A stretch of DNA of 64,000 nt from Alphaproteobacteria bacterium. GTDB lineage: Bacteria > Pseudomonadota > Alphaproteobacteria > UBA828. The position numbers and the translations under genes are program-made. Positions within the stretch are counted from its first letter, which is position 1. The number at the start of each line of letters is the position of its first letter. The notes under the pieces are model-generated. The model was not told where the DNA came from. It made no database searches and saw nothing but the letters and a program-made list of their open reading frames with translations. Positions 1 to 64,000 of this stretch are shown piece by piece. The stretch spans positions 864,001 through 928,000 of the forward strand of contig CBDEFM010000002.1 of the NCBI GenBank assembly GCA_965237415.1, in the 5' to 3' direction.

Positions 1-429
1 ATAGCAGCGTTGCATCCGAGGCAGCCACACTCGTTCAGGAGCTGACCGGCGTGGTCGTTGCACAAGACCGGATAGAACCAAGACTACCGCCGCGATAATT
101 GGCGCAGCGGCAACTACACGACATTTTCGGGTTGAGTTGGCAAGGCGCATGAGGCCCGACATCGAGCGCCGTGCTCCGATTGCGTTTCTGCAGCGCTCTC
201 CCGGTGCCAGCAGGCTCGGGCCTGACCCTTTCCGCTGCCCCCCCTTACACGCAATTCTGTTGCGGCGCGGCCGGAACCGGCTCCAAGATCGACGCTGACG
301 CGCACTCCACCTAGCGTCGTGGTAAGCTATGAGCTCGGTATTGTCAGCCCGTTATGCTCCGCTTGGGTGTGTTGGGCTAGTTGTGGGCTGGCCCAAGGGC
401 GAGCCCCACAATCGCCTGATCTCAATAGG

Positions 430-549
430 TTACGAGAGAGACAAGCTCCCTCCCTCTGCCAAGGCGACGAGCTTTGAGGCGGCAGCCGCGTGCAACAGCA
501 TCTCGCCGCGATGCGCGTAAATCAGGATGTTGGTGTCTACAGCGATCAC
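430..549 (-). pseudogene. Truncated VapC PIN toxin (first ~35 codons only)
   Basis: Manual translation (M)IAVDTNILIYAHRGEMLLHAAAASKLVALAEG matches the N-terminus of the intact VapC at 5834-6286, then runs into unrelated sequence and stops. Confidence 0.8.
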
Positions 550-782
550 GCGTGGTCGATCACCTCATAGAGAGCGTCGCGGTCGGAGATGTCGACATTC
601 GGCGATGCAACGCCGGTCACCGTTTCCAACCGCAAACGAAAATCTTGCTTTTTGGCGTGTGCTTCAGCGAGCCGAGCGCGTAGTGCGTCCTCAACGAATC
701 TGGTGAGGGTGATCCCGTCCTGCGCTGCCCGTCCCTTGGCTTGGCGCAGCACTCGATCGTTCAGGTTGAGGGTGGTCTTCAT
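546..782 (-). CDS. VapB-like ribbon-helix-helix antitoxin (DUF2191 type)
   Basis: MKTTLNLNDRVLRQAKGRAA...TLTRFVEDALR, paralogous to 6283-6531; stop overlaps the GTG start of a vapC remnant. Confidence 0.8.
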   Translation of the reverse strand: MKTTLNLNDRVLRQAKGRAAQDGITLTRFVEDALRARLAEAHAKKQDFRLRLETVTGVASPNVDISDRDALYEVIDHA

Positions 783-1620
783 TACAAGGTTTCTTGCTTC
801 GGAGGCGTATGGCTCAACCATATCATGGACACTCATGCGAGTGAACGCAGGGTCGTCCGGCATAAGTGCATCGTCGAGATCGGCCCCGGCATCGTGGAAC
901 CAAGTCAGTCGGCGACACGATCCGGTGGTTCAATTGGCCCGTCGCCGAGTAAGGCGGCTATCCTCAGCCGGCTTGCGCGTCTCCGCAGCCTGCCTCTCCG
1001 CGCCGACCACCACCATGCCCTCATAGCGGCAGGCTGAGCATTTTCGCACAAATGGCGATCAGGCGATCGCAACCAGGCCGAGCAGGTCCGCCCTGGCCAC
1101 GCAGCGATGGTCACGACGCCCAACCGCTTCCCGCAAGCGACAGATTCGTCCGTGCCTCCCATGACGGAGGCGCGCGATTCCAACCGGCCTCCTCATTGCG
1201 AAGTCCCATCTGACCTCTGTCGTCTTGGACCGTTTGGGCATGAATGAAGGCTTGCCAGCGGCCAACTTGCGGTGGAAAAGGTCGTCACAGTGGCCGGATA
1301 TGTGCCGCCTTCCAGAGGCAACCGACGGCGCGACTAATCGGACGAAAGCGTGGCAACGGATACGCGGAAGCTATCGCGATGCAGTTGTGGCCGCGCGAGC
1401 GGATTCCATGGTATTAGGGTTTAGGGCGTGCCTCAACTTCCTTCCTGGTATACCCTGCAGGTTACGGCTCAATCTAAACACTCAACCATCGCACGCGGAC
1501 TAGTCGGAGGTTAAAGTGAACCTTGACTACGAACTTTGAGCTACTCCCCAATCGTTGGACAGATTTCCGGGTAAATTAAGCTACGGTCCGGACCTGCCGA
1601 TCGGGTTCATGTTCCGCTCG

Positions 1621-2487
1621 TTACGCCACCAGGGCTGTCGGGTGGAGGCCCGGGCGTGAGCCCGGGCCGGAAGCCGACAGCCTTTCTCTAAATACTCTGC
1701 CCGGCGTCTTGCCGCCATGGGCGGCATGAGGGCGCCGCTGGTTGTAGAACGCGATCCACTCGCCGATCCCCTTACGGGCTTCCTTCCCGCCCGAGAAGGC
1801 ATGCAGATAGATGCACTCGTATTTGAGCGAGCGCCACAGCCGTTCGATGAAGATGTTGTCGAGGAACCGGCCGCGCCCATCCATCGAGATGCGCACCCCG
1901 GCCTCTCTCAGCCGCTGCGTCCACGCCCAGGACGTGAACTGGCTGCCCTGGTCGGTGTTGAAGATCTCCGGCCGGCCATGGCGGCCAATCGCATCATCCA
2001 GCGCATCGATGCAGAACTGGGTGTCCATGGTGTTGGACAGCCGCCACGCCAGGACCTTGCGGCTCCACCAGTCCATGATCGCCACCAGGTACAGGAAGCC
2101 CTTCGCCAGCGGGATGTACGTAATGTCGGCGCACCACACCTGGTTGGGCCGCTCGATCGCCATCCCGCGCAGCAGGTAGGGATAGGTCTTGTGCCCCTTG
2201 ATGGGAACGCTGGTCCGCGGCGGCTGGTAGATCGGCATCAGACCCATCAGCCGCATCAGGCGGCGAACCCGCTTGATGTTCACCCGATGCCCTTCGGCCC
2301 GCAGGTGCCACATCATCTGCCGGGCGCCGTAAAACGGCGTCTCCAGAAACTGACGGTCGATCATCGCCATCAGTCCGAGGTTCTTCGCACTCTCGCCCTT
2401 TGGCACATGATAGAAGGTCGAACGGCCGATCGACGCCAGCCGACACTGCCGGACGATCGACAGGGTGGGATGGTCGGGCCGGATCAT
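1621..2487 (-). CDS. IS3 transposase OrfB (DDE integrase core), frameshift partner of OrfA
   Basis: [31 protein letters not shown] motifs. Confidence 0.9.
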
Positions 2488-2792
2488 CGCCTTGCGCTCC
2501 TGTCGGGAAGCAGACGCAGCCCGTGTTCCAAAAAATCCCGTTCTACCGTCAGCTCGCCGATCTTGGCATGGAGATCCTTGATCCGACCGGCGTCCGCCTC
2601 CGGGTCGGCGTGCTTGCGACCACGCTGGAAGATGTCCGCCGCCCCTTCGAGCAGCGCTTTCTTCCACTGATGAATCATTGTCGGGTGAACGCCAAACCGG
2701 CTCGCCAGCTCGGCAACCGTCTGCTCGCCCTTCAAAGCCTCCAGCGCCACCCGAGCCTTGAACTCGGCCTTGTGCTGCTTCCGCTTCGTCAT
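2484..2792 (-). CDS. IS3 transposase OrfA (HTH)
   Basis: [42 protein letters not shown]. Confidence 0.9.
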
Positions 2793-3334
2793 CGCTGATC
2801 TCCTCTCGTCGAAGATCAGCAGACACCAAGTCCCTAGCTCGCGTCACTGTCCGATTTCCGGGGAGTAGCTCACTTCTAGAAAGTATCTTGCGGCACATAA
2901 GGGACGTTGGGGATGGTCAAGAGCGCCAAAGCGTTACCCGTAACACATACGCCAACTCCCCAATTCAGATTGCGTCATTGTGCGACTCTTTTGATGTCCT
3001 CGCCTATCACTTTGATATTTTGGTTGATAACGACTTCATTGACGGTCAAGTTACACGAACAGCCTTAGGTGGCCACAGACCTTTCTCGATTGTTAGCTTT
3101 TTCAATCTTACACTCCAGGGACACCAATTGCTGGAAAGCATGGAAAACCAATCTACATGGAATCAAATCAAGGTTAGAGCTTATCAACTTGGGATCGAGG
3201 GATTGAAGCAAGTTCCGGGCTTGGCCATTTCCTTGATTGCCGGCTCTAACTCCCAGTGAGTCATAGGCAACCATTCGCAGACTCGGGGATCATATCGTCA
3301 ATATGACAGAGTGGGGCATTGAGCGGCAGTAGAG

Positions 3335-3886
3335 CTACCGCATTCTCATCACCGAGTTTCTGACAATTTTGGCGGTGCTCAGCCCGAGACCCATATCAAT
3401 GCACAGCTTCAGAAATTCCTCGGCCGCATCCCATCTAGAGAGGTGGTACTCGCGGGCAAGATCCCGCGCGCATTTGGCGATCGGCACGATATCACTCGAC
3501 GTGACCCACTTAGGACTACCAACCCTCTCCTCGAACTTCGCTATCAGCGGTTCGGGAAGGTCGGCTCCGTAAAGAAAGTACCGCAGGTAGGGGAGAAAGT
3601 GTGGGTGCGTGTAGATGTCCCGGCCCGTGCATCCATTCCGTTCGAATGCGCCCTTGTGAGATGTCTTGCCCCGCCCCACGAAGTAGGCTGGGTTATTCCA
3701 GTAGCTCAGTCGTTCTCTTGGTATTGCTTTACGATCATGCAGAGATTTGAGGAGCGCCGGGATGGACCTGTCATTCGCAACATAGGCTTTGCGTGCCTCA
3801 TTGTCTCTCAGAAGCCACGGGGTCAGGTTGATGGCTTCAAGAAGCGCCTTTTCTTCGTCGATCAGCTCGATGTGATATTTGATCAT
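3335..3886 (-). CDS. Hypothetical protein (183 aa)
   Basis: Protein-like composition, AT-richer island region; no family recognised. Confidence 0.6.
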   Translation of the reverse strand: MIKYHIELIDEEKALLEAINLTPWLLRDNEARKAYVANDRSIPALLKSLHDRKAIPRERLSYWNNPAYFVGRGKTSHKGAFERNGCTGRDIYTHPHFLPYLRYFLYGADLPEPLIAKFEERVGSPKWVTSSDIVPIAKCARDLAREYHLSRWDAAEEFLKLCIDMGLGLSTAKIVRNSVMRMR

Positions 3887-4379
3887 TTCTGCGAACTCAG
3901 AGGATGTCGCCGACTCACTCGAAGATAACCATCACTTCGCACCGGGCAGTGGACGCCCTCGCAGAGGCTTACGACGTCGTTCCAAACGGCCACCATGAGA
4001 CGTGCCTGGGAGTGCCTCCTCCCTCGTGCGCACGGCTCGGTTCCACCACCCAAACGAGCAATAGCCGTTCCGGCTCTCGTCATGACATGACGTCGCAAAC
4101 GGGTCAACTATCCCGGAGTGTCTCGACGAATGGTGGATCTGCCTGCACGCGCCTCACTCGTGGGCTTCACAACTGTTCGGGACATAGCCTTCCGGAATTT
4201 CCACCCAGTACAATCAAGGACGCATCCAGGATGCTCAGCTCAAGGCGCCAGGCAGTCGAATTCATAGCCTTCCTTCCGCGCTCTTCCTCCTGCCGGAGCC
4301 ACTTGCAGACATCCGCAAAAGGCTGTTCCAGAATGCGTTCGGCCTCGTGCCCGGCACGAGTTCAATATGGAGATCAACA

Positions 4380-4766
4380 ATGAACGAAAATCGGACAAGG
4401 CTGACACACTCAACTTTAGAGCGTCGCCGCCAAATGGTTGAGCCTGCAGATTTTTTCATCAAAGGCTCCCTGACGGTCTCTATATCCGGCTTCATTCTGG
4501 TGAAGTCATCCGAAATGTTTTCACAGGGCACTCTGTGGCTCGCCGTGGGATTTTTCATGGTGCTTGCATCGATATCTATCTTGTCTCTGGGCCTGACCGC
4601 CTTGGCGAGTTCCGCGTCCGCTTTCCAGGCGTTGCTGTCAAGCGACCCCCCAAAACGTGGATTCAGCGAACTTGCAAAGAAATGCTTTTCCTGGTTGTTT
4701 GCGATCCTGGTCGCCGCCACCCTCATAGGTCTTTTCCGCAGCATGGGGTTCCTAATGTTGCCATGA
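4380..4766 (+). CDS. Hypothetical membrane protein (about 3 TM segments)
   Basis: GGAGA RBS before ATG 4380; hydrophobic stretches. Confidence 0.55.
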   Translation: MNENRTRLTHSTLERRRQMVEPADFFIKGSLTVSISGFILVKSSEMFSQGTLWLAVGFFMVLASISILSLGLTALASSASAFQALLSSDPPKRGFSELAKKCFSWLFAILVAATLIGLFRSMGFLMLP

Positions 4767-4779
4767 ACAACCCCATACG

Positions 4780-5150
4780 AGTACGGCCGCGCCTCGCTAT
4801 GACGTGGCAGCCTAATCTATGCTCCAAAAGCGCTTCCTTCAACACTGACGTCTCGGCCAACGCTCCTGAGCGTTCGTGCAGATCGCGCCATTTCACGAAC
4901 AGTGTCCCCATTGCTGCGAACACCCCTCTCGAATGCCGGGAAACACCCACGGTAGCTCGGTGTGTACTCTCAGCGCTCCCGACATCTACTGCTCGAGGCG
5001 TCCTCTCGTCCGCACTGGTAGCCGATCGAACGATTCCAGTAGGTCGTGGTACTTCGGGGACGTGCCCGCTTCGCGCATGTACAGGAGTTTGAGCGCGACT
5101 TCAGATGCGAGCCCCAACAGTGTCGGGACCACGATAATCACGCTGTGAAA
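4780..5150 (-). pseudogene. Degraded HEPN-like gene
   Basis: Manual translation TLLGLASEVALKLLYMREAGTSPKYHDLLESFDRLP followed by a stop and frameshift; resembles the HEPN ExxLK...HDL pattern. Confidence 0.4.
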
Positions 5151-5558
5151 CAGCAGAGACTCCGTCGGCTCTTGGTCAGTGTCGGCATCCAGGTAAATGG
5201 CGACGCGAACAGGGCCCTGGAGTTCTCCGTCACTCCGTGGTCATTACGTTTTTCACCTCGGTACGTGCCGCGCGTCATGTGCGTGCTGCTTCGGCGGTCG
5301 GGTGAGTCTGGTGCCAACGGGCAACCGTCCAGGACGGCCCCGACAACCTACCCCGCTTCCGAGAAATCGTGGAACTCGTGCTGAATAAGATGAATTCGAC
5401 GGGCAGGCGCAGAGGTGGTCCAGAACGGCGCCCAGATTTTGGGCACAATCGTTACGAACATGCTTACCCAAAGTCGGGAAGAGCGAACAAATGTAGTTTA
5501 GAATAACAAGTTGGTAATAGTCACAACCTGAGCGTCCAGCAGGAGCATAGCCGTCATC

Positions 5559-5816
5559 TCAGTCGAAAGATGGCGGCTCACGGGCGGGTTCGCGCGGCAG
5601 CAACTCCAAGTCGACGCCGTTGGTCCGCTCGAAGTGCCCATGCATGATGCTCGCCAAGCTCTTGCAGTTCGGCTTGTGACCAGCGGTGTCGCGCAGGCTC
5701 AGCCGGGCTTGCTCTTCCATGGAGCGGCCGTTGCCTGCCGCCCGCACACGAAGCCGGCTCTTCACCTCGTCGTCAGCATTGCGGATTGTGCCTCTCACCA
5801 TCTCCTCTGCCTCCAA
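5559..5816 (-). pseudogene. Orphan FitA/StbC-like (Arc-type) antitoxin, N-terminus degenerate
   Basis: TIRNADDEVKSRLRVRAAGNGRSMEEQAR...GVDLELLPREPAREPPSFD; no cognate PIN toxin downstream. Confidence 0.7.
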
Positions 5817-5833
5817 AGCACTTCGGTCGGCGC

Positions 5834-6286
5834 CTACCTCACCCCTCGGCTCACATCGAAAGGGTCATGTGTCGACAGTTCCGGAAAGAGGGAAAAATCC
5901 CGATCCCGCGTGAACAGCGCCTCCACGCCATGCGCTACGCACACCGCAGCGATGCGAGCATCGTGAACCACTCCGCCGACGACGTGCGGTCGATTGACGA
6001 ACCTCTGCAACACCTCCGTGAAATCGTCCGTCTCGCCGATCATGCGGTTGGAAGGCGACATTGCCCAAGCCTGGAACTGCCGCCACGCATGTTCCGGCCT
6101 CGTTGCTTCGTCCTTCCAGATGCGCCGGTTCGTCACGACGCTCAGGAACTCGTAGCAGCATGGCCACGGAATGGCCCAGACGCGGTCTCCTTCCGCAAGT
6201 TTGGTCATCACCGCGTGCGCCGCGTTTCCCAAGCGCGATTCGCGGCGGTGCGCATAGACCAACACGTTGGTGTCTACGGCGATCAC
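5834..6286 (-). CDS. vapC: VapC-family PIN ribonuclease toxin
   Basis: MIAVDTNVLVYAH, YEFLSVVT, VHDARIAA, LFTRDRDF. Confidence 0.9.
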   Translation of the reverse strand: MIAVDTNVLVYAHRRESRLGNAAHAVMTKLAEGDRVWAIPWPCCYEFLSVVTNRRIWKDEATRPEHAWRQFQAWAMSPSNRMIGETDDFTEVLQRFVNRPHVVGGVVHDARIAAVCVAHGVEALFTRDRDFSLFPELSTHDPFDVSRGVR

Positions 6287-6531
6287 CGTGAACCGGGATC
6301 GCCGTAGATCATTTCGCGCAACTCCGGCCAGGAGTACCGTTCCAGCGGATCGGCCGCTTGCGGGTCACCCGCTCTCAGATCAGCCAGCTTGTATCCCCCG
6401 CGAGGCCTCACGGACGCGAGCACGCAACGAAGCCCGTCCTCGACCACGGCGCGCAGCGGGCGCCCCGTTTCCTTGGCATGACGCTTGGCTCGCGTGAGCA
6501 ATTCGTCGTGGATGTCCAGCGTCGTCTTCAT
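6283..6531 (-). CDS. VapB-like antitoxin (DUF2191 type)
   Basis: MKTTLDIHDELLTRAKRHA; 4-nt overlap with vapC. Confidence 0.85.
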   Translation of the reverse strand: MKTTLDIHDELLTRAKRHAKETGRPLRAVVEDGLRCVLASVRPRGGYKLADLRAGDPQAADPLERYSWPELREMIYGDPGSR

Positions 6532-6721
6532 TGCCCCATACTAACCATATTGACCGATATGGGAAGACATGTCTCACCAGCAATGCGTTCTGAATCCGCA
6601 TACCGGTCCGCGCTCTTGAACATGAACTAATTACTCTCGCCACCAACTCCTCCATCGCGAGGCGCAAAGCAACCTAATCGAAGAGTGCTACCAGCACCGC
6701 CCAGAAACCGACAGACGCGCA

Positions 6722-7897
6722 TTACCCGTGCAGCCGCACCACCTCCGCATCCGTGCCGGTCAAGTATGCCGCCCACTGATCCATCAGCAGCCGGCGTCTC
6801 TCGAACAGGTCCGAGCGGAAATACGCTCCTTCGACGCCGCCGACGGTATGCGCCAGCGCCGCTTCCGCAAGCTCGCGTGGCTTGCCGGTCTCGGCGCACC
6901 AGTCCCGGAAGCTCGACCGGAAGCCATGGACGACGGTTTTCTCGGCGAATCCCGTCGTCCGCAGGAGCTTGGTGAACGCCATGTCCGAGAGCGGCCGGCC
7001 CCGCTTCACCGGCGACGGGAAGACCAGCCCGGAATCGTCGCGCAACGGCCTGGCCTGTTCCAGCACGGCCATGGCCGCATCGCTCAACGGAATGCGATGA
7101 GGATGCCCGGCCTTCATGCGCTCCCCCGGTATCCGCCATTCCCGCTCCTCCTCGTGTATTTCCTCCCAGGCGGCTCCCCTCGCCTCTCCCGACCGCGCAG
7201 CCGTCAGGATGAGGAAGCGGAAACAGAGCTTGCTCGCCACGACCGCCCTGGTCGACTCCACGGCCTCGAGCGCATTCGCCACCTCGCCGTAGGGAAGCGC
7301 GCGGAAGTGTCGCTTGACGGCGGGCATGGTCGGCAGCGCGCCGTCGATCGCATCGCCGGCGGGGTTCGAATCGACGAACCCGTGCGCTTCGGCCCAGCGC
7401 AGCGTCGCCCGTATGCGCTGGCGCAGCTTGCGGGCGACTTCTGGCTTTCTGGTCCAGATCGGCGTGAGCACGCGCAGCACGTCCTCGCGTCCGATGTGGT
7501 CCACCAGCATCTCGCCCATGACCGGGAATGCGTGGCGCTCCAGTTGCTGGAGCCAGTTCTTCGCGACCTTGTCGTTGCGCCAACGGGGCCGGTTCGCCTC
7601 GAACGTCTGCATTGCGGCTTCCTGGAACGTCGGCATGTTGGCCTTTCGCTTTTCGGCGAGCGGGTCGCCGCCGCGCCGCGCAAGCCGGCGGTTCTCGAAC
7701 GCCATTTCCCGCGCCTCGGTGAGTGTCCTCAGCGGCCAGCCGCCCAGGCCGATATCGCGCCGCCTGCCGTGGACGGCGAGGCGCTGGATCCAGGATTTCG
7801 ATCCGCCGGGTGACACGCGCAAGTAGAGCGTTCCCCCGTCGCCGTACATTCCGGGCTCCGACAGCGCCCGCATTTTCGCGACGGTCAGCTTTCCCAT
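6722..7897 (-). CDS. P4-like tyrosine integrase (arm-binding domain + catalytic domain)
   Basis: GMYGDGGTLYLRV, LTAARSGE, HGFRSSFRDW, LAH, AYFR catalytic residues; adjacent to tRNA 3' end. Confidence 0.95.
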   Translation of the reverse strand: MGKLTVAKMRALSEPGMYGDGGTLYLRVSPGGSKSWIQRLAVHGRRRDIGLGGWPLRTLTEAREMAFENRRLARRGGDPLAEKRKANMPTFQEAAMQTFEANRPRWRNDKVAKNWLQQLERHAFPVMGEMLVDHIGREDVLRVLTPIWTRKPEVARKLRQRIRATLRWAEAHGFVDSNPAGDAIDGALPTMPAVKRHFRALPYGEVANALEAVESTRAVVASKLCFRFLILTAARSGEARGAAWEEIHEEEREWRIPGERMKAGHPHRIPLSDAAMAVLEQARPLRDDSGLVFPSPVKRGRPLSDMAFTKLLRTTGFAEKTVVHGFRSSFRDWCAETGKPRELAEAALAHTVGGVEGAYFRSDLFERRRLLMDQWAAYLTGTDAEVVRLHG

Positions 7898-7918
7898 GTC
7901 TCGATGACCTCCTCGATC

Positions 7919-7975
7919 GAACGTGGGGAAAGCGATGCTGCCCCACGTTCTCACCAACGCAAACGTGGGGAAACT
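7919..7975. repeat. Putative integrase arm-type sites (AACGTGGGGAAA x2 plus inverted CCCCACGTT)
   Basis: Two direct copies and one inverted copy between integrase start and tRNA. Confidence 0.55.
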
Positions 7976-8073
7976 ACATGAACTGCCCGGAACGGTCAAG
8001 AACGATTTTTGAGGCTACATCATTGATATAAAGGACTTATTCGGACTTTTCTGGAACTCTCTGGAAGAAGGAT

Positions 8074-8149
8074 TGGTGCCGCAGGAGAGACTCGAACTCC
8101 CGACCCATGCATTACGAATGCATTGCTCTACCGGCTGAGCTACTGCGGC
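8074..8149 (-). tRNA. tRNA-Thr(CGT)
   Basis: GCCGCAGTAGCTCAGCCGGTAGAGC...ATGCA-TTCGTAA-TGCAT...GTTCGAGTCTCTCCTGCGGCACCA, 76 nt. Confidence 0.97.
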
Positions 8150-8234
8150 CCGATCCTGCGCCGGACTATCCTCAAGGTACGCTGCGTTGTAAAGGCGCCA
8201 ATGGCGGGCCGTGGGCTTTAACCCCTACCCGCGG

Positions 8235-9623
8235 CTAACCCGCGGCGGAACTGGCGGCAGCCGGCGCTGAGGGCACGTCGGCATCTTCCTCCGCCTCCGA
8301 CAGAGGGGTATCCGCAGGCAGAGCGCTCGTCTCGGCCCGAGGCAGGGCGCGCCACTCGATCGAATCGAACGCGCCGCATCGGTCGCAGACGATGGACCAT
8401 GCGGGGCTCGCGCTGGCGCAGCGGGTGCAGAGCCAGCCTGGATCGGGCGGCGCTTCGCTCGCCTGCTGGAGGCGCCGCCGGACCGCCTCCCCGTCCCCCG
8501 TCTCGGCCTCTTCGAGGCGCGAGAGCAGGCGGTAGACGCCGGCCGTGGGGCGCTCGGCGGCGGCGCGCTCCAGGTACCGGCGCGCCGTACCCCACTGCTT
8601 GGCGTCGAGCGCCTGGCGCGCGAGCAGCATATCGCTTTCCGCGTGATTACTGTTGTCGGCGACGAGCTTCTCGACCCGCTTCAGCCGCTCCGCGGCGGTG
8701 CGGTCCGCGTGAAGCGCGAGGAAGAGCCGGCCGAGCGCCGGGTGTGGGCAGTGGCGCCAGGCCTCCGCGACTGCTCGCTGCGCCGCGTTATCGCGGCCCG
8801 CTTCCTTGGCGAGGCCGGCGCCCAGCAGCGCCGCAGGAAGAAAGGACACATCCGCCGCCCGCGCCTCGTCGGCGATGCGGAGCGCCTCCCTGACCTCGCC
8901 CTGCTCACGCAACGCCCGGGCGCGCTCGAAGAGCAATCCGGCCTGACGGCGACGCCCGACCTTCTCGCTCACCGCGCTGTGGCGAATGGCCTGCTTGACC
9001 GTGCCCAGCGCATCCGACCAGCGACCCGCGCGAGTCTGCAGCTCCAGCAGCGCCGTCAACACCCAGGGCGTCTCGGGCCTGAGCGCGAAGGCGCGCTCCG
9101 CAAGCTCCAAAGCCCGCGCGGTGTCGCCGGTGCGCTCGGCCTGAACGAGCAGGCCGCGCAGCCCGAGAAACGCCGTCGCCGGTTGATCGAGCATGGCCTC
9201 GAAGTAACCGCGCGCGGCGTGGTCGTCGCCCTCGAGCTGCGCCGCCTGGGCGGAAAGCAGCAGCGTCAGCGGCGGCTCGTCCAACATCAGGTTGGCGCGC
9301 CGTGCGAGTCGGCGTGCGCGCTTGGGATCGCCCGCCGCTGCGGCAACCAGCCCTTGCGTCAGCGCCCGATAGCCCAGACGCTCGCGGCGGCGGCGGCGCG
9401 CCAGCGCGATACGGCGAGGGCCGATCCAGACGAAACGCACGACGGCGGCGATCACAAGGACAACAGCCGCGGCCACGGCAATCGCCGCCGCCAGGACACC
9501 GGGCGAGCTCTCGACCATATAGTCGCCCCAGGCTATCTCGACGCGGCCGGGCGGCTCCGAAATCCAGGTCGCGACCGCCGCGACGACAATCACCGCGACG
9601 ACGAAGGCGATGATGCGAATCAT
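8235..9623 (-). CDS. hemY: HemY-like TPR membrane protein
   Basis: N-terminal TM, PGRVEIAWGDY, TPR repeats, C-terminal CxxC...CxxC; syntenic with hemCD. Confidence 0.85.
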   Translation of the reverse strand: MIRIIAFVVAVIVVAAVATWISEPPGRVEIAWGDYMVESSPGVLAAAIAVAAAVVLVIAAVVRFVWIGPRRIALARRRRRERLGYRALTQGLVAAAAGDPKRARRLARRANLMLDEPPLTLLLSAQAAQLEGDDHAARGYFEAMLDQPATAFLGLRGLLVQAERTGDTARALELAERAFALRPETPWVLTALLELQTRAGRWSDALGTVKQAIRHSAVSEKVGRRRQAGLLFERARALREQGEVREALRIADEARAADVSFLPAALLGAGLAKEAGRDNAAQRAVAEAWRHCPHPALGRLFLALHADRTAAERLKRVEKLVADNSNHAESDMLLARQALDAKQWGTARRYLERAAAERPTAGVYRLLSRLEEAETGDGEAVRRRLQQASEAPPDPGWLCTRCASASPAWSIVCDRCGAFDSIEWRALPRAETSALPADTPLSEAEEDADVPSAPAAASSAAG

Positions 9624-11146
9624 GGCGCCGCGCCGGTCGCGGCCCAGCGGGCGCCGATGCGCGCGTGAACAATGGCGCCGAGGCCGGCGAGGGTGTCGTC
9701 GGCCTCGGCGCGTGCGCGGGCGTCGCGCAGCCAGGGCTTGGCGATTCCAGCCTCGGCACCGGCGGGCATCAGCGCTCCGACGATGGCGATGGCGCGTCCT
9801 AGATCGCCAGCGTTGAGCGCCGTCTCGGCTTCCACCAGACGGCCGTCGAGGCTCTCGGCGTCGATCGCGCCGCCGGTGCGGCGGATCGTCACCAGCTGGC
9901 TCAGCTTGGTGACGGTTTCGTCGATCCAATCGGAATCTTCGGTCGCCGGCGTGGTCCGGACGATGGCGTTGGCGGCCTCCGGAAAGCGAGCACTGAGCCC
10001 GTCGAGCGTCGGCACACCCGTGGCGGCGAAGGGTGTGAGACGCACGAGCGCGCTTTCGATCTCCGGGTCTTCGCCGGCGATCCCGCGAAGCGCATCGAGC
10101 GCCGGCGCGAAAGGGCGGGAGGAGCCGAGGGCGGCCGAGAGCTCGCCTGTCGCCAGCACCAGCGTCACCAGGCGCCCGTCGGCGGCGGCCTGCTGCGTTG
10201 CCTCTGCCTCGAAACGTGCAAGCCGCGCGCTCACCTCGGCGAGTGCTGCCTCCAGCGCGGCCCGTTGCTCTCCCCACGCCGCGAGCGCCTGGCCGAGGGG
10301 TTCGCGCGTCGGATCGTCCTCAAGCGCCCGGACCCGCTGTTCCAGGGCGATCACCGCGGCGCCAGCGTTGATAGCGCCACGGGACCCTGTCTCCAGGACG
10401 TCAAGCCGGGCGTTGAGTGCGCCAAGCGCGTCGTCTCCGATTCGGGCCGGGGCAGGCGATTGGGTGCGCGTTTCGGGGCCGGGAACCGCTTCGGCGGGCA
10501 CTTCGGCAGTCGTCACGGCTGAGGTGTCGGGCGCCGCCAGCACCTCGTCGCGAGCGGACTCCGCTGCCGGAGTCGTCTGCGGCTCGTCGGCGGCAATCGC
10601 TGGCGTTGGCGAGGGGGGATCGGCTGCCGGCAGCGGCGACTCGGGCGCAAGGCCTTCTTGTGGAGCGGCCTCGTCGCCCTGCGGGGCAGCGACGACCGGC
10701 GCCGCCTCCTCTACGAGGCCAGTCTCGACGCCCGCCTCGGCGTCCTCGCCGGCCTCGTCCTCTGCAGTGACGACTGGAGCGCTCTCGCCGGCGACCGGAG
10801 GAGACGCAGACGCCTCTCCGCCCGTGGCGCCGGCGCCGGGCTGTTCTGCTGCGGAAGGGGTCGCCGAGGCGGAGGCGGCAGCGGCATCCGGTTCACCGCT
10901 TGTGCCCAAAATGTCGGACCCGAATTCGGACCAGGCGGCGTAGAGACCGACGCAGACGAGGGCTGCGACCAGGCCCCAGACGACTGGCAGCGGGACCCGG
11001 CGATCCTTCGGGCGATCCGCTTCGGCGTCGGGAGCGTCCGGAGCGTCCGTGCTCTCCGTCGTGTCCGCCGTCGCCGGCAACCGCCAAATCACTGCCCGCC
11101 GGCTGTCCGCCGGCGGCTCCTGGCCATCGTCCTTCGGCGCCGCCAT
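9620..11146 (-). CDS. COG4223 / mitofilin (Mic60)-like membrane protein
   Basis: TM anchor, Pro/Ala-rich linker, coiled coil, PFAATGVPTL..LSARF, LVTIRR; position between hemD and hemY. Confidence 0.8.
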   Translation of the reverse strand: MAAPKDDGQEPPADSRRAVIWRLPATADTTESTDAPDAPDAEADRPKDRRVPLPVVWGLVAALVCVGLYAAWSEFGSDILGTSGEPDAAAASASATPSAAEQPGAGATGGEASASPPVAGESAPVVTAEDEAGEDAEAGVETGLVEEAAPVVAAPQGDEAAPQEGLAPESPLPAADPPSPTPAIAADEPQTTPAAESARDEVLAAPDTSAVTTAEVPAEAVPGPETRTQSPAPARIGDDALGALNARLDVLETGSRGAINAGAAVIALEQRVRALEDDPTREPLGQALAAWGEQRAALEAALAEVSARLARFEAEATQQAAADGRLVTLVLATGELSAALGSSRPFAPALDALRGIAGEDPEIESALVRLTPFAATGVPTLDGLSARFPEAANAIVRTTPATEDSDWIDETVTKLSQLVTIRRTGGAIDAESLDGRLVEAETALNAGDLGRAIAIVGALMPAGAEAGIAKPWLRDARARAEADDTLAGLGAIVHARIGARWAATGAAP

Positions 11147-11211
11147 TCGTCTCTCGTTTCGCTTTCTGCGGCCCGTTCGGCGTCCCTTGCCCACCCTCTT
11201 CGCCCGTCGCT

Positions 11212-11952
11212 TCAATGGCCCGGCGCGAGAGCGCCGGTCACGCACGCGACGAGCGACTCCTGCCGCGGCGCGGCGGCCACGGAGACACGCTGCCATGAAA
11301 GAGTTGCTGCCGCCTCGGCCACCGCTTGGCTCAGGCAGAACGCGGTGAGTACCCGCACCGTCGAGTCGAGTCCCGACTCGCGCACGAGCTTAGCAAAGAG
11401 GCGCGCCGTGCGGGGAGAGAATAGCGCAGCGCCGGCGAGGGTTTGCGCCTCCAGGGCGCGACAGGCCGGCGGCGTAAGGGCAGGCACGGCGACCGCTTCG
11501 TAGAGCGGCACGCGCTCCGTCTCGAATCCGGCGTCTCGCAGCCGGGCCGCGAGATCGCCCGCACTGACGGTCCCGGCCACGTGGACGAGACGTCCCGAGT
11601 CGGGGCGGAGGCGGGCGGTGACGAGCGCCGCCAGTGCGTCCACGTCGCCATCCGCAGCCGTTACCGTGTCGAAGCCGGCGTCTCGGGCGGCGCACGCCGT
11701 CGCACAGCCCACCGCCAGGACCGGAAGTCGCCGCCCAGCCCGGTCGGGGTCCGCCGCCGCGAGCGACCGCGCACCGTTCGCGCTGGTGAGCAGGATCGCC
11801 TGCGCGCCTGACAGATCGAGCCGCGCGCCCTCATCGATCCGGATGGTCATCATGGGCTCGATCAGCGTCTCGACGCCATGCCGCGCCAGAACCTCCGCAA
11901 GGGCGACGGAGTCCTCGCGCGGGCGGGTCAGCAGCACTCGGGCACCGCTCAC
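11212..11952 (-). CDS. hemD: Uroporphyrinogen-III synthase
   Basis: RVLLTRPRED, LTSANG, AVGCATA, LFSPRTA. Confidence 0.9.
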   Translation of the reverse strand: MSGARVLLTRPREDSVALAEVLARHGVETLIEPMMTIRIDEGARLDLSGAQAILLTSANGARSLAAADPDRAGRRLPVLAVGCATACAARDAGFDTVTAADGDVDALAALVTARLRPDSGRLVHVAGTVSAGDLAARLRDAGFETERVPLYEAVAVPALTPPACRALEAQTLAGAALFSPRTARLFAKLVRESGLDSTVRVLTAFCLSQAVAEAAATLSWQRVSVAAAPRQESLVACVTGALAPGH

Positions 11953-12893
11953 GTATCGAACCAATCCGGCCCGCCGGCCGCGCGCAGCGCAGCGCCGGCA
12001 TCGCGGCCGATGGCGAGGGCGTCTGCGATCGCGCCGGCACGCTCGGTCCGATGGCAGGCGCTGCCGTCGGGCCGCGCGATCAGGGCATCGAGGCGAAGCC
12101 CTCCAGCATCGTCGGTCACGGCGAGGCCGGCGATCGGCATGCGGCAGGAGCCGTCGAGCACCTCGAGAAGCGCCCGCTCGCATTGGACGGCGGCGGTCGC
12201 CGCGGGATCGACGATGGGCAGCAACATCGCCTGCACCTGCTCATCGTCCGTCCGGCATTCGATGCCGAGCGCACCTTGTCCGACCGCCGGCAGCATGTCC
12301 TCGGGCGCGAGCACCGCCATCCCCACGACGTCCTCGCCGAGCCGCTTGAGGCCCGCGAGCGCCAACATCGTGGCGTCGACCACGCCATCGGCCACCTTGC
12401 GCAGCCGGGTCCCGACGTTGCCGCGCATCGGGACGATGGCGATGTCGGGACGGCGCGCGAGGAGCTGCGCCTGACGGCGGAGCGATCCAGTCCCGACCCG
12501 CGCGCCCTGCGGCAGGTCGGCGAGTCCGGCGACGCCCTGCGCCTCGCGCACGATCAGTACGTCGCGCGGGTCCTCGCGCTCCGGGATCGCGGCGATCTCC
12601 AGCCCCTCCGGCAGCCACGTCGGCACATCCTTCATCGAGTGCACGGCGAGATCGATGCGCCCGTCCAGGAGCGCCTCCTCGATCTCTTTCGTGAAGAGCC
12701 CCTTGCCGCCGATCTCGGCGAGCGGGCGGTCGACGAAGCGATCGCCCGAGGTGGCAATGACGGTGGTACGAAGCGCGCCGTTCTCGGCCAGCGCGGGATG
12801 AGCCGCCACGAGCCGGTCGCAGACGTGGCGGGTCTGGGCGATGGCGAGCGGGCTGCCCCGCGTACCGACGACTATTGGCAGGCGCACGTCCAC
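11949..12893 (-). CDS. hemC: Porphobilinogen deaminase
   Basis: GTRGSPLA, GGKGLFTKE, AVHSMKD, GTGSLRR, RGNVGTRL, GSCRMP. Confidence 0.95.
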   Translation of the reverse strand: MDVRLPIVVGTRGSPLAIAQTRHVCDRLVAAHPALAENGALRTTVIATSGDRFVDRPLAEIGGKGLFTKEIEEALLDGRIDLAVHSMKDVPTWLPEGLEIAAIPEREDPRDVLIVREAQGVAGLADLPQGARVGTGSLRRQAQLLARRPDIAIVPMRGNVGTRLRKVADGVVDATMLALAGLKRLGEDVVGMAVLAPEDMLPAVGQGALGIECRTDDEQVQAMLLPIVDPAATAAVQCERALLEVLDGSCRMPIAGLAVTDDAGGLRLDALIARPDGSACHRTERAGAIADALAIGRDAGAALRAAGGPDWFDT

Positions 12894-13017
12894 AGCACCG
12901 AATTGGGGTGGTGCGCCCCTTCTACACAGCGGGCCTCGGCGAGGCGAGCGCTTTTCCGCCGTCGGATGGGGCACCGGCCGTTGCGGTGGCAGCCCCCGCC
13001 CGCTATGTGCTTGGCCC

Positions 13018-14091
13018 ATGATCGTCCTTGGCATCGAGACGAGCTGCGACGAAACGGCGGCTGCGGTCGTGACCGGCGAGCGCAGCGTGTTGGCCGACCT
13101 CGTGCTCTCCCAATGCGCCGACCACGCGCCCTACGGCGGCGTCGTGCCGGAGATCGCGGCGCGCAGCCACGTCGAGCATCTCGACGGCCTCATCGCCCGT
13201 GCGATGGATGAGGCTGGCGTGGGCTTTGCCGACTTGGACGGCGTGGCCGCCACCGCCGGCCCCGGCCTGATCGGCGCGGTCATGGTGGGCCTCATGACCG
13301 GCAAGGCGATCGCCGCCGTCCACGACAAGCCGCTGCTCGCCGTCAACCACCTGGAGGGGCACGCGCTCAGCGCCCGGCTGATCGCCGAGGATCTCGATTT
13401 CCCCTATCTTCTGCTGCTGGTCTCGGGCGGACATTGCCAGTTGCTCCTCGTCGAGGAAGTGAACCGCTACCGGCGGCTAGGCACCACCATCGACGACGCG
13501 GTCGGCGAGGCCTTCGACAAGGCAGCGATGCTACTGGAGCTCGGCTATCCGGGCGGGCCGGCAATCGAGGGCGCGGCGCAAGACGGTGACTCGGCACGCG
13601 TCGCCCTGCCCCGGCCCCTGGCTGGCCGGCCAGGATGCGACTTCTCGTTCTCGGGGCTCAAGACGGCGCTGCTCCACGCGGTCCAGGCGTTGAGCGTGCC
13701 GTCGGATCGCGAGCGCGCCGACCTTGCCGCGTCGTTTCAGACGGCGGTCGCCGACGTGCTGGTCGACCGCACGGCGAATGCCATCGCGATGCTCCGCGAC
13801 TCGAATGTCGAGCCGACGGCACTGGTGGTCGCGGGAGGGGTCGCGGCCAACAGCGAGATCCGGCGCCGCATCGAGACGCTGGCGGAGAGCCGCGGCCTAG
13901 CCCTGCATATTCCGCCGCCCAGACTTTGCACCGACAACGCGGCGATGATCGCCTGGGCCGGAATCGAGCGGCTGACCCGAGGACTGGTCGACCCGCTCGA
14001 CGTATCGCCGCGCGCGCGCTGGCCCCTCGACGAGGACGCCGGGCTGGCCAAGGGCGCCGGCGTACCGGGGCGATTGGGGCGACGGGCCTGA
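13018..14091 (+). CDS. tsaD: tRNA t6A threonylcarbamoyltransferase
   Basis: LGIETSCDET, GGVVPEIAARSH, NHLEGH, SGGH, CTDNAAMI. Confidence 0.97.
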   Translation: MIVLGIETSCDETAAAVVTGERSVLADLVLSQCADHAPYGGVVPEIAARSHVEHLDGLIARAMDEAGVGFADLDGVAATAGPGLIGAVMVGLMTGKAIAAVHDKPLLAVNHLEGHALSARLIAEDLDFPYLLLLVSGGHCQLLLVEEVNRYRRLGTTIDDAVGEAFDKAAMLLELGYPGGPAIEGAAQDGDSARVALPRPLAGRPGCDFSFSGLKTALLHAVQALSVPSDRERADLAASFQTAVADVLVDRTANAIAMLRDSNVEPTALVVAGGVAANSEIRRRIETLAESRGLALHIPPPRLCTDNAAMIAWAGIERLTRGLVDPLDVSPRARWPLDEDAGLAKGAGVPGRLGRRA

Positions 14092-14094
14092 CGC

Positions 14095-14922
14095 CTACGA
14101 GTCGCCGGCGCAGCGAAACCCCACCATGTCGAGGCCGATATCGGGCGGGTTCTTGTGGCGGTAGCTCACCCGCAGACAGAACGGGTTGTTGCCCCAGCCG
14201 CCGCCGCGGATCACGTACTTGCCGGTATCGCCGTCGGGGCTCGCCGTCCACTCCCAGACGTTGCCGGCCATGTCGTGGAGACCGAAGGGCGAGACGCCAG
14301 CGGGATAGGAGCCGACGGGCGCGGTCTCGTGGTAGCCGTCGGTCGTGTCCGCCCCGCAGCACGTGTTGGTGCCGTAGTTCGCGCGCCGCGTGCCGCCTTC
14401 GTCCGGCGCCGCCTCGCCCCAGGGAAAAATGCGACCATCGGTGCCGCGCGCGCCAAATTCCCATTCCTCCTCGCTCGGCAGGCGGAGCCCGTGATGCCGG
14501 CAGAAGGCGCTGGCGTCATTCCAGCTCACCTGAACGACCGGGTGGTCGTCGAGGCCGATCGGGTCCGAGGCCGGACCGCTGCGATGCCGCCAATCGGCGC
14601 CCGGCACCTTGATCCAGCGGCCGGGCCAGACATAGCCGAAGCCGCGACGCTCGGGATCGGTGACATGACCGGTCTCGGCGACGAAGGCGGCGAACTGGGC
14701 GTTCGTCACCTCGAAGCGCATGAGCTGGAACGGCGCCAGCGTTACCGGCCGGGGTGCCTCGTCCGGCCGGCCGTCGGGATCGCCCGCTTCGAAGCTGCCG
14801 GGCGGGATCGCGACCATCTCGAACGGGACCTCGGCCTGGCCCACCGAAATAGGCACCGCAATCACCGACAGTGCGACCGCTGCTACGAGCAAGCCCCCGA
14901 GTCGCGCTGCTCTTTCGACCAT
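14095..14922 (-). CDS. Exported formylglycine-generating enzyme (SUMF1) family protein
   Basis: Signal peptide; HPVVQVSWNDA, RLPSEEEWE, GLHDMAGNVWEW, GFRCA. Confidence 0.88.
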   Translation of the reverse strand: MVERAARLGGLLVAAVALSVIAVPISVGQAEVPFEMVAIPPGSFEAGDPDGRPDEAPRPVTLAPFQLMRFEVTNAQFAAFVAETGHVTDPERRGFGYVWPGRWIKVPGADWRHRSGPASDPIGLDDHPVVQVSWNDASAFCRHHGLRLPSEEEWEFGARGTDGRIFPWGEAAPDEGGTRRANYGTNTCCGADTTDGYHETAPVGSYPAGVSPFGLHDMAGNVWEWTASPDGDTGKYVIRGGGWGNNPFCLRVSYRHKNPPDIGLDMVGFRCAGDS

Positions 14923-15108
14923 GCGTCCCTCCCCTCCCCCCCGCCGCGATTGGCCGGATAAGCAGCTGACCGTCTGCGGGGACGCGCCGGCCGCCGTTCC
15001 GACATAGTATCGGCACCTGCCAGCGGGCACGGAAGAGACGGTCGGCAGGGAGGACCGGGAGCCCGGCTGACCGAGTCCGCGGAGCAAGACGGCGACAGGG
15101 AGTGAAGG

Positions 15109-15975
15109 ATGGTAAGCGTTCCGATCGTTGACGCCCACGTTCATCTCTGCGACACCCGCCGCTTCCCCTACGCGTGGATGAACGACGTCCCGAAGCTCAA
15201 CAGGCCCCATTTGCCGGCCGACTTTCGTTCCGCCATCGGCAAGGCTCCCGTCGATCAAATCGTATTCGTGGAGGTCTGGGTCGATAAGCCGCATCAAATG
15301 GCCGAGGCGGAATGGGTCTCCGGATTGTTCGAATCGGTTCCGCAACTGCGGGGCATCGTTGCGTCCGTGGCTCTGGAGGAAGGTGCTCGGGTAGAAGGCG
15401 CATTGGCCGAGCTTGCGGCAATGGAACACGTGAAGGCGGTCCGCCGGCTGATCGAGTTTGAACCGGACATCGATTTCTGCCTGCAGCCGGGCTTCGTCGA
15501 AGGCGTGACGCTGCTCGCCAAGTACGACCTCAGTTTCGACATCTGCGTGAAGCATTTTCAGCTGACCAACGCCGTCGAGCTGGCGCGGCGCTGCCCCGAT
15601 GTCCGCTTCGTGCTCGATCACATCGGCAAACCGCCGATCCGAGCGGGGCAATTCGATCCCTGGCGCGACGATCTTCGCGCCCTCGCGGCCTTGCCCAATG
15701 TCTGCTGCAAGATTTCAGGCGTCGCGACCGAAGCGGATCACGACAATTGGACGCGCGAGCAGCTGCGACCGTACCTGGATCACGCCATCGATGCGTTCGG
15801 AATCGATCGCGTGATATTCGGCAGCGACTGGCCGGTTTCCGAGCTGACGCATCGTTATGAAGAGTGGGTCGATATCGTCGAGTGGGCGATGAGCGGCAGC
15901 TCGGAGAGCGAGATGAGAAAGCTGTTCCGCGACAACGCCATTGCCTTCTACCGGTTGCCGCAGATGGGTGACTGA
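15109..15975 (+). CDS. Amidohydrolase-2 family (L-fuconolactonase-like)
   Basis: VDAHVH, VLDHIGKP, CKISG, FGSDWPV. Confidence 0.88.
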   Translation: MVSVPIVDAHVHLCDTRRFPYAWMNDVPKLNRPHLPADFRSAIGKAPVDQIVFVEVWVDKPHQMAEAEWVSGLFESVPQLRGIVASVALEEGARVEGALAELAAMEHVKAVRRLIEFEPDIDFCLQPGFVEGVTLLAKYDLSFDICVKHFQLTNAVELARRCPDVRFVLDHIGKPPIRAGQFDPWRDDLRALAALPNVCCKISGVATEADHDNWTREQLRPYLDHAIDAFGIDRVIFGSDWPVSELTHRYEEWVDIVEWAMSGSSESEMRKLFRDNAIAFYRLPQMGD

Positions 15976-16117
15976 ACGGCCGGGCGCGCGGTGGGAGCGG
16001 CGCCCTGCGCACACAACCGAGACGACTACGGGATTTTCGCGACTGCTTGCCCCGCGGCACCGGCGTCCGCAACATTGAGCGCATGAGACACGGAGTCCCA
16101 GCGTCCGGTACGGAGCG

Positions 16118-17131
16118 ATGAAGCGCATCGGCGTAATCGGCGGCGGCGCATGGGGAACGGCGCTGGCAACGGTGGCGGCGCGCGCCGGCCGCGAGGTGAC
16201 GCTGTGGGCGCGCGAGACGGACGTCGTCACGGCCATCAACGAGCGTCACGAGAACCAGCGCTTCCTGCCCGGCGTCGGCCTGGACACGGCAATTCGCGCG
16301 ACGACCGATTTGAACAAGGCAGTACACGCCGATCTCCTGCTCCTGGTGACGCCGGCGCAGAATCTTGCCGCCATCGCAGCGGAGCTGGTTCAGAGCGCGG
16401 AGCACCTGCCGCCCGGTGTGGTCTGCGCCAAGGGAATCGAGCGACAGACCGGCGCGCTGATGAGCGACGCCGTGCGCCGCGTGGCGCCGGAGCTGCCGCT
16501 CGCCGTTCTCTCCGGCCCGACCTTCGCGCGCGAGGTCGCCACGGGCCTCCCCGCCGCAGTCTCCCTGGCCTGCGAGGACGCCCGCCTGGGTGCGGCGGTG
16601 GTGGACGCAATCGGCGGACCGGCCTTCCGCCCCTATCTAACCGATGATTTGATCGGCGTGCAGATCGGCGGCGCGATCAAGAACGTGATCGCCATCGCTG
16701 CGGGAATCGCCATAGGCCGGGGCCTGGGCGACAACGCGCGCGCCGCGATCATCGCGCGCGGCTTCGCCGAGCTTAAGCGGCTTGCCGGCGCCAAGGGCGC
16801 GAGAGAGGAGACCCTCGCCGGGCTCTCGGGCCTCGGCGATCTCGTGCTGACCTGCACCAGCGATCAATCGCGCAACTACACCTTCGGGTGCGCGCTCGGC
16901 CGTGGCGAGTCGCCGGCCACCGTTCTCGATGCCCGCGAGGCGGTGACCGAAGGCGTGACGAGCGCGCCGGCCATCGTGACGTTGGCGGCGACTCTCGGGG
17001 TCGAGATGCCGATTGCCGGCGCGGTGCACGCGGTGCTTCATCGGAGTGCGTCCATCGACGATGCGATCGGCGGCCTGCTCGCCCGCCCCTTCAAGCCCGA
17101 GGCCGGCGCGGGACGCGGCAACCGCTCTTAG
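16118..17131 (+). CDS. gpsA: NAD(P)H-dependent glycerol-3-phosphate dehydrogenase
   Basis: GGGAWGTALA, SGPTFA, GGAIKNVIAI, GLGDLVLTC, SRN. Confidence 0.96.
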   Translation: MKRIGVIGGGAWGTALATVAARAGREVTLWARETDVVTAINERHENQRFLPGVGLDTAIRATTDLNKAVHADLLLLVTPAQNLAAIAAELVQSAEHLPPGVVCAKGIERQTGALMSDAVRRVAPELPLAVLSGPTFAREVATGLPAAVSLACEDARLGAAVVDAIGGPAFRPYLTDDLIGVQIGGAIKNVIAIAAGIAIGRGLGDNARAAIIARGFAELKRLAGAKGAREETLAGLSGLGDLVLTCTSDQSRNYTFGCALGRGESPATVLDAREAVTEGVTSAPAIVTLAATLGVEMPIAGAVHAVLHRSASIDDAIGGLLARPFKPEAGAGRGNRS

Positions 17132-17212
17132 GTCGCTGCCGATGGTGGCTTGACAAGGCAAGGCCTTACCTTGTTTTCTCCGCTCCGCCCGCTCTTCGAG
17201 CATGGGTATCTC

Positions 17213-17299
17213 GCGGCTGTGGCGGAACTGGTAGACGCGCAGCGTTGAGGGCGCTGTGGGGGCGACCCCGTGGAGGTTCGAGTCCTCTCAGCCGCACCA
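17213..17299 (+). tRNA. tRNA-Leu(GAG)
   Basis: Cloverleaf with long variable arm, CAGCG-TTGAGGG-CGCTG, CCA end; TTGACA -35 at 17150. Confidence 0.97.
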
Positions 17300-17308
17300 T
17301 CTGACCTG

Positions 17309-17395
<87 letters not shown>

Positions 17396-17418
17396 GATGG
17401 GCGGGCAACGGCGAGCGG

Positions 17419-17637
17419 TCAGCGCTTCGGCCGTTGCTGTCCCGAGAAGAAGGCGCCGAGCATCTTGCCCGCCTCGCGCGCGGGGTCCTTGGCAGTCGCG
17501 ACCTCCGCAACCTTGTCCGCGGCCTTGTCCATCTTCCGGTCGACGGTGAGAATCGCCTGCCCCGCCTTTTTCCGCACGCGCGGATTGGCGGCGGCGCGCT
17601 TGGCCAGCGACCAGAGTACTGTGCGCAGGATAGCCAT
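17419..17637 (-). CDS. Small hypothetical protein (72 aa)
   Basis: Host-like codon usage, basic amphipathic protein. Confidence 0.55.
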   Translation of the reverse strand: MAILRTVLWSLAKRAAANPRVRKKAGQAILTVDRKMDKAADKVAEVATAKDPAREAGKMLGAFFSGQQRPKR

Positions 17638-17738
17638 GGCGCCATTCTAGCGCGTCTACCCGCCCAAGACTCAAGTTTCTCTCCCTCGACTCCGGCGCGC
17701 CGCTTGGGCACAAGGGGCGACCCCATAGAGAACCTGCG

Positions 17739-18518
17739 ATGAAGCTGCCGTCGAAGATCGTCGACATCTCCCAGCCCCTCGACAACGAGACCGTCGTGGA
17801 CCCGGACTTCATGCGGCCCTCGATCCGTTACGTGACGGGGAAGGAGAACGCGGCGCTCATGTGCGAGCTGTTCCCCGGGCTTGCCGAGGACCAGCTGCCG
17901 GGCGGCGAAGGCTGGGCGATCGAGTTCATCGAGCTCGCGACCCACAACGGCACCCACATGGACGCGCCCTACCACTACAACTCGCGCGATTCGAAGGGCA
18001 ACCGGATGCCGACGATCGACGAAATGCCGCTCGACTGGTACTTCCGGCCGGGGGTGAAGCTCGACCTTCGCCATCTCGACGACGGCTATGTCGCGATGCC
18101 CGACGACGTGAAGGCCGAGCTCAAGCGGATCGGCTACGAGCTGCAGCCCATGGACATCGTGCTGGTCAACACGCGCGCTGGCGAGAGATACGGCCACGAC
18201 GACTACATCCATTCCGGCTGCGGCGTCGGCCGCGAGGCGACCCACTATTTGACCGAGCGCGGCGTGCGTGTCACAGGCATCGATGGCTGGAGCTGGGACG
18301 CGCCCTTCTCGGCAACCCGCGAACGCTGGCTCAAGTCGCGCGATCCCAAGATCATTTGGGAGGGGCACTACGCCGGGATCGATACGCCCTATTGCCACAT
18401 GGAGAAGCTCAGGCACCTGGAGGAGCTGCCGCCCTTCGGCTTCACGGTTGCCTGCTTCCCCTGCAAGATCAAGGCGGCATCCGGCGGCTGGACCAGGGCC
18501 GTCGCGCTTTTCGACTGA
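17739..18518 (+). CDS. Cyclase / kynurenine formamidase family metal hydrolase
   Basis: THNGTHMDAPYH motif, GIDGWSWD, C-terminal RAVA. Confidence 0.9.
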   Translation: MKLPSKIVDISQPLDNETVVDPDFMRPSIRYVTGKENAALMCELFPGLAEDQLPGGEGWAIEFIELATHNGTHMDAPYHYNSRDSKGNRMPTIDEMPLDWYFRPGVKLDLRHLDDGYVAMPDDVKAELKRIGYELQPMDIVLVNTRAGERYGHDDYIHSGCGVGREATHYLTERGVRVTGIDGWSWDAPFSATRERWLKSRDPKIIWEGHYAGIDTPYCHMEKLRHLEELPPFGFTVACFPCKIKAASGGWTRAVALFD

Positions 18519-18560
18519 CGCCGCCGCACCCGCGTTCCGAAAACGCCCCCAAGAGTATCA

Positions 18561-20684
18561 ATGAGCACCTATCTCTGCGGCATCGACATCGGCGGCACCT
18601 TCACCGACTGCGTGGTGGTGGATGAAGCAGGCCGCGTCACCACAGGCAAGGCGCCCTCCACGCCGGCCGATTTCGGCGAGGGGCTGATCGCCGCCCTCGA
18701 CATCGTCGCCGGCAAGCTCGATATGCGGCTGGATACGCTCTGCAGCGAGCTTGCGGTGCTGGCCCACGGGACCACGGTCGGCACCAACGCGATCATCCAG
18801 AAGAAGGGCGTCAAGGTCGGCCTCATCACCACCAAGGGCCACAACGATGTCATCCACATCATGCGGGGCTCGCGCGGGCTCACCGGCCGCGACATCCGCC
18901 TCGTCGTTCACTTTCCGGAGAGCAGCAAGCCCGACCCCATCGTGCCCAAGTATCTGATCGAAGGGGTGTCGGAGAGAGTCGATTGCTTCGGCAAGGTCGT
19001 CGTCGAGCTGAACGAGGAGGAGGCGGAGCGAGCGATCCGCCGGCTCGTCGCGGACGGCGTTGAGGCGCTGGCAATCTGCTTCCTCTGGTCCTTTCTTGCG
19101 CCAGAGCACGAGCAGCGGGTCAAGGCGATGGTCGAGCGTATCGCGCCCGGCCTGTTCGTCACCTGCTCGTCGGAATTGGTCCCCAAGTGGGGCGAGTACG
19201 AACGCACCGCAGCGGTCGCGCTGAACGCCTATATCGGCCCTCTGGTCACCGGCTATCTCGCCCGGATGGACCGGCGGACGACCGATCTCGGCTACGACCA
19301 TCCCCTGCAGATCACGCAGTGCGCGGGCGGCACGATCCCCGTCGCCAAGGCGATGGCCTCGCCGCTGCTGACCCTCGATTCCGGTCCGGTCGCCGGCGTC
19401 ACCGGCTCGCGCTACGCCGGCGGCATCATGGGCTACGACAACGTCATCACCACCGACATGGGCGGCACCTCCTTCGATGTCGGCATCATCCACGACGGCG
19501 AGCCGGCGTTCTCGTACCGGAGCCTGGTGCACCAGTACGAGTATTACCTCTCCAAGGTGGACATCCAGGTGATTGGCGCGGGCGGCGGCAGCATGGCCCG
19601 GATCGACGAAGCCACGGGCGTCTTCCGTGTAGGGCCGGAGAGCGCCGGCGCCGACCCCGGCCCGGTCTGCTACGGGCGGGGCGGCACCGTGCCGACGGTG
19701 ACCGACGCCGACCTCGTGCTCGGCTACCTCGATCCCGACAACTTCGCGGGCGGCGCGATTGCCCTCGACCGCGAGGCCGCGGCGCAGGCGCTCAAGCCGA
19801 TGGGCGAGCGACTGGGGTTCGGGCTCGACGAGACGGCGAGCGGCATCGCCCGTATCGTCGAGTTCCAGATGGCCGACCTGATCCGCAAGGTGACGATCCA
19901 GAAAGGCCACGATCCACGCGATTTCGTGATCTTCGCCTTCGGCGGCGCAGGCCCGACCCATGCCGGCGTGTTCGCACAGGAGCTCGGGGTGTCGAAGGTG
20001 ATCGTGCCGCAGCGGGAGACTGCCTCGGTCTGGTGCGCATTCGGGGCGGCGGCGGCGGACCTTCTGCACGTGCACGAGCGGGTGAACATCATGCGCTCGC
20101 CCTTCGATGCCGGGACCATCAACGCGATGCTGGCCGAGCTGAAGGCGCGCGGCGCCGCCGATCTCGCGGCGGACGATGTCGCCCCGGCGGATCGCCAATA
20201 CCGCTTCACCCTCGACATGCGGCACAAGGGCCAGATCAACGAGGTAGAGGTCGATCTGGAGGGCGAGGCCGTTGCCGCCGACCAGGTCGACGCGCTACAT
20301 GAGGAGTTCCGCCGCCGCTACGAGGCGCTCTACGGGCGGGGAGCAGCGTTGCCGAACGCGCAGCTGGAGGTCGTGACCTTCCGCTGCCGTGCGTCCGGCG
20401 TCACGCGCAAGCCCCGCCTGACTGTGGCCGACGCCCTGCAGCCGGACCCTGCGCCCGAGGCTCGCCGTCCGTCCCGCTCGGTCTACTGGGCGGAGTGGAA
20501 ACGCCGCACTGAGACGCCCATCTACGATGGCGCCCGCCTCGTACCCGGCAACCGGATCGAGGGGCCGGCGGTGATCGACACCGAGGTCACCACGGTGGTG
20601 GTCCATCCCGGGCAGACGTTGGCCGTCGACGTGTACGGCAATTTCGAGATCACCCTGGCCTCCACCGCGAACGATGCGGGATGA
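18561..20684 (+). CDS. Hydantoinase A / oxoprolinase ATP-binding subunit
   Basis: GIDIGGTFTD, HGTTVGTN, DMGGTSFD, IGAGGGS, GPESAGADPGP. Confidence 0.92.
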   Translation: MSTYLCGIDIGGTFTDCVVVDEAGRVTTGKAPSTPADFGEGLIAALDIVAGKLDMRLDTLCSELAVLAHGTTVGTNAIIQKKGVKVGLITTKGHNDVIHIMRGSRGLTGRDIRLVVHFPESSKPDPIVPKYLIEGVSERVDCFGKVVVELNEEEAERAIRRLVADGVEALAICFLWSFLAPEHEQRVKAMVERIAPGLFVTCSSELVPKWGEYERTAAVALNAYIGPLVTGYLARMDRRTTDLGYDHPLQITQCAGGTIPVAKAMASPLLTLDSGPVAGVTGSRYAGGIMGYDNVITTDMGGTSFDVGIIHDGEPAFSYRSLVHQYEYYLSKVDIQVIGAGGGSMARIDEATGVFRVGPESAGADPGPVCYGRGGTVPTVTDADLVLGYLDPDNFAGGAIALDREAAAQALKPMGERLGFGLDETASGIARIVEFQMADLIRKVTIQKGHDPRDFVIFAFGGAGPTHAGVFAQELGVSKVIVPQRETASVWCAFGAAAADLLHVHERVNIMRSPFDAGTINAMLAELKARGAADLAADDVAPADRQYRFTLDMRHKGQINEVEVDLEGEAVAADQVDALHEEFRRRYEALYGRGAALPNAQLEVVTFRCRASGVTRKPRLTVADALQPDPAPEARRPSRSVYWAEWKRRTETPIYDGARLVPGNRIEGPAVIDTEVTTVVVHPGQTLAVDVYGNFEITLASTANDAG

Positions 20685-20715
20685 TGCGAGAGCGGAGACG
20701 GACGGGAGACGCGCC

Positions 20716-21009
20716 ATGGATCTGACAGCCTTCGAACACTCGCTCGAGGACACTGCGCCGCCGGAGGGGCTGAGCAAGCCGCTCCAGGCGCTGTGGCAGG
20801 AGGCGAAAGGCGCGTGGGACGAAGCCCATACGCTCGCCCAAGTGGACAAGGGGCCGGCGGGCGCCTGGGTCCACGCCTATCTCCACCGGGTCGAAGGCAA
20901 CCTCCGCAACGCGGGCTATTGGTACCGGCGCGCAGGCCGTCCGGCGTCCGAGGAAGCCCTGCGCGACGAGTGGCGCGCGATCGCGACGGCGTTGCTTGCC
21001 GAGAATTAG
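20716..21009 (+). CDS. Conserved hypothetical protein
   Basis: WDEAH..AQ...AWVHAYLHRVEG..NAGYWYRRA pattern of a widespread small protein. Confidence 0.75.
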   Translation: MDLTAFEHSLEDTAPPEGLSKPLQALWQEAKGAWDEAHTLAQVDKGPAGAWVHAYLHRVEGNLRNAGYWYRRAGRPASEEALRDEWRAIATALLAEN

Positions 21010-21038
21010 GCACATTGGGATCGCGCACGGGGGTTCCG

Positions 21039-21067
21039 TTGACGGGGCGCCGAGGGCTCCCTACATT
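21039..21067 (+). promoter_or_regulatory. Sigma70-like promoter of trxA
   Basis: TTGACG-N17-TACATT upstream of GGAGGAG RBS. Confidence 0.55.
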
Positions 21068-21096
21068 CCAACCATTGCCGCCCCGGAGGAGTATCC

Positions 21097-21417
21097 ATGA
21101 GCGTGACCCACGTCACCGACGCCGAGTTCGAAGAGAAGGTCCTCAATGCCGAAGGCCCCGTGCTGGTAGACTTCTGGGCCGACTGGTGCGGCCCGTGCAA
21201 GGCGATCGCGCCTGCCCTGGAGGAGATCGCCGGCGAGATGAGCGACTCGCTCTCGGTGGCCAAGCTGGACGTGGATTCGAACCCCTCGACCCCTGCGAAG
21301 TACGGCATCCGGGGCATTCCGACGCTGATCCTCTTCAAGGGCGGCGAGGTCGCCGACACCAAGGTGGGCGCCCTGCCCAAGGCCAAGCTATCCGAGTGGC
21401 TGCGCGGCGCGGTCTGA
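21097..21417 (+). CDS. trxA: Thioredoxin
   Basis: [11 protein letters not shown]. Confidence 0.97.
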
Positions 21418-21501
21418 GACCCGGAAAAACATGAAATTACAAAACGAAGCCAATTTCACGTAACCTATTGTTTTTCAACATAAATTAGAGAGACACTCGG
21501 A

Positions 21502-22824
21502 CTAGGCGGCGGGCACCCCCGCGGCGGCGAGCACGTCGCCGACAAGATAAAGTGAACCGCACAGCAGGATGCGGCCAGGTTGTGCCGCACCTGAGGAGAG
21601 CCGCGTAACGGCCTCGCCGACGTCAGCGTCCGTTTCACAGGAGATGCCAAGGGCGCTCGCAGCCGCCTGGATGTCCTCGGGCGTCGCGCTCGCGACCTGA
21701 CCGGGAATCGGAACCGCCGCCACCCGCCGCGCGAAGGGTGCGAGAGGCCGCAGAAAATCCTTGGGAGGCCTCGTGTTCAGCATGCCGACCACAAGATCGA
21801 GCGGCCGGTCGGCCCAGCCTTCGGCCACGCGGCCGAGCGCGAACGCTGCCGCCTCGTTGTGGCCGCCATCGACCCAAAGCTCCCAACTATCGTCCAGGCC
21901 AGGCCAGGCTATGCGCTGAAGCCGGCCCGGCCAGCGCGCCTGCACGAGTCCCTGGGCGATTGCGGCGCCTACCACATCGAAGCCGGGGAGCAGCCGGGCG
22001 CAGACTGTCGCAAGCGCCGCGTTTTCCACCTGATGCTCGCCGGCGAGGCCGGGCAGCGGGTAACGCCCTTCACCGCGGGCGTCTTGCACGACCAGGTGCG
22101 AGGCGGAGCGATCGAACGACCACTCCCGGTCCAGCCGTGCGAGCGGCGCACCCACGACGGCGGCGACACGTTCGATGACCGCACCGGCCTCCGCATGCTG
22201 GCGCCCGATCACGCCGGTCGCGCACCGCTTCAGGATTCCGGCCTTCTCGGCGGCGATGAGCTCCAACGTCTCGCCCAGATAGTGCGTATGGTCGATGGAG
22301 ACAGGGGTAATCACGGTCAGTGCGGGGCGTTCGAACACGTTGGTGGCATCGAGCCGGCCGCCGAGCCCCACCTCCAGCACCAGAACATCTGAGGGCTCGT
22401 ACCTGAAGGCGTGGAACGCCGCCGCCGTGGTGATCTCGAAGAAGGTGATCGGCGCGCCGCCATTGACCGTCTCACAATGGGCGAGGCTCGCGCGCAACGA
22501 ATCTTCCGAGATCGGGGCGCTGCTCAGCCTGATCCGCTCGGCGAAGCAAACGAGGTGCGGCGAGACATAGCTGTTCACCCGATAACCGGCCGCACGCAGC
22601 ATGGCATCGAGAAAGGCGACGACGCTGCCCTTGCCATTGGTGCCGGCGACGTGGATGACCGGCGGCATGGCGCGCTCCGGGTTGCCGAGCGCATCGAGCA
22701 GCCGGGTCATGCGGCCGAGCGAAAGATCGATGGCCTTGGGATGGAGGTCCAGCAGCCGGTCGAGAATCGCGTCGCTCTCGCGCGGCGCCGTCAGCTCGGG
22801 CCCCCCGCTCACGTTATCCGGCAA
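21502..22824 (-). CDS. folC: Folylpolyglutamate/dihydrofolate synthase
   Basis: HVAGTNGKGS, EVGLGGRLDATN, WPGRLQ, DGGHN. Confidence 0.95.
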   Translation of the reverse strand: MPDNVSGGPELTAPRESDAILDRLLDLHPKAIDLSLGRMTRLLDALGNPERAMPPVIHVAGTNGKGSVVAFLDAMLRAAGYRVNSYVSPHLVCFAERIRLSSAPISEDSLRASLAHCETVNGGAPITFFEITTAAAFHAFRYEPSDVLVLEVGLGGRLDATNVFERPALTVITPVSIDHTHYLGETLELIAAEKAGILKRCATGVIGRQHAEAGAVIERVAAVVGAPLARLDREWSFDRSASHLVVQDARGEGRYPLPGLAGEHQVENAALATVCARLLPGFDVVGAAIAQGLVQARWPGRLQRIAWPGLDDSWELWVDGGHNEAAAFALGRVAEGWADRPLDLVVGMLNTRPPKDFLRPLAPFARRVAAVPIPGQVASATPEDIQAAASALGISCETDADVGEAVTRLSSGAAQPGRILLCGSLYLVGDVLAAAGVPAA

Positions 22825-22851
22825 GACGAGGCGGAGGCGACAGGGCGCACT

Positions 22852-23787
22852 TCAGTCGGCGCTGGCAGTTGCAGGCTGGTCTTTGCGCTCGCCCGTGCCG
22901 GGCGCATCCCCATGCAGAGCGATCACCTCTGCCACGGGCGTCTTGTCGCGCAACAACGACAGCAGCATCGACAGTGTCTCGCGCAGCCTGCGGCGATGCA
23001 CGACCATGTCGACCATCCCGTGATCGCGCAGGTACTCAGAGCGCTGGAAGCCTTCGGGCAGCCGCTCCCGAATCGTCTCCTCGATCACGCGCGGGCCGGC
23101 AAAGCCGATGACGGCGCCGGGCTCCGCGATGGCGATATCGCCGAGCATGGCGAAGGACGCCGTCACTCCCCCCGTGGTCGGGTTGGTGAGCAAGACGACA
23201 TAGGGCACGCCCGCTTCCTTCAGCTCGTCAACCGCGATGGTGGTGCGCGCCATCTGCATCAGCGAGAGCACGCCCTCTTGCATTCGCGCGCCGCCCGACG
23301 ACGGAATGACGATCAAGGGTGCTTCCTGCAGCACGGCGAGCCGCGCGGCAGCGAACAGGCTTTCGCCCACAGCGGTGCCCATCGAGCCGCCGAGGAAGCC
23401 GAAGTTGAACGCCGCAACGACCGCCGGGGCGCCCCCGATGCTGCCGTGGGCGACCACGATCGCATCGTCATGGCCGGTGCCGTTACGCGCCTCGCGGAGC
23501 CGGTCCACATAGCGTTTGCGATCGCGAAACCGAAGGGGATCCTCGGCCACCTTCGGCAGCTCTATGGTCTTATAGTCTTCGTTGTCGAAGAGCAGCGCGA
23601 GGCGCTTGTCGGCGCTGAGCCGCATGTGATGATCGCAGCGCGGACAGACCCGGAGATTGCTCTCAAGCTCGCGGTGAAAAATCATCTGCTCGCACTGGTC
23701 GCACTTCTCCCACAGGTCGTGCGGGATGTCGGGCTTGCGAAACAGGCCGCTTACCTTGGGACGTGAGAATCGATCGAGCCAACTCAC
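22852..23787 (-). CDS. accD: Acetyl-CoA carboxylase carboxyltransferase beta
   Basis: Zn finger [28 protein letters not shown]. Confidence 0.97.
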
Positions 23788-24623
23788 GGTGCAGCCTCCT
23801 GTCGCGCCTCGCGCACGCCCTTGCCAAGCGCACGCACCAGCGCGAGCGCGTTATCGCGGCAGGCGGGCGTTGCCCCGCCGTCTGAGTCCAACCCCTCTTC
23901 GATCGCCGCGACGAGCGCTGAACCGACAACCGCAGCGTCCGCCACCCTCGCGACCTCTGCCGCCTGGTCGGGCGTCTTGATGCCGAAGCCCACCGCGATG
24001 GGAAGCGTGGTGTGGCGTCGCAGCCGCTCGACGGCCTTCTGCGTCGCTCCGGAGGCCGCACCAGCCGCGCCGGTAATCCCGGTGATCGAGATGTAATAGA
24101 CGAAGCCGCTGGTGTTGGTGAGAACGGCCGGCAGGCGGGCCTCATCGGTCGTCGGCGCTGTCAGTCGAACGAAGGAGAGCCCGGCGTCGAGCGCCGGTCG
24201 GCAAAGCTCGGCATCCTCTTCGGGCGGCAGATCGACCACGATCATGCCGTCAAGACCGACTTCCAGCGCGTCGGCGAGGAAGCGTTCCACGCCATAGATG
24301 TAGATCGGGTTGTAGTAGCCCATGAGGACCAGGGGCGTTTCGCCATCGCGCGCGCGGAAGCGCCGCACCAGGCCGAGCGTCTTGGTGAGCGTGATACCGG
24401 CCGCGAGCGCGCGCTGGCCCGCGCGCTGGATCACCGGCCCATCGGCCATCGGATCGGTAAAGGGCGAGCCGATCTCGATGACGTCGGCACCGGCGGCCGC
24501 GAGCCCCTCGAGGATGGCGAAGGAGGTCTCGATGTCCGGGTCGCCCATCATCGTGAAGGTGACGAGCCCAGCGCGGCCTTCCTCGGCGAGCGCCGCGAAG
24601 CGGCGGTCGATGCGCCCGCTCAC
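23784..24623 (-). CDS. trpA: Tryptophan synthase alpha
   Basis: [28 protein letters not shown]. Confidence 0.96.
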
Positions 24624-25831
24624 AGCGACGTGCCCAGCGTGTCGGCGACGGTGAAGATGTCCTTGTCGCCGCGTCCGCACATGTTCATGACGAGAATATG
24701 GTCAGTCGGCAGGCCCGGCGCCAACTCCACGACATGAGCCACCGCGTGGGCGGGCTCGAGCGCGGGAATGATCCCCTCGAGGCGCGCACACAGGTGGAAG
24801 GCATCCAGCGCCTGTTCATCGGTGATCGCCACATAGGTGACCCGGCCTGAGTCGCGCAACCAGGCATGTTCCGGTCCGATACCGGGATAGTCGAGACCGG
24901 CGGAAATCGAATGGGCCTCGATGATCTGGCCGTGCTCGTCCTGAAGCAGATAGGTGCGGTTGCCGTGCAGGACGCCTGGCCGGCCGGCGCTCAACGACGC
25001 CGCATGCTTGCCGCTCTCGATGCCGTGGCCGGCGGCCTCGACACCGACCATGCTCACACTCTCATCGTCGAGGAAGGGGTGGAACAGGCCGATCGCATTC
25101 GAGCCGCCGCCGACGCAGGCGACCAGCGTGTCCGGCAGCCGGCCCTCGGCTGCCATGATCTGCTCGCGGGTCTCGCGCCCGATCACCGACTGGAAGTCGC
25201 GCACCATGGCGGGATAAGGATGCGGGCCCGCGACGGTCCCGATCATATAGAACGTCGTCTCGACATTGGTCACCCAGTCGCGCAGCGCCTCGTTCATGGC
25301 GTCCTTCAGCGTCCGCGAACCGGAGTTTACGGGCACCACCTCGGCGCCCAACAGCTTCATGCGGAAGACGTTCGGCTGCTGGCGCGCGATATCGGTCTCG
25401 CCCATGTAGACCGTGCACGGCAGGCCGAAGAGCGCACAGACCGTCGCCGCCGCGACACCATGTTGACCGGCCCCGGTCTCGGCGATGATGCGGGTCTTGC
25501 CCATGCGGCGCGCCAGCAGGATCTGACCGATGCAGTTATTGATCTTGTGCGCCCCGGTGTGGTTGAGCTCGTCCCTCTTGAAGTAAATGCACGCGCCGCC
25601 GAGGTGGTCGCTGAGGCGCGCCGCGTGATAGAGCGGGCTGGGCCGGCCGACATAGTGAGTGAGCAAACGCTCGAACTCCTCGGCGAACTCGGGGTCGTCC
25701 TTGGCCACTTCGTAGGCCTTCTCGAGATCGAGGATCAGCGGCATCAACGTCTCGGCGACGTAGCGGCCACCGTAGATGCCGAAATGGCCGTCGGCGTCGG
25801 GGCCGGGCCGGTTGGCGCCGCGTGCGCTCAT
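24620..25831 (-). CDS. trpB: Tryptophan synthase beta
   Basis: [32 protein letters not shown]. Confidence 0.98.
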
Positions 25832-26502
25832 GCCGTCGCCTCACTTGGTATCGGGGCATCCGCAGCCGCCGCTGCGGCGAGGAAGGCGCTAATCTTCCCG
25901 GGGTCCTTGCGCCCCGGTGCCGATTCTATACCCGACGAGACATCGACGGCCCGGGCGCGGGTGATCCTGATCGCCTCGCCGACGTTGTCCGCGTCCAACC
26001 CGCCGGAAAGAAGCCAGCCGGTGGATGGCGGCGGCGCGGACTCGAATAGCCGCCAGTCGAGCGTCCGCGCGTTGCCGCCGGGACGGGTGTCGTCGACCGT
26101 CGCCTTGGCGTCGAACAGAATTAATTCGGCGCTCTCGCCATAGTCTTCGGCACGCTCGATGTCAGACGCCTCGGACACGCTGATCGCCTTGATGATGCGG
26201 CAGCCGGTGCGCGCGCGAATCTCTCGCGCCCGCGCCGGGCCCTCGTTTCCGTGGAGCTGGATATAGTCGAGTCGCATCTCAGAGAGAATACCGTCGAGCA
26301 ATTCGTCATCCGGATTGACGACGACGCCGACGGTAGCCGTGCCGTCGGGAAGGCCCGCACTCAGAGCCGCGGCTCGGTTTGGCGCAACGTGGCGTGGCGA
26401 GGGCAGGAAGAACACGAATCCCAAGTACCGCGCGCCGCCGGCGAGCGCCGCATCGACGGCCGGTCGATCGCTCAGTCCGCAGGTCTTAACCAAGACGGGC
26501 AT
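25828..26502 (-). CDS. trpF: Phosphoribosylanthranilate isomerase
   Basis: VKTCGL, IQLHGNE, LSGGL, DVSSGIE. Confidence 0.95.
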
Positions 26503-26510
26503 GGCCTAAC

Positions 26511-27224
26511 CTAACTCATCGCCGCCGCCATTTCCTCGGCGATTCGAGTTGCTGCGTCGCGCGGATCGTCCGCCTGCGTAATCGGCCGGCCGACCACCAG
26601 ATAGTCGGCGCCGCGGCGCAGCGCGTCGCCCGGCGTGATGATGTGCGTCCGGTCGTCGCTCTTGGACCAGACGGGGCGAACGCCCGACACGACCAGCATG
26701 AAATCGGAGCCGAAGCGCGCCCTCAAAACGGCGAGGTCATCGGCAGAGACCCAGGCGCCATCCACACCGCACCCGTGCGCGAGATCGGCGAGCCGGCACA
26801 CCTGATCGCTGACCGGCCCGCTCATGCCGAGCGCGCCGACATCTTCATCGTCCGCGTCGATCGGGAGCGGCACCGCGAGAATGTTAAGCCGTTCCCTGCC
26901 GCCGGCGTCGGCGGCACCTAGCGCCGCGGCCATGGCAGCCCGCATCATGCTGGCACCGCCGAGGGCGTGGACGGTCACCAGCACCGCCCCGCTCTCGCTC
27001 GCTGCGCGCACCACTTGCGCCACCTCGCGCGGAATTTCCAGCAACTTGAGGTCGAGCCAGACCGGCAGGCCGAGGCGCACGATCGTTCCGACGCTTGTCA
27101 GACCGTTCTCCATGACGAAGGCCGCGCCGAGCTTTACACCGCCGATAGCGCCATGGAGGCGTTCCACCAGGGAGCATGCGGCGTCGACGTTGCCGGTATC
27201 GATGGCGCAGAACAGGCGGTCCAT
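26511..27224 (-). CDS. pyrF: OMP decarboxylase homolog with divergent active-site motifs
   Basis: Syntenic (lapA-pyrF-trpF); AID, VKLG, TVHALGG, VVGRPIT kept, but DxKxxD reads DLKLLE. Confidence 0.8.
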   Translation of the reverse strand: MDRLFCAIDTGNVDAACSLVERLHGAIGGVKLGAAFVMENGLTSVGTIVRLGLPVWLDLKLLEIPREVAQVVRAASESGAVLVTVHALGGASMMRAAMAAALGAADAGGRERLNILAVPLPIDADDEDVGALGMSGPVSDQVCRLADLAHGCGVDGAWVSADDLAVLRARFGSDFMLVVSGVRPVWSKSDDRTHIITPGDALRRGADYLVVGRPITQADDPRDAATRIAEEMAAAMS

Positions 27225-27236
27225 GGCGCGGCGCCG

Positions 27237-27593
27237 CTACGCGAGGTCCTTGGGCGTCAACGACACGGGCGTCACCGCGGGGATCGTCGCCCGCTGGCCG
27301 CGCACGACTTCGTCGAGCTGCTTTCGCGCCCCCGCCAGCTCCTGCTCCAGCGCACGCGTGCGTCGCCGGCCGCGGCGCGCCATGCGACGCACCTTGTGGT
27401 CGAGCAGCCAGCGCACCAGAGCGCCAGAGAGGAACCCTACTGCCAACGCCCCTACCGCCAGCGCCCAGATCGGGATATCGAGCCGGTAAGGGAATGGCGC
27501 CACGCTGACGGCGACGGGGCCCCGATTCGCCACGGCGAAGGCGATGGCGACAATCCCCAGCGCCGCCGCGATCACCCAGGCGAGAATCCTCAT
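27237..27593 (-). CDS. lapA: Lipopolysaccharide assembly protein A family
   Basis: FAVANRGPVAVS..P, two TM segments, downstream of ihfB. Confidence 0.8.
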   Translation of the reverse strand: MRILAWVIAAALGIVAIAFAVANRGPVAVSVAPFPYRLDIPIWALAVGALAVGFLSGALVRWLLDHKVRRMARRGRRRTRALEQELAGARKQLDEVVRGQRATIPAVTPVSLTPKDLA

Positions 27594-27688
27594 GAGTCGG
27601 TTCTTGTGCGCCGCGCCGCGCGGCCCGTCAACCGCGCGATCCGGCGGTCATGGCCCCGGACCGCCGCGCGCCGTTCAAGCCGCGTCGC

Positions 27689-27976
27689 TCATTCGCGGTT
27701 GATCCGCTCCCGCAGCTCCTTGCCGGTCTTGAAGAACGGCAGGAACTTCCTGTCCACCCGAACCGCAGCGCCGGTGCGCGGATTGCGGCCGACCCGTGCC
27801 GCCCGTGGGCGGACCGAGAACGCACCGAAACCGCGAAGCTCAACCCGGTCGCCCTGCGCGAGCGCATCGCTGATCTCCGTGAAGATCCGGTTCACCACGC
27901 GCTGATAGTCGCGGTGGTAAAGGTGCTGGTCGGCGTGCTTTTCCGCCAGCAGCTGAATGAGTTCGGACTTGGTCAT
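27689..27976 (-). CDS. ihfB: Integration host factor beta
   Basis: [35 protein letters not shown]. Confidence 0.96.
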
Positions 27977-28042
27977 GCTGGAAATTCCCCGCCGGCCAGA
28001 GGCTCTCGGCTCGCGTGTTCAATCGCCGAGAACGTCGTCATT

Positions 28043-28954
28043 TCAGTCCGATATCTCAGGGTGCCAAACGGCGATCAGACCGTCAAGGGCGAGCGTTCGC
28101 GCCGGCAGGGTGCGCTCGAGCGCCGCATCGATAACGTCAAACAAGCCGCCGTCACCGCCGCTTACCACGTCCGCGGCCGGAATTGTCTCGGGCACGCCGT
28201 GCACCTGTGCGAGCCACGCGCGCGCCTCGTCTTCGCCGCCGATGGCATCGACGAGGCCGACCTGAACCGCCTGACTGCCGGTGAACACGCGCCCGTCGGC
28301 CAGCGTCAGCGCCGTCTCGCGATCAAGAGAGCGACGCTCCATCACGAGGCGCAGGAACGAGTCGTAAATGTCCGCCACCACGTTCCGCATGGCGCGGCGG
28401 GTGGGATTGTCCAACTCCTCATAGGGCGTGGGCTTCGCCTTCAACGGCCCGCTGCGGATCGCTTCCGTCCGCACGCCGATCTCTTCCAGGAGCGCGGAGA
28501 ACTCGGCGGTCTGGAACAGGATTCCAATCGAGCCCGTCAGCGTTGCTTCGCGAGCGAGCACATGGTCTGCGGCGAGCGCTGCCATGTATGCTGCCGAGGT
28601 CGCGGTGGTGCCGAAAACGGCGACGACCGGCTTGGCCTCGGCAAGGGAACGCAGGCTGAGATAAAGGGCTTCGCCGCCAACCGCCGTGCCGCCAGCGGAA
28701 TCGAGTCGCAGCACGACCGCCTTGACCGCGTCGTCGTCGCGGAGATCGGCAATGACGCGGTCGCGGGCAGGATCGTCCTCGATCAGCCCGGTAACCCAAA
28801 GCCGGGCGACGCGCTCGCCTCCCTCGAAGGCGAAGGGCGCTGCGGCGACCAGGGCGAGAGCGACCAGCGCGACGACAGCGAGGGCGCGCCATATGGCAAT
28901 GCCCCGCTTGAGACGGCGGCGGTCGAGCAACCTGTCGGGATCCAGGCTCGCCAT
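28043..28954 (-). CDS. sppA: Signal peptide peptidase (S49)
   Basis: LDSAGG, ATSAAY, TGSIG, DGRVFTG. Confidence 0.9.
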   Translation of the reverse strand: MASLDPDRLLDRRRLKRGIAIWRALAVVALVALALVAAAPFAFEGGERVARLWVTGLIEDDPARDRVIADLRDDDAVKAVVLRLDSAGGTAVGGEALYLSLRSLAEAKPVVAVFGTTATSAAYMAALAADHVLAREATLTGSIGILFQTAEFSALLEEIGVRTEAIRSGPLKAKPTPYEELDNPTRRAMRNVVADIYDSFLRLVMERRSLDRETALTLADGRVFTGSQAVQVGLVDAIGGEDEARAWLAQVHGVPETIPAADVVSGGDGGLFDVIDAALERTLPARTLALDGLIAVWHPEISD

Positions 28955-28995
28955 CTCCCTCCTGGATCACGGCCTGATGCGTTACGGCGAGCGCC

Positions 28996-30750
28996 TCAAC
29001 CCTCGTCGGGCACGTCCTTCTCTTCCGCCGCACGCGCGGCCTCTTCCTGGGTCTTGCGATCGAGCGCGGCGCCGAGGATGTCGCCGAGGCTGGCGCCACT
29101 GTCGGTCGAGCCGTATTCGTCCATCGCCTGCTTCTCTTCCTGCACCTCAAGAGCCTTGATGGAGAGCGAGACGCGGCGGTTGTTGCGGTCGATCTGCAAC
29201 AGCTTGGCGTCCACCTTGTCGCCCGGCGCGAAACGCGTGGGGCGCTGCTCGTCGCGGTCGCGGGCGAGATCGGAGCGCTTGATGTCGCCGGGGACCGAAC
29301 CGAATATCTCGACCTCGACGCTGTGGTCATGCACCGCCGTGACGGTGCATGTCACCGTCTGGCCGCGGCGGCCTTCCGCACCCTGGAATGGATCGTCGTC
29401 GAGCTGCTTCAGGCCGAGGCCGATCCGCTCCTTCTCGACGTCGATCGTCAGCACTTTGGCCTTGACCTCGTCGCCCTTGCGGAACTTCTTCAGGGCCTCC
29501 TCGCCGGGCGTCAGCCAGTCCAGATCGGAGAGGTGCGCCATACCGTAAATCTCGCCAAGCAGCTCGACGAACAGGCCGAACTCGGTGATGTTCTTGATCT
29601 CGCCCTCGACGATCGAGCCCTCCGGATGAGAGTCGGCGAAGACGATCCAGGGGTTGTCCAGGCACTGCTTGAGCCCGAGGCTCACGCGCCGCTTCTCAGG
29701 ATCGACATCGAGCACCATCACCTCGACTTCCTGACTGGTCGAGATGATCTTGCCCGGATGAACGTTCTTCTTGGTCCAGCTCATCTCGGAGACATGGACC
29801 AGGCCTTCCACTCCCGGCTCGAGCTCCACGAACGCGCCGTAATCGGTGATGTTCGTCACCCGGCCGGTGAACTTCGTCCTGACCGGGTACTTCGCCTCGA
29901 CGCCCTCCCACGGATCGGCCTCGAGTTGTTTCATGCCGAGCGAGATACGCTGCGTCTCGGGGTTGAAGCGGATGACCTGGACGTTGACCGTCTGCCCGAT
30001 CTGCAGGGCGTCGGCTGGATGGTTGACGCGCCGCCACGAGATGTCGGTGACGTGCAGCAATCCGTCGACTCCGCCCAGATCGACGAAGGCGCCGTAGTCG
30101 GTAATATTCTTGACCACGCCTTCGAGCACCTGCCCTTCGTGCAGGTTGGCGATCAGCTCGTTGCGTTGCTCGGCACGGGTATCTTCCAGAACGGCACGGC
30201 GGGAGACGACGATGTTGCCGCGGCGGCGATCCATCTTGAGGATTTGGAACGGCTGATCCGTACCCACCAGGGGCGCGATGTCGCGCACCGGCCGAATATC
30301 GACCTGGCTTCCGGGCAGGAACGCCACGGCCCCGTCGAGATCGACCGTGAAACCGCCCTTGACCCGGCCGAAGATGACGCCGGAGACCCGCTCGCCATCC
30401 TTGTAGGCCTGCTCGAGCTTTTCCCACGCTTCTTCACGGCGCGCGCGTTCGCGGCTGAGCGAGGCCTCACCGCGCGTTGTCTCGAAGCGCTCGATATAGA
30501 CCTCGACTTCGTCGCCGACCTTGACTTCGGCCGCTTGCCCGGGGGCGGCGAATTCCTTGAGCGGCACGCGGCCCTCGACCTTGAGCCCGACATCGATCAG
30601 AGCGGCGTCGTTCTCGATCGCGAGAACGGTGCCCTTGACGACGCCTCCCTCGAAGCGCGGCGTGTCGTCGAGGAACTTATTGAGCATGTCGGAGAAATTC
30701 TCCTTTGCGGGGGTCGCCTGCTCAGTCGCTTGTGTGGTCTCGGCCGTCAT
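28996..30750 (-). CDS. rpsA: 30S ribosomal protein S1
   Basis: Repeated S1 domains (DYGAFVDLGG, ISLGMKQ). Confidence 0.98.
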   Translation of the reverse strand: MTAETTQATEQATPAKENFSDMLNKFLDDTPRFEGGVVKGTVLAIENDAALIDVGLKVEGRVPLKEFAAPGQAAEVKVGDEVEVYIERFETTRGEASLSRERARREEAWEKLEQAYKDGERVSGVIFGRVKGGFTVDLDGAVAFLPGSQVDIRPVRDIAPLVGTDQPFQILKMDRRRGNIVVSRRAVLEDTRAEQRNELIANLHEGQVLEGVVKNITDYGAFVDLGGVDGLLHVTDISWRRVNHPADALQIGQTVNVQVIRFNPETQRISLGMKQLEADPWEGVEAKYPVRTKFTGRVTNITDYGAFVELEPGVEGLVHVSEMSWTKKNVHPGKIISTSQEVEVMVLDVDPEKRRVSLGLKQCLDNPWIVFADSHPEGSIVEGEIKNITEFGLFVELLGEIYGMAHLSDLDWLTPGEEALKKFRKGDEVKAKVLTIDVEKERIGLGLKQLDDDPFQGAEGRRGQTVTCTVTAVHDHSVEVEIFGSVPGDIKRSDLARDRDEQRPTRFAPGDKVDAKLLQIDRNNRRVSLSIKALEVQEEKQAMDEYGSTDSGASLGDILGAALDRKTQEEAARAAEEKDVPDEG

Positions 30751-30858
30751 CTGATCTCCAGCATTGTCGGTGGGCGCCTTGGCGCAAGGCTTGATCGGCG
30801 CGCGCCGCGGTCTGTGTTGGGTGAACGCGTCCCGCGGTGCGGGTCTCGATACCCGTTT

Positions 30859-31530
30859 CTACGCGGACGAAAAACGCGCGTCGACGATGGCCACTGCCCT
30901 ATCGAACACCTCATCGGGTCCGAGGGCACTGGTATCGATCCGACATGCGTCTGCCGCCGGCTTCAACGGTGCGGCGCTGCGCCGACGGTCGCGGGCGTCG
31001 CGGGCGATTAATTCATCCAAAACGCTGGATTCTATACTCTCCACACCGCGTGACCGCAACTCACAAAGGCGGCGGGCGGCCCGCACTTCGGCGGTTGCCT
31101 CCAGATAGAATTTCACCTGTGCATCCGGGCATACGACCGTGCCGATATCCCGCCCGTCGAGCACGGCGCCCGGCGGACGCGCTGCGAACACACGTTGATA
31201 GTCGAGCAAGGCCTGGCGCACCGCACCGTGAGTGGCCACCAACGAGGCCGCCTGTCCAACCTCCTCGTCGCGGAGAGCCAGGTCGCTGAGGTCAGCGTCG
31301 GTGATCCCGTTTGCCGCGGCCGCGGCCTCAGCCTCCCCCGCCGGTTTGCCGCTCGCCCGCAACACGCGAAGCGCCGTCGCACGGTAGAGCGAGCCGGTAT
31401 CGAGATGCCGGAGACCGTAGTGTGCCGCGAGGCGGCGTGCGAGGGTTCCCTTGCCAGCCGCCGCCGGCCCGTCCACCGCGATGACCAGCGGCGCCGGCTC
31501 AGCGCGCGGCAATCGAGGCTCCCAGACCAT
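30859..31530 (-). CDS. cmk: Cytidylate kinase
   Basis: IAVDGPAAAGKGT, LDTGSLYR, DGRDIGTVV; start codon uncertain. Confidence 0.93.
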   Translation of the reverse strand: MVWEPRLPRAEPAPLVIAVDGPAAAGKGTLARRLAAHYGLRHLDTGSLYRATALRVLRASGKPAGEAEAAAAANGITDADLSDLALRDEEVGQAASLVATHGAVRQALLDYQRVFAARPPGAVLDGRDIGTVVCPDAQVKFYLEATAEVRAARRLCELRSRGVESIESSVLDELIARDARDRRRSAAPLKPAADACRIDTSALGPDEVFDRAVAIVDARFSSA

Positions 31531-32872
31531 TCATGTCGGCGACGAAGCTTGGATAGCTCGTGCCGATCATCGATCCGTCATCGACAGTCAAGGGCTTCTC
31601 GCTCGCCATGCCGAGAGTGAGGAAAGCCATGGCGATGCGGTGGTCGAACTCGGTCGCAACCAGCCCGCCGCCCGGAGGCGGGCCGCCGCGACCCACGATA
31701 TCGAGCCCGTCGTCCCGTTCCGTCATCGTCACGCCTGCCGCGCGAAGGCCGGCGGCGGTCGCGCCCAGCCTGTCGCTCTCCTTGACCCTGAGCTCGGCGA
31801 GGCCGTTGAGCCGCGTGGTGCCCTCGGCACACGCGGCGATGACGCTCAGAATCGGATATTCGTCGATCATGCGCGGTGCCCGCTCGGCGGGCACCTCTAC
31901 CCCGCGCAACCGACCGGCCTGCACCGCGATATCGGCTACCGGCTCGCCTGCCTGCTCGCGCAGAGAGCCCATATCGATCATTGCGCCCATGTCACGCAGA
32001 GTCTCCAACAGGCCGATCCTGCCGGGATTGACACCCACATTTCGGATCACGATGTCGGAGCCCGGCACGATCAACGCGGCGGCGAGCGGAAAGGCCGCGG
32101 CGCTCGGGTCACCCGGCACCGTGAGCGTGCAGGGTTCAAGCTCCGGATATCCGGCAACGGAAATCGCGCTGCCTCCGTCCGAGTCCGTCTCGACGCTGAC
32201 CCGCGCGCCGAAGAGGCGCAGCAGACGCTCGGTGTGATCTCGACTGGGCGCGGGCTCGACCACACGGGTTTCCCCGGGCGCGTTGAGGCCGGCGAGCAGC
32301 ACCGCCGACTTCACCTGCGCCGAGGGCATCGGCAGCCGATACTCGATCGGCAACGGATGGTCAGCGCCGATCAGCGCGAACGGCAACCGGCCGCCGCTGC
32401 GTGCCACAAACTGCGCGCCCATCCGCTCCAGCGGTTCGATGATCCGCCCCATCGGCCGCCGTCGCAGCGAGCGATCGCCGGTCATGAAGGTAGTGAACCC
32501 GTGGCTCGCGCAGATCCCCGCAAGCAGGCGCACCGCCGTCCCCGAATTGCCGAGGTCGAGCGCCGCGCCGGGCTCGGCCAACCCGCCGACGCCGCCGCCA
32601 TACACGCGCCAGCTTCCGTCATCGGTCCGCTCAATGGTCGCCCCAAGCGCACGGAGCGCAGCTGCCGTCGCGGCCACGTCCTCGCCCTCCAGCAGGCCGC
32701 TGACACAGGTCTCCCCCACCGCGAGCGCGCCGAGCATTAGCACGCGGTGAGAGATGGACTTGTCGCCAGGCACGGCGCACGTTCCCCTCAAGGGGCCGGC
32801 AGCCGACGAGATCAGGGGGTGCGGCACGTGCTCTCCGGCGCAATCCTCGCGGCGCGCGCGTGGCGTGGACAT
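31499..32872 (-). CDS. aroA: EPSP synthase
   Basis: PGDKSISHR, GNSGT, SAQVKS, RDHTE, KESDR, DHRIAM. Confidence 0.97.
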   Translation of the reverse strand: MSTPRARREDCAGEHVPHPLISSAAGPLRGTCAVPGDKSISHRVLMLGALAVGETCVSGLLEGEDVAATAAALRALGATIERTDDGSWRVYGGGVGGLAEPGAALDLGNSGTAVRLLAGICASHGFTTFMTGDRSLRRRPMGRIIEPLERMGAQFVARSGGRLPFALIGADHPLPIEYRLPMPSAQVKSAVLLAGLNAPGETRVVEPAPSRDHTERLLRLFGARVSVETDSDGGSAISVAGYPELEPCTLTVPGDPSAAAFPLAAALIVPGSDIVIRNVGVNPGRIGLLETLRDMGAMIDMGSLREQAGEPVADIAVQAGRLRGVEVPAERAPRMIDEYPILSVIAACAEGTTRLNGLAELRVKESDRLGATAAGLRAAGVTMTERDDGLDIVGRGGPPPGGGLVATEFDHRIAMAFLTLGMASEKPLTVDDGSMIGTSYPSFVADMNGLGASIAAR

Positions 32873-33011
32873 GGCGTCGGACACACCACGTCTCTAGCAC
32901 AGCGGAAGGCAGCGTCAAGCGGCGCAAATTCGATGTCACTAGCACATGATGTGTCCGGTTTAGGTAGCACACGAGTTGTCCGGTTTGGTCTCTCCGTGGG
33001 GAGGGACCCTG

Positions 33012-34196
33012 ATGAGCCGGACGACGTTGCTACAGGAACGCAGGATGCAGACGTTTCAGAATGTGCTGGGGCACTGGCAGGCACGGCGCCTGTCTGCGCT
33101 GGAGGCGGCGGAGATGCTGGGGATGAGCGAGCGGAGCTTCCGCCGCTACCGGCGCCGCTACGAGGACGATGGCCTGGACGGATTGTTCGACCGAAGGCTC
33201 GACAAGGCGTCCGCGCGCCGCGTGCCGGCCGACCGGATCGAATGGGTGCTCGAGCAGTACCGAACCCGCCATACGGGCTGGACGGTCAAGCACTTCCACG
33301 ACCATCTCTGCGCCCACCATGGCTTCGCCTGGAGCTACACCTGGACCAAGACCGCCTTGCAGCGCGCAGGCTTGGTGTCCAAGGCACCCAGGCGCGGCGC
33401 CCACCGTCGCCGGCGCCCGCGCAAGCCCTGCGTCGGCATGATGGTCCACCAGGACGGCTCACGCCATGAGTGGCTGGCCGGCCAGGCGGCGTGCGACCTG
33501 ATCGTCACCATGGACGACGCCACCAGCGAGATCTATTCGGCCTTCCTGGTCGAGGAGGAAGGCACCGCGTCCACCTTCCGGGCGCTGAAGCAGGTGTTCT
33601 GCGACAAGGGGATGCCCAGCAGCCTCTACACCGACCGTGGCAGCCACTACTTCCACACCCCCGAGGCAGGCGGCAAGGTCGCCAAGGATCGACACACCCA
33701 GGTCGGCCGCGCCCTCCATCAGCTCGGCATCGAGCACATCGCTGCCTATTCGCCCGAGGCCCGCGGCCGCTCCGAGCGCGCCTTCGGCACCCTCCAGGAC
33801 CGCCTCGTCAAGGAACTGGCGCTGGCGGGGATCGCGACGGTCGAAGCCGCCGACCGCTTCATCGCAGACACCTACCTGCCCGACCACAATCGCCGCTTCG
33901 CCACCCCGCCCGAGCTCGACGACAGCGCCTTCGTGCCCCTCGTCCGCCCCGACCAGGTCGACGACATCCTCTGCCTGCACACAGAGCGCACAGTCGCCCG
34001 CGACAACACCGTGCGCTACGAAAGGCGCGTCCTCCAGATCCCCGCCACCCCAGCCAGACACCACTACGTCAAGGCCAGGGTCCGGGTCCACGAGTATCCG
34101 GACGGAACCCTCGCCCTCTTCCACGGGCCCCGACGCCTCGCCCGCTACACCGCCAACGGCGAGCCCATCGAAACCCCAACCCGGCAGGCCGCGTGA
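33012..34196 (+). CDS. DDE transposase (394 aa)
   Basis: HQDGSRHEW, DDATS, YTDRGS, GRSERAFGTLQDRL. Confidence 0.92.
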   Translation: MSRTTLLQERRMQTFQNVLGHWQARRLSALEAAEMLGMSERSFRRYRRRYEDDGLDGLFDRRLDKASARRVPADRIEWVLEQYRTRHTGWTVKHFHDHLCAHHGFAWSYTWTKTALQRAGLVSKAPRRGAHRRRRPRKPCVGMMVHQDGSRHEWLAGQAACDLIVTMDDATSEIYSAFLVEEEGTASTFRALKQVFCDKGMPSSLYTDRGSHYFHTPEAGGKVAKDRHTQVGRALHQLGIEHIAAYSPEARGRSERAFGTLQDRLVKELALAGIATVEAADRFIADTYLPDHNRRFATPPELDDSAFVPLVRPDQVDDILCLHTERTVARDNTVRYERRVLQIPATPARHHYVKARVRVHEYPDGTLALFHGPRRLARYTANGEPIETPTRQAA

Positions 34197-34328
34197 GACG
34201 CTTCGACGCGACCGGCCGGCGCCCTGTGGACAAGTGGACAGCCGCTCCGCGCCTGACCACTTCCCCACAGGGCCACAACAACAGAAGCGGACAAATGATG
34301 TGCTACCAAAACCGGACAAATACACTTG

Positions 34329-34461
34329 CTAGTCACCTGAATCTGAAGTTCACCACATAAAGCTAACTATGTTGAACGACTAAATGCTTCGACAATAGAG
34401 CGACTTAGTGTGGCAGCACTGCTAATCTATAATGATCTCAACTTCAGTGCCAGATGACTAG
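34329..34461 (+). mobile_element. 133-bp MITE (type A), CTAG at both ends, containing a dif-like site
   Basis: ~21-bp imperfect TIRs TAGTCACCTGAATCTGAAGTT / AACTTCAGTGCCAGATGACTA; near-identical inverted copy at 63713-63845. Confidence 0.85.
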
Positions 34462-34466
34462 CGACA

Positions 34467-35827
34467 CTGATTGTTTCCCATGAGCCGCCGCCAGGTCTTG
34501 CTGGCGGTGGTGATCAGCTTGAAGACCATGGCCAGGTCTTGCTGGCGGTGGTGATCAGCTTGAAGACCATGGCCAGAGTTGTCCCGTGAGACAAGCAGCC
34601 CTTGGTGCGCACGGTGCGGTGGCGGACGGTAGCGAAGACGCTTTCGATTGGATTGGTCGTCCTGATATGCCGCCAGTGCTCGGCCGGGAAGTCGTAGAAG
34701 GCCAGCAAGGCGTCGCGGTCCTTTGTCAAGCAGGCGACGGCTTGGGGGTATGTGGCGTCGTACTTGGCGGCGAAAGTATTCATCGCCCTCTCGGCCTCGG
34801 CGCGGCCATCCGCCATCCAGATATCATGCAGGGCAGCTTCGGCGGCCGTTTGTCGCGACTTCGGCAGCTTGTTCAAGACATTGGCTGTCTTGTGGACCCA
34901 GCAGCGCTGGCGGCGGGTGTCGGGAAAGATCTCCTCCAGCGCCTTCCAGAAGCCCAGAGCGCCATCGCCGATGGCGAGCTCGGGACCAATCGTGAGCCCG
35001 CGCCCGCGCAGGCATGCCAGCAACTCACGCCAGCTCTGGGCGCTCTCGCGCACCCCCGCCTGGAAGCCCACGAGTTCCTTGCGTCCCTCCGGCGTGGCGC
35101 CGATGAGGACCAGAATGCATTGCTTCTCGTCCTCCAGCCGACCCTGGAGATGGATGCCATCGGCCCACATGTAGACGTAGCGTCGGGCCGACAGGTCGCG
35201 CCGGCACCAGCGCTCGTGCTCGGCCTCCCACTCCGCCTTCAGGCGGCCGATCACCTGCGCCGACAAGCCAGAGGCGTCCTTGCCGAGCAACGCCTCCAGC
35301 GCCTCCTGGAAGTCCCCGCTGGACACGCCACGAAGGTAGAGCGTCGGCAAAACCGCATCCAGCGACCGCGTCCGCCGCGCGAAACGGGGCAGAATGGCCG
35401 ACGTGAAACGGATGCGCTCTCCTCCGACGCTGCCACGGTCCCGGACCTTCGGGCGCCGCACAGACACAGGACCAATGCCAGTCAGGATCGCCCGTTCCGG
35501 CCCGTGGCCATGACCCAGTCAGGATCGCCCGTTCCGGCCCGTGGCCATGACGCACCAGGCGCCGGCGGCCGTCTTCGGTCTTCAGATGTTCATGCGCCGC
35601 CAGCACGGCGGCAACCTCCGCTTCAATGGCCTGTGCCAGGAGCTCGCGAGCTCCGGCGCGGAGTACTTCGGTCAGCGGATCGGCCGTCACCCCTGGATGG
35701 TGCAGCGCGACAACACTATCTTCCGTCATGGCGTATCACTCCTTGCTCGGAGACCGGGAGGCTTCGTCACCCCCCACGATACGTCACCTCCTTCTCTCAG
35801 CCCGTCACCCACTCTCGGCCATAGCTC
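34467..35827 (-). pseudogene. IS256-family element, 3'-truncated, with two frameshifting tandem duplications
   Basis: Near-identical to 38421-39812; extra 41-bp (34490-34571) and 37-bp (35478-35551) tandem repeats. Confidence 0.9.
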
Positions 35828-35859
35828 CGCGCTTCAGGCGAAAAATCCGGCCGCCTCAG

Positions 35860-36357
35860 CTATTCTGCAAGAGGCACGGGCATAAACCAGCTAGCTTTGC
35901 CCGTGAAGCTCCCAACATCTATGTCAAAATTTCCTCGGTAGTGAACGACCCCCTTCCTTACAGCTTTCGAAGTGATTTCACACTCTAGTAGAATATCGTT
36001 TAGTTCAACGATGCGCTTGCGGCACTTCATATGGAAATTTCGAATATAGATCTCTTCTGTCTTCCTTGTCAGTCCGTTGTCGTAGCAGCTATAGATAGTT
36101 GTCAGTTGGGACAACCATATCAGCGCCATGATCGCTGACAAATGGAACTCACCGTCCGAGGGGGGAAAGAAGGAACAGACTCTTACAGAACCCAGCGCCC
36201 TCTTTTCCCCAATCAGGACGTTGGTTAACTCGAAATGATCTTCCTTGTACCCTCCCCCCAAGTACGCAGAACTGCGCGGCCCATAGTCATCTTCCGTTAC
36301 CCTCTTGAGGGAATCCCCGTGCACCATGGTCTCCATTTTTGAGAGATTCATGAACAA
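35860..36357 (-). CDS. AT-rich hypothetical protein, possibly hot-dog fold (FcoT-like)
   Basis: GEFHLSAIMALIWLSQL helix followed by beta-rich C-terminus; composition clearly foreign. Confidence 0.5.
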   Translation of the reverse strand: MFMNLSKMETMVHGDSLKRVTEDDYGPRSSAYLGGGYKEDHFELTNVLIGEKRALGSVRVCSFFPPSDGEFHLSAIMALIWLSQLTTIYSCYDNGLTRKTEEIYIRNFHMKCRKRIVELNDILLECEITSKAVRKGVVHYRGNFDIDVGSFTGKASWFMPVPLAE

Positions 36358-36497
36358 GATCTTGGTACTCTGATCGATATTAAGTTTCCAACTTCATCGC
36401 CCTTCATCCTTCATCGTGGCCGATTCGATCCAGAGGTCTCGGCCAACCATCAAAATTTGAGAGGTCAACCCCACCGAGGTATGGGAGCAGCTGCGGT

Positions 36498-37667
36498 TCA
36501 AGAATCGAGCCGACCGAGGCCCGCTTCGAGGTCGGCGATGAGATCGTCGGGATCCTCGAGCCCGATGTGCATCCGCAGCAGGAACGGCGTTTCCGTCCAG
36601 GGAACGATGGTGCGGGGGATCGGCATTCGATTGTAGGCCACGAGGCTCTCGTATCCGCCCCAGGAGGAGCCGATCCGAAACAGGTCGAATCCGTTCACCA
36701 TGCGCGCGACCGCCGCCTCGTCGGTGGTGTGCATCGCGAGTCCGAACAGGCTCGACGCGCCTCCGAAATCCCGCTTCCACAGCGCATGGCCGGGGTCGCT
36801 CTCCAATGCCGGATAGAGCACCTGCTTCACCTCGGAGCGCGCTTCGAGCCAGCGGGCGACCTTCATCGCCGATGCGGATTGGCGTTCCAGGCGCACCGAC
36901 AGGCTGCGCATGCCACGCAGCGCGAGAAAGCAATCGTCGGGGGAGGCGGAATCTCCGAACGCAAAGGTCTGATCCGCGATCGTCTTGAACAGCTCGTCGG
37001 TCGCGGTGGTGATCATCCCGATCACCAGATCCGAATGTCCCGCAAAGTACTTCGTGCCCGCCTGGATCGAGATGTCGACGCCGTGCTCCAGGGGCCGGAA
37101 GTAAAGTGGTGTCGCCCAGGTATTGTCCATCGCGACCAGTGCGCCGCGTTCGTGGGCGGCCTTTGCGATTGCGGGCACATCCTGCATCTCGAACGTGAGC
37201 GAGCCGGGCGCCTCGGTGTAAACGAGCCGGGTGCTCTCGCGCATTGCCTCCGCGATCCCGGCACCAATCGCGGGATCGTAGAAACTCGTTTCGACCCCGT
37301 AGCGGCAGAGGATCTCGGCGCAGAACCACCGGGTAGGCCCGTACACGGAATCCGGAACGAGCACGTGGTCTCCGGCGCGGACGACGGCGGATACCGCCAT
37401 CGTCACCGCCGAGAGCCCACTGCCGGTCACCACCGTGCGATGCCCGCTCTCGACGGCTGCGACGGCCTCGGCGAGCGCCCGCGAGTTCTGGGTCCCGGTC
37501 GACCCGTAGATGACGTTGTTGAAGCGGTTGTCGCCGTCGAACCGGTGGACATAGCCGTCGAGGTTCTCGGAGAGGATTGTCGACGCCCGATGCACCGGAA
37601 GATTGACCGGGCCCTGCGCACGCACCGGCGCCCGGCCGAGCGCGATGAGCTTCGTATCCTGTTTCAT
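36498..37667 (-). CDS. metC: Cystathionine beta-lyase
   Basis: VNLPVHRASTI, EAPGSLTFEMQD, DNTWATP, QAGTKY.AGHSD, SWGGYESL. Confidence 0.92.
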   Translation of the reverse strand: MKQDTKLIALGRAPVRAQGPVNLPVHRASTILSENLDGYVHRFDGDNRFNNVIYGSTGTQNSRALAEAVAAVESGHRTVVTGSGLSAVTMAVSAVVRAGDHVLVPDSVYGPTRWFCAEILCRYGVETSFYDPAIGAGIAEAMRESTRLVYTEAPGSLTFEMQDVPAIAKAAHERGALVAMDNTWATPLYFRPLEHGVDISIQAGTKYFAGHSDLVIGMITTATDELFKTIADQTFAFGDSASPDDCFLALRGMRSLSVRLERQSASAMKVARWLEARSEVKQVLYPALESDPGHALWKRDFGGASSLFGLAMHTTDEAAVARMVNGFDLFRIGSSWGGYESLVAYNRMPIPRTIVPWTETPFLLRMHIGLEDPDDLIADLEAGLGRLDS

Positions 37668-37680
37668 TTGCCGTCCTGTG

Positions 37681-37952
37681 AGTTATGCCCGATTTTGGGT
37701 GACGGCGTGATCAGGCGGCGGCGCGAGTTTTGGTTTCGTCGATCTGCATACCGTCTTTGAATCTCACCCCTTCGATGACCTTGGGCAACTGATTGTTTCC
37801 CATGAGCCGCCGCCAGGTCTTGCTGGCGGTGGTGATCAGCTTGAAGACCATGGCCAGAGTTGTCCCGTGAGACAAGCAGCCCTTGGTGCGCACGGTGCGG
37901 TGGCGGACGGTAGCGAAGACGCTTTCGATGGGGTTGGTCGTCCTGATACGCC
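37681..37952 (-). mobile_element. IS256 right-end fragment
   Basis: Nearly identical to 38421-38690 including the terminal repeat GAGTTATGCCC. Confidence 0.88.
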
Positions 37953-38357
37953 ACCGTGGGCAGCCGTGGGCTCGCACCGTTGCCGACTTCAACGCGTTCC
38001 GCCATGTGCCGTTTCACCGTTGTAGTTCTGCTGGAACCCTGACCAAGGGTAGAGCGGGTCAGGCAGGCTAAGGCGTTCGCGTTACACTTGCGCGACGGAG
38101 AGGTGCCGCACGTCCGTGTTCGGCCGGCTCAAGGCCAGTGCGACCGCGACCGGCCCCGCGAAACGGTCCAAATTGAACAGTAGTATAACGTAGACGGCAT
38201 GGCCACGATCTAGTTGGATGGTGGAGCGCAGACAAGGCCTGCCACGGACGACCTCTGGTGAGAGAGCGGTTCGTATCCCAGCGCCGACGGAGGTTCGTCC
38301 GCCCGTGCGCCCAGCCGCAGTGCCTCGATCACGGTCGGCGGCGTACGGGCGGCAGTG

Positions 38358-38420
38358 ATTGTACACCCTCATCGGCACCGCCAAATTGAACGACGTCGAC
38401 CCGCAGGCCTGGCTTGCCGA
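38358..38420 (+). pseudogene. IS66 transposase C-terminal remnant
   Basis: LYTLIGTAKLNDVDPQAWLA, cut by IS256. Confidence 0.65.
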
Positions 38421-39812
38421 GAGTTATGCCCGATTTTGGGTGATGGCGTGATCAGGCGGCGGCGCGAGTTTTGGTTTCGTCGATCTGCATACCGTCTTTG
38501 AATCTCACACCTTCGATGACCTTGGGCAACTGATTGTTTCCCATGAGCCGCCGCCAGGTCTTGCTGGCGGTGGTGATCGGCTTGAAGACCATGGCCAGAG
38601 TTGTCCCGTGAGACAAGCAGCCCTTGGTGCGCACGGTGCGGTGGCGGACGGTAGCGAAGACGCTTTCGATTGGATTGGTCGTCCTGATATGCCGCCAGTG
38701 CTCGGCCGGGAAGTCGTAGAAGGCCAGCAAGGCGTCGCGGTCCTTTGTCAAGCAGGCGACGGCTTGGGGGTATGTGGCGTCGTACTTGGCGGCGAAAGTA
38801 TTCATCGCCCTCTCGGCCTCGGCGCGGCCATCCGCCATCCAGATATCATGCAGGGCAGCTTCGGCGGCCGTTTGTCGCGACTTCGGCAGCTTGTTCAAGA
38901 CATTGGCTGTCTTGTGGACCCAGCAGCGCTGGCGGCGGGTGTCGGGAAAGATCTCCTCCAGCGCCTTCCAGAAGCCCAGAGCGCCATCGCCGATGGCGAG
39001 CTCGGGACCAATCGTGAGCCCGCGCCCGCGCAGGCATGCCAGCAACTCACGCCAGCTCTGGGCGCTCTCGCGCACCCCCGCCTGGAAGCCCACGAGTTCC
39101 TTGCGTCCCTCCGGCGTGGCGCCGATGAGGACCAGAATGCATTGCTTCTCGTCCTCCAGCCGACCCTGGAGATGGATGCCATCGGCCCACATGTAGACGT
39201 AGCGTCGGGCCGACAGGTCGCGCCGGCACCAGCGCTCGTGCTCGGCCTCCCACTCCGCCTTCAGGCGGCCGATCACCTGCGCCGACAAGCCAGAGGCGTC
39301 CTTGCCGAGCAACGCCTCCAGCGCCTCCTGGAAGTCCCCGCTGGACACGCCACGAAGGTAGAGCGTCGGCAAAACCGCATCCAGCGACCGCGTCCGCCGC
39401 GCGAAACGGGGCAGAATGGCCGACGTGAAACGGATGCGCTCTCCTCCGACGCTGCCACGGTCCCGGACCTTCGGGCGCCGCACAGACACAGGACCAATGC
39501 CAGTCAGGATCGCCCGTTCCGGCCCGTGGCCATGACGCACCAGGCGCCGGCGGCCGTCTTCGGTCTTCAGATGTTCATGCGCCGCCAGCACGGCGGCAAC
39601 CTCCGCTTCAATGGCCTGTGCCAGGAGCTCGCGAGCTCCGGCGCGGAGTACTTCGGTCAGCGGATCGGCCGTCACCCCTGGATGGTGCAGCGCGACAACA
39701 CTATCTTCCGTCATGGCGTATCACTCCTTGCTTGGAGACCGGGAGGCTTCGTCACCCCCCACGATACGCTACCTCCTTCTCTCAGCCCGTCACCCACTCT
39801 CGGCCATAGCTC
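38421..39812 (-). mobile_element. IS256-family IS, intact (transposase 38452-39714)
   Basis: TIRs GAGTTATGCCCGA / TCGGCCATAGCTC; WADGI, GDGALG, QRCWVHK, RTTNPIES motifs. Confidence 0.93.
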
Positions 39813-40331
39813 AACCGGAACTGCGCAAGACCGCTTCCCCCGTCGGCTCTAGTCTAAAATCCACTATGTTTCCGAATACACCAGTATTGAGAGTCAGAAC
39901 CGAGTAGCGGACGCCGCCGAACGTAAATTGTCTATTGGTCAATGCTCCTACAGTTTGGGATAGATCACCGCTAAAGTCGGGATGCCAGTAACCCACATTG
40001 TTGAATCCTCCAGAGAAGTTCTCCTGCCCCACTGTCAGCGTGATGCACCAGATGTCCAATGGGTCGGACGGATCGCAGGGGTCCGCGCTGGAGCGCGGAA
40101 TCGTGCCGTTGACCCGCATTTTATGACTGAAGAGGTGGACTCGGTGTAGGTACCGGTACCTGCCGGGGTCCGAGAGTGGACCCCATTGCGAATGCTCCAG
40201 TCCCCGGCAGAGGTGTTGTCCTCGTCGTTCGACGTGGTAGTCACCACCTGCAAGTTCTGGTTAGAGCTGCTGGTGATCACGACAAAGAGATCGGTGTTAA
40301 AGCCGAGAACCGTGCTCGCGGGAGCCGTAAA
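39813..40331 (-). pseudogene. Fragment of a large repetitive surface/secreted protein
   Basis: Thr/Ser/Gly-rich beta content, DIWCITLTVG...VGALTNRQFTFGG; frameshifted and cut by IS256 on both sides. Confidence 0.45.
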
Positions 40332-41915
40332 GAGCTATGGCCAGAAGTTGGTGACGGGGTGAAGGGTTAAGGCGGCGTATCGTGGGGGTAATCGAGCCTC
40401 CACTTCTCCAACGAAGGAGTGATACGCCGTGAGTGACAATAACGTTTCCTGCTTATCCATGAAGCTCAGCAAGGCTGCCGAGACGCAACGTATGAGCCAT
40501 CGCGGTTTCCAGTCGCTGTGCCATATCCGAGTCCGCACCGTGCAACTCCCGCCTACGTCGTTGTGACCTCGTCGGACTTAGACACGAGCAGGAACAAGGC
40601 ATCGGTGAGCGGACTTTCATGGATAAGCAGGTAACGTTTTGAAGCTTTCCCAGCCATCGACGTTTTCCGATCGGTTGACCGAGGTGCTGCGCAGCGGCGC
40701 CCGGTCCCTGCTGGCGCGGGCGGTCGAGGCGGAGGTTGCCGGGTTCCTTGATGGCCACTCCGAGGCGCGCACCGAAGAAGGCCGCCGACGGCTGGTGCGC
40801 CACGGCCACCTGCCCGAACGCGAGATCATGACCGGCATCGGCCCGGTTGCGGTTCGCGCGCCACGCGTTCGCGACCGCACGGGCCAGGGCGCCGACCGCA
40901 TCCGGTTCAGCTCCGCGCTCCTGCCGCCTTATGTGCGGCGCTCGAAGAGCCTCGAAGTCCTGATCCCCGTGCTCTACCTCAAGGGCATCTCCACGGGCGA
41001 CTTCGCCGAGGCGCTGGCGGCCTTGCTCGGGCCGGACGCCGGCGGCCTGTCGGCCTCGACCGTGGCGCGGCTCACCGAGGTTTGGGCGGACCAGCACGCG
41101 CACTGGCTGAAGCGGGATCTGTCGGCCAGGCACTATGTCTACTTCTGGGCCGACGGCATCCATGTGCAGGCCCGGCTCGAGGACGATGCGCAATGCCTGC
41201 TGGTCATCATCGGCGCGACGCCGGAGGGTAAGAAGGAACTCGTAGGCCTCATCGACGGGGTGCGCGAGAGCGCCCAATCGTGGCGCGAGCTGCTACTTGA
41301 CCTCAAACGGCGCGGGCTTGCGGTCGCGCCCGAACTCGCCATCGCCGACGGCGCGCTCGGCTTCTGGAAGGCGATCGAGGAGGTGTGGCCCCGGACCCGC
41401 AGCCAGCGCTGTTGGGTGCACAAGACCGCCAACGTGCTCAACAAGCTGCCCAAGAGCCAGCACTCGAAGGCAAAGCGTGCTCTCCAGGAGATCTGGATGG
41501 CCGAGACCAGGAACGACGCAGACAGCGCCTTCGACGCCTTCATCGAGACCTGCGCCGTCAAATACGACAAGGCGGCCGCCTGCCTGGTCAAGGATCGCGC
41601 GACGATGCTGGCGTTCTACGACTTTCCCGCCGAGCATTGGAAGCATCTGCGCACCACCAACCCCATCGAAAGCACAGTCGCCACCGTGCGACACCGTACC
41701 GTGCGATCCAAGGGATGCCTCTCCAACAAGACGGCGCTCGCCATGGTCTTCAAACTCGCCCAGGCGGCACAGAACAGTTGGCGCCGCCTCGACGGACACA
41801 ACCAGTTGCCCAAGCTGATCGTCGGCGTAAAGTTCATCGACGGAATCGAAGCCGTCAGGCAACAACCTCAAGCCGCCGCCTGACCCAAACCGTCACCAAG
41901 ATTCGGCTATAGCTC
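40332..41915 (+). mobile_element. Second IS256-family IS; transposase disrupted at its 5' end by a MITE
   Basis: TIRs GAGCTATGGCC / GGCTATAGCTC; transposase ends at 41883; native N-terminus (VSDNNV) separated by the MITE. Confidence 0.9.
40448..40631. mobile_element. 184-bp MITE (type B), IS1595-family ISSod11-like ends
   Basis: Perfect 16-bp TIR CCTGCTTATCCATGAA; 8-bp duplication TAACGTTT; second copy at 61234-61417. Confidence 0.9.
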
Positions 41916-42598
41916 CTGATGGCGACGCACACGCCGCTGTTCTTTGGCAGCGCGGCAGTGATGGCGTCTCCTGCGGGATTGTCGTCGCGATATCCCTGCG
42001 CGACAGCCCACTTCATCACCGCTCCGATACGCTGGCGCACCCGCCGCATGGTCTCGTTCTTCGTATGCCAGTGCGGGATCAGGACGGCCATCACGTCCGC
42101 TGTGTCGATTTGGTCGACCCGCTTCTGCCCGAGCCGCCGCATGGCGTAGTTCCTTAGGCTCGCCCGCCATTGCTTCTCGCTCTTGCCGGCGTCCTTCCAG
42201 CCTTCGCAGTGGATGCCGATCACGGTCTCGACCGCCTCGGCGAATGTCGGCACGTCCGGCTGACGTTTGAGTGCGAGCGGATCGCCGCCCGCCCGTGCAA
42301 TCTTCCGGTACTCGAAGGCCGTTTGCCGGGCTTCGGCCAGCGTGACATACGGAAAGCCACCCAACCCTGCGTCACGGCGAACGCCGTTGACGGTGCCGCG
42401 CCATATCCATTGCCTTGAGATCGATTTCCGCTTGCGCGATTGGCAAACCCGCAACCTGAGGCCGTGTTCGTCGCCGTAGACCCCAGGCTGGTCGACGTTT
42501 CGGACAAGAGCTGCCGTTAGTCGTCCTCCAGTATAGCCACAGGTCCGACGCACGGACGATTTGGTGCCTGCTCCGTCCGACGCATCCAAACCCTCCAT
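41916..42598 (-). pseudogene. Truncated P4-like tyrosine integrase (catalytic domain lost)
   Basis: RLTAALVR...GVYGDEHGLRLRV...DNPAGDAITAALPK, cut by IS256. Confidence 0.85.
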
Positions 42599-42819
42599 GG
42601 CCTAGAAGCCTTCTAAAATCGTACAGACCATTTGGTACATGGCCGGACATATCCCGTGTTACCGACACAACCCGGGCGCTCGTGTTGACGACGCGCTTGG
42701 CCGACGGTTAGACTCGCTACCCATCCGCAGCAGGACGCAACGATAACAATGGCTTGTGGGGAGGCTGAGGGGGCAGTGTCGCACTACAGCCGGGCAGTGA
42801 CGGGTTGGCAGGAGTCGGT

Positions 42820-43902
42820 ATGAGCGACATCGCCGTCGACCTGATCAACGTTACCAAGCGTTTCGGGCGGGATATCCTCGCCGTCGACGATCTGTCCCTG
42901 CACATCGCGCAGGGCGAGTACATTTCCCTCATCGGCCCATCGGGGTGCGGCAAGACCACGACGCTCCGCATGATCTCCGGCTTCGACGAACCGACCGACG
43001 GCCAGATCCTCATCGCTGGACACGACTGCACCCACCTCGAGCCGCACGAGCGCAACACCGCCATGGTTTTCCAGCACTTCGCGCTGTTCCCGCACATGTC
43101 GGTGGCGCAGAACGTCGAGTTCGGCCTGCGCATGCGCAAGGTGTCGGCGGCGGAACGCTCCCGGCGGGCGCTTGAGATGTTGCGCGCCGTTGACATCGAC
43201 GACCTGGCCGACCGCCCGATCCAGCAGCTCTCCGGCGGCCAGCAGCAGCGGGTGGGCTTAGCGCGCGCCCTAGTCACGCGCCCCGACGTGCTGCTGCTGG
43301 ACGAACCGCTGGGTTCGCTAGATGCGAACCTGCGCTTGCGCATGCAGCGCGAGCTGAGGCGCCTCAACACCGATTTCGGTGTCGCCTTCGTGCACGTCAC
43401 CCACACCCAGACCGAGGCCTTCGCGGTCTCCGACCGGGTGGTCATCATAAATCAGGGCCGGATCGAGCAGATCGGCCCGCCCGAGGAGGTGACCCACCGC
43501 CCGAAGAACCTGTTCGTCGCCCAGTTCGTGGGCAAGAACAACATCCTTCAGGGCGAGATCACCGGCGTGGAGGGGGGCATCGCCACCGTCGCCGGGCCGT
43601 CCGGCACATTCCGCGCGCGCATCGCCGACGACGCGCCGGCACGCAAGGACTGCCACGTGGTGGTGCGCGCGAGCCTCACCAATCTGGTGACCAACGGCGA
43701 GACGCCGGACAACACGGTCGAGGGCGAGGTGGCGTTCTCCATCTTCGAGACCTCGCAAATCGAGTTCAACGTCGACCTGCCGAGCGGCGACTCGCTCCGC
43801 GTGGACGAGTACGAGCCGCCGGCGACGATCACCGCGCTCAAGCGCGGCGACAAGGTGAGGGTGGGCTGGAACGCGGACGATGCCCTGGTGGTGTTCGAGT
43901 GA
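42820..43902 (+). CDS. ABC transporter ATP-binding protein (PotA-like)
   Basis: GPSGCGKTT, LSGGQQQR, LLLDEP, TOBE-like tail. Confidence 0.95.
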   Translation: MSDIAVDLINVTKRFGRDILAVDDLSLHIAQGEYISLIGPSGCGKTTTLRMISGFDEPTDGQILIAGHDCTHLEPHERNTAMVFQHFALFPHMSVAQNVEFGLRMRKVSAAERSRRALEMLRAVDIDDLADRPIQQLSGGQQQRVGLARALVTRPDVLLLDEPLGSLDANLRLRMQRELRRLNTDFGVAFVHVTHTQTEAFAVSDRVVIINQGRIEQIGPPEEVTHRPKNLFVAQFVGKNNILQGEITGVEGGIATVAGPSGTFRARIADDAPARKDCHVVVRASLTNLVTNGETPDNTVEGEVAFSIFETSQIEFNVDLPSGDSLRVDEYEPPATITALKRGDKVRVGWNADDALVVFE

Positions 43903-43962
43903 GCGCCCGGGCCACGCCGGCACGTGGGCGCGGGCGGCCGTGACCGGCGGGGCGGCAGTCAC

Positions 43963-44868
43963 GTGACGGACGTCGCACAAAGCCCTCCCAAGGCGCTTTC
44001 GCCGGGGATGACACTCACCAAGAAGCGCGCGCGCCAAGCCCTCCTGCTGGTCGCCGCGCCCACCATCCTGATGGTGCTCTTCTGCGGCATCCCGCTGGTC
44101 TCGGTCGTCGTCTTCAGCTTCTACAAGCCCTGGGCCTACGGCATGAAGCCGGGCTTCGTGTTCGACAACTACATCGAGTTCTTCGGCACCGCGACCTACC
44201 TGCAGACCCTCGGCTTCACCTTCCTGATCGCCATCATCGTGCTGCCGCTGATGGTGCTGCTCTGCTATCCCGTCGCCTACTACGTCTGCTTCTTCGTGAA
44301 GAGCGAGCGGCTCAAGCTCTACATCCTGCTTCTCTGCATCGTCCCCTTCTGGACCAGCGCGCTGATCCGCATGGTGGCGTGGCTGCCGCTGCTCGGGCGC
44401 AAGGGGTTGATCAACCAGATTCTGATGGGGATCGGCATTATCGACGAGCCGGTCGAGATCCTGCTCTACAGCCAACCCTCCATGGTGTTCTCCATGGCGA
44501 TCATCTGGTCGGTCTTCATGATCGGCCCGATCTATTTCTCCATGGCCAAGATCGACCGCCAGGTGATCGAGGCGGCGCGCGACCTCGGCGCCTCGGCCTG
44601 GACCACCTTCTGGCGGATCATCGTCCCCCTCACCAAGCCGGGTCTGGCGACCGGGATCCTTTTCGTGTTCGTCGTCATGATGGGCGAATTCGCGATCCAA
44701 AAGTTCATCGGCGGCGGCAAGACGACCATGCTGGCCAACGTGCTCATCCAGCAGCAGAGCCTCCTGCAGTGGCCCGCAGCGTCGGCGGTGGCAGTGGTCA
44801 TGGTGCTGGTCTCGATCCCAGTGATCGTGCTGATCTTCCAGTTCGTCAAGCTGCGTGAGGAGCTCTGA
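43963..44868 (+). CDS. ABC permease (PotB-like)
   Basis: TM segments, EAARDLGA loop. Confidence 0.92.
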   Translation: MTDVAQSPPKALSPGMTLTKKRARQALLLVAAPTILMVLFCGIPLVSVVVFSFYKPWAYGMKPGFVFDNYIEFFGTATYLQTLGFTFLIAIIVLPLMVLLCYPVAYYVCFFVKSERLKLYILLLCIVPFWTSALIRMVAWLPLLGRKGLINQILMGIGIIDEPVEILLYSQPSMVFSMAIIWSVFMIGPIYFSMAKIDRQVIEAARDLGASAWTTFWRIIVPLTKPGLATGILFVFVVMMGEFAIQKFIGGGKTTMLANVLIQQQSLLQWPAASAVAVVMVLVSIPVIVLIFQFVKLREEL

Positions 44869-44871
44869 GCC

Positions 44872-45753
44872 GTGCCGGAGCCCACGAGCTATCACGTCGC
44901 CAAGTTCGGCTGGGTGAAGATCGTGCTCGCGGTCTACGTGATGATCTTCGTGCTGATGCTCTACGGGCCGTTCATCGTCATGGCGATCCTCTCCTTCCAG
45001 GGCGAGAGAGGCGGGCCGACCTTCCCCATGCAGGGGACGAGCATTTTCTGGTACGAGCGGCTCTTCAACCCGTCGGGCACGGCACGCGACATCGGCGAGT
45101 ATGTCGGCGATTTCGGCAATGCCGGCCTGCGCTCGCTGGTGCTCGCGCTGCTCACCATGACCATCTCCACGGTGCTTGCCACCATGGCGGCGCAGGCCAT
45201 GCGCGCGCGGTTCGTGGGCGCCGGGCCGATCTTTTACGTCTACCTGGTCGGGATCATGATCCCGGGCGTCACGGTGGGCCTGGGTCACGCGCTCTTCTGG
45301 CAGGGCATCGGCATCGACAAGCACTGGCTGGGCACCACGCTGCCGGTCCACATCCTGTGGACCTTCCCGTTCTGCTTCATCGTGATGTTGACGGTGTTCA
45401 ACCGCTTCGACCGCTCCACCGAGGAGGCGGCGATGTGCCTCGGCGCCAACAGCTGGCGCACCTTCTGGCACATCACGCTGCCGATCATGAAGCCGGGGAT
45501 CATGGCGTCCGCGCTCTTCGGCTTCACGCTCTCCTTCGACGAATTCGCGCGCACCGTGCTGGTGTCCGGATCGCAGAACACGCTGCCCCTCGACGTACTG
45601 GGCGCGACCACGATCCGCATCACGCCACGCATCTTCGCCGTCGGCGTCATCATCACCCTCATCTCGTTCGCGGTGATCGGGATATTTGGCTACCTGATGA
45701 CCGCGAGCCGTTACCGGCCTCGCTTCACGGGCCAAGAGGAGCACCAGGTGTAG
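44872..45753 (+). CDS. ABC permease (PotC-like)
   Basis: EEAAMCLGA, FTLSFDEF. Confidence 0.92.
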   Translation: MPEPTSYHVAKFGWVKIVLAVYVMIFVLMLYGPFIVMAILSFQGERGGPTFPMQGTSIFWYERLFNPSGTARDIGEYVGDFGNAGLRSLVLALLTMTISTVLATMAAQAMRARFVGAGPIFYVYLVGIMIPGVTVGLGHALFWQGIGIDKHWLGTTLPVHILWTFPFCFIVMLTVFNRFDRSTEEAAMCLGANSWRTFWHITLPIMKPGIMASALFGFTLSFDEFARTVLVSGSQNTLPLDVLGATTIRITPRIFAVGVIITLISFAVIGIFGYLMTASRYRPRFTGQEEHQV

Positions 45754-45820
45754 TCGGGCCGGCCGGGCGCCGCCCGGACCGGATTCGATCGGAGAACGGA
45801 GACTTCAAAGGGAGGAAACT

Positions 45821-47179
45821 GTGGATAGCAAGCATCTCGAAACCAAATACGAACGTCTGTCGGATCGGATGGATCTCCATACCGCGATGGCGGCCGAAGA
45901 GAAGGCGATCAAGCGCTTCCGCGACGCCGAGGCGGAGGAGAAGACGGGCGACGGCATTGACCGCCGGACCTTCCTCGCCGCAGCGGGCGTGACCGCGGCG
46001 GCCGTTGGCACCGGCCTCAGCGCCGGCACCGCGCGCGCGGGCTTCGCGGACCGTGTGGCCGGCATCGAGCAGGACGACCCGATGCAGACCATCGGCCTCG
46101 GCGTCTCGGTGCAGGAGCGCTTCTTCAACAGGTTCAAGGAGGACACCGGCCTCGACGTGACCGGGACGGTGGCGGGCTTGAGCGAGATGATCTCCAAGTT
46201 CATCACCGGCGGCAACAAGACCTACTCGATGATCGAGACCAACGCCTACCGCCAGCCGGCGCTGCGCGAGGCCGAGGTGATCGTGCCGATCCCGGCCGAG
46301 AAGATCACCAACTGGGAGTTCGCCGATTCGCTCTATACCGAGCCCGGCCATATCGGCGCCGACGACGTGACCGGCTGGCCGTCCAAGATCGTCTATTGGG
46401 ACGAGAACAAGGACTCCTTCTACGGCGTGCCGCAGTTCTACAACATGGACGCGCTCGGCGTGCTGCCGCACAAGTTCGCGCCCACCCAGCCGGATTTCGC
46501 GATCCCCGATTCGCTCGGGCTGCTCTACACCGGCAAGTGGCGCGACGTGGATGCGACCGGCAAGACCTCGATCCAGAACGACGAGCTGATGGGGCCGCCG
46601 CGCGCCTACAGCTTCCTCTGGAAGAACGGGATCATGGACCCGCCCAAGGTCGGCAACACCGACATGCAGCCGGATGAGGTGAAGGAGGTCATCGACTACC
46701 TCATCGCCGCCAAGAACGACGGCGTGTTCCGCCTCATCTGGAACAACTACGGCGAGGCCGTGAACCTGCTCGCCTCCGAGGAGGTGTGGGGCATGGACTG
46801 CTGGAACCCGGTGGTCGAGGACGTGAAGAAGCGCGGCATCCCGTGCTGGTACGTCGATGTCTTCGAAGGCACCGCCGCCTGGGTCCACACCATGTGCCTC
46901 TCCAGCGAGGCGCCGGAGCCCGAGGTCGCCATGGCCTACATGGACTGGTGCCTCGACGGCTGGTGGGGCTCGGCGGTGGCGCCCCAGGGCTACTATTCGC
47001 CCTCGCCCGCCCCGGTGCTCAACTATCTGAGCGAGGAGGACTATCGCACCTGGTACCTGGGCAAGGGCCGCGACACCGGCCCGAAGACCAGGCGCCAGTC
47101 CAACATCGCGTTCTGGATGGTGTGGCCGACCCACGTCACCAATTACATCAAGGAGTGGAACCGCTTCAGCGCGGCCTGA
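45821..47179 (+). CDS. Tat-exported ABC substrate-binding protein (PotD/F-like) with long pre-Tat leader
   Basis: DRRTFL motif at about residue 47, AxA cleavage; GGAGGA RBS; paralog at 56200. Confidence 0.85.
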   Translation: MDSKHLETKYERLSDRMDLHTAMAAEEKAIKRFRDAEAEEKTGDGIDRRTFLAAAGVTAAAVGTGLSAGTARAGFADRVAGIEQDDPMQTIGLGVSVQERFFNRFKEDTGLDVTGTVAGLSEMISKFITGGNKTYSMIETNAYRQPALREAEVIVPIPAEKITNWEFADSLYTEPGHIGADDVTGWPSKIVYWDENKDSFYGVPQFYNMDALGVLPHKFAPTQPDFAIPDSLGLLYTGKWRDVDATGKTSIQNDELMGPPRAYSFLWKNGIMDPPKVGNTDMQPDEVKEVIDYLIAAKNDGVFRLIWNNYGEAVNLLASEEVWGMDCWNPVVEDVKKRGIPCWYVDVFEGTAAWVHTMCLSSEAPEPEVAMAYMDWCLDGWWGSAVAPQGYYSPSPAPVLNYLSEEDYRTWYLGKGRDTGPKTRRQSNIAFWMVWPTHVTNYIKEWNRFSAA

Positions 47180-47273
47180 TCCGCTCCTGTTCGACCAAGA
47201 GCGGCGCGGCCGAGAGCAAGATTATCGGCCGCGCCGCCGCTAACCGCCGCCGCTGCGCGAGGAATATCGTCGG

Positions 47274-48869
47274 ATGGCGCTGGCGCGGCCTAAGCACATC
47301 AAGACAGGCGGCGAAGCCCGCGAGGCGCTGATGGTGGGCTTCGGCCGCGCCGCGCGGCTCGCGGGGCTCACGCTCGGCCCCCACGGCGGCCGCGTGGTGC
47401 TGGAGCGCGCGGACGACTATCCCGAGCTCACCCGCGACGGCTTCACCGCGATCAGGGACCTGGAGGACGACGACCGCTTCGCGACCCTCGGCACGGAGCT
47501 GCTCAAGGCCTGCGTCAAGAAGACCCGGGACGCCGTCGGCGACGGCTCGACGACCACGGCGCTGCTCGCCGGCGCCTTCGCGAAGGCAGGACTGCGCCTG
47601 GTGGCGGCCGGGATCGACCCCCCCTCGGTGCGGCGCGGCTTCGACGGGCTCACGCGCGACGCGCTGGAAGCACTGAAGCGGCAGAGCGGCCCCGTTGGCG
47701 GCCACACGATGCTAGCCCAGCTGGCCCTCGTTGCGGCCGACGGCGACGACGAGATCGCGGGCCTCGTGGCCAAGGCGGTGGAAAGGCTCGGGCCCGAGGG
47801 CGTCGTCAACGTCTCCTATCATCAGAGCGTCGATACGACGATCGACTACATGAGCGGCATGGCCTTCGACCACGGCCTGCTGTCCCGCAATTTCCTGCTC
47901 AAGGCCGGCGAGACGGCGGTTGCGCTCGACCAGCCCCACCTGCTCATGTGCCAGGGCGAGCTGACCGAAGCGGCCCAGCTTGTGCCGGCGATGGAGGCGG
48001 CGCGCCAAAGCGGCCGCAGCCTGCTGGTGCTGGCCCAGGACGTCTCCGACCAGGCGCTCGCGGTCTTGCTCGCCAACCACCGCGAGGGGACGGTCCGCTG
48101 CGCGGCGGTGAAGGGGCCGGACTCCGGCATCTATCGCCATGTCGCGACCGACGACGTCGCGGTGCTCACGGGTGGGCGTCTGGTCGGCGAGGAAACCGGC
48201 CTATCGCCGGAGAAGATCGATGGCGCCGCGCTCGGCAGCGCCAAGCGGGCGGTCGTGGACGGGGTCTCCACCACAATCTTCAGCGGCGGTGGCGCGGCGG
48301 AGGCGGTGGAGCGGCGCGCGGCACAGCTTCGCGACGCGATCGGCCGCGAGCGCAAGAGCTACGACCGGGGCAAGCTGGAGGCGCGCCTCGCCCGGCTCGT
48401 CTCGGGCGTGGCCAACATCCGGGTCGGCGGCGTCACCGAGACCGCCTGGAAGGCGCGCCATCGCGCCTGCGAGAACGCGCTGAACACCGCCCGTGCCGCA
48501 GCGGCCGACGGTGTGGTCGCGGGTGGCGGCGTGGCGCTCGCACGCGCCGCCTTCGCCATGGAGGACGCCGCACCCGGTGCAGGCGATCCCTTGCGCCGGG
48601 CCTTCGCCCGCGCCCTGCAGGAGCCCTTCCGTCGCATAAGCGCGGCCGCCGGCTGCGAGCCGTCGCTCGCCCTCGAAGCATTGAGGCTAAAAGGGGCGGA
48701 GATCGGCTTCGACGCACGCACAGGCGCCTTCTGCCCCTATCTGGAGGCTGGCGTGGTCGATGCGGCCCGCGTAACGGCGACGGCACTCACCAACGCGGCC
48801 GTTACCGCTGGCCAGCTCTTGTCCACAGGATGCGTTGTCGCGCTGGCCCGGCGGCCGGACGCGGTGTAG
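47274..48869 (+). CDS. Divergent GroEL (Cpn60) paralog, no adjacent groES
   Basis: TLGPHG, TRDG, GDGSTT, GMAFDHG, YDRGKLEARLARL, GVVAGGG, GVVDAARV; lacks GGM tail. Confidence 0.9.
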   Translation: MALARPKHIKTGGEAREALMVGFGRAARLAGLTLGPHGGRVVLERADDYPELTRDGFTAIRDLEDDDRFATLGTELLKACVKKTRDAVGDGSTTTALLAGAFAKAGLRLVAAGIDPPSVRRGFDGLTRDALEALKRQSGPVGGHTMLAQLALVAADGDDEIAGLVAKAVERLGPEGVVNVSYHQSVDTTIDYMSGMAFDHGLLSRNFLLKAGETAVALDQPHLLMCQGELTEAAQLVPAMEAARQSGRSLLVLAQDVSDQALAVLLANHREGTVRCAAVKGPDSGIYRHVATDDVAVLTGGRLVGEETGLSPEKIDGAALGSAKRAVVDGVSTTIFSGGGAAEAVERRAAQLRDAIGRERKSYDRGKLEARLARLVSGVANIRVGGVTETAWKARHRACENALNTARAAAADGVVAGGGVALARAAFAMEDAAPGAGDPLRRAFARALQEPFRRISAAAGCEPSLALEALRLKGAEIGFDARTGAFCPYLEAGVVDAARVTATALTNAAVTAGQLLSTGCVVALARRPDAV

Positions 48870-48893
48870 GGCCTCGCTTTGCCGCGCCGGCGC

Positions 48894-50939
48894 TCAGGCG
48901 TCGGTGATGCGGAGGAATCCGTAATCGTCGACCCGGAGCGTCTGGCCCGGATGGACGAGCGTGGTGGCGGTATCCTCCTCCACGATCAGCGGCCCCTCGA
49001 GCTCAGCGCCGGGGGGCAGCCGGTCGCGCGCGTAGACCGCGGCCTCGTGGCGGCCGTCTTCGGCGAAATCGGCCATGCGCGCGGGCCTGGACGCCGCCTC
49101 AAGCGAGCGCCCTTCCGCCGAGAGCCTCTTCATCTCGGGCCTCGGCACCTTGGCGGACGCGGTGAGCCGGTAGGTCACGAACTCCACCGGCGTGTCGTCG
49201 AGGCGGAAGGTGTAGGTCTTCTCGTGCGCCTCGTGGAAGGCAGCGAGGATGGCGTCCACCCGCGCGGCGGCGATGTCCACGGGCACCGTGACCGAGTGCT
49301 CCTGCCCGAGATAGCGCAGGTCGATGCGGCCCTCGAAGGCGATCTCCGCCTCCCCCATGTGGGCGTCGGTGCGGAAGTAGCGCTCCGCCTCCTGACGGAG
49401 GCCGGCGAAGACCCCCCGCACGTCGCCCGCCGTCACCTCTTCGTCGCGCCTGAGCACGGTCTGCGTGAAGTCGCGCCGGGGCTCGGTGGCCAGCATCCCC
49501 CAGGCAGAGAAGAGCCCGGGATAGAGCGGCACGATGATCTCCTTCACGCCGAGCTCGCGGCCGAGCGGCGCGCCATGCATGGGGCCGCCGCCGCCGCCCA
49601 CGACCAGCGCGAAGTCGCGCGGGTCGTGGCCCCGCTGGATTGAGACCAGCTTCAGCGCGTTGATCATGTTGGCTTCCACCGTCCGGATGACCGCGACCGC
49701 CGCCGCGACCACGTTGATGCCGAGGCCCTGCGCGATCGTCTCCATCGCGGCCCGGGCCTTGCCCTCGTCGAGATCGAACTGCCCGCCGGCGAAGTTGGTG
49801 GGGTTGATGACGCCGGTGATGAGCTTGGCGTCGGTCACGGTGGGCTCGGCGCCGCCCCGGCCGTAGCAGGCGGGTCCCGGATCGGCGCCGGCGGAGACCG
49901 GCCCCACCTTCAGGAGTCCCGCCTTGTCGAGCCAGGCGATGGAGCCGCCGCCCGCGCCGATCTCGACGATGTCCACAACCGGAACCCGCAGCGGATAGCC
50001 GAACTGTGTGCGGCTATATTCCAGCCGGTATTCGGTCGTGATCTTCGGTGCGCCGTCCTCGATGGTGGTGCACTTCGCGGTGGTGCCGCCGATGTCCAGA
50101 TAGATCACCCGCGGCTCGTCGCAAAGGTCGCTGACGATGGCGGCGCCGTTGCAGCCCGCCGCCGGCCCCGATTCCATGAGGGTGATGGGGTGTTCCTTGG
50201 CCCAGGCGAAGCTGGTGGTGCCGCCGTTGGACTGCATGGCGGCGTAGGCGCAGTTGACGCCGGCGCCGCCCAACGCCTCCTCCAGGCGGCCGAAGTAGCT
50301 TTGCACGATGGGCTGCACATAGGCGTTGAGCACCGCCGTGTTGGCGCGCTCGTACTCGCGCCACTCGCGGGTGATCTCGTGCGAGGCGGTGATCGAGACG
50401 CCCTCCAGCCGCTCGCGCAGATGGGCCGCCGTCTCGGCCTCGTGCCGGGGCGCGACATAGCTGTGGAGGAACTGGATCGCGATCGCCTCGACCTCTTCCT
50501 CCCGGCAGCGCTGGACGATGTGGTCGAGGTCCGTCTTCTCCAGCGGCCTCAGCACGTTGCCCGCTGCATCCATGCGCTCGCGGACCTCGAAGCGCAGCAG
50601 GCGCGGCACGAAGGGGCGCTCCTTCTCGAAGCGCAGGTTGTAGAGGTCGGGCCTGTTGCCGCGCTGGATCTCCAGCACGTCGCGGAAGCCTGCGGTGGTG
50701 ACGAGCGCGGTGCGGGCACCCTTGCGCTCGGTGATGGCGTTGATCACCGTGGTCCCGCCGTGGACGAAGAAGTCCACCTCGCCAGGCGCTAGCCCTGAGA
50801 GCGCGATGGTGTCGATCACGCCCTGGGTCAGGTCACCCGGCGTGGTCAGCGACTTCGCCGTGCGCAGCGTCCCATCGGCGTCGTCGAAATAGACCAGATC
50901 GGTGAAGGTGCCGCCGATATCGGACGCGAGCCGGCCCAT
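48894..50939 (-). CDS. Hydantoinase A / oxoprolinase ATP-binding subunit
   Basis: SDIGGTFTD, ESGPAAG, DIGGTT, IGAGGGS, GPVSAGADPGP. Confidence 0.93.
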   Translation of the reverse strand: MGRLASDIGGTFTDLVYFDDADGTLRTAKSLTTPGDLTQGVIDTIALSGLAPGEVDFFVHGGTTVINAITERKGARTALVTTAGFRDVLEIQRGNRPDLYNLRFEKERPFVPRLLRFEVRERMDAAGNVLRPLEKTDLDHIVQRCREEEVEAIAIQFLHSYVAPRHEAETAAHLRERLEGVSITASHEITREWREYERANTAVLNAYVQPIVQSYFGRLEEALGGAGVNCAYAAMQSNGGTTSFAWAKEHPITLMESGPAAGCNGAAIVSDLCDEPRVIYLDIGGTTAKCTTIEDGAPKITTEYRLEYSRTQFGYPLRVPVVDIVEIGAGGGSIAWLDKAGLLKVGPVSAGADPGPACYGRGGAEPTVTDAKLITGVINPTNFAGGQFDLDEGKARAAMETIAQGLGINVVAAAVAVIRTVEANMINALKLVSIQRGHDPRDFALVVGGGGGPMHGAPLGRELGVKEIIVPLYPGLFSAWGMLATEPRRDFTQTVLRRDEEVTAGDVRGVFAGLRQEAERYFRTDAHMGEAEIAFEGRIDLRYLGQEHSVTVPVDIAAARVDAILAAFHEAHEKTYTFRLDDTPVEFVTYRLTASAKVPRPEMKRLSAEGRSLEAASRPARMADFAEDGRHEAAVYARDRLPPGAELEGPLIVEEDTATTLVHPGQTLRVDDYGFLRITDA

Positions 50940-50953
50940 GGTCGGTCCGCGCG

Positions 50954-52714
50954 TCAGGCGGCGGCCGCGCGCAGCCTGGCGGTCGCCTCCTCGTCGATTG
51001 CGCGCCCGCCCGCGGCGATGACGACGCCGTAGTCCTCGCGCGCCTGGTCGGCGGAGATGTAGTCCGCGCGCACCTCCGCGAGCACCTCGTCGGCCGGCCG
51101 CTCGAAGGGATCGCCGTAGCCGCCGCCGCCGCCGGTGAACATGCGGATGATGTCGCCCCGCTTCATGATCGTGGTGGGCGCCCTGGCGGCGCGCCGGGCG
51201 TCGTTGCCGACGTGCAGCTCGAAGTAGTTGACCGAGCCTTTGTTGCCGCCCTCGCGCGCCCAGGGTTTCTCGATCGAGCGGCCGTAGCTCGCCGAAAGCA
51301 CCGCGTCGTCGGTCATGATCTCGTACTCGCGGATCGAGCCGTAGCCGCCCCGGTAACGGCCGGCGCCGACGCCGCCCGGCGTGTTGAGCGTGTACTGGTT
51401 GACCCGCACCGGGAACTTCGCCTCCAGCAGCTCGATGGAGTAGTTGAAGGTGTCGCCGTTGGTGATGGGGCTGGTGACGCAGTTGCCGTCACGCTCGTCG
51501 GTGGCGCCCCAGCCGACCATGCTGGGTTCGATCATCACCCAGGGCTCGCCCTTGGCGCGGTCGTGGCCGCCCAGCACGGTCACGCAGAGGCTGTTGGCGC
51601 TGCCCATGCTGACCCGCTTGGGCGCGATGGGGGCGAGCGCCTTCCACGCGAGCTCCGAGGCCTGGCCGGTGCCCTCGTAGTACCAGCCGACCGGCGCGGG
51701 CTTGGTGGCCGTGAACACCGTGCCGTCGGGTGCTACCACCTTCAGCGGCCGGAACCAGCCCTCGTTCGACGGCGACTGGGGATCGACGATCGCCTTGAAG
51801 ACCGTCTTTACCGCCGAGACCAGAGCCGAGCGCGAGCAGTTGACCGGCCCCTGGAGCTGCTCGCAGGAGCCCGTGTAGTCGACGGTGACGGTGTCGCCCT
51901 CGATGGTAACGGCCACCCTGGTCGGGAAGCGCTCCTCGCTGATGCCGTCGCCGTCCACCCAGTCCTCGGCTTCGTAGGTGCCGTCCGGCAGCGCCGCCAC
52001 GGCCTCGCGGCTCACCCGCTCGCTGGTCTCGAGGATATGGCGGAAGGTTTCTGCCACCGCGCGCTTGCCATACTTCTCGCAGAGCTCGAGGCAACGATTC
52101 TCGGCAATGCGGACCGAGGCCAGCGCCGCGTTGAGATCGCCCAGCGCCATCTTCGGCAGGCGCACGTTGGCCGCGATCATCTCGAAGATGGCGTCCTGGC
52201 GCTCGCCTTCCTTGTAGACGTGGATGCCGGGGAAGCAGATCCCTTCCTGGAATATCTCGGTGGCGTCCGCCGGCAGCGAGCCCGGCGACTTGCCGCCGAC
52301 ATCGGTCCAGTGCGAAATCGAGATGGCGAAGGCGAACAGCTCGCCGTCCACGAACACCGGCTTGATGACGCCCACGTCGTTGTAGTGGGTGCCGCCGCGG
52401 TACGGGTCGTTGAGCATGTAGATGTCGCCCGGCCGGATGCGGCCTGCGAACTTCTCCTTGATGATGTTGATCTGGAGCGAGAAGGTTCCGGTGAAGACGG
52501 TGATCCCGTTGGTCTGGGACACCAGCGCGCCGTCCGCGTCGCAGAAGCCGCAGGCGAAGTCGAGCACCTCGTAGATGACCGGGCTCATGCTGCTCCGCGC
52601 GAGCACCACGCCCATCTCGTCGGCCACCGCCAGCAGCTTGCCGCGCACGATCTCGCGGGTCACCACGTCGGTCTCGAAACCACCGCTTTCGCGTCCGTTC
52701 ATGCCGCTTGCCAT
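50954..52714 (-). CDS. Hydantoinase B / oxoprolinase subunit
   Basis: NDPYRGGTHYND, HWTDVGG, GAGRYRGG, TGGGGGYGDP. Confidence 0.93.
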   Translation of the reverse strand: MASGMNGRESGGFETDVVTREIVRGKLLAVADEMGVVLARSSMSPVIYEVLDFACGFCDADGALVSQTNGITVFTGTFSLQINIIKEKFAGRIRPGDIYMLNDPYRGGTHYNDVGVIKPVFVDGELFAFAISISHWTDVGGKSPGSLPADATEIFQEGICFPGIHVYKEGERQDAIFEMIAANVRLPKMALGDLNAALASVRIAENRCLELCEKYGKRAVAETFRHILETSERVSREAVAALPDGTYEAEDWVDGDGISEERFPTRVAVTIEGDTVTVDYTGSCEQLQGPVNCSRSALVSAVKTVFKAIVDPQSPSNEGWFRPLKVVAPDGTVFTATKPAPVGWYYEGTGQASELAWKALAPIAPKRVSMGSANSLCVTVLGGHDRAKGEPWVMIEPSMVGWGATDERDGNCVTSPITNGDTFNYSIELLEAKFPVRVNQYTLNTPGGVGAGRYRGGYGSIREYEIMTDDAVLSASYGRSIEKPWAREGGNKGSVNYFELHVGNDARRAARAPTTIMKRGDIIRMFTGGGGGYGDPFERPADEVLAEVRADYISADQAREDYGVVIAAGGRAIDEEATARLRAAAA

Positions 52715-52818
52715 CGCATCGTCCTCCACGGGAGCCTGACGCTCCGCAGTCGCTCCTAGTCTCTCACCGCCACGGAACCGCGGTCAACGCGGGATGCACC
52801 TGCAGGCGGCACTCATGG

Positions 52819-53814
52819 TCAGACCGTGACCACGATTTTGCCGCATTGGGCATTGGATTCCATGTAGCGGTGTGCATCCGCAATCTCCTCCAGCGGGAAC
52901 GCGCGGTCGATCACGGGCGCGAGCGCACCGCTGGCGAGGCCGGCGAAGATGGCGTCCCGCGCCGCCGCGAAGCGTGCTTCGTCGCGCACGAAGTCGAGGA
53001 CCTGATAGCCGACGATGGTAAGCGAATTCGCCAGCATCGGCATGAGCGGATAGGCGGTCTCTCCAGGATGCAGGGCGCCATATTCGTAGATGGTGCCATA
53101 CGGCGCTGCGGCGCCGCAGAGCGTCGTCAGCAGCGGACCTGCAATCGGATCGAAAACCACACGCGCGCCGGCATCGCCGGTGATCTCCATAACCCGCGCC
53201 GGCAGGTCCTCTTCGTCCGTCGCCACCACGTGATCGGCGCCGAAGCCGAGGAGTGCATCCTTCTTGGCTGCGGTCCGGGTGGTCGCGATCACGGTGGTGC
53301 CGCGTTCCTTGGCGATCTGGATTGCGGCGAGGCCGACGCTGCTACTCGCGGCGGTGATGATCACGGCGTCGTCGGGCCCTAGATCGCCATAGTGGACCAG
53401 CGCACCGTAGGCCGTGAGGTAGGCCATCCAGAGCGCAGCACCTTGGGCAGGCGTAAGCTCGGCCGGGTAAGGCGCCGCGATCTCGGCCGGCACCGTGGCG
53501 CTCTCGCCGTAGACGCCCTGCCGGGTCTGGGAGAGGGCGAAGGACGGGACCGTGGCGATGCGTTCGCCCTCATTGACGTTCGTCACCCCTTCGCCGACGG
53601 CTTCTACGACGCCGGCGGCTTCGTAGCCGATGCGGGAGGGAAAGACCGGCCGTTCGTGATAGATGCCCTCGCGCAGCATGACCTCCGCCCGGTTGAGGCC
53701 GATCGCCTCGACCCTGATCCGGACCTCACCGGGCCCCGGATCCACCTCCGGCACCTCGTCGAGGCGCAGCACCTCGGGCCCGCCAGTCTCGTGGAATCGT
53801 ACGATTCGAGCCAT
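52819..53814 (-). CDS. MDR-family NADPH:quinone oxidoreductase-like protein
   Basis: GGPEVL, GYEAAGVV, AASSSVGLAAIQ, GKIVV. Confidence 0.9.
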   Translation of the reverse strand: MARIVRFHETGGPEVLRLDEVPEVDPGPGEVRIRVEAIGLNRAEVMLREGIYHERPVFPSRIGYEAAGVVEAVGEGVTNVNEGERIATVPSFALSQTRQGVYGESATVPAEIAAPYPAELTPAQGAALWMAYLTAYGALVHYGDLGPDDAVIITAASSSVGLAAIQIAKERGTTVIATTRTAAKKDALLGFGADHVVATDEEDLPARVMEITGDAGARVVFDPIAGPLLTTLCGAAAPYGTIYEYGALHPGETAYPLMPMLANSLTIVGYQVLDFVRDEARFAAARDAIFAGLASGALAPVIDRAFPLEEIADAHRYMESNAQCGKIVVTV

Positions 53815-54114
53815 GGTCCGCTCCCCGCCCATTCGGCCCGCAACAGTGCCGGGCACCCATTGATCCGGACGAAAACTAGCACAATCACACCGTGGCAGTT
53901 CAGGTGTGCCGACCGTTTCGGGCGACGAGTGTTTTGTGAAATTTTTGCCAGCCCGCACCATGGTCCTGTGCACAGCCCGTGCCGCCCATCTGGACCCTGC
54001 GCTTCCGCGTGTCCATACTGTCTGCGTGACGCCGCGAGACCGACAGGGCCAGGTCGAAGCGGCGAGATGATTTGCGCGGGGAACGGTTCCCATTTGGGAG
54101 GAGGAGCGCCCACC

Positions 54115-55251
54115 ATGCCGCCTATTCCGTCCGCCCTGGAGATCACGCGGGACATCGTCCGCATGGACACCCGCAACCCGCCCGGCCGTGAGGTGGATTG
54201 CGCCCATTATCTGGGCGACCTGCTCAGCGCGGCGGGGATCGAGGTCTCCTATCACGAGTTCGCGCCGGAGCGGACGAGCCTGGTCGCGGTGCTGCGCGGC
54301 GAGGGCGGAAACGGGAAGAAGCCGCTCTGCTTCGGCGGGCATATCGACGTCGTTCCCCTCGGCGTCAAGGAATGGTCGGTCGATCCCTTCGGCGCCGAGA
54401 TCGTGGACGGCAAGCTCTTTGGCCGCGGCACCACCGACATGAAGGCCGGCATCTCCTCATTCGTCCACGTCGCGCTCAAACTCGCGGCTGAGGAGAAACG
54501 CGGCGCGGCGGACATGGTGATGGCGATTTGCGCCGGCGAGGAGACCGGCTGCGAAGGCTCATATCACCTGGCCGAGATCGGCGCGCTCGACGAGGCCGGC
54601 GCCATCGTCATCGCCGAGCCGACCTCGAATTATCCGATCCTCGGCCACAAGGGCGCTCTCTGGCTGAAGGTGGAGACCGAAGGCATCACCGCCCACGGCT
54701 CGATGCCCGAGCACGGCGACAACGCGCTCTACAAGGCGGCGCGCTCGGTGACCAAGCTCGAGGAGTTCGATTTCAACGTGATGCCTCACAAGCTGCTTGG
54801 GAGGTCGACCCTCAATGTCGGCACCATGCGGGGCGGGCTCAATCTCAACTCGGTGCCGGACCACGCCGAGTTCACCATCGACATCAGGACGCTGCCCGAA
54901 CAGGACCACGCGAAGATCCTCTCGGGCCTGGAAGGGTATCTCGGCGACGAGAACAAGATCGCCCGCGTGGTCGATTGCGGCGGTGTGCACACCCCGCACA
55001 CCCATCCGTGGATTCAGGAGATTTACGCGGTGATGGAGCCGATCCTCGGCGAGAAGATCGAGCCGCGCGGCGCGCCCTACTTCACCGACGCCTCGGCGCT
55101 GATGCCGGCCTACGGGCGTCCGCCGACGATAATCCTCGGGCCCGGCGAGATGCACATGGCCCATCAGACCGACGAGTACTGCCCCGTGGCGCATGTCGAG
55201 CAGGCAGCCGAGGTCTATGAGATTCTAGCCCGCCGCTGGTGCGGCTACTGA
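54115..55251 (+). CDS. M20 metallo-amidohydrolase (ArgE/DapE family)
   Basis: GHIDVVP, GRGTTDMK, GEE, AEPT, AHQTDE. Confidence 0.92.
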   Translation: MPPIPSALEITRDIVRMDTRNPPGREVDCAHYLGDLLSAAGIEVSYHEFAPERTSLVAVLRGEGGNGKKPLCFGGHIDVVPLGVKEWSVDPFGAEIVDGKLFGRGTTDMKAGISSFVHVALKLAAEEKRGAADMVMAICAGEETGCEGSYHLAEIGALDEAGAIVIAEPTSNYPILGHKGALWLKVETEGITAHGSMPEHGDNALYKAARSVTKLEEFDFNVMPHKLLGRSTLNVGTMRGGLNLNSVPDHAEFTIDIRTLPEQDHAKILSGLEGYLGDENKIARVVDCGGVHTPHTHPWIQEIYAVMEPILGEKIEPRGAPYFTDASALMPAYGRPPTIILGPGEMHMAHQTDEYCPVAHVEQAAEVYEILARRWCGY

Positions 55252-55388
55252 TGGGGTGCGGCCCGGCCGGTAGCGCCGGTCGGGCCAACTGTGGACTCGC
55301 AGGTGGGCACGGTTGTACGCTTTTGGTGGCGGGGTCCGTGGGCAGGACGTGGCACGCGCGGCTCCGGCATTGATCGGGAGGCGGCACC

Positions 55389-56147
55389 ATGAAGATCATG
55401 ATCATCAACCCCAACTCGTCCCAGGATATGACGGATGCCGACGCGGTGGCTGGGCGCTCGGTTGCGCGGGCGGGAACCGAGGTCGTGGCGGTGACGCCGG
55501 ACTACGCGCCGGCCTCGATCGAATCTTTCTACGACGAATATCTGTGCGTGCCGGGAATCCTCAACGAGATCCGCAAGGGCGACAGCCAAGGCTTCGATGC
55601 CTACATCATCGCCTGCTACGGCGACCCCGGCCTGCACGCCGCGCGCGAGATGACCGACAAGCCCGTGATCGGGATCGCGGAAGCGTCGCTCTACATGGCG
55701 TGCCAGCTCGCGGCGCGCGTGGCGATCGTCACGATCATCCCGCGCTTCCGCGTGCCGGTGGAGGACATGGTCGCGGCCTACGGGCTCAGCAACAGGGTGA
55801 TCGTGCGCACCTCGCCGGTCTACGTGCTCGACGTGGAGCGAGACTACGAAGGCTCTCTGGAGAAGCTGCGCCAGGAATGCTACCGCGCTCGCGACGAAGA
55901 CGACGCCGAGGCGATTTGCCTGGGCTGTGCCGGCTTCGCGGAGTTCGCAGACGAGCTCGAAGCCGAGCTCGGCATCCCGGTGCTCGACGGGGTGGTGTGC
56001 GCCACCAAGACGGCCGAAAGCATCGTCGAGATCGGCCGCAAGACGAGCAAGTGGAAGACCTATCGGTTCCCGGAGCCGAAACCCTTTACCGGGATGCTGC
56101 AGCGGTTCGGCACCGAGGCGCCGGCTGACAGGGCCGCCGCCGAGTAA
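55389..56147 (+). CDS. Hydantoin/allantoin racemase (Asp/Glu racemase family)
   Basis: IINPNSS, IACYGDPG, LGCAG two-cysteine motifs. Confidence 0.92.
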   Translation: MKIMIINPNSSQDMTDADAVAGRSVARAGTEVVAVTPDYAPASIESFYDEYLCVPGILNEIRKGDSQGFDAYIIACYGDPGLHAAREMTDKPVIGIAEASLYMACQLAARVAIVTIIPRFRVPVEDMVAAYGLSNRVIVRTSPVYVLDVERDYEGSLEKLRQECYRARDEDDAEAICLGCAGFAEFADELEAELGIPVLDGVVCATKTAESIVEIGRKTSKWKTYRFPEPKPFTGMLQRFGTEAPADRAAAE

Positions 56148-56199
56148 CAACCGGCCGCCCGGCGCGAACCGGGCGGTGCAACGCATCAGGGAGGCAGAG

Positions 56200-57504
56200 A
56201 TGGACGACGGACATCTTGGTAAAAGACACGACAAGTTCTGCGACGAGGTCGAGACGCGCTCGCGCACGGCGGCGGGCCTCGACCGGCGCGAGTTCATGGC
56301 GGCGGCGGGTGCCACGGCCGTGGTCGCGGCGGCGGGCTTGGCAGCGACCGAGGCCGAGGCCGCGTTCTCAGACCGGGTCGCCGGCATCACCCAGGACGAG
56401 CCGATGCAGCTCATCGGCACCGGGGTCTCCGCGCAGGAGCGCTTCTTCAAGAAGTTCGAGGAGATGAGCGGCGGGCTCCAGGTGACCGGCCAGGTCGCGA
56501 GCCTCGCCGATTCGGTCCAGAAGTGGATCACCGGCGGTTACGAGACGTTCTCGATGATCGAGACCAACGCCTTCCGCACGCCGGCGCTACGGGACGCGGA
56601 GACGATCGCGCCGATCCCGCTGGAGAAGATCACTAACTGGGAGTTCGCCGACACGCTCTTCTCCGATCCCGCCCATGTCGGCGCCGACCACACCAGCGGC
56701 TGGCCGGTCGATGTGGTCTATTGGGACGACAGCCGCACCTCGTTCGGGATGCTGCCGCAGATTTACAACATGGATGCGCTCGGCATCCTCCCCCACAAGT
56801 TCGCCGACACCCAAGCGGACCGCAACACGCCGGATACCCTCGGCGTGCTCTACGAGGGCCAGTGGCGCGACGTGGACGTGCGGGGCAAGGTCTCGATCCA
56901 GAACGAGGACCTGATTGGCCCGCCGCGCTGCGCGAGCTATCTGGTGAAGAACCGCAAGATGGACCCGGTCAAGGTCGGCTTTGGCGATCTCGAGCCCGAC
57001 GAGCTCAAGAACGTCATCGACTTCCTGATCGGCGCCAAGCAGGACGGCGTCTTCCGCGCGCTCTGGACCAACTACGGCGAGGCCGTGAACCTGCTCGCCT
57101 CCGAGGAGGTCTGGGGCATCGACTGCTGGAACCCGGTCGTCGAGGACGTGAGGAAACAAGGCGTCCCCTGCTGGTACGTGGACGTGTGGGAGGGCACCGG
57201 CGCCTGGTACTACGGCATGTGTCTCTCCAGCGAGGCGCCGCAGCCCGAGGTCGCTATGGCCTACATGGACTGGTGCCTCGAAGGCTGGCGCGGCGCGGCC
57301 GACGCCGAGCAGGGCTACTACTCGCCCACTCCCGACACCGCGCGCAACTACATGAGCGAGGACTCGTGGCTGAAGTGGTACGAGGGCCGCGGGCGCGACA
57401 CCGGACCCAAGCTCCGGCGCCAGTCGAACATCGCCTACTGGATGATCTGGCCGAGCCAGATCACCCTCTTCATCAAGGAGTGGAACCGCTTCCTCGCCGC
57501 CTGA
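56200..57504 (+). CDS. Second Tat-exported substrate-binding protein, paralog of 45821-47179
   Basis: DRREFM Tat motif; long identical blocks (NYGEAVNLLASEEVWG, RRQSNIA). Confidence 0.87.
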   Translation: MDDGHLGKRHDKFCDEVETRSRTAAGLDRREFMAAAGATAVVAAAGLAATEAEAAFSDRVAGITQDEPMQLIGTGVSAQERFFKKFEEMSGGLQVTGQVASLADSVQKWITGGYETFSMIETNAFRTPALRDAETIAPIPLEKITNWEFADTLFSDPAHVGADHTSGWPVDVVYWDDSRTSFGMLPQIYNMDALGILPHKFADTQADRNTPDTLGVLYEGQWRDVDVRGKVSIQNEDLIGPPRCASYLVKNRKMDPVKVGFGDLEPDELKNVIDFLIGAKQDGVFRALWTNYGEAVNLLASEEVWGIDCWNPVVEDVRKQGVPCWYVDVWEGTGAWYYGMCLSSEAPQPEVAMAYMDWCLEGWRGAADAEQGYYSPTPDTARNYMSEDSWLKWYEGRGRDTGPKLRRQSNIAYWMIWPSQITLFIKEWNRFLAA

Positions 57505-57539
57505 GCGACATTCCTCATCGTCCCGCCGGCACAGCATCG

Positions 57540-58814
57540 TGTGGGAACGGCGGTGAGAAATTAGTCCACGGTAGCGGCGGGATTGTCTCGCTGCGGGCAG
57601 AGCAAAACTCTGCCACTTGAGCCCTTCCCGGCGACGGGGAGGGCGGGGGCATGTATACCGTGGAACTTTATCGGAGGCTCAATTCGCAAACCGTAGGCAC
57701 CGGCGGTAGAATGGTTCCCGATTCGCGTGGGAGGTCAGGCAGATGGATCACGAGCGGTTTCGGGACTGGTTCTCGCATGTTGATGAGTTGACGGCGGCGC
57801 AGCGCAAGGAGGTCGCGACGGTGCTGTCGGACCCGCCGGAGGGCGCGGCCTCGCTGGCGGCGATCGAGTTGGGCGTGGATGACGAGCGGCGCTGTCCACA
57901 TTGCGGCAGCGCCGGGGCGGTGTCGCGGGGCAAGGCGCGCGGTCTGCGCCGCTATCGGTGCAAGACCTGCGGTAAGACATTCGGCGCGCTCACGGGCACG
58001 GCGCTGTCGGGGCTGCACCACAAGGAGCGCTGGCTGGCCTTCGGCGCCTCGCTTGGCGAAGGCGAGACGATCCGAGAGGCAGCCGAGCGCTGCGGGATTG
58101 CGCCGAGCACGGCGTTTCGCTGGCGCCACCGCTTCCTGGCGGCGGTGCGCCAGGCGCCGGACCGGCTTGCCGGGATCGTCGAGGCGGACGAGACCTTCGT
58201 TCTCGAGAGCCGGAAGGGGGAGCGGAAGCTGGACCGCAAGCCGCGCCGGCGCGGCGGCAAGGCCCGCAAACGCGGTCTCTCGCGCGAGCAGGTGCCGGTT
58301 CTGGTCGCCGCCGACCGTGCCGGCGCGACCCTCAGCCAAACCCTGCCCGCTCTCAACGCAAAGAGCGTGAAGGAGGCGCTGGAGCCGGTCGTCGCCCGCG
58401 ATGCCTTGCTCGTCTCCGACGCCAACCGCTGCTATCCGCCCGTCGCAGCGGCGCTCGACATCCCGCACGAGAGCATCAACGGCGCCGCCGGCGAGCGGGT
58501 TCGCGGCGCCCTGCACATCCAGACGGTCAACAGCCGCCACAGCCAGATCAAGGGCTTCCTGCGGGGCTTCCGCGGCATCGCCACCGAGTACCTCGACAGC
58601 TATCTCAGGTGGTTCCATCTCATCGAACTCGGCGACCAGCCATCGCCCAGAGCGTGTCTCAAGGCGGCAATGGCCAGACCATGCCTACGCTTCGCTAATT
58701 GAGCCTTATCGGAAGGTCCGTCTCGCCTGCCGGGACGGGATGAGCAAGCGTGCGGCGGCGCGTCATTTCGGGATTTCGCGCGAGAGCGTGAAGAAGATGC
58801 TGTGCTTTTCGGTG
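57540..58814 (+). pseudogene. IS21 left end and istA N-terminal remnant, split by IS1595
   Basis: TGTGGGAACGGC end; reconstructed MYTVELYRKVRLACRDGMSKRAAARHFGISRESVKKML. Confidence 0.75.
57676..58705 (+). mobile_element. IS1595-family IS, complete (transposase 57743-58702)
   Basis: TIR GGCTCAATT / AATTGAGCC; 8-bp duplication TTATCGGA; Zn ribbon CPHC..CKTC, VEADET, HIQTVNSRH. Confidence 0.95.
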
Positions 58815-59202
58815 GCCGCGAGCTGGTTCCCAATGCTGTTCAGCTCGGCATTGTTGCGTTGTACCGCCGCGGCCGCCTTCGCCGCCGCTTCCTCGATCCT
58901 TCTGATATCGGCTACCACCGCGTCGCCCCCTGACGCGTCCGCTGTCCGCGCAGCCTCGGCGACACGGGCCACGAGGTTGTCGCCCCAGGCCTCGAGCGCC
59001 TCCAGCGTCACAGGCGCCGGCCGTTCGGCGGACACCGCTTCCCTCAGTTCGGCAAATTGCTCGCGGAGGTCCTGCACCCCGGTCCGCAATTCCTCGATCG
59101 CGGCCGGATCGTAACCGGGCTCCGGCCGCTCGTCCGGCAGGCTCGCCAGGAGGTCCGGCTGGGCTGTCCGTCTACTCTTGCCGTCGCGCTCCGCAGTCAC
59201 GC

Positions 59203-59505
59203 TGTTGTTAAGCGTGGAAAATTGACCCCCTGTTGGGGGTGATCGGCGTCCAAATTTGACCCCCCATGGTTTGTGTCCATGAACACACCTCGTCGTTTGG
59301 ACGGACGGGGTGGGGGGGAGATGCTGGTTGTGGAAACGATCGCGAAGATCCGTCTGGATCATCTGGTGAGGGGCGTTCCGATCAAGAAGATCGCCCGGGA
59401 TTTGAGGGTTTCGAAGAACACGGTGCGCAAGGTGGTGCGGGGCGATGAGACCTCGTTCAGCTACGAGCGCAAGATCCAGCCGATGCCGAAGCTGGGGCCG
59501 TGGGT
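59203..59505 (+). pseudogene. Second IS21 left end and istA N-terminal remnant
   Basis: TGTTG end with repeated AATT(T)GACCCCC; MLVVETIAKIR...IKKIARDLRVSKNTVRK from 59321. Confidence 0.8.
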
Positions 59506-59850
59506 GACCTCATGGCCCAGCTCGCGCAGCCGCCGCGCCCAGTGCTGCGAGCCACCGCACGCCTCCATCGCGACCAGGCATGGCGCAAGGTTGGCGAAGT
59601 GCTCCAGGAACTTCGCCCGCGTCAGCCGCAAGTCCACGATCTCGCCCGTCTCCATGTCGACCCAGTGCAACTGGAACACCCGCTTCGCCGTATCCACGCC
59701 GACGACCGTTCTGTTAGTCTTCATCTCGGACCCTCCGGTTTGCCTGTGAAGAGCTCGCTCTTCACCACTTGGCACTTTGATGCCGTCGGCCCGCGAGGGT
59801 CCACCTCAACCCTCCCGTCGGCCAACATCAGGGGTGGGAGGCGTCCATTC
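59503..59850 (-). mobile_element. IS110/IS1111-type fragment: upstream non-coding end plus truncated recombinase
   Basis: VGVDTAKRVFQLH...VAMEACGGSQHWAR (ATG 59724); ~125-nt structured leader. Confidence 0.85.
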
Positions 59851-59913
59851 CATTTCCTCCGTCAGACGGTGGAATACACCTTAGCGACCTGTCCGATTTT
59901 CCGGAGCCACCGC
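59851..59913 (-). mobile_element. IS3-like left-end remnant
   Basis: Reverse strand GCGGTGGCTCCGGAAAATCGGACAG resembles the IS3 end at 2846-2872, followed by GGAGGA-AATG. Confidence 0.55.
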
Positions 59914-59914
59914 G

Positions 59915-61436
59915 ATGAGCCGGACGACGTTGCTACAGGAACGCAGGATGCAGACGTTTCAGAATGTGCTGGGGCACTGGCAGGCACGACGCCTGTCTGC
60001 GCTGGAGGCGGCGGAGATGCTGGGGATGAACGAGCGGAGCTTCCGCCGCTACCGGCGCCGCTACGAGGACGATGGCCTGGACGGATTGTTCGACCGAAGG
60101 CTCGACAAGGCGTCCGCGCGCCGCGTGCCGGCCGACCGGATCGAATGGGTGCTCGAGCAGTACCGAACCCGCCATACGGGCTGGACGGTCAAGCACTTCC
60201 ACGACCATCTCTGCGCCCACCATGGCTTCGCCTGGAGCTACACCTGGACCAAGACCACCTTGCAGCGCGCAGGCTTGGTGTCCAAGGCACCCAGGCGCGG
60301 CGCCCACCGTCGCCGGCGCCCGCGCAAGCCCTGCGTCGGCATGATGGTCCACCAGGACGGCTCACGCCATGAGTGGCTGGCCGGCCAGGCGGCGTGCGAC
60401 CTGATCGTCACCATGGACGACGCCACCAGCGAGATCTATTCGGCCTTCCTGGTCGAGGAGGAAGGCACCGCGTCCACCTTCCGGGCGCTGAAGCAGGTGT
60501 TCTGCGACAAGGGGATGCCCAGCAGCCTCTACACCGACCGTGGCAGCCACTACTTCCACACCCCCGAGGCAGGCGGCAAGGTCGCCAAGGATCGACACAC
60601 CCAGGTCGGCCGCGCCCTCCATCAGCTCGGCATCGAGCACATCGCTGCCTATTCGCCCGAGGCCCGCGGCCGCTCCGAGCGCGCCTTCGGCACCCTCCAG
60701 GACCGCCTCGTCAAGGAACTGGCGCTGGCGGGGATCGCGACGGTCGAAGCCGCCGACCGCTTCATCGCAGACACCTACCTGCCCGACCACAATCGCCGCT
60801 TCGCCACCCCGCCCGAGCTCGACGACAGCGCCTTCGTGCCCCTCGAACACCCCGGCCAGATCGACGACATCCTCTGTCGCCGCACAGACCGCACGGTCGC
60901 CCGCGACAACACCGTGCGCTACGAAAGGCGCGTCCTCCAGATCCCCGCTACCCCGGCCAGACACCACTACGTCAAGGCCACGGTCCGGGTCCATGAGTAT
61001 CCGGACGGAACCCTCGCCCTCTTCCACGGGCCCCGATGCCTCGCCCGCTACACCGCCAACGGCGAGCCCATCGAAACCCCAACCCGGCAGGCCGCGTGAG
61101 ACGCTTCGACGCGACCGGCCGGCGCCCTGTGGACAAGTGGACAGCCGCTCCGCGCCTGACCACTTCCCCACAGGGCAAACCGCAACAACAGAAGCGGACA
61201 AATGATGTGCTACCAAAACCGGACAAATACACTCCTGCTTATCCATGAAGCTCAGCAAGGCTGCCGAGACGCAACGTATGAGCCATCGCGGTTTCCAGTC
61301 GCTGTGCCATATCCGAGTCCGCACCGTGCAACTCCCGCCTACGTCGTTGTGACCTCGTCGGACTTAAACACGAGCAGGAACAAGGCATCGGTGAGCGGAC
61401 TTTCATGGATAAGCAGGAATACACTTGCTAGCGACA
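59915..61436 (+). mobile_element. IS1202/IS481-like element, copy 2 (transposase 59915-61099), left end missing
   Basis: Near-identical to copy 1; right end ...TTGCTAGCGACA. Confidence 0.88.
61234..61417. mobile_element. 184-bp MITE (type B), copy 2
   Basis: Same TIR; 8-bp duplication AATACACT; nearly identical to 40448-40631. Confidence 0.9.
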
Positions 61437-61731
61437 CAACGGTATTGTCGACATCGAAGGAGGGTATTTTTTCGCCGAGATCGAATTTGTGGTCGACTTC
61501 GGGGAGGGAGAGCCCATCGAGTCCGCCGACCTAAACCTCGGGAATTTGCAGGGCAGCATCACCGGATTCGCGCAAGGCGACGAGCCGATTGGCGCGGACT
61601 GGAGAATCGATCTCGCGACCTGGATGGATGCCCTCACCAACCAACCTGTGCCGGTTCGTCTCATGTCCACTACCCCTTATATCCCCGGCGGGTTTACGCA
61701 TGGTACCTTTGGCAAGAAAGTCGTAGGGGGA

Positions 61732-63622
61732 TGCGGCGCGACGATCAAGATGAGACTCCGCATTGCCTCGCCTGATTTGCTCCTTTTGAGCGACTCGTTG
61801 CCTCATCTGAAATGCTCCCGAGGGGAATGGATCGGGGGCTTTGGGTATGAGGAGGGTGAGCATGGCGACACGGGATGAACTTGTGGCAGCGCTGTCACGG
61901 CGGTATGGCGAGAGCGGACGCGAGGAGAAGACGCGCATTCTGGATGAATTCGTGGCGGTGACGGGCTATCACCGGAAGCACGTGATGCGATTGCTGCGAG
62001 GCGGCTCGTCGTCGCGCCCAGCGGCAGCCTTGCGAGCTGGCCGGCGGCTTTACGACGATGCGGTGCGCGAGGCACTGGTTGTGTTGTGGGAAGCGTCGGA
62101 CCGCATTTGCGGGAAGCGCCTGAAGCCGCTGCTTCCCACTCTCGTCGAAGCCATGGAACGGCATGGTCATCTTGAGCTCGCCGACGATGTCCGATGCCGC
62201 TTGCTGACCATGAGTGCGGCGACGATCGACCGGTCACTTCGCAGCATACGAGAGCAGGCCGGCGGGCGGCGCCGAAGATCTTCGCTCGCATCGTCATCGG
62301 TGCGGCGGAGTATTCCGGTGCGCACCTATGCTGACTGGCAGGATCCGCCGCCAGGGTTCGCCGAGGCCGATCTGGTGGCTCACAGCGGCCCGGTGACGCG
62401 CGGGAGCTTTGTCCAGACGCTGGTACTCACCGATATCGCCACGGGATGGACGGAGTGCGCTCCCTTGCTGTTCCGCGAGCGCACGCTCGTGAGCGCGGTC
62501 TTGACGGCCGTCCGCAGGCTCCTGCCGTTCGACCTGCTCGGGTTCGACACCGACAATGACAGCGTGTTCATGAACGAAACGGTGCGGGACTATTGCCGCG
62601 ACGCCGGCATCGAGTTCACGCGTTGCCGCCCCTGGCGCAAGAACGATCAGGCCTTTGTCGAGCAGAAGAACGGCGCGATCGTTCGCCGCATCGTGGGCTA
62701 TCGCCGCCTGGAGGGCCCGGAGGCCGTGGCTGCACTGTCGCAGCTTTACGCCACAGTGAGATTGTTCGTGAATTTCTTCCAGCCCTCATTCAAGCTCGCC
62801 AGCAAGACGCGCGACGGCGCCCACGTGTGTAAACGCTACCATCCTCCGGCAACGCCCTTTCAACGCCTGCTCGCGGATCAGCGCACACCGCAAAGCGTTC
62901 GCGACGAAGTGAGCGCGCCGTTCGCGACCCTGGATCCGATCCGCCTGTTGAGGGATATGAGACGGGCGCAACAGCGTCTGGTCGATCTTGCCGACCGGCC
63001 CGTGGCGGTTCAATCGGCGCCGGCCGGTGTGCCGCCGATCGACGAGTTTCTCGCCGGGCTGCGAACGGCATGGAAGGATGGTGATGTGCGGCCGACGGCG
63101 CGGCCCGCTGCAAAGCCGAAACGGGGCCGCCGCAGGCCCGATCCCCTGGCTGACGTCACCGAGCAGTTGCGGGAATGGTTCGAAGCCGAGCCGTGGCGAA
63201 CGAGCCGTCAACTGCTCGAACAACTACAGGCAAAGCATCCCGACCGTTATCCCGACAATCTTCTGCGTACGCTGCAACGCCGCGTGCAGGTCTGGCGCCA
63301 GGAGCAAGCCCACGACCTGGTGTTTGGAGCGAGCCAATCCGACACCGTGGTACCGGCACCAGCCGACAAGGCCGATCTTGCCTTGGCCACCGCTGTGGAT
63401 AACCGGCTCGCCGCCGCCAGACTCATGGAGGTCGCTGCGGCAAGCCGGTTACCCACAGCTGCCGACGCTGCCAGAACTCCAGCACCACGCCTGGGGACAC
63501 AGCCGTGACAAGTGAAGCGAAGCCGTGACCTTGGGGAACATCGACGTGAGGCAAGCACCTCGAAGCTCGGGAACATCCAAGAATGAGGCAATACGGAGTC
63601 TCATCTTGATCGTCGCGCCGCA
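61732..63622 (+). mobile_element. ISNCY-type IS with rve transposase (ORF ~61847-63508)
   Basis: ~38-bp TIR TGCGGCGCGACGATCAAGATGAGACTCCG(C/T)ATTGCCTC; EADLVAHSG, DTDNDSVF, KNDQAFVEQKN. Confidence 0.88.
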
Positions 63623-63712
63623 ATACACCTTAAAAACAGCCGCCAGGCTGTCCGAATAGGCGAGGCCACCTTACAGGAGTGCTCCTGGCGCTGTTGCGGT
63701 CGCGGACGGACG

Positions 63713-63845
63713 CTAGTCATCTGGCACTGAAGTTGAGATCATTATAAATTAGCAGTGCTGCCACACTAAGTCGCTCTATTGTCGAAGAATTTAGTCGTTC
63801 AACATAGTTAGCTTTATGTGGCGAACTTCAGTGTCAGGTGACTAG
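63713..63845 (-). mobile_element. 133-bp MITE (type A), copy 2, inverted
   Basis: Reverse complement of 34329-34461 with a few substitutions; CTAG at both ends. Confidence 0.85.
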
Positions 63846-63847
63846 GA

Positions 63848-64000
63848 TCAGGCATGTATGGGAGGCAGTGTGTCGAACCAGGGCTGCGCCTTTTCCAGCT
63901 GCGCCGCCAGGCGGAACAAGAGCGCGTCGTTGCCGTGCTTGGCGATGAATTGCACGCCGCAGGGTAGACCGCCGTCCGCGCTCCAGTGGAGCGGCAGCGA
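63848..64000 (-). CDS. Amidase-signature family protein, C-terminal end (partial)
   Basis: SLPLHWSADGGLPCGVQF...DALLFRLAAQLEKAQPW. Confidence 0.8.
   Translation of the reverse strand, partial: SLPLHWSADGGLPCGVQFIAKHGNDALLFRLAAQLEKAQPWFDTLPPIHA

Follow-up and report, generated by a model that had tools for sequence, protein, structure and literature searches.

Extra copies of GroEL are common, and few have a known reason to exist. The window analysed here, a stretch of 64,000 nucleotides, encodes a GroEL paralog, termed GroELx, behind the genes of an ABC transporter and facing those of a hydantoinase-like enzyme (HyuAB), and thereby raises the question of what such a chaperonin is for and which protein it might serve. 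The best explanation is that GroELx is functional and belongs to a small subfamily of GroEL not described before, a reading to which, jointly with the dedicated-accessory mechanism set out below, we give a probability of about 0.4. The subfamily offers a clean case, with one catalytic residue replaced throughout, a fixed place in one module and two candidate clients.

Organisation of the locus

The features of the locus are as follows.

42685..42714, + strand: sigma-70-like promoter match upstream of the ABC ATPase gene (consensus scan, 9/12 hexamer matches)
42805..43902, + strand: PotA-like ABC ATPase (ABC_tran and TOBE_2; Pfam PF00005, 135 bits, and PF08402, 26.9 bits)
43924..44868, + strand: ABC permease 1 (BPD_transp_1; Pfam, 44.4 bits)
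44872..45753, + strand: ABC permease 2 (BPD_transp_1; Pfam, 40.1 bits)
45821..47179, + strand: SBP1, periplasmic PotD/PotF-like binding protein (Pfam SBP_bac_8, 45.6 bits)
47201..47237, + strand: perfect 13-bp G+C-rich hairpin in the 94-nt spacer between SBP1 and GroELx (RNA fold)
47274..48869, + strand: GroELx, GroEL paralog of 531 aa with a Cpn60 fold and N401, lacking a GGM tail and an adjacent groES
48894..50939, - strand: HyuA-like subunit (hydantoinase/oxoprolinase A, caprolactamase-alpha-like; Pfam Hydantoinase_A, 293.9 bits, with N and C domains)
50954..52729, - strand: HyuB-like subunit (hydantoinase B/oxoprolinase; Pfam Hydantoinase_B, 539.8 bits)
52819..53814 (start approximate), - strand: NAD(P)H quinone oxidoreductase-like protein of the zinc-ADH superfamily (Pfam ADH_zinc_N and ADH_N)
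54130..55251 (start approximate), + strand: M20 ArgE/DapE-family deacylase (Pfam Peptidase_M20 and M20_dimer)
56200..57504 (start approximate), + strand: SBP2, paralog of SBP1 (about 65% identity) with an MDDGHL... extension

The promoter match is weak evidence, because one site was found against 0.6 expected. The HyuA-like gene is convergent with GroELx and lies 24 bp from its stop codon; the two Hyu subunits score below the cut-offs of the NCBIfam models CapA (507 bits, cut-off 1000) and CapB (285 bits), the oxidoreductase matches TIGR02824 (216 bits) over residues 180-507 of a long ORF, and the deacylase exceeds the cut-off of TIGR01910 (253 versus 217.6 bits). Residues 31-523 of GroELx match Pfam Cpn60_TCP1 (PF00118, 171.8 bits) and E. 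coli GroEL chains from the PDB match it over its full length (345 bits), in agreement with the preliminary description of a full-length Cpn60-fold ORF downstream of an ABC operon and convergent with HyuA/HyuB. All three domains are visible in an AlphaFold2 model (mean pLDDT 88.6), to which GroEL chains were the Foldseek matches (E 1e-50, TM 0.64-0.79), and the equatorial-intermediate-apical fold of a group I chaperonin is complete. Identity to canonical GroEL is only 35-37%, and GroELx passes the looser NCBIfam subfamily model NF009487 (450 versus 352).

The same description had noted the lack of a groES gene and of a GGM tail, and both points held. GroELx ends in ...CVVALARRPDAV (...ALARRPDAV), and a C-terminal Gly-Met repeat was found in no member of its family, whereas the two other GroELs of the same genome end in GGM repeats. 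The gene directly upstream of GroELx is SBP1 and there is no groES next to it; the genome contains three Cpn60 matches but only two Cpn10 matches, each Cpn10 gene being directly upstream of one canonical groEL.

The hairpin in the SBP1-GroELx spacer is not followed by a T-run, no terminator-like site was called there, and the fold of the whole spacer is not significant (z-score -1.13). In most related loci, distant ones included, the SBP stop codon is closely followed by a G+C-rich hairpin. The junction is bridged by RNA-library contigs from two studies (X12, 46756-47431; X16, 46756-47418; X17, 46756-47673), although such contigs may contain DNA and a contig spanning two genes is not proof of one transcript; their depths cannot rank genes and were not taken as expression levels.

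A GroEL subfamily with a replaced catalytic residue

GroELx was reported to carry Asn at the position of D398, which we take to be the catalytic Asp of E. coli GroEL. This was confirmed in an HMMER alignment to 4pkn_G/1aon_A, where, as far as residue 418, GroELx numbering runs three ahead of that of E. coli, so that D398 aligns with N401, and in a MAFFT alignment including E. coli groL from MG1655. The motifs quoted with it (HRACENALNT, GLLSRNF, KGPDSGIYR, GDGSTT and GGG) are all present in GroELx. The prospect that homologs might keep Asp398 was not borne out, as none of the 40 full-length family members has Asp at this position (Asn in 36, Thr in 3, Ser in 1), compared with all 16 canonical GroELs. 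In E. coli GroEL, the D398A replacement leaves ATP and GroES binding intact and strongly slows hydrolysis, and it is because of this mutant that a role of GroELx as a slow timer is suggested; from this one residue, GroELx would be hydrolysis-poor, and another residue may compensate for the lost Asp.

The remainder of the ATP pocket is well preserved. GroELx has the GDGTTT-type loop, GGG, D87 and D495 of the nucleotide-binding site, and among the 40 members T30, G32, P33, D87, G88, G414, G416 and D495 are invariant, T91 is invariant or nearly so and T89 is mostly Ser. R452, E461 and S463, which form ring contacts, are largely preserved, and most hydrophobic groove positions are retained (L237, L259 and F204). 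Family-wide replacements are found at positions presumably tied to GroES or substrate binding in E. coli GroEL (Y199L, Y203N/H/D, V263L, V264A/T, R268E and A241R), and GroELx itself differs from canonical GroEL at R197H, Y199L, Y203N, V263L, V264A, R268E, F281S, K327G and E363G. Besides position 398, there are 32 further fixed differences from canonical GroEL; fixed family differences are densest in the intermediate domain (10/89, compared with 11/273 in the equatorial and 12/186 in the apical domain). Together with the loss of the catalytic Asp in all members, this density could be taken to mean that GroELx is no longer a folding machine and has a structural, regulatory or sensing role, for example as a scaffold that binds ATP or as a stable component of transporter or enzyme. 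Such a role appears improbable, given that 107 conserved columns, including the hinge glycines and the ATP pocket, are common to the GroELx family and canonical GroEL, as a working conformational cycle would need.

The GroELx clade, of about 45 protein clusters, has a support of 100/100 in a tree of 56 rows. The dN/dS of GroELx is 0.246 (16 sequences, 120 pairs) and similar across its three domains (0.24-0.28), compared with 0.08-0.16 for the neighbouring genes; within the same six genomes the values are 0.268 for GroELx and 0.113 for canonical GroEL1, and the gene evolves 2-11 times faster than the latter. This faster evolution relative to both neighbours and canonical GroEL, and a score of 436.4 bits against the 582.1-bit cut-off of the NCBIfam GroEL equivalog (TIGR02348), might suggest a decaying groEL duplicate, the outcome that a dN/dS near 1 had been expected to reveal. 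The value is instead about 0.25; the open frame is intact in 20 of the 22 GroELx matches in the genomes of the family, the other two ending at contig edges, no internal stop was found in any of the 22, and family-specific residues persist from 93% down to 44% identity. Intact frames, residue conservation and dN/dS effectively refute the decay reading, to which the confident structural model also runs counter, and we leave it only a minute probability. Judged from its sequences, GroELx is a conserved subfamily under purifying selection and not a decaying duplicate.

The clade is rare: of 49 genomes from its order, 19 were found to carry it, and of 401 genomes sampled from its class, two. A plasmid search matched 1363 records, all at 38.5% identity or less and none a member of the family. 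In a profile search of 1.84 billion representatives, high scorers of 830-1081 aa were rejected as tandem double-Cpn60 proteins outside the family, none of them fused to a binding protein or HyuAB. Among five loci recovered from metagenome contigs with distant members, L051 was set aside at 30% identity as lying outside the family; the related-locus search of genome contigs with distant members recovered only two genomes that were already known.

A conserved gene neighbourhood

The neighbours of GroELx homologs are not unrelated genes, and the survey proposed at the outset found hydantoinase and Tat-signal binding-protein genes conserved beside them. The conserved order is ABC ATPase, two permeases, Tat-signal binding protein, GroELx, HyuB/HyuA and M20 deacylase. 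The ATPase (83-92% identity), permease 1 and permease 2 (91-99% identity) are each kept in 15 of 16 related loci, and 15 of these 20-kb loci also have SBP1 directly upstream of GroELx, on its strand. Counting the window and two further loci, a binding-protein gene directly precedes GroELx in 18 of 21 contexts (15/16 loci, L047, L050 and the window), and HyuAB is near it in 16 of the 20 that could be assessed (12/16 loci within 10 kb, the window, L048, L049 and L050). Down to identities of 45%, GroELx is again linked to a Tat binding protein and to HyuAB, and its position is conserved across contexts that carry the labels of different classes. No conserved regulator was found ahead of the ABC operon, where the genes vary between loci.

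GroELx could also be a third general or stress-specialised chaperonin that borrows GroES from a groESL operon, its position being functionally meaningless. The genome has two groES genes, the ring-contact and ATP-binding residues are kept, and additional groEL genes without a GroES are frequent (770 of 4,861 genomes in an excerpt of PMC5406781). This alternative is nevertheless hard to reconcile with a position conserved down to 45% identity, the gain and loss of GroELx together with the module, the family-wide replacement of GroES/substrate-binding positions and an evolution 2-11 times faster than that of canonical GroEL1, and it is considered improbable. The altered catalytic residue, the lack of a GroES gene and the fixed place behind a binding-protein gene suggest that GroELx is probably a dedicated helper of the transporter/HyuAB module and not a general folder.

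Candidate clients of GroELx

The module is predicted to combine an ABC importer of the PotABCD type, whose binding protein is exported by Tat, with an ATP-dependent, lactamase-like HyuA/HyuB enzyme and a deacylase of the M20 family. Within it, GroELx would bind ATP, hydrolyse it slowly and act without GroES encapsulation, serving one of the module's proteins as a holdase/foldase under ATP control. By gene order, adjacency favours the binding protein as that client, and the SBP precursor is our tentative first choice. Its N-terminus is unusual: SBP1, with a ribosome-binding site (GGGAGGAA) 5 nt before GTG 45821, has a conserved 47-residue extension (V/MDSKHLE...) before a twin-arginine signal with RR at residues 48-49, and its RRTFL Tat motif scores 19.5 bits with Pfam TAT_signal, under the 22.7 cut-off. 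The extension of SBP2 is shorter, with RR at about residue 29. N-terminal extensions of 28-47 residues (MDSKHL...) occur in all proteins of the SBP clade at 54% identity or more and are absent from 25 outgroup binding proteins (42% identity or less), which carry ordinary short Tat signals. TatC is encoded in the genome.

The binding-protein precursor would have to fold in the cytoplasm ahead of Tat export, and the extension ahead of the twin-arginine motif may be a docking element for GroELx. In its most specific form, GroELx would be a chaperonin-type Tat proofreading chaperone that docks the MDSKHL... extension, holds or folds the precursor and, through ATP binding and slow hydrolysis, releases it to TatBC; we regard this as a speculative version of the SBP reading. 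No clade-specific Cys, His or Trp of the cofactor type was found in the SBP (C342 and C377 are also present in the outgroup), which counts against the SBP reading. For SBP1, an AlphaFold2 model built on 15 aligned rows was too low in confidence to use (mean pLDDT 35.6), and a complex prediction of GroELx 1-531 with SBP1 1-80, run with an uncertain partner fold and without controls, scored 0.00 against a mark of 0.32, a value that speaks neither for binding nor against it.

In a set of 44 genomes of the family, 17 have both GroELx and the SBP clade, 25 have neither and two fragmented genomes differ (G028 with GroELx only; G029 with GroELx and an SBP2-type match only), and among the 401 class genomes the same two contain both. 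HyuA orthologs occur in genomes together with GroELx and the SBP clade, so that the candidates are not separated by phyletic distribution. GroELx may instead be a dedicated assembly or folding helper of the HyuA/HyuB enzyme, its place behind SBP being operon history only. HyuA and HyuB are large (681 and 591 aa), which would make a folding route that bypasses GroES encapsulation plausible, and the arrangement would parallel that of GroEL-like genes in di-iron monooxygenase clusters; according to excerpts of PMC11057499 and PMC10653785, SDIMO and gbu function depends on cluster-encoded GroELs. Besides the proximity of HyuAB in most contexts, L048, where the adjacent SBP1 is absent, and L039/G042, where it is an internally deleted remnant, keep an intact GroELx with HyuAB adjacent. 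In L049, HyuB, HyuA and then GroELx lie on one strand, the gene upstream of GroELx thus being not a binding protein but a distant HyuA (27-39% identical to that of the window). These loci argue against the SBP precursor as client. L050 has GroELx directly before HyuB-HyuA, but as it is flanked there by SBP and HyuB on one strand, adjacency does not discriminate. Contigs of coinciding length (15706, 14830 and 7816) hint that further GroELx members sit on the same contigs as HyuA orthologs.

Other loci point away from HyuAB. In G039, G033 and G003, megabases separate the HyuA ortholog (83-88% identity) from the ABC-SBP1-GroELx block, GroELx staying with the ABC/SBP genes, and L040 has the SBP1 and GroELx pair without permeases, beside a dimethylformamidase-like gene and with no HyuAB within 10 kb. 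These genomes have 18-36 HyuA paralogs but only one or two GroELx genes, and G030 has 36 HyuA matches and no GroELx. The related caprolactamase CapAB has moreover been produced in E. coli (an excerpt of PMC8453981). We therefore regard HyuAB as a possible but less likely client than the SBP precursor.

Each outcome would have its own consequences. If the client is the Tat-exported binding protein, chaperonins would be linked to Tat quality control and the clade-specific signal-peptide extension would be explained; should the proofreading mechanism be true, GroELx would be the first protein of the GroEL family with a Tat substrate as its dedicated client, and no chaperone dedicated to the solute-binding protein of a transporter would have been known before it. 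If the client is HyuAB, the principle of a cluster-encoded GroEL would extend from di-iron monooxygenases to ATP-dependent lactamases, of practical use in expressing such enzymes, e.g. for lactam or nylon-monomer hydrolysis. In either case, natural D398N/T/S chaperonins bear on the ATP turnover required by a GroEL-type machine.

Comparison with known systems

The preliminary description had not recognised this context as described, and no paper describing this GroEL/transporter/HyuAB arrangement was found; the review PMC5904260 contains no mention of '398', 'MmoG' or 'client'. With canonical GroEL/GroES, GroELx has in common the three-domain fold, ATP pocket, hinge glycines and ring-contact residues, and it differs by D398N, the lack of an adjacent groES and of a GGM tail, and its location in a transporter operon. 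The laboratory mutant D398A replaces the same Asp but in an otherwise canonical GroEL, whereas GroELx has a natural Asn (Thr or Ser in some relatives) together with further fixed differences.

The GroELs of SDIMO clusters (MmoG/MimG/PrmG), with which GroELx had been compared, are likewise GroES-less and GGM-less, lie within a catabolic cluster and are thought to serve the enzyme of that cluster; an excerpt of PMC11057499 reports that downstream genes including GroEL are needed for heterologous growth. The comparison stands as an analogy and fails as a statement of relatedness. The one sequence of this type compared comes from the smo cluster of Rhodococcus sp. WAY2 pRWAY02. This GroEL shares 50% identity with that of E. 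coli, keeps D398, Y199, Y203, F204, V263, V264, F281 and K327, which GroELx mostly does not, and nests among canonical GroELs (100/99), apart from the separate 100/100 clade of GroELx. No monooxygenase component was found among the 33 ORFs scanned at 27.6-63.5 kb of the window, and the related loci consist of ABC, SBP, HyuAB and M20 genes in place of a monooxygenase cluster. On this one sequence, tree and gene context rule out assignment of GroELx to the MmoG/MimG type.

The gbu cluster of Clostridia, which converts gamma-butyrobetaine to TMA, is also a catabolic cluster with a groEL-like gene, and native GroES/GroEL-like proteins were required for its function at 37 C in a heterologous host (an excerpt of PMC10653785). 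The gbu proteins, likened to GroELx here by description, are used with a GroES-like partner and belong to unrelated taxa and another pathway. Chlamydial GroEL2 and GroEL3 are, like GroELx, extra paralogs with diverged functional residues and no GroES of their own (PMC1892554, in excerpt). GroELx scores 120.5 and 127.1 bits with the GroEL2_Chlamy and GroEL3_Chlamy models, below the cut-off of 600, and is thus not a member of either.

Cytoplasmic chaperones encoded beside a Tat-exported client include the TorD/DmsD family and the trigger-factor paralog PceT, which hold the precursor via an unusually long signal peptide until it is export-competent. Their known clients are cofactor-containing redox enzymes and not solute-binding proteins. 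The TorD/DmsD family has no homology to GroELx, whose only Pfam match is Cpn60_TCP1, so that the likeness would be functional and is hypothetical, while PceT provides a precedent for the paralog of a general chaperone having turned client-specific.

Fold, motifs and catalytic residue

GroELx (P0001), the GroEL paralog encoded at 47274-48869 (+), represents a conserved, intact and rare GroEL subfamily that keeps the nucleotide pocket and has lost the catalytic aspartate. In this subfamily, residues of the apical and intermediate domains are altered, a dedicated GroES gene is lacking, and the gene occupies a fixed position within a single uptake-and-hydrolysis module. The ORF encodes 531 residues, of which 31-523 match Cpn60_TCP1 (Pfam, 171.8 bits); the protein aligns over its full length with E. 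coli GroEL chains (~345 bits), and an AlphaFold2 model obtained from a 16-row family alignment contains all three GroEL domains (mean pLDDT 88.6) and matches GroEL chains in Foldseek with E ~1e-50 and TM 0.64-0.79. These results agree with the full-length Cpn60 ORF claimed in the preliminary description, and the motifs quoted there (HRACENALNT, GLLSRNF, KGPDSGIYR, GDG(S)TT and GGG) are all present. In the HMMER alignment with the E. coli chains, P0001 positions run 3 ahead of E. coli positions as far as residue 418, which pairs D398 with N401; MAFFT alignment including groL of E. coli MG1655 gave the same assignment, confirming the proposed Asp-to-Asn replacement. The functional roles of the named E. 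coli residues are those we take from the GroEL literature. The genome has three Cpn60 and two Cpn10 matches, each of the two groES genes lying directly upstream of one canonical groEL. Both canonical GroELs end in GGM repeats and the C-terminus of GroELx lacks a Gly-Met tail, so that the reported absence of groES and of a GGM tail holds.

Conservation and selection

In a search of 5.8 billion proteins, relatives of GroELx were graded from 93% to 45% identity (P0002-P0045), below which identity dropped to the ~38% of ordinary GroELs. When 40 full-length members were compared with 16 canonical GroELs, position 398 was N (36), T (3) or S (1) in the family and D in 16/16 canonical sequences. T30, G32, P33, D87, G88, G414, G416 and D495 are invariant in the family, D52 is retained in 34/40 members, and the ring-contact positions R452, E461 and S463 are mostly retained. 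Family-wide replacements include R197H, Y199L, Y203N/H/D, A241R, V263L, V264A/T, R268E, F281S, K327G, E363G and E388A. A total of 33 positions are fixed differently between GroELx and canonical GroEL, most densely in the intermediate domain (10/89, versus 11/273 equatorial and 12/186 apical), and 107 further conserved columns are common to both.

The Nei-Gojobori dN/dS of GroELx was 0.246 (16 orthologs, 120 pairs), with 0.24-0.28 in all three domains, and that of eight neighbouring genes was 0.077-0.158. In the same six genomes, values of 0.268 for GroELx versus 0.113 for canonical GroEL1 were obtained, dN being 2-11 times higher for GroELx. A maximum-likelihood tree of 56 rows placed the 17 GroELx rows in a single clade with 100/100 support and a long stem. 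A decaying groEL copy is effectively ruled out by the graded conserved family, the dN/dS and this clade. The preliminary description had named two contrary outcomes, homologs keeping Asp398 among unrelated neighbours and a dN/dS near 1; neither was seen, as Asp398 occurs in 0/40 members, the binding-protein gene SBP1 adjoins in most loci and dN/dS is 0.246.

Outside the GroELx clade, the divergent single GroEL-like proteins P0154 and P0203 carry S and N at position 398, respectively, so the aspartate has been lost more than once. Five public-database proteins (P0129, P0131, P0132, P0134 and P0135; 830-1081 aa) comprise two tandem Cpn60 units, with 30-37% identity to GroELx and 33-46% to canonical GroEL, and P0132 has N at position 398 in one half; these may be natural fused chaperonins or merged gene calls.

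Genomic context

The ABC operon upstream and the convergent hydantoinase A/B genes of the preliminary description are seen in the window, where HyuA and HyuB (HyuAB) denote hydantoinase/oxoprolinase-like, caprolactamase-like subunits:

42805-43902 (+), ABC ATPase, first gene of the operon, followed by two permeases
45821-47179 (+), SBP1, PotD-like binding protein with twin-arginine signal
47274-48869 (+), GroELx, 94 nt downstream of the SBP1 gene
(-), HyuA-like, HyuB-like and quinone-oxidoreductase-like genes, convergent with GroELx
(+), M20 ArgE/DapE deacylase, beyond the HyuAB and oxidoreductase genes
56200-57504 (+), SBP2, second binding-protein paralog, ~65% identity, shorter MDDGHL... extension

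SBP2 has no ABC genes of its own adjoining and occurs in nearly every GroELx genome. In sixteen 20-kb loci of related genomes compared with the window proteins, SBP1 lies directly upstream of GroELx in 15/16, the ATPase and both permeases are present in 15/16, and HyuA/HyuB lie inside the locus in 12/16. The loci devoid of HyuAB have an acetyl-CoA-synthetase-like neighbour (L041, L042), a CT_A_B carboxyltransferase-domain gene of 5-oxoprolinase/KipA type (L043) or a dimethylformamidase-beta-like neighbour (L040); in G039, G033 and G003 a HyuA ortholog (83-88% identity) is located megabases from GroELx. L040, which also lacks permeases, is the second SBP1-GroELx pair of its genome. This genome, G042, carries two GroELx genes: the L039 copy (76% identity), where GroELx is intact, HyuAB is adjacent and SBP1 is an internally deleted remnant (region 8515-9105), and the L040 copy (58%), preceded by an intact SBP1-like gene, with TauD, luciferase-like and TPP-enzyme genes also nearby.

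More distant members (45-60% identity) were recovered from metagenome contigs:

L050, ABC, permease, permease, SBP, GroELx, HyuB, HyuA, M20, class-III aminotransferase, on one strand
L047, permease, SBP, GroELx
L048, ABC, permease, permease, GroELx; HyuA/HyuB are convergent and a binding-protein gene is absent
L049, HyuB, HyuA, GroELx, with HyuA 27-39% identical and split over two frames

With the window included, GroELx directly follows a binding-protein gene in 18/21 contexts and has HyuAB nearby in 16/20 assessable ones. Contigs of equal length hint at possible further co-location with the binding protein (14835, 5158, 7211) and with HyuA (15706, 14830, 7816). The M20 and aminotransferase genes of L050 (15406-17948), the most complete of the distant operons, come after HyuB-HyuA on the same strand and fit a path from lactam through omega-amino acid to transamination, as in caprolactam degradation (PMC6061476, PMC8453981).

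The own genome has 35 Hydantoinase_A matches, one of which, besides the HyuA of the module, lies in the window at 18561-20684 (+), and the counts in five related genomes are 18-36. For ATP-dependent enzymes of the hydantoinase/oxoprolinase type, these numbers amount to an unusually strong expansion within the lineage. The module in the window is flanked by transposase genes, three of Mutator/IS256 type and two of rve type, and by one truncated phage-type integrase comprising only arm-binding and central domains (34514-35467 (-), 38452-39714 (-), 40639-41883 (+), 41855-42598 (-), 59915-61099 (+) and 61841-63508 (+)); the ABC operon of other genomes is preceded by different genes, which are not mobile. 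Against L028 of genome G043, dS forms a mosaic across the module (42805-55251), with 0.293 for GroELx, 0.272 for the ABC ATPase, 0.042 for SBP1, 0.046 for the oxidoreductase and 0.10-0.12 for the permeases and HyuAB, a pattern suggesting that recombination has occurred within the module or that GroELx is under a different mutational or codon regime.

Expression signals

A promoter-like site precedes the ABC ATPase gene, and no T-run terminator was found between SBP1 and GroELx. Their spacer contains a 13-bp G+C-rich hairpin (47201-47237) whose fold z-score is not significant; in most loci, a comparable hairpin comes after the stop codon of the SBP gene. Metatranscriptome contigs from two studies bridge the junction (X12, 46756-47431; X16, 46756-47418; X17, 46756-47673), although RNA-library contigs may contain DNA and a contig spanning the junction is not proof of one transcript; others cover the remaining module.

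Binding-protein clade and distribution

All members of the SBP1/SBP2 clade (at least 54% identity) start with MD(S/D/N)(K/R/A/G)H(L/V/I) and a charged stretch, the twin arginine coming only at residues 29-48; SBP1 starts at GTG 45821, with GGGAGGAA 5 nt upstream. This motif is absent from the 25 next-nearest binding proteins (at most 42% identity), which have ordinary short Tat signals. The genome encodes TatC, and no clade-specific Cys, His or Trp hinting at a cofactor was found in the clade.

GroELx is present in 19/44 genomes of the taxonomic family, own genome included (own genus 17/20, one other genus 1/1, eight other genera 0/22), 19/49 of the order and 2/401 of an even class sample. The distribution of the SBP clade nearly matches: within the 44-genome set both occur in 17 and neither in 25, the two exceptions being fragmented (G028, 62% complete, GroELx only; G029, GroELx and an SBP2-type match only), and both occur in the same 2/401 class genomes. 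None of 1363 matched plasmid records exceeded 38.5% identity to GroELx. A family profile run against 1.84 billion 50%-identity representatives returned only P0031, truncated P0024, P0130 (44% identity, Ser at position 398) and one fragment above the canonical level; source names of cluster members are 'Rhodospirillales bacterium', 'Rhizobiales/Hyphomicrobiales bacterium' and 'Gammaproteobacteria bacterium'. The stretch 45700-49000 of the window is near-identical in 20 public runs from 9 studies, six being metatranscriptomes and some labelled sponge metagenome.

Function and candidate clients

The E. coli GroEL D398A mutant hydrolyses ATP slowly. By analogy, GroELx, which is predicted to bind ATP, would hydrolyse it slowly, and it may act without encapsulation on one client of its module. 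The Tat binding-protein precursor is the favoured candidate, because its gene directly adjoins GroELx, the SBP1-GroELx pair can stand alone (L040), the ABC-SBP-GroELx block stays intact when HyuAB relocates, and the clade-specific N-terminal extension is a plausible docking element. HyuAB is a serious rival as client, since GroELx accompanies it where an intact adjacent SBP1 is missing (L048, L039) and follows HyuB and HyuA in L049; however, a general HyuAB role is at odds with the mere one or two GroELx genes in genomes with 18-36 HyuA paralogs, and with one genome that has 36 matches and no GroELx. The client-specific chaperone first proposed is partly supported, as regards a conserved, intact subfamily in a recurring module, while mechanism and client are inferred.

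Comparison with known systems

Extra groEL genes without groES are common (770/4,861 genomes; PMC5406781), multi-chaperonin bacteria retain at least one GGM-tailed copy (PMC11978752), and GroELs are encoded in di-iron monooxygenase (SDIMO) clusters (PMC11057499) and near the gbu cluster (PMC10653785). The GroELx genome retains two GGM-tailed GroELs. Chlamydial GroEL2/3 models place GroELx far below their cut-offs, and it is not a member. The context was said not to be recognised as described, and indeed no chaperonin linked to a hydantoinase/caprolactamase cluster or a Tat-exported binding protein was found in the literature at abstract or passage level. The one SDIMO-cluster GroEL compared retains both D398 and the aromatic residues of the apical domain and groups with canonical GroELs in the 56-row tree, whereas GroELx is separate; the likeness to MmoG/PrmG thus stands as analogy and fails as membership. 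GroELx is real and, in an undescribed context and with an undescribed signature, resembles GroEL paralogs dedicated to a client or module.
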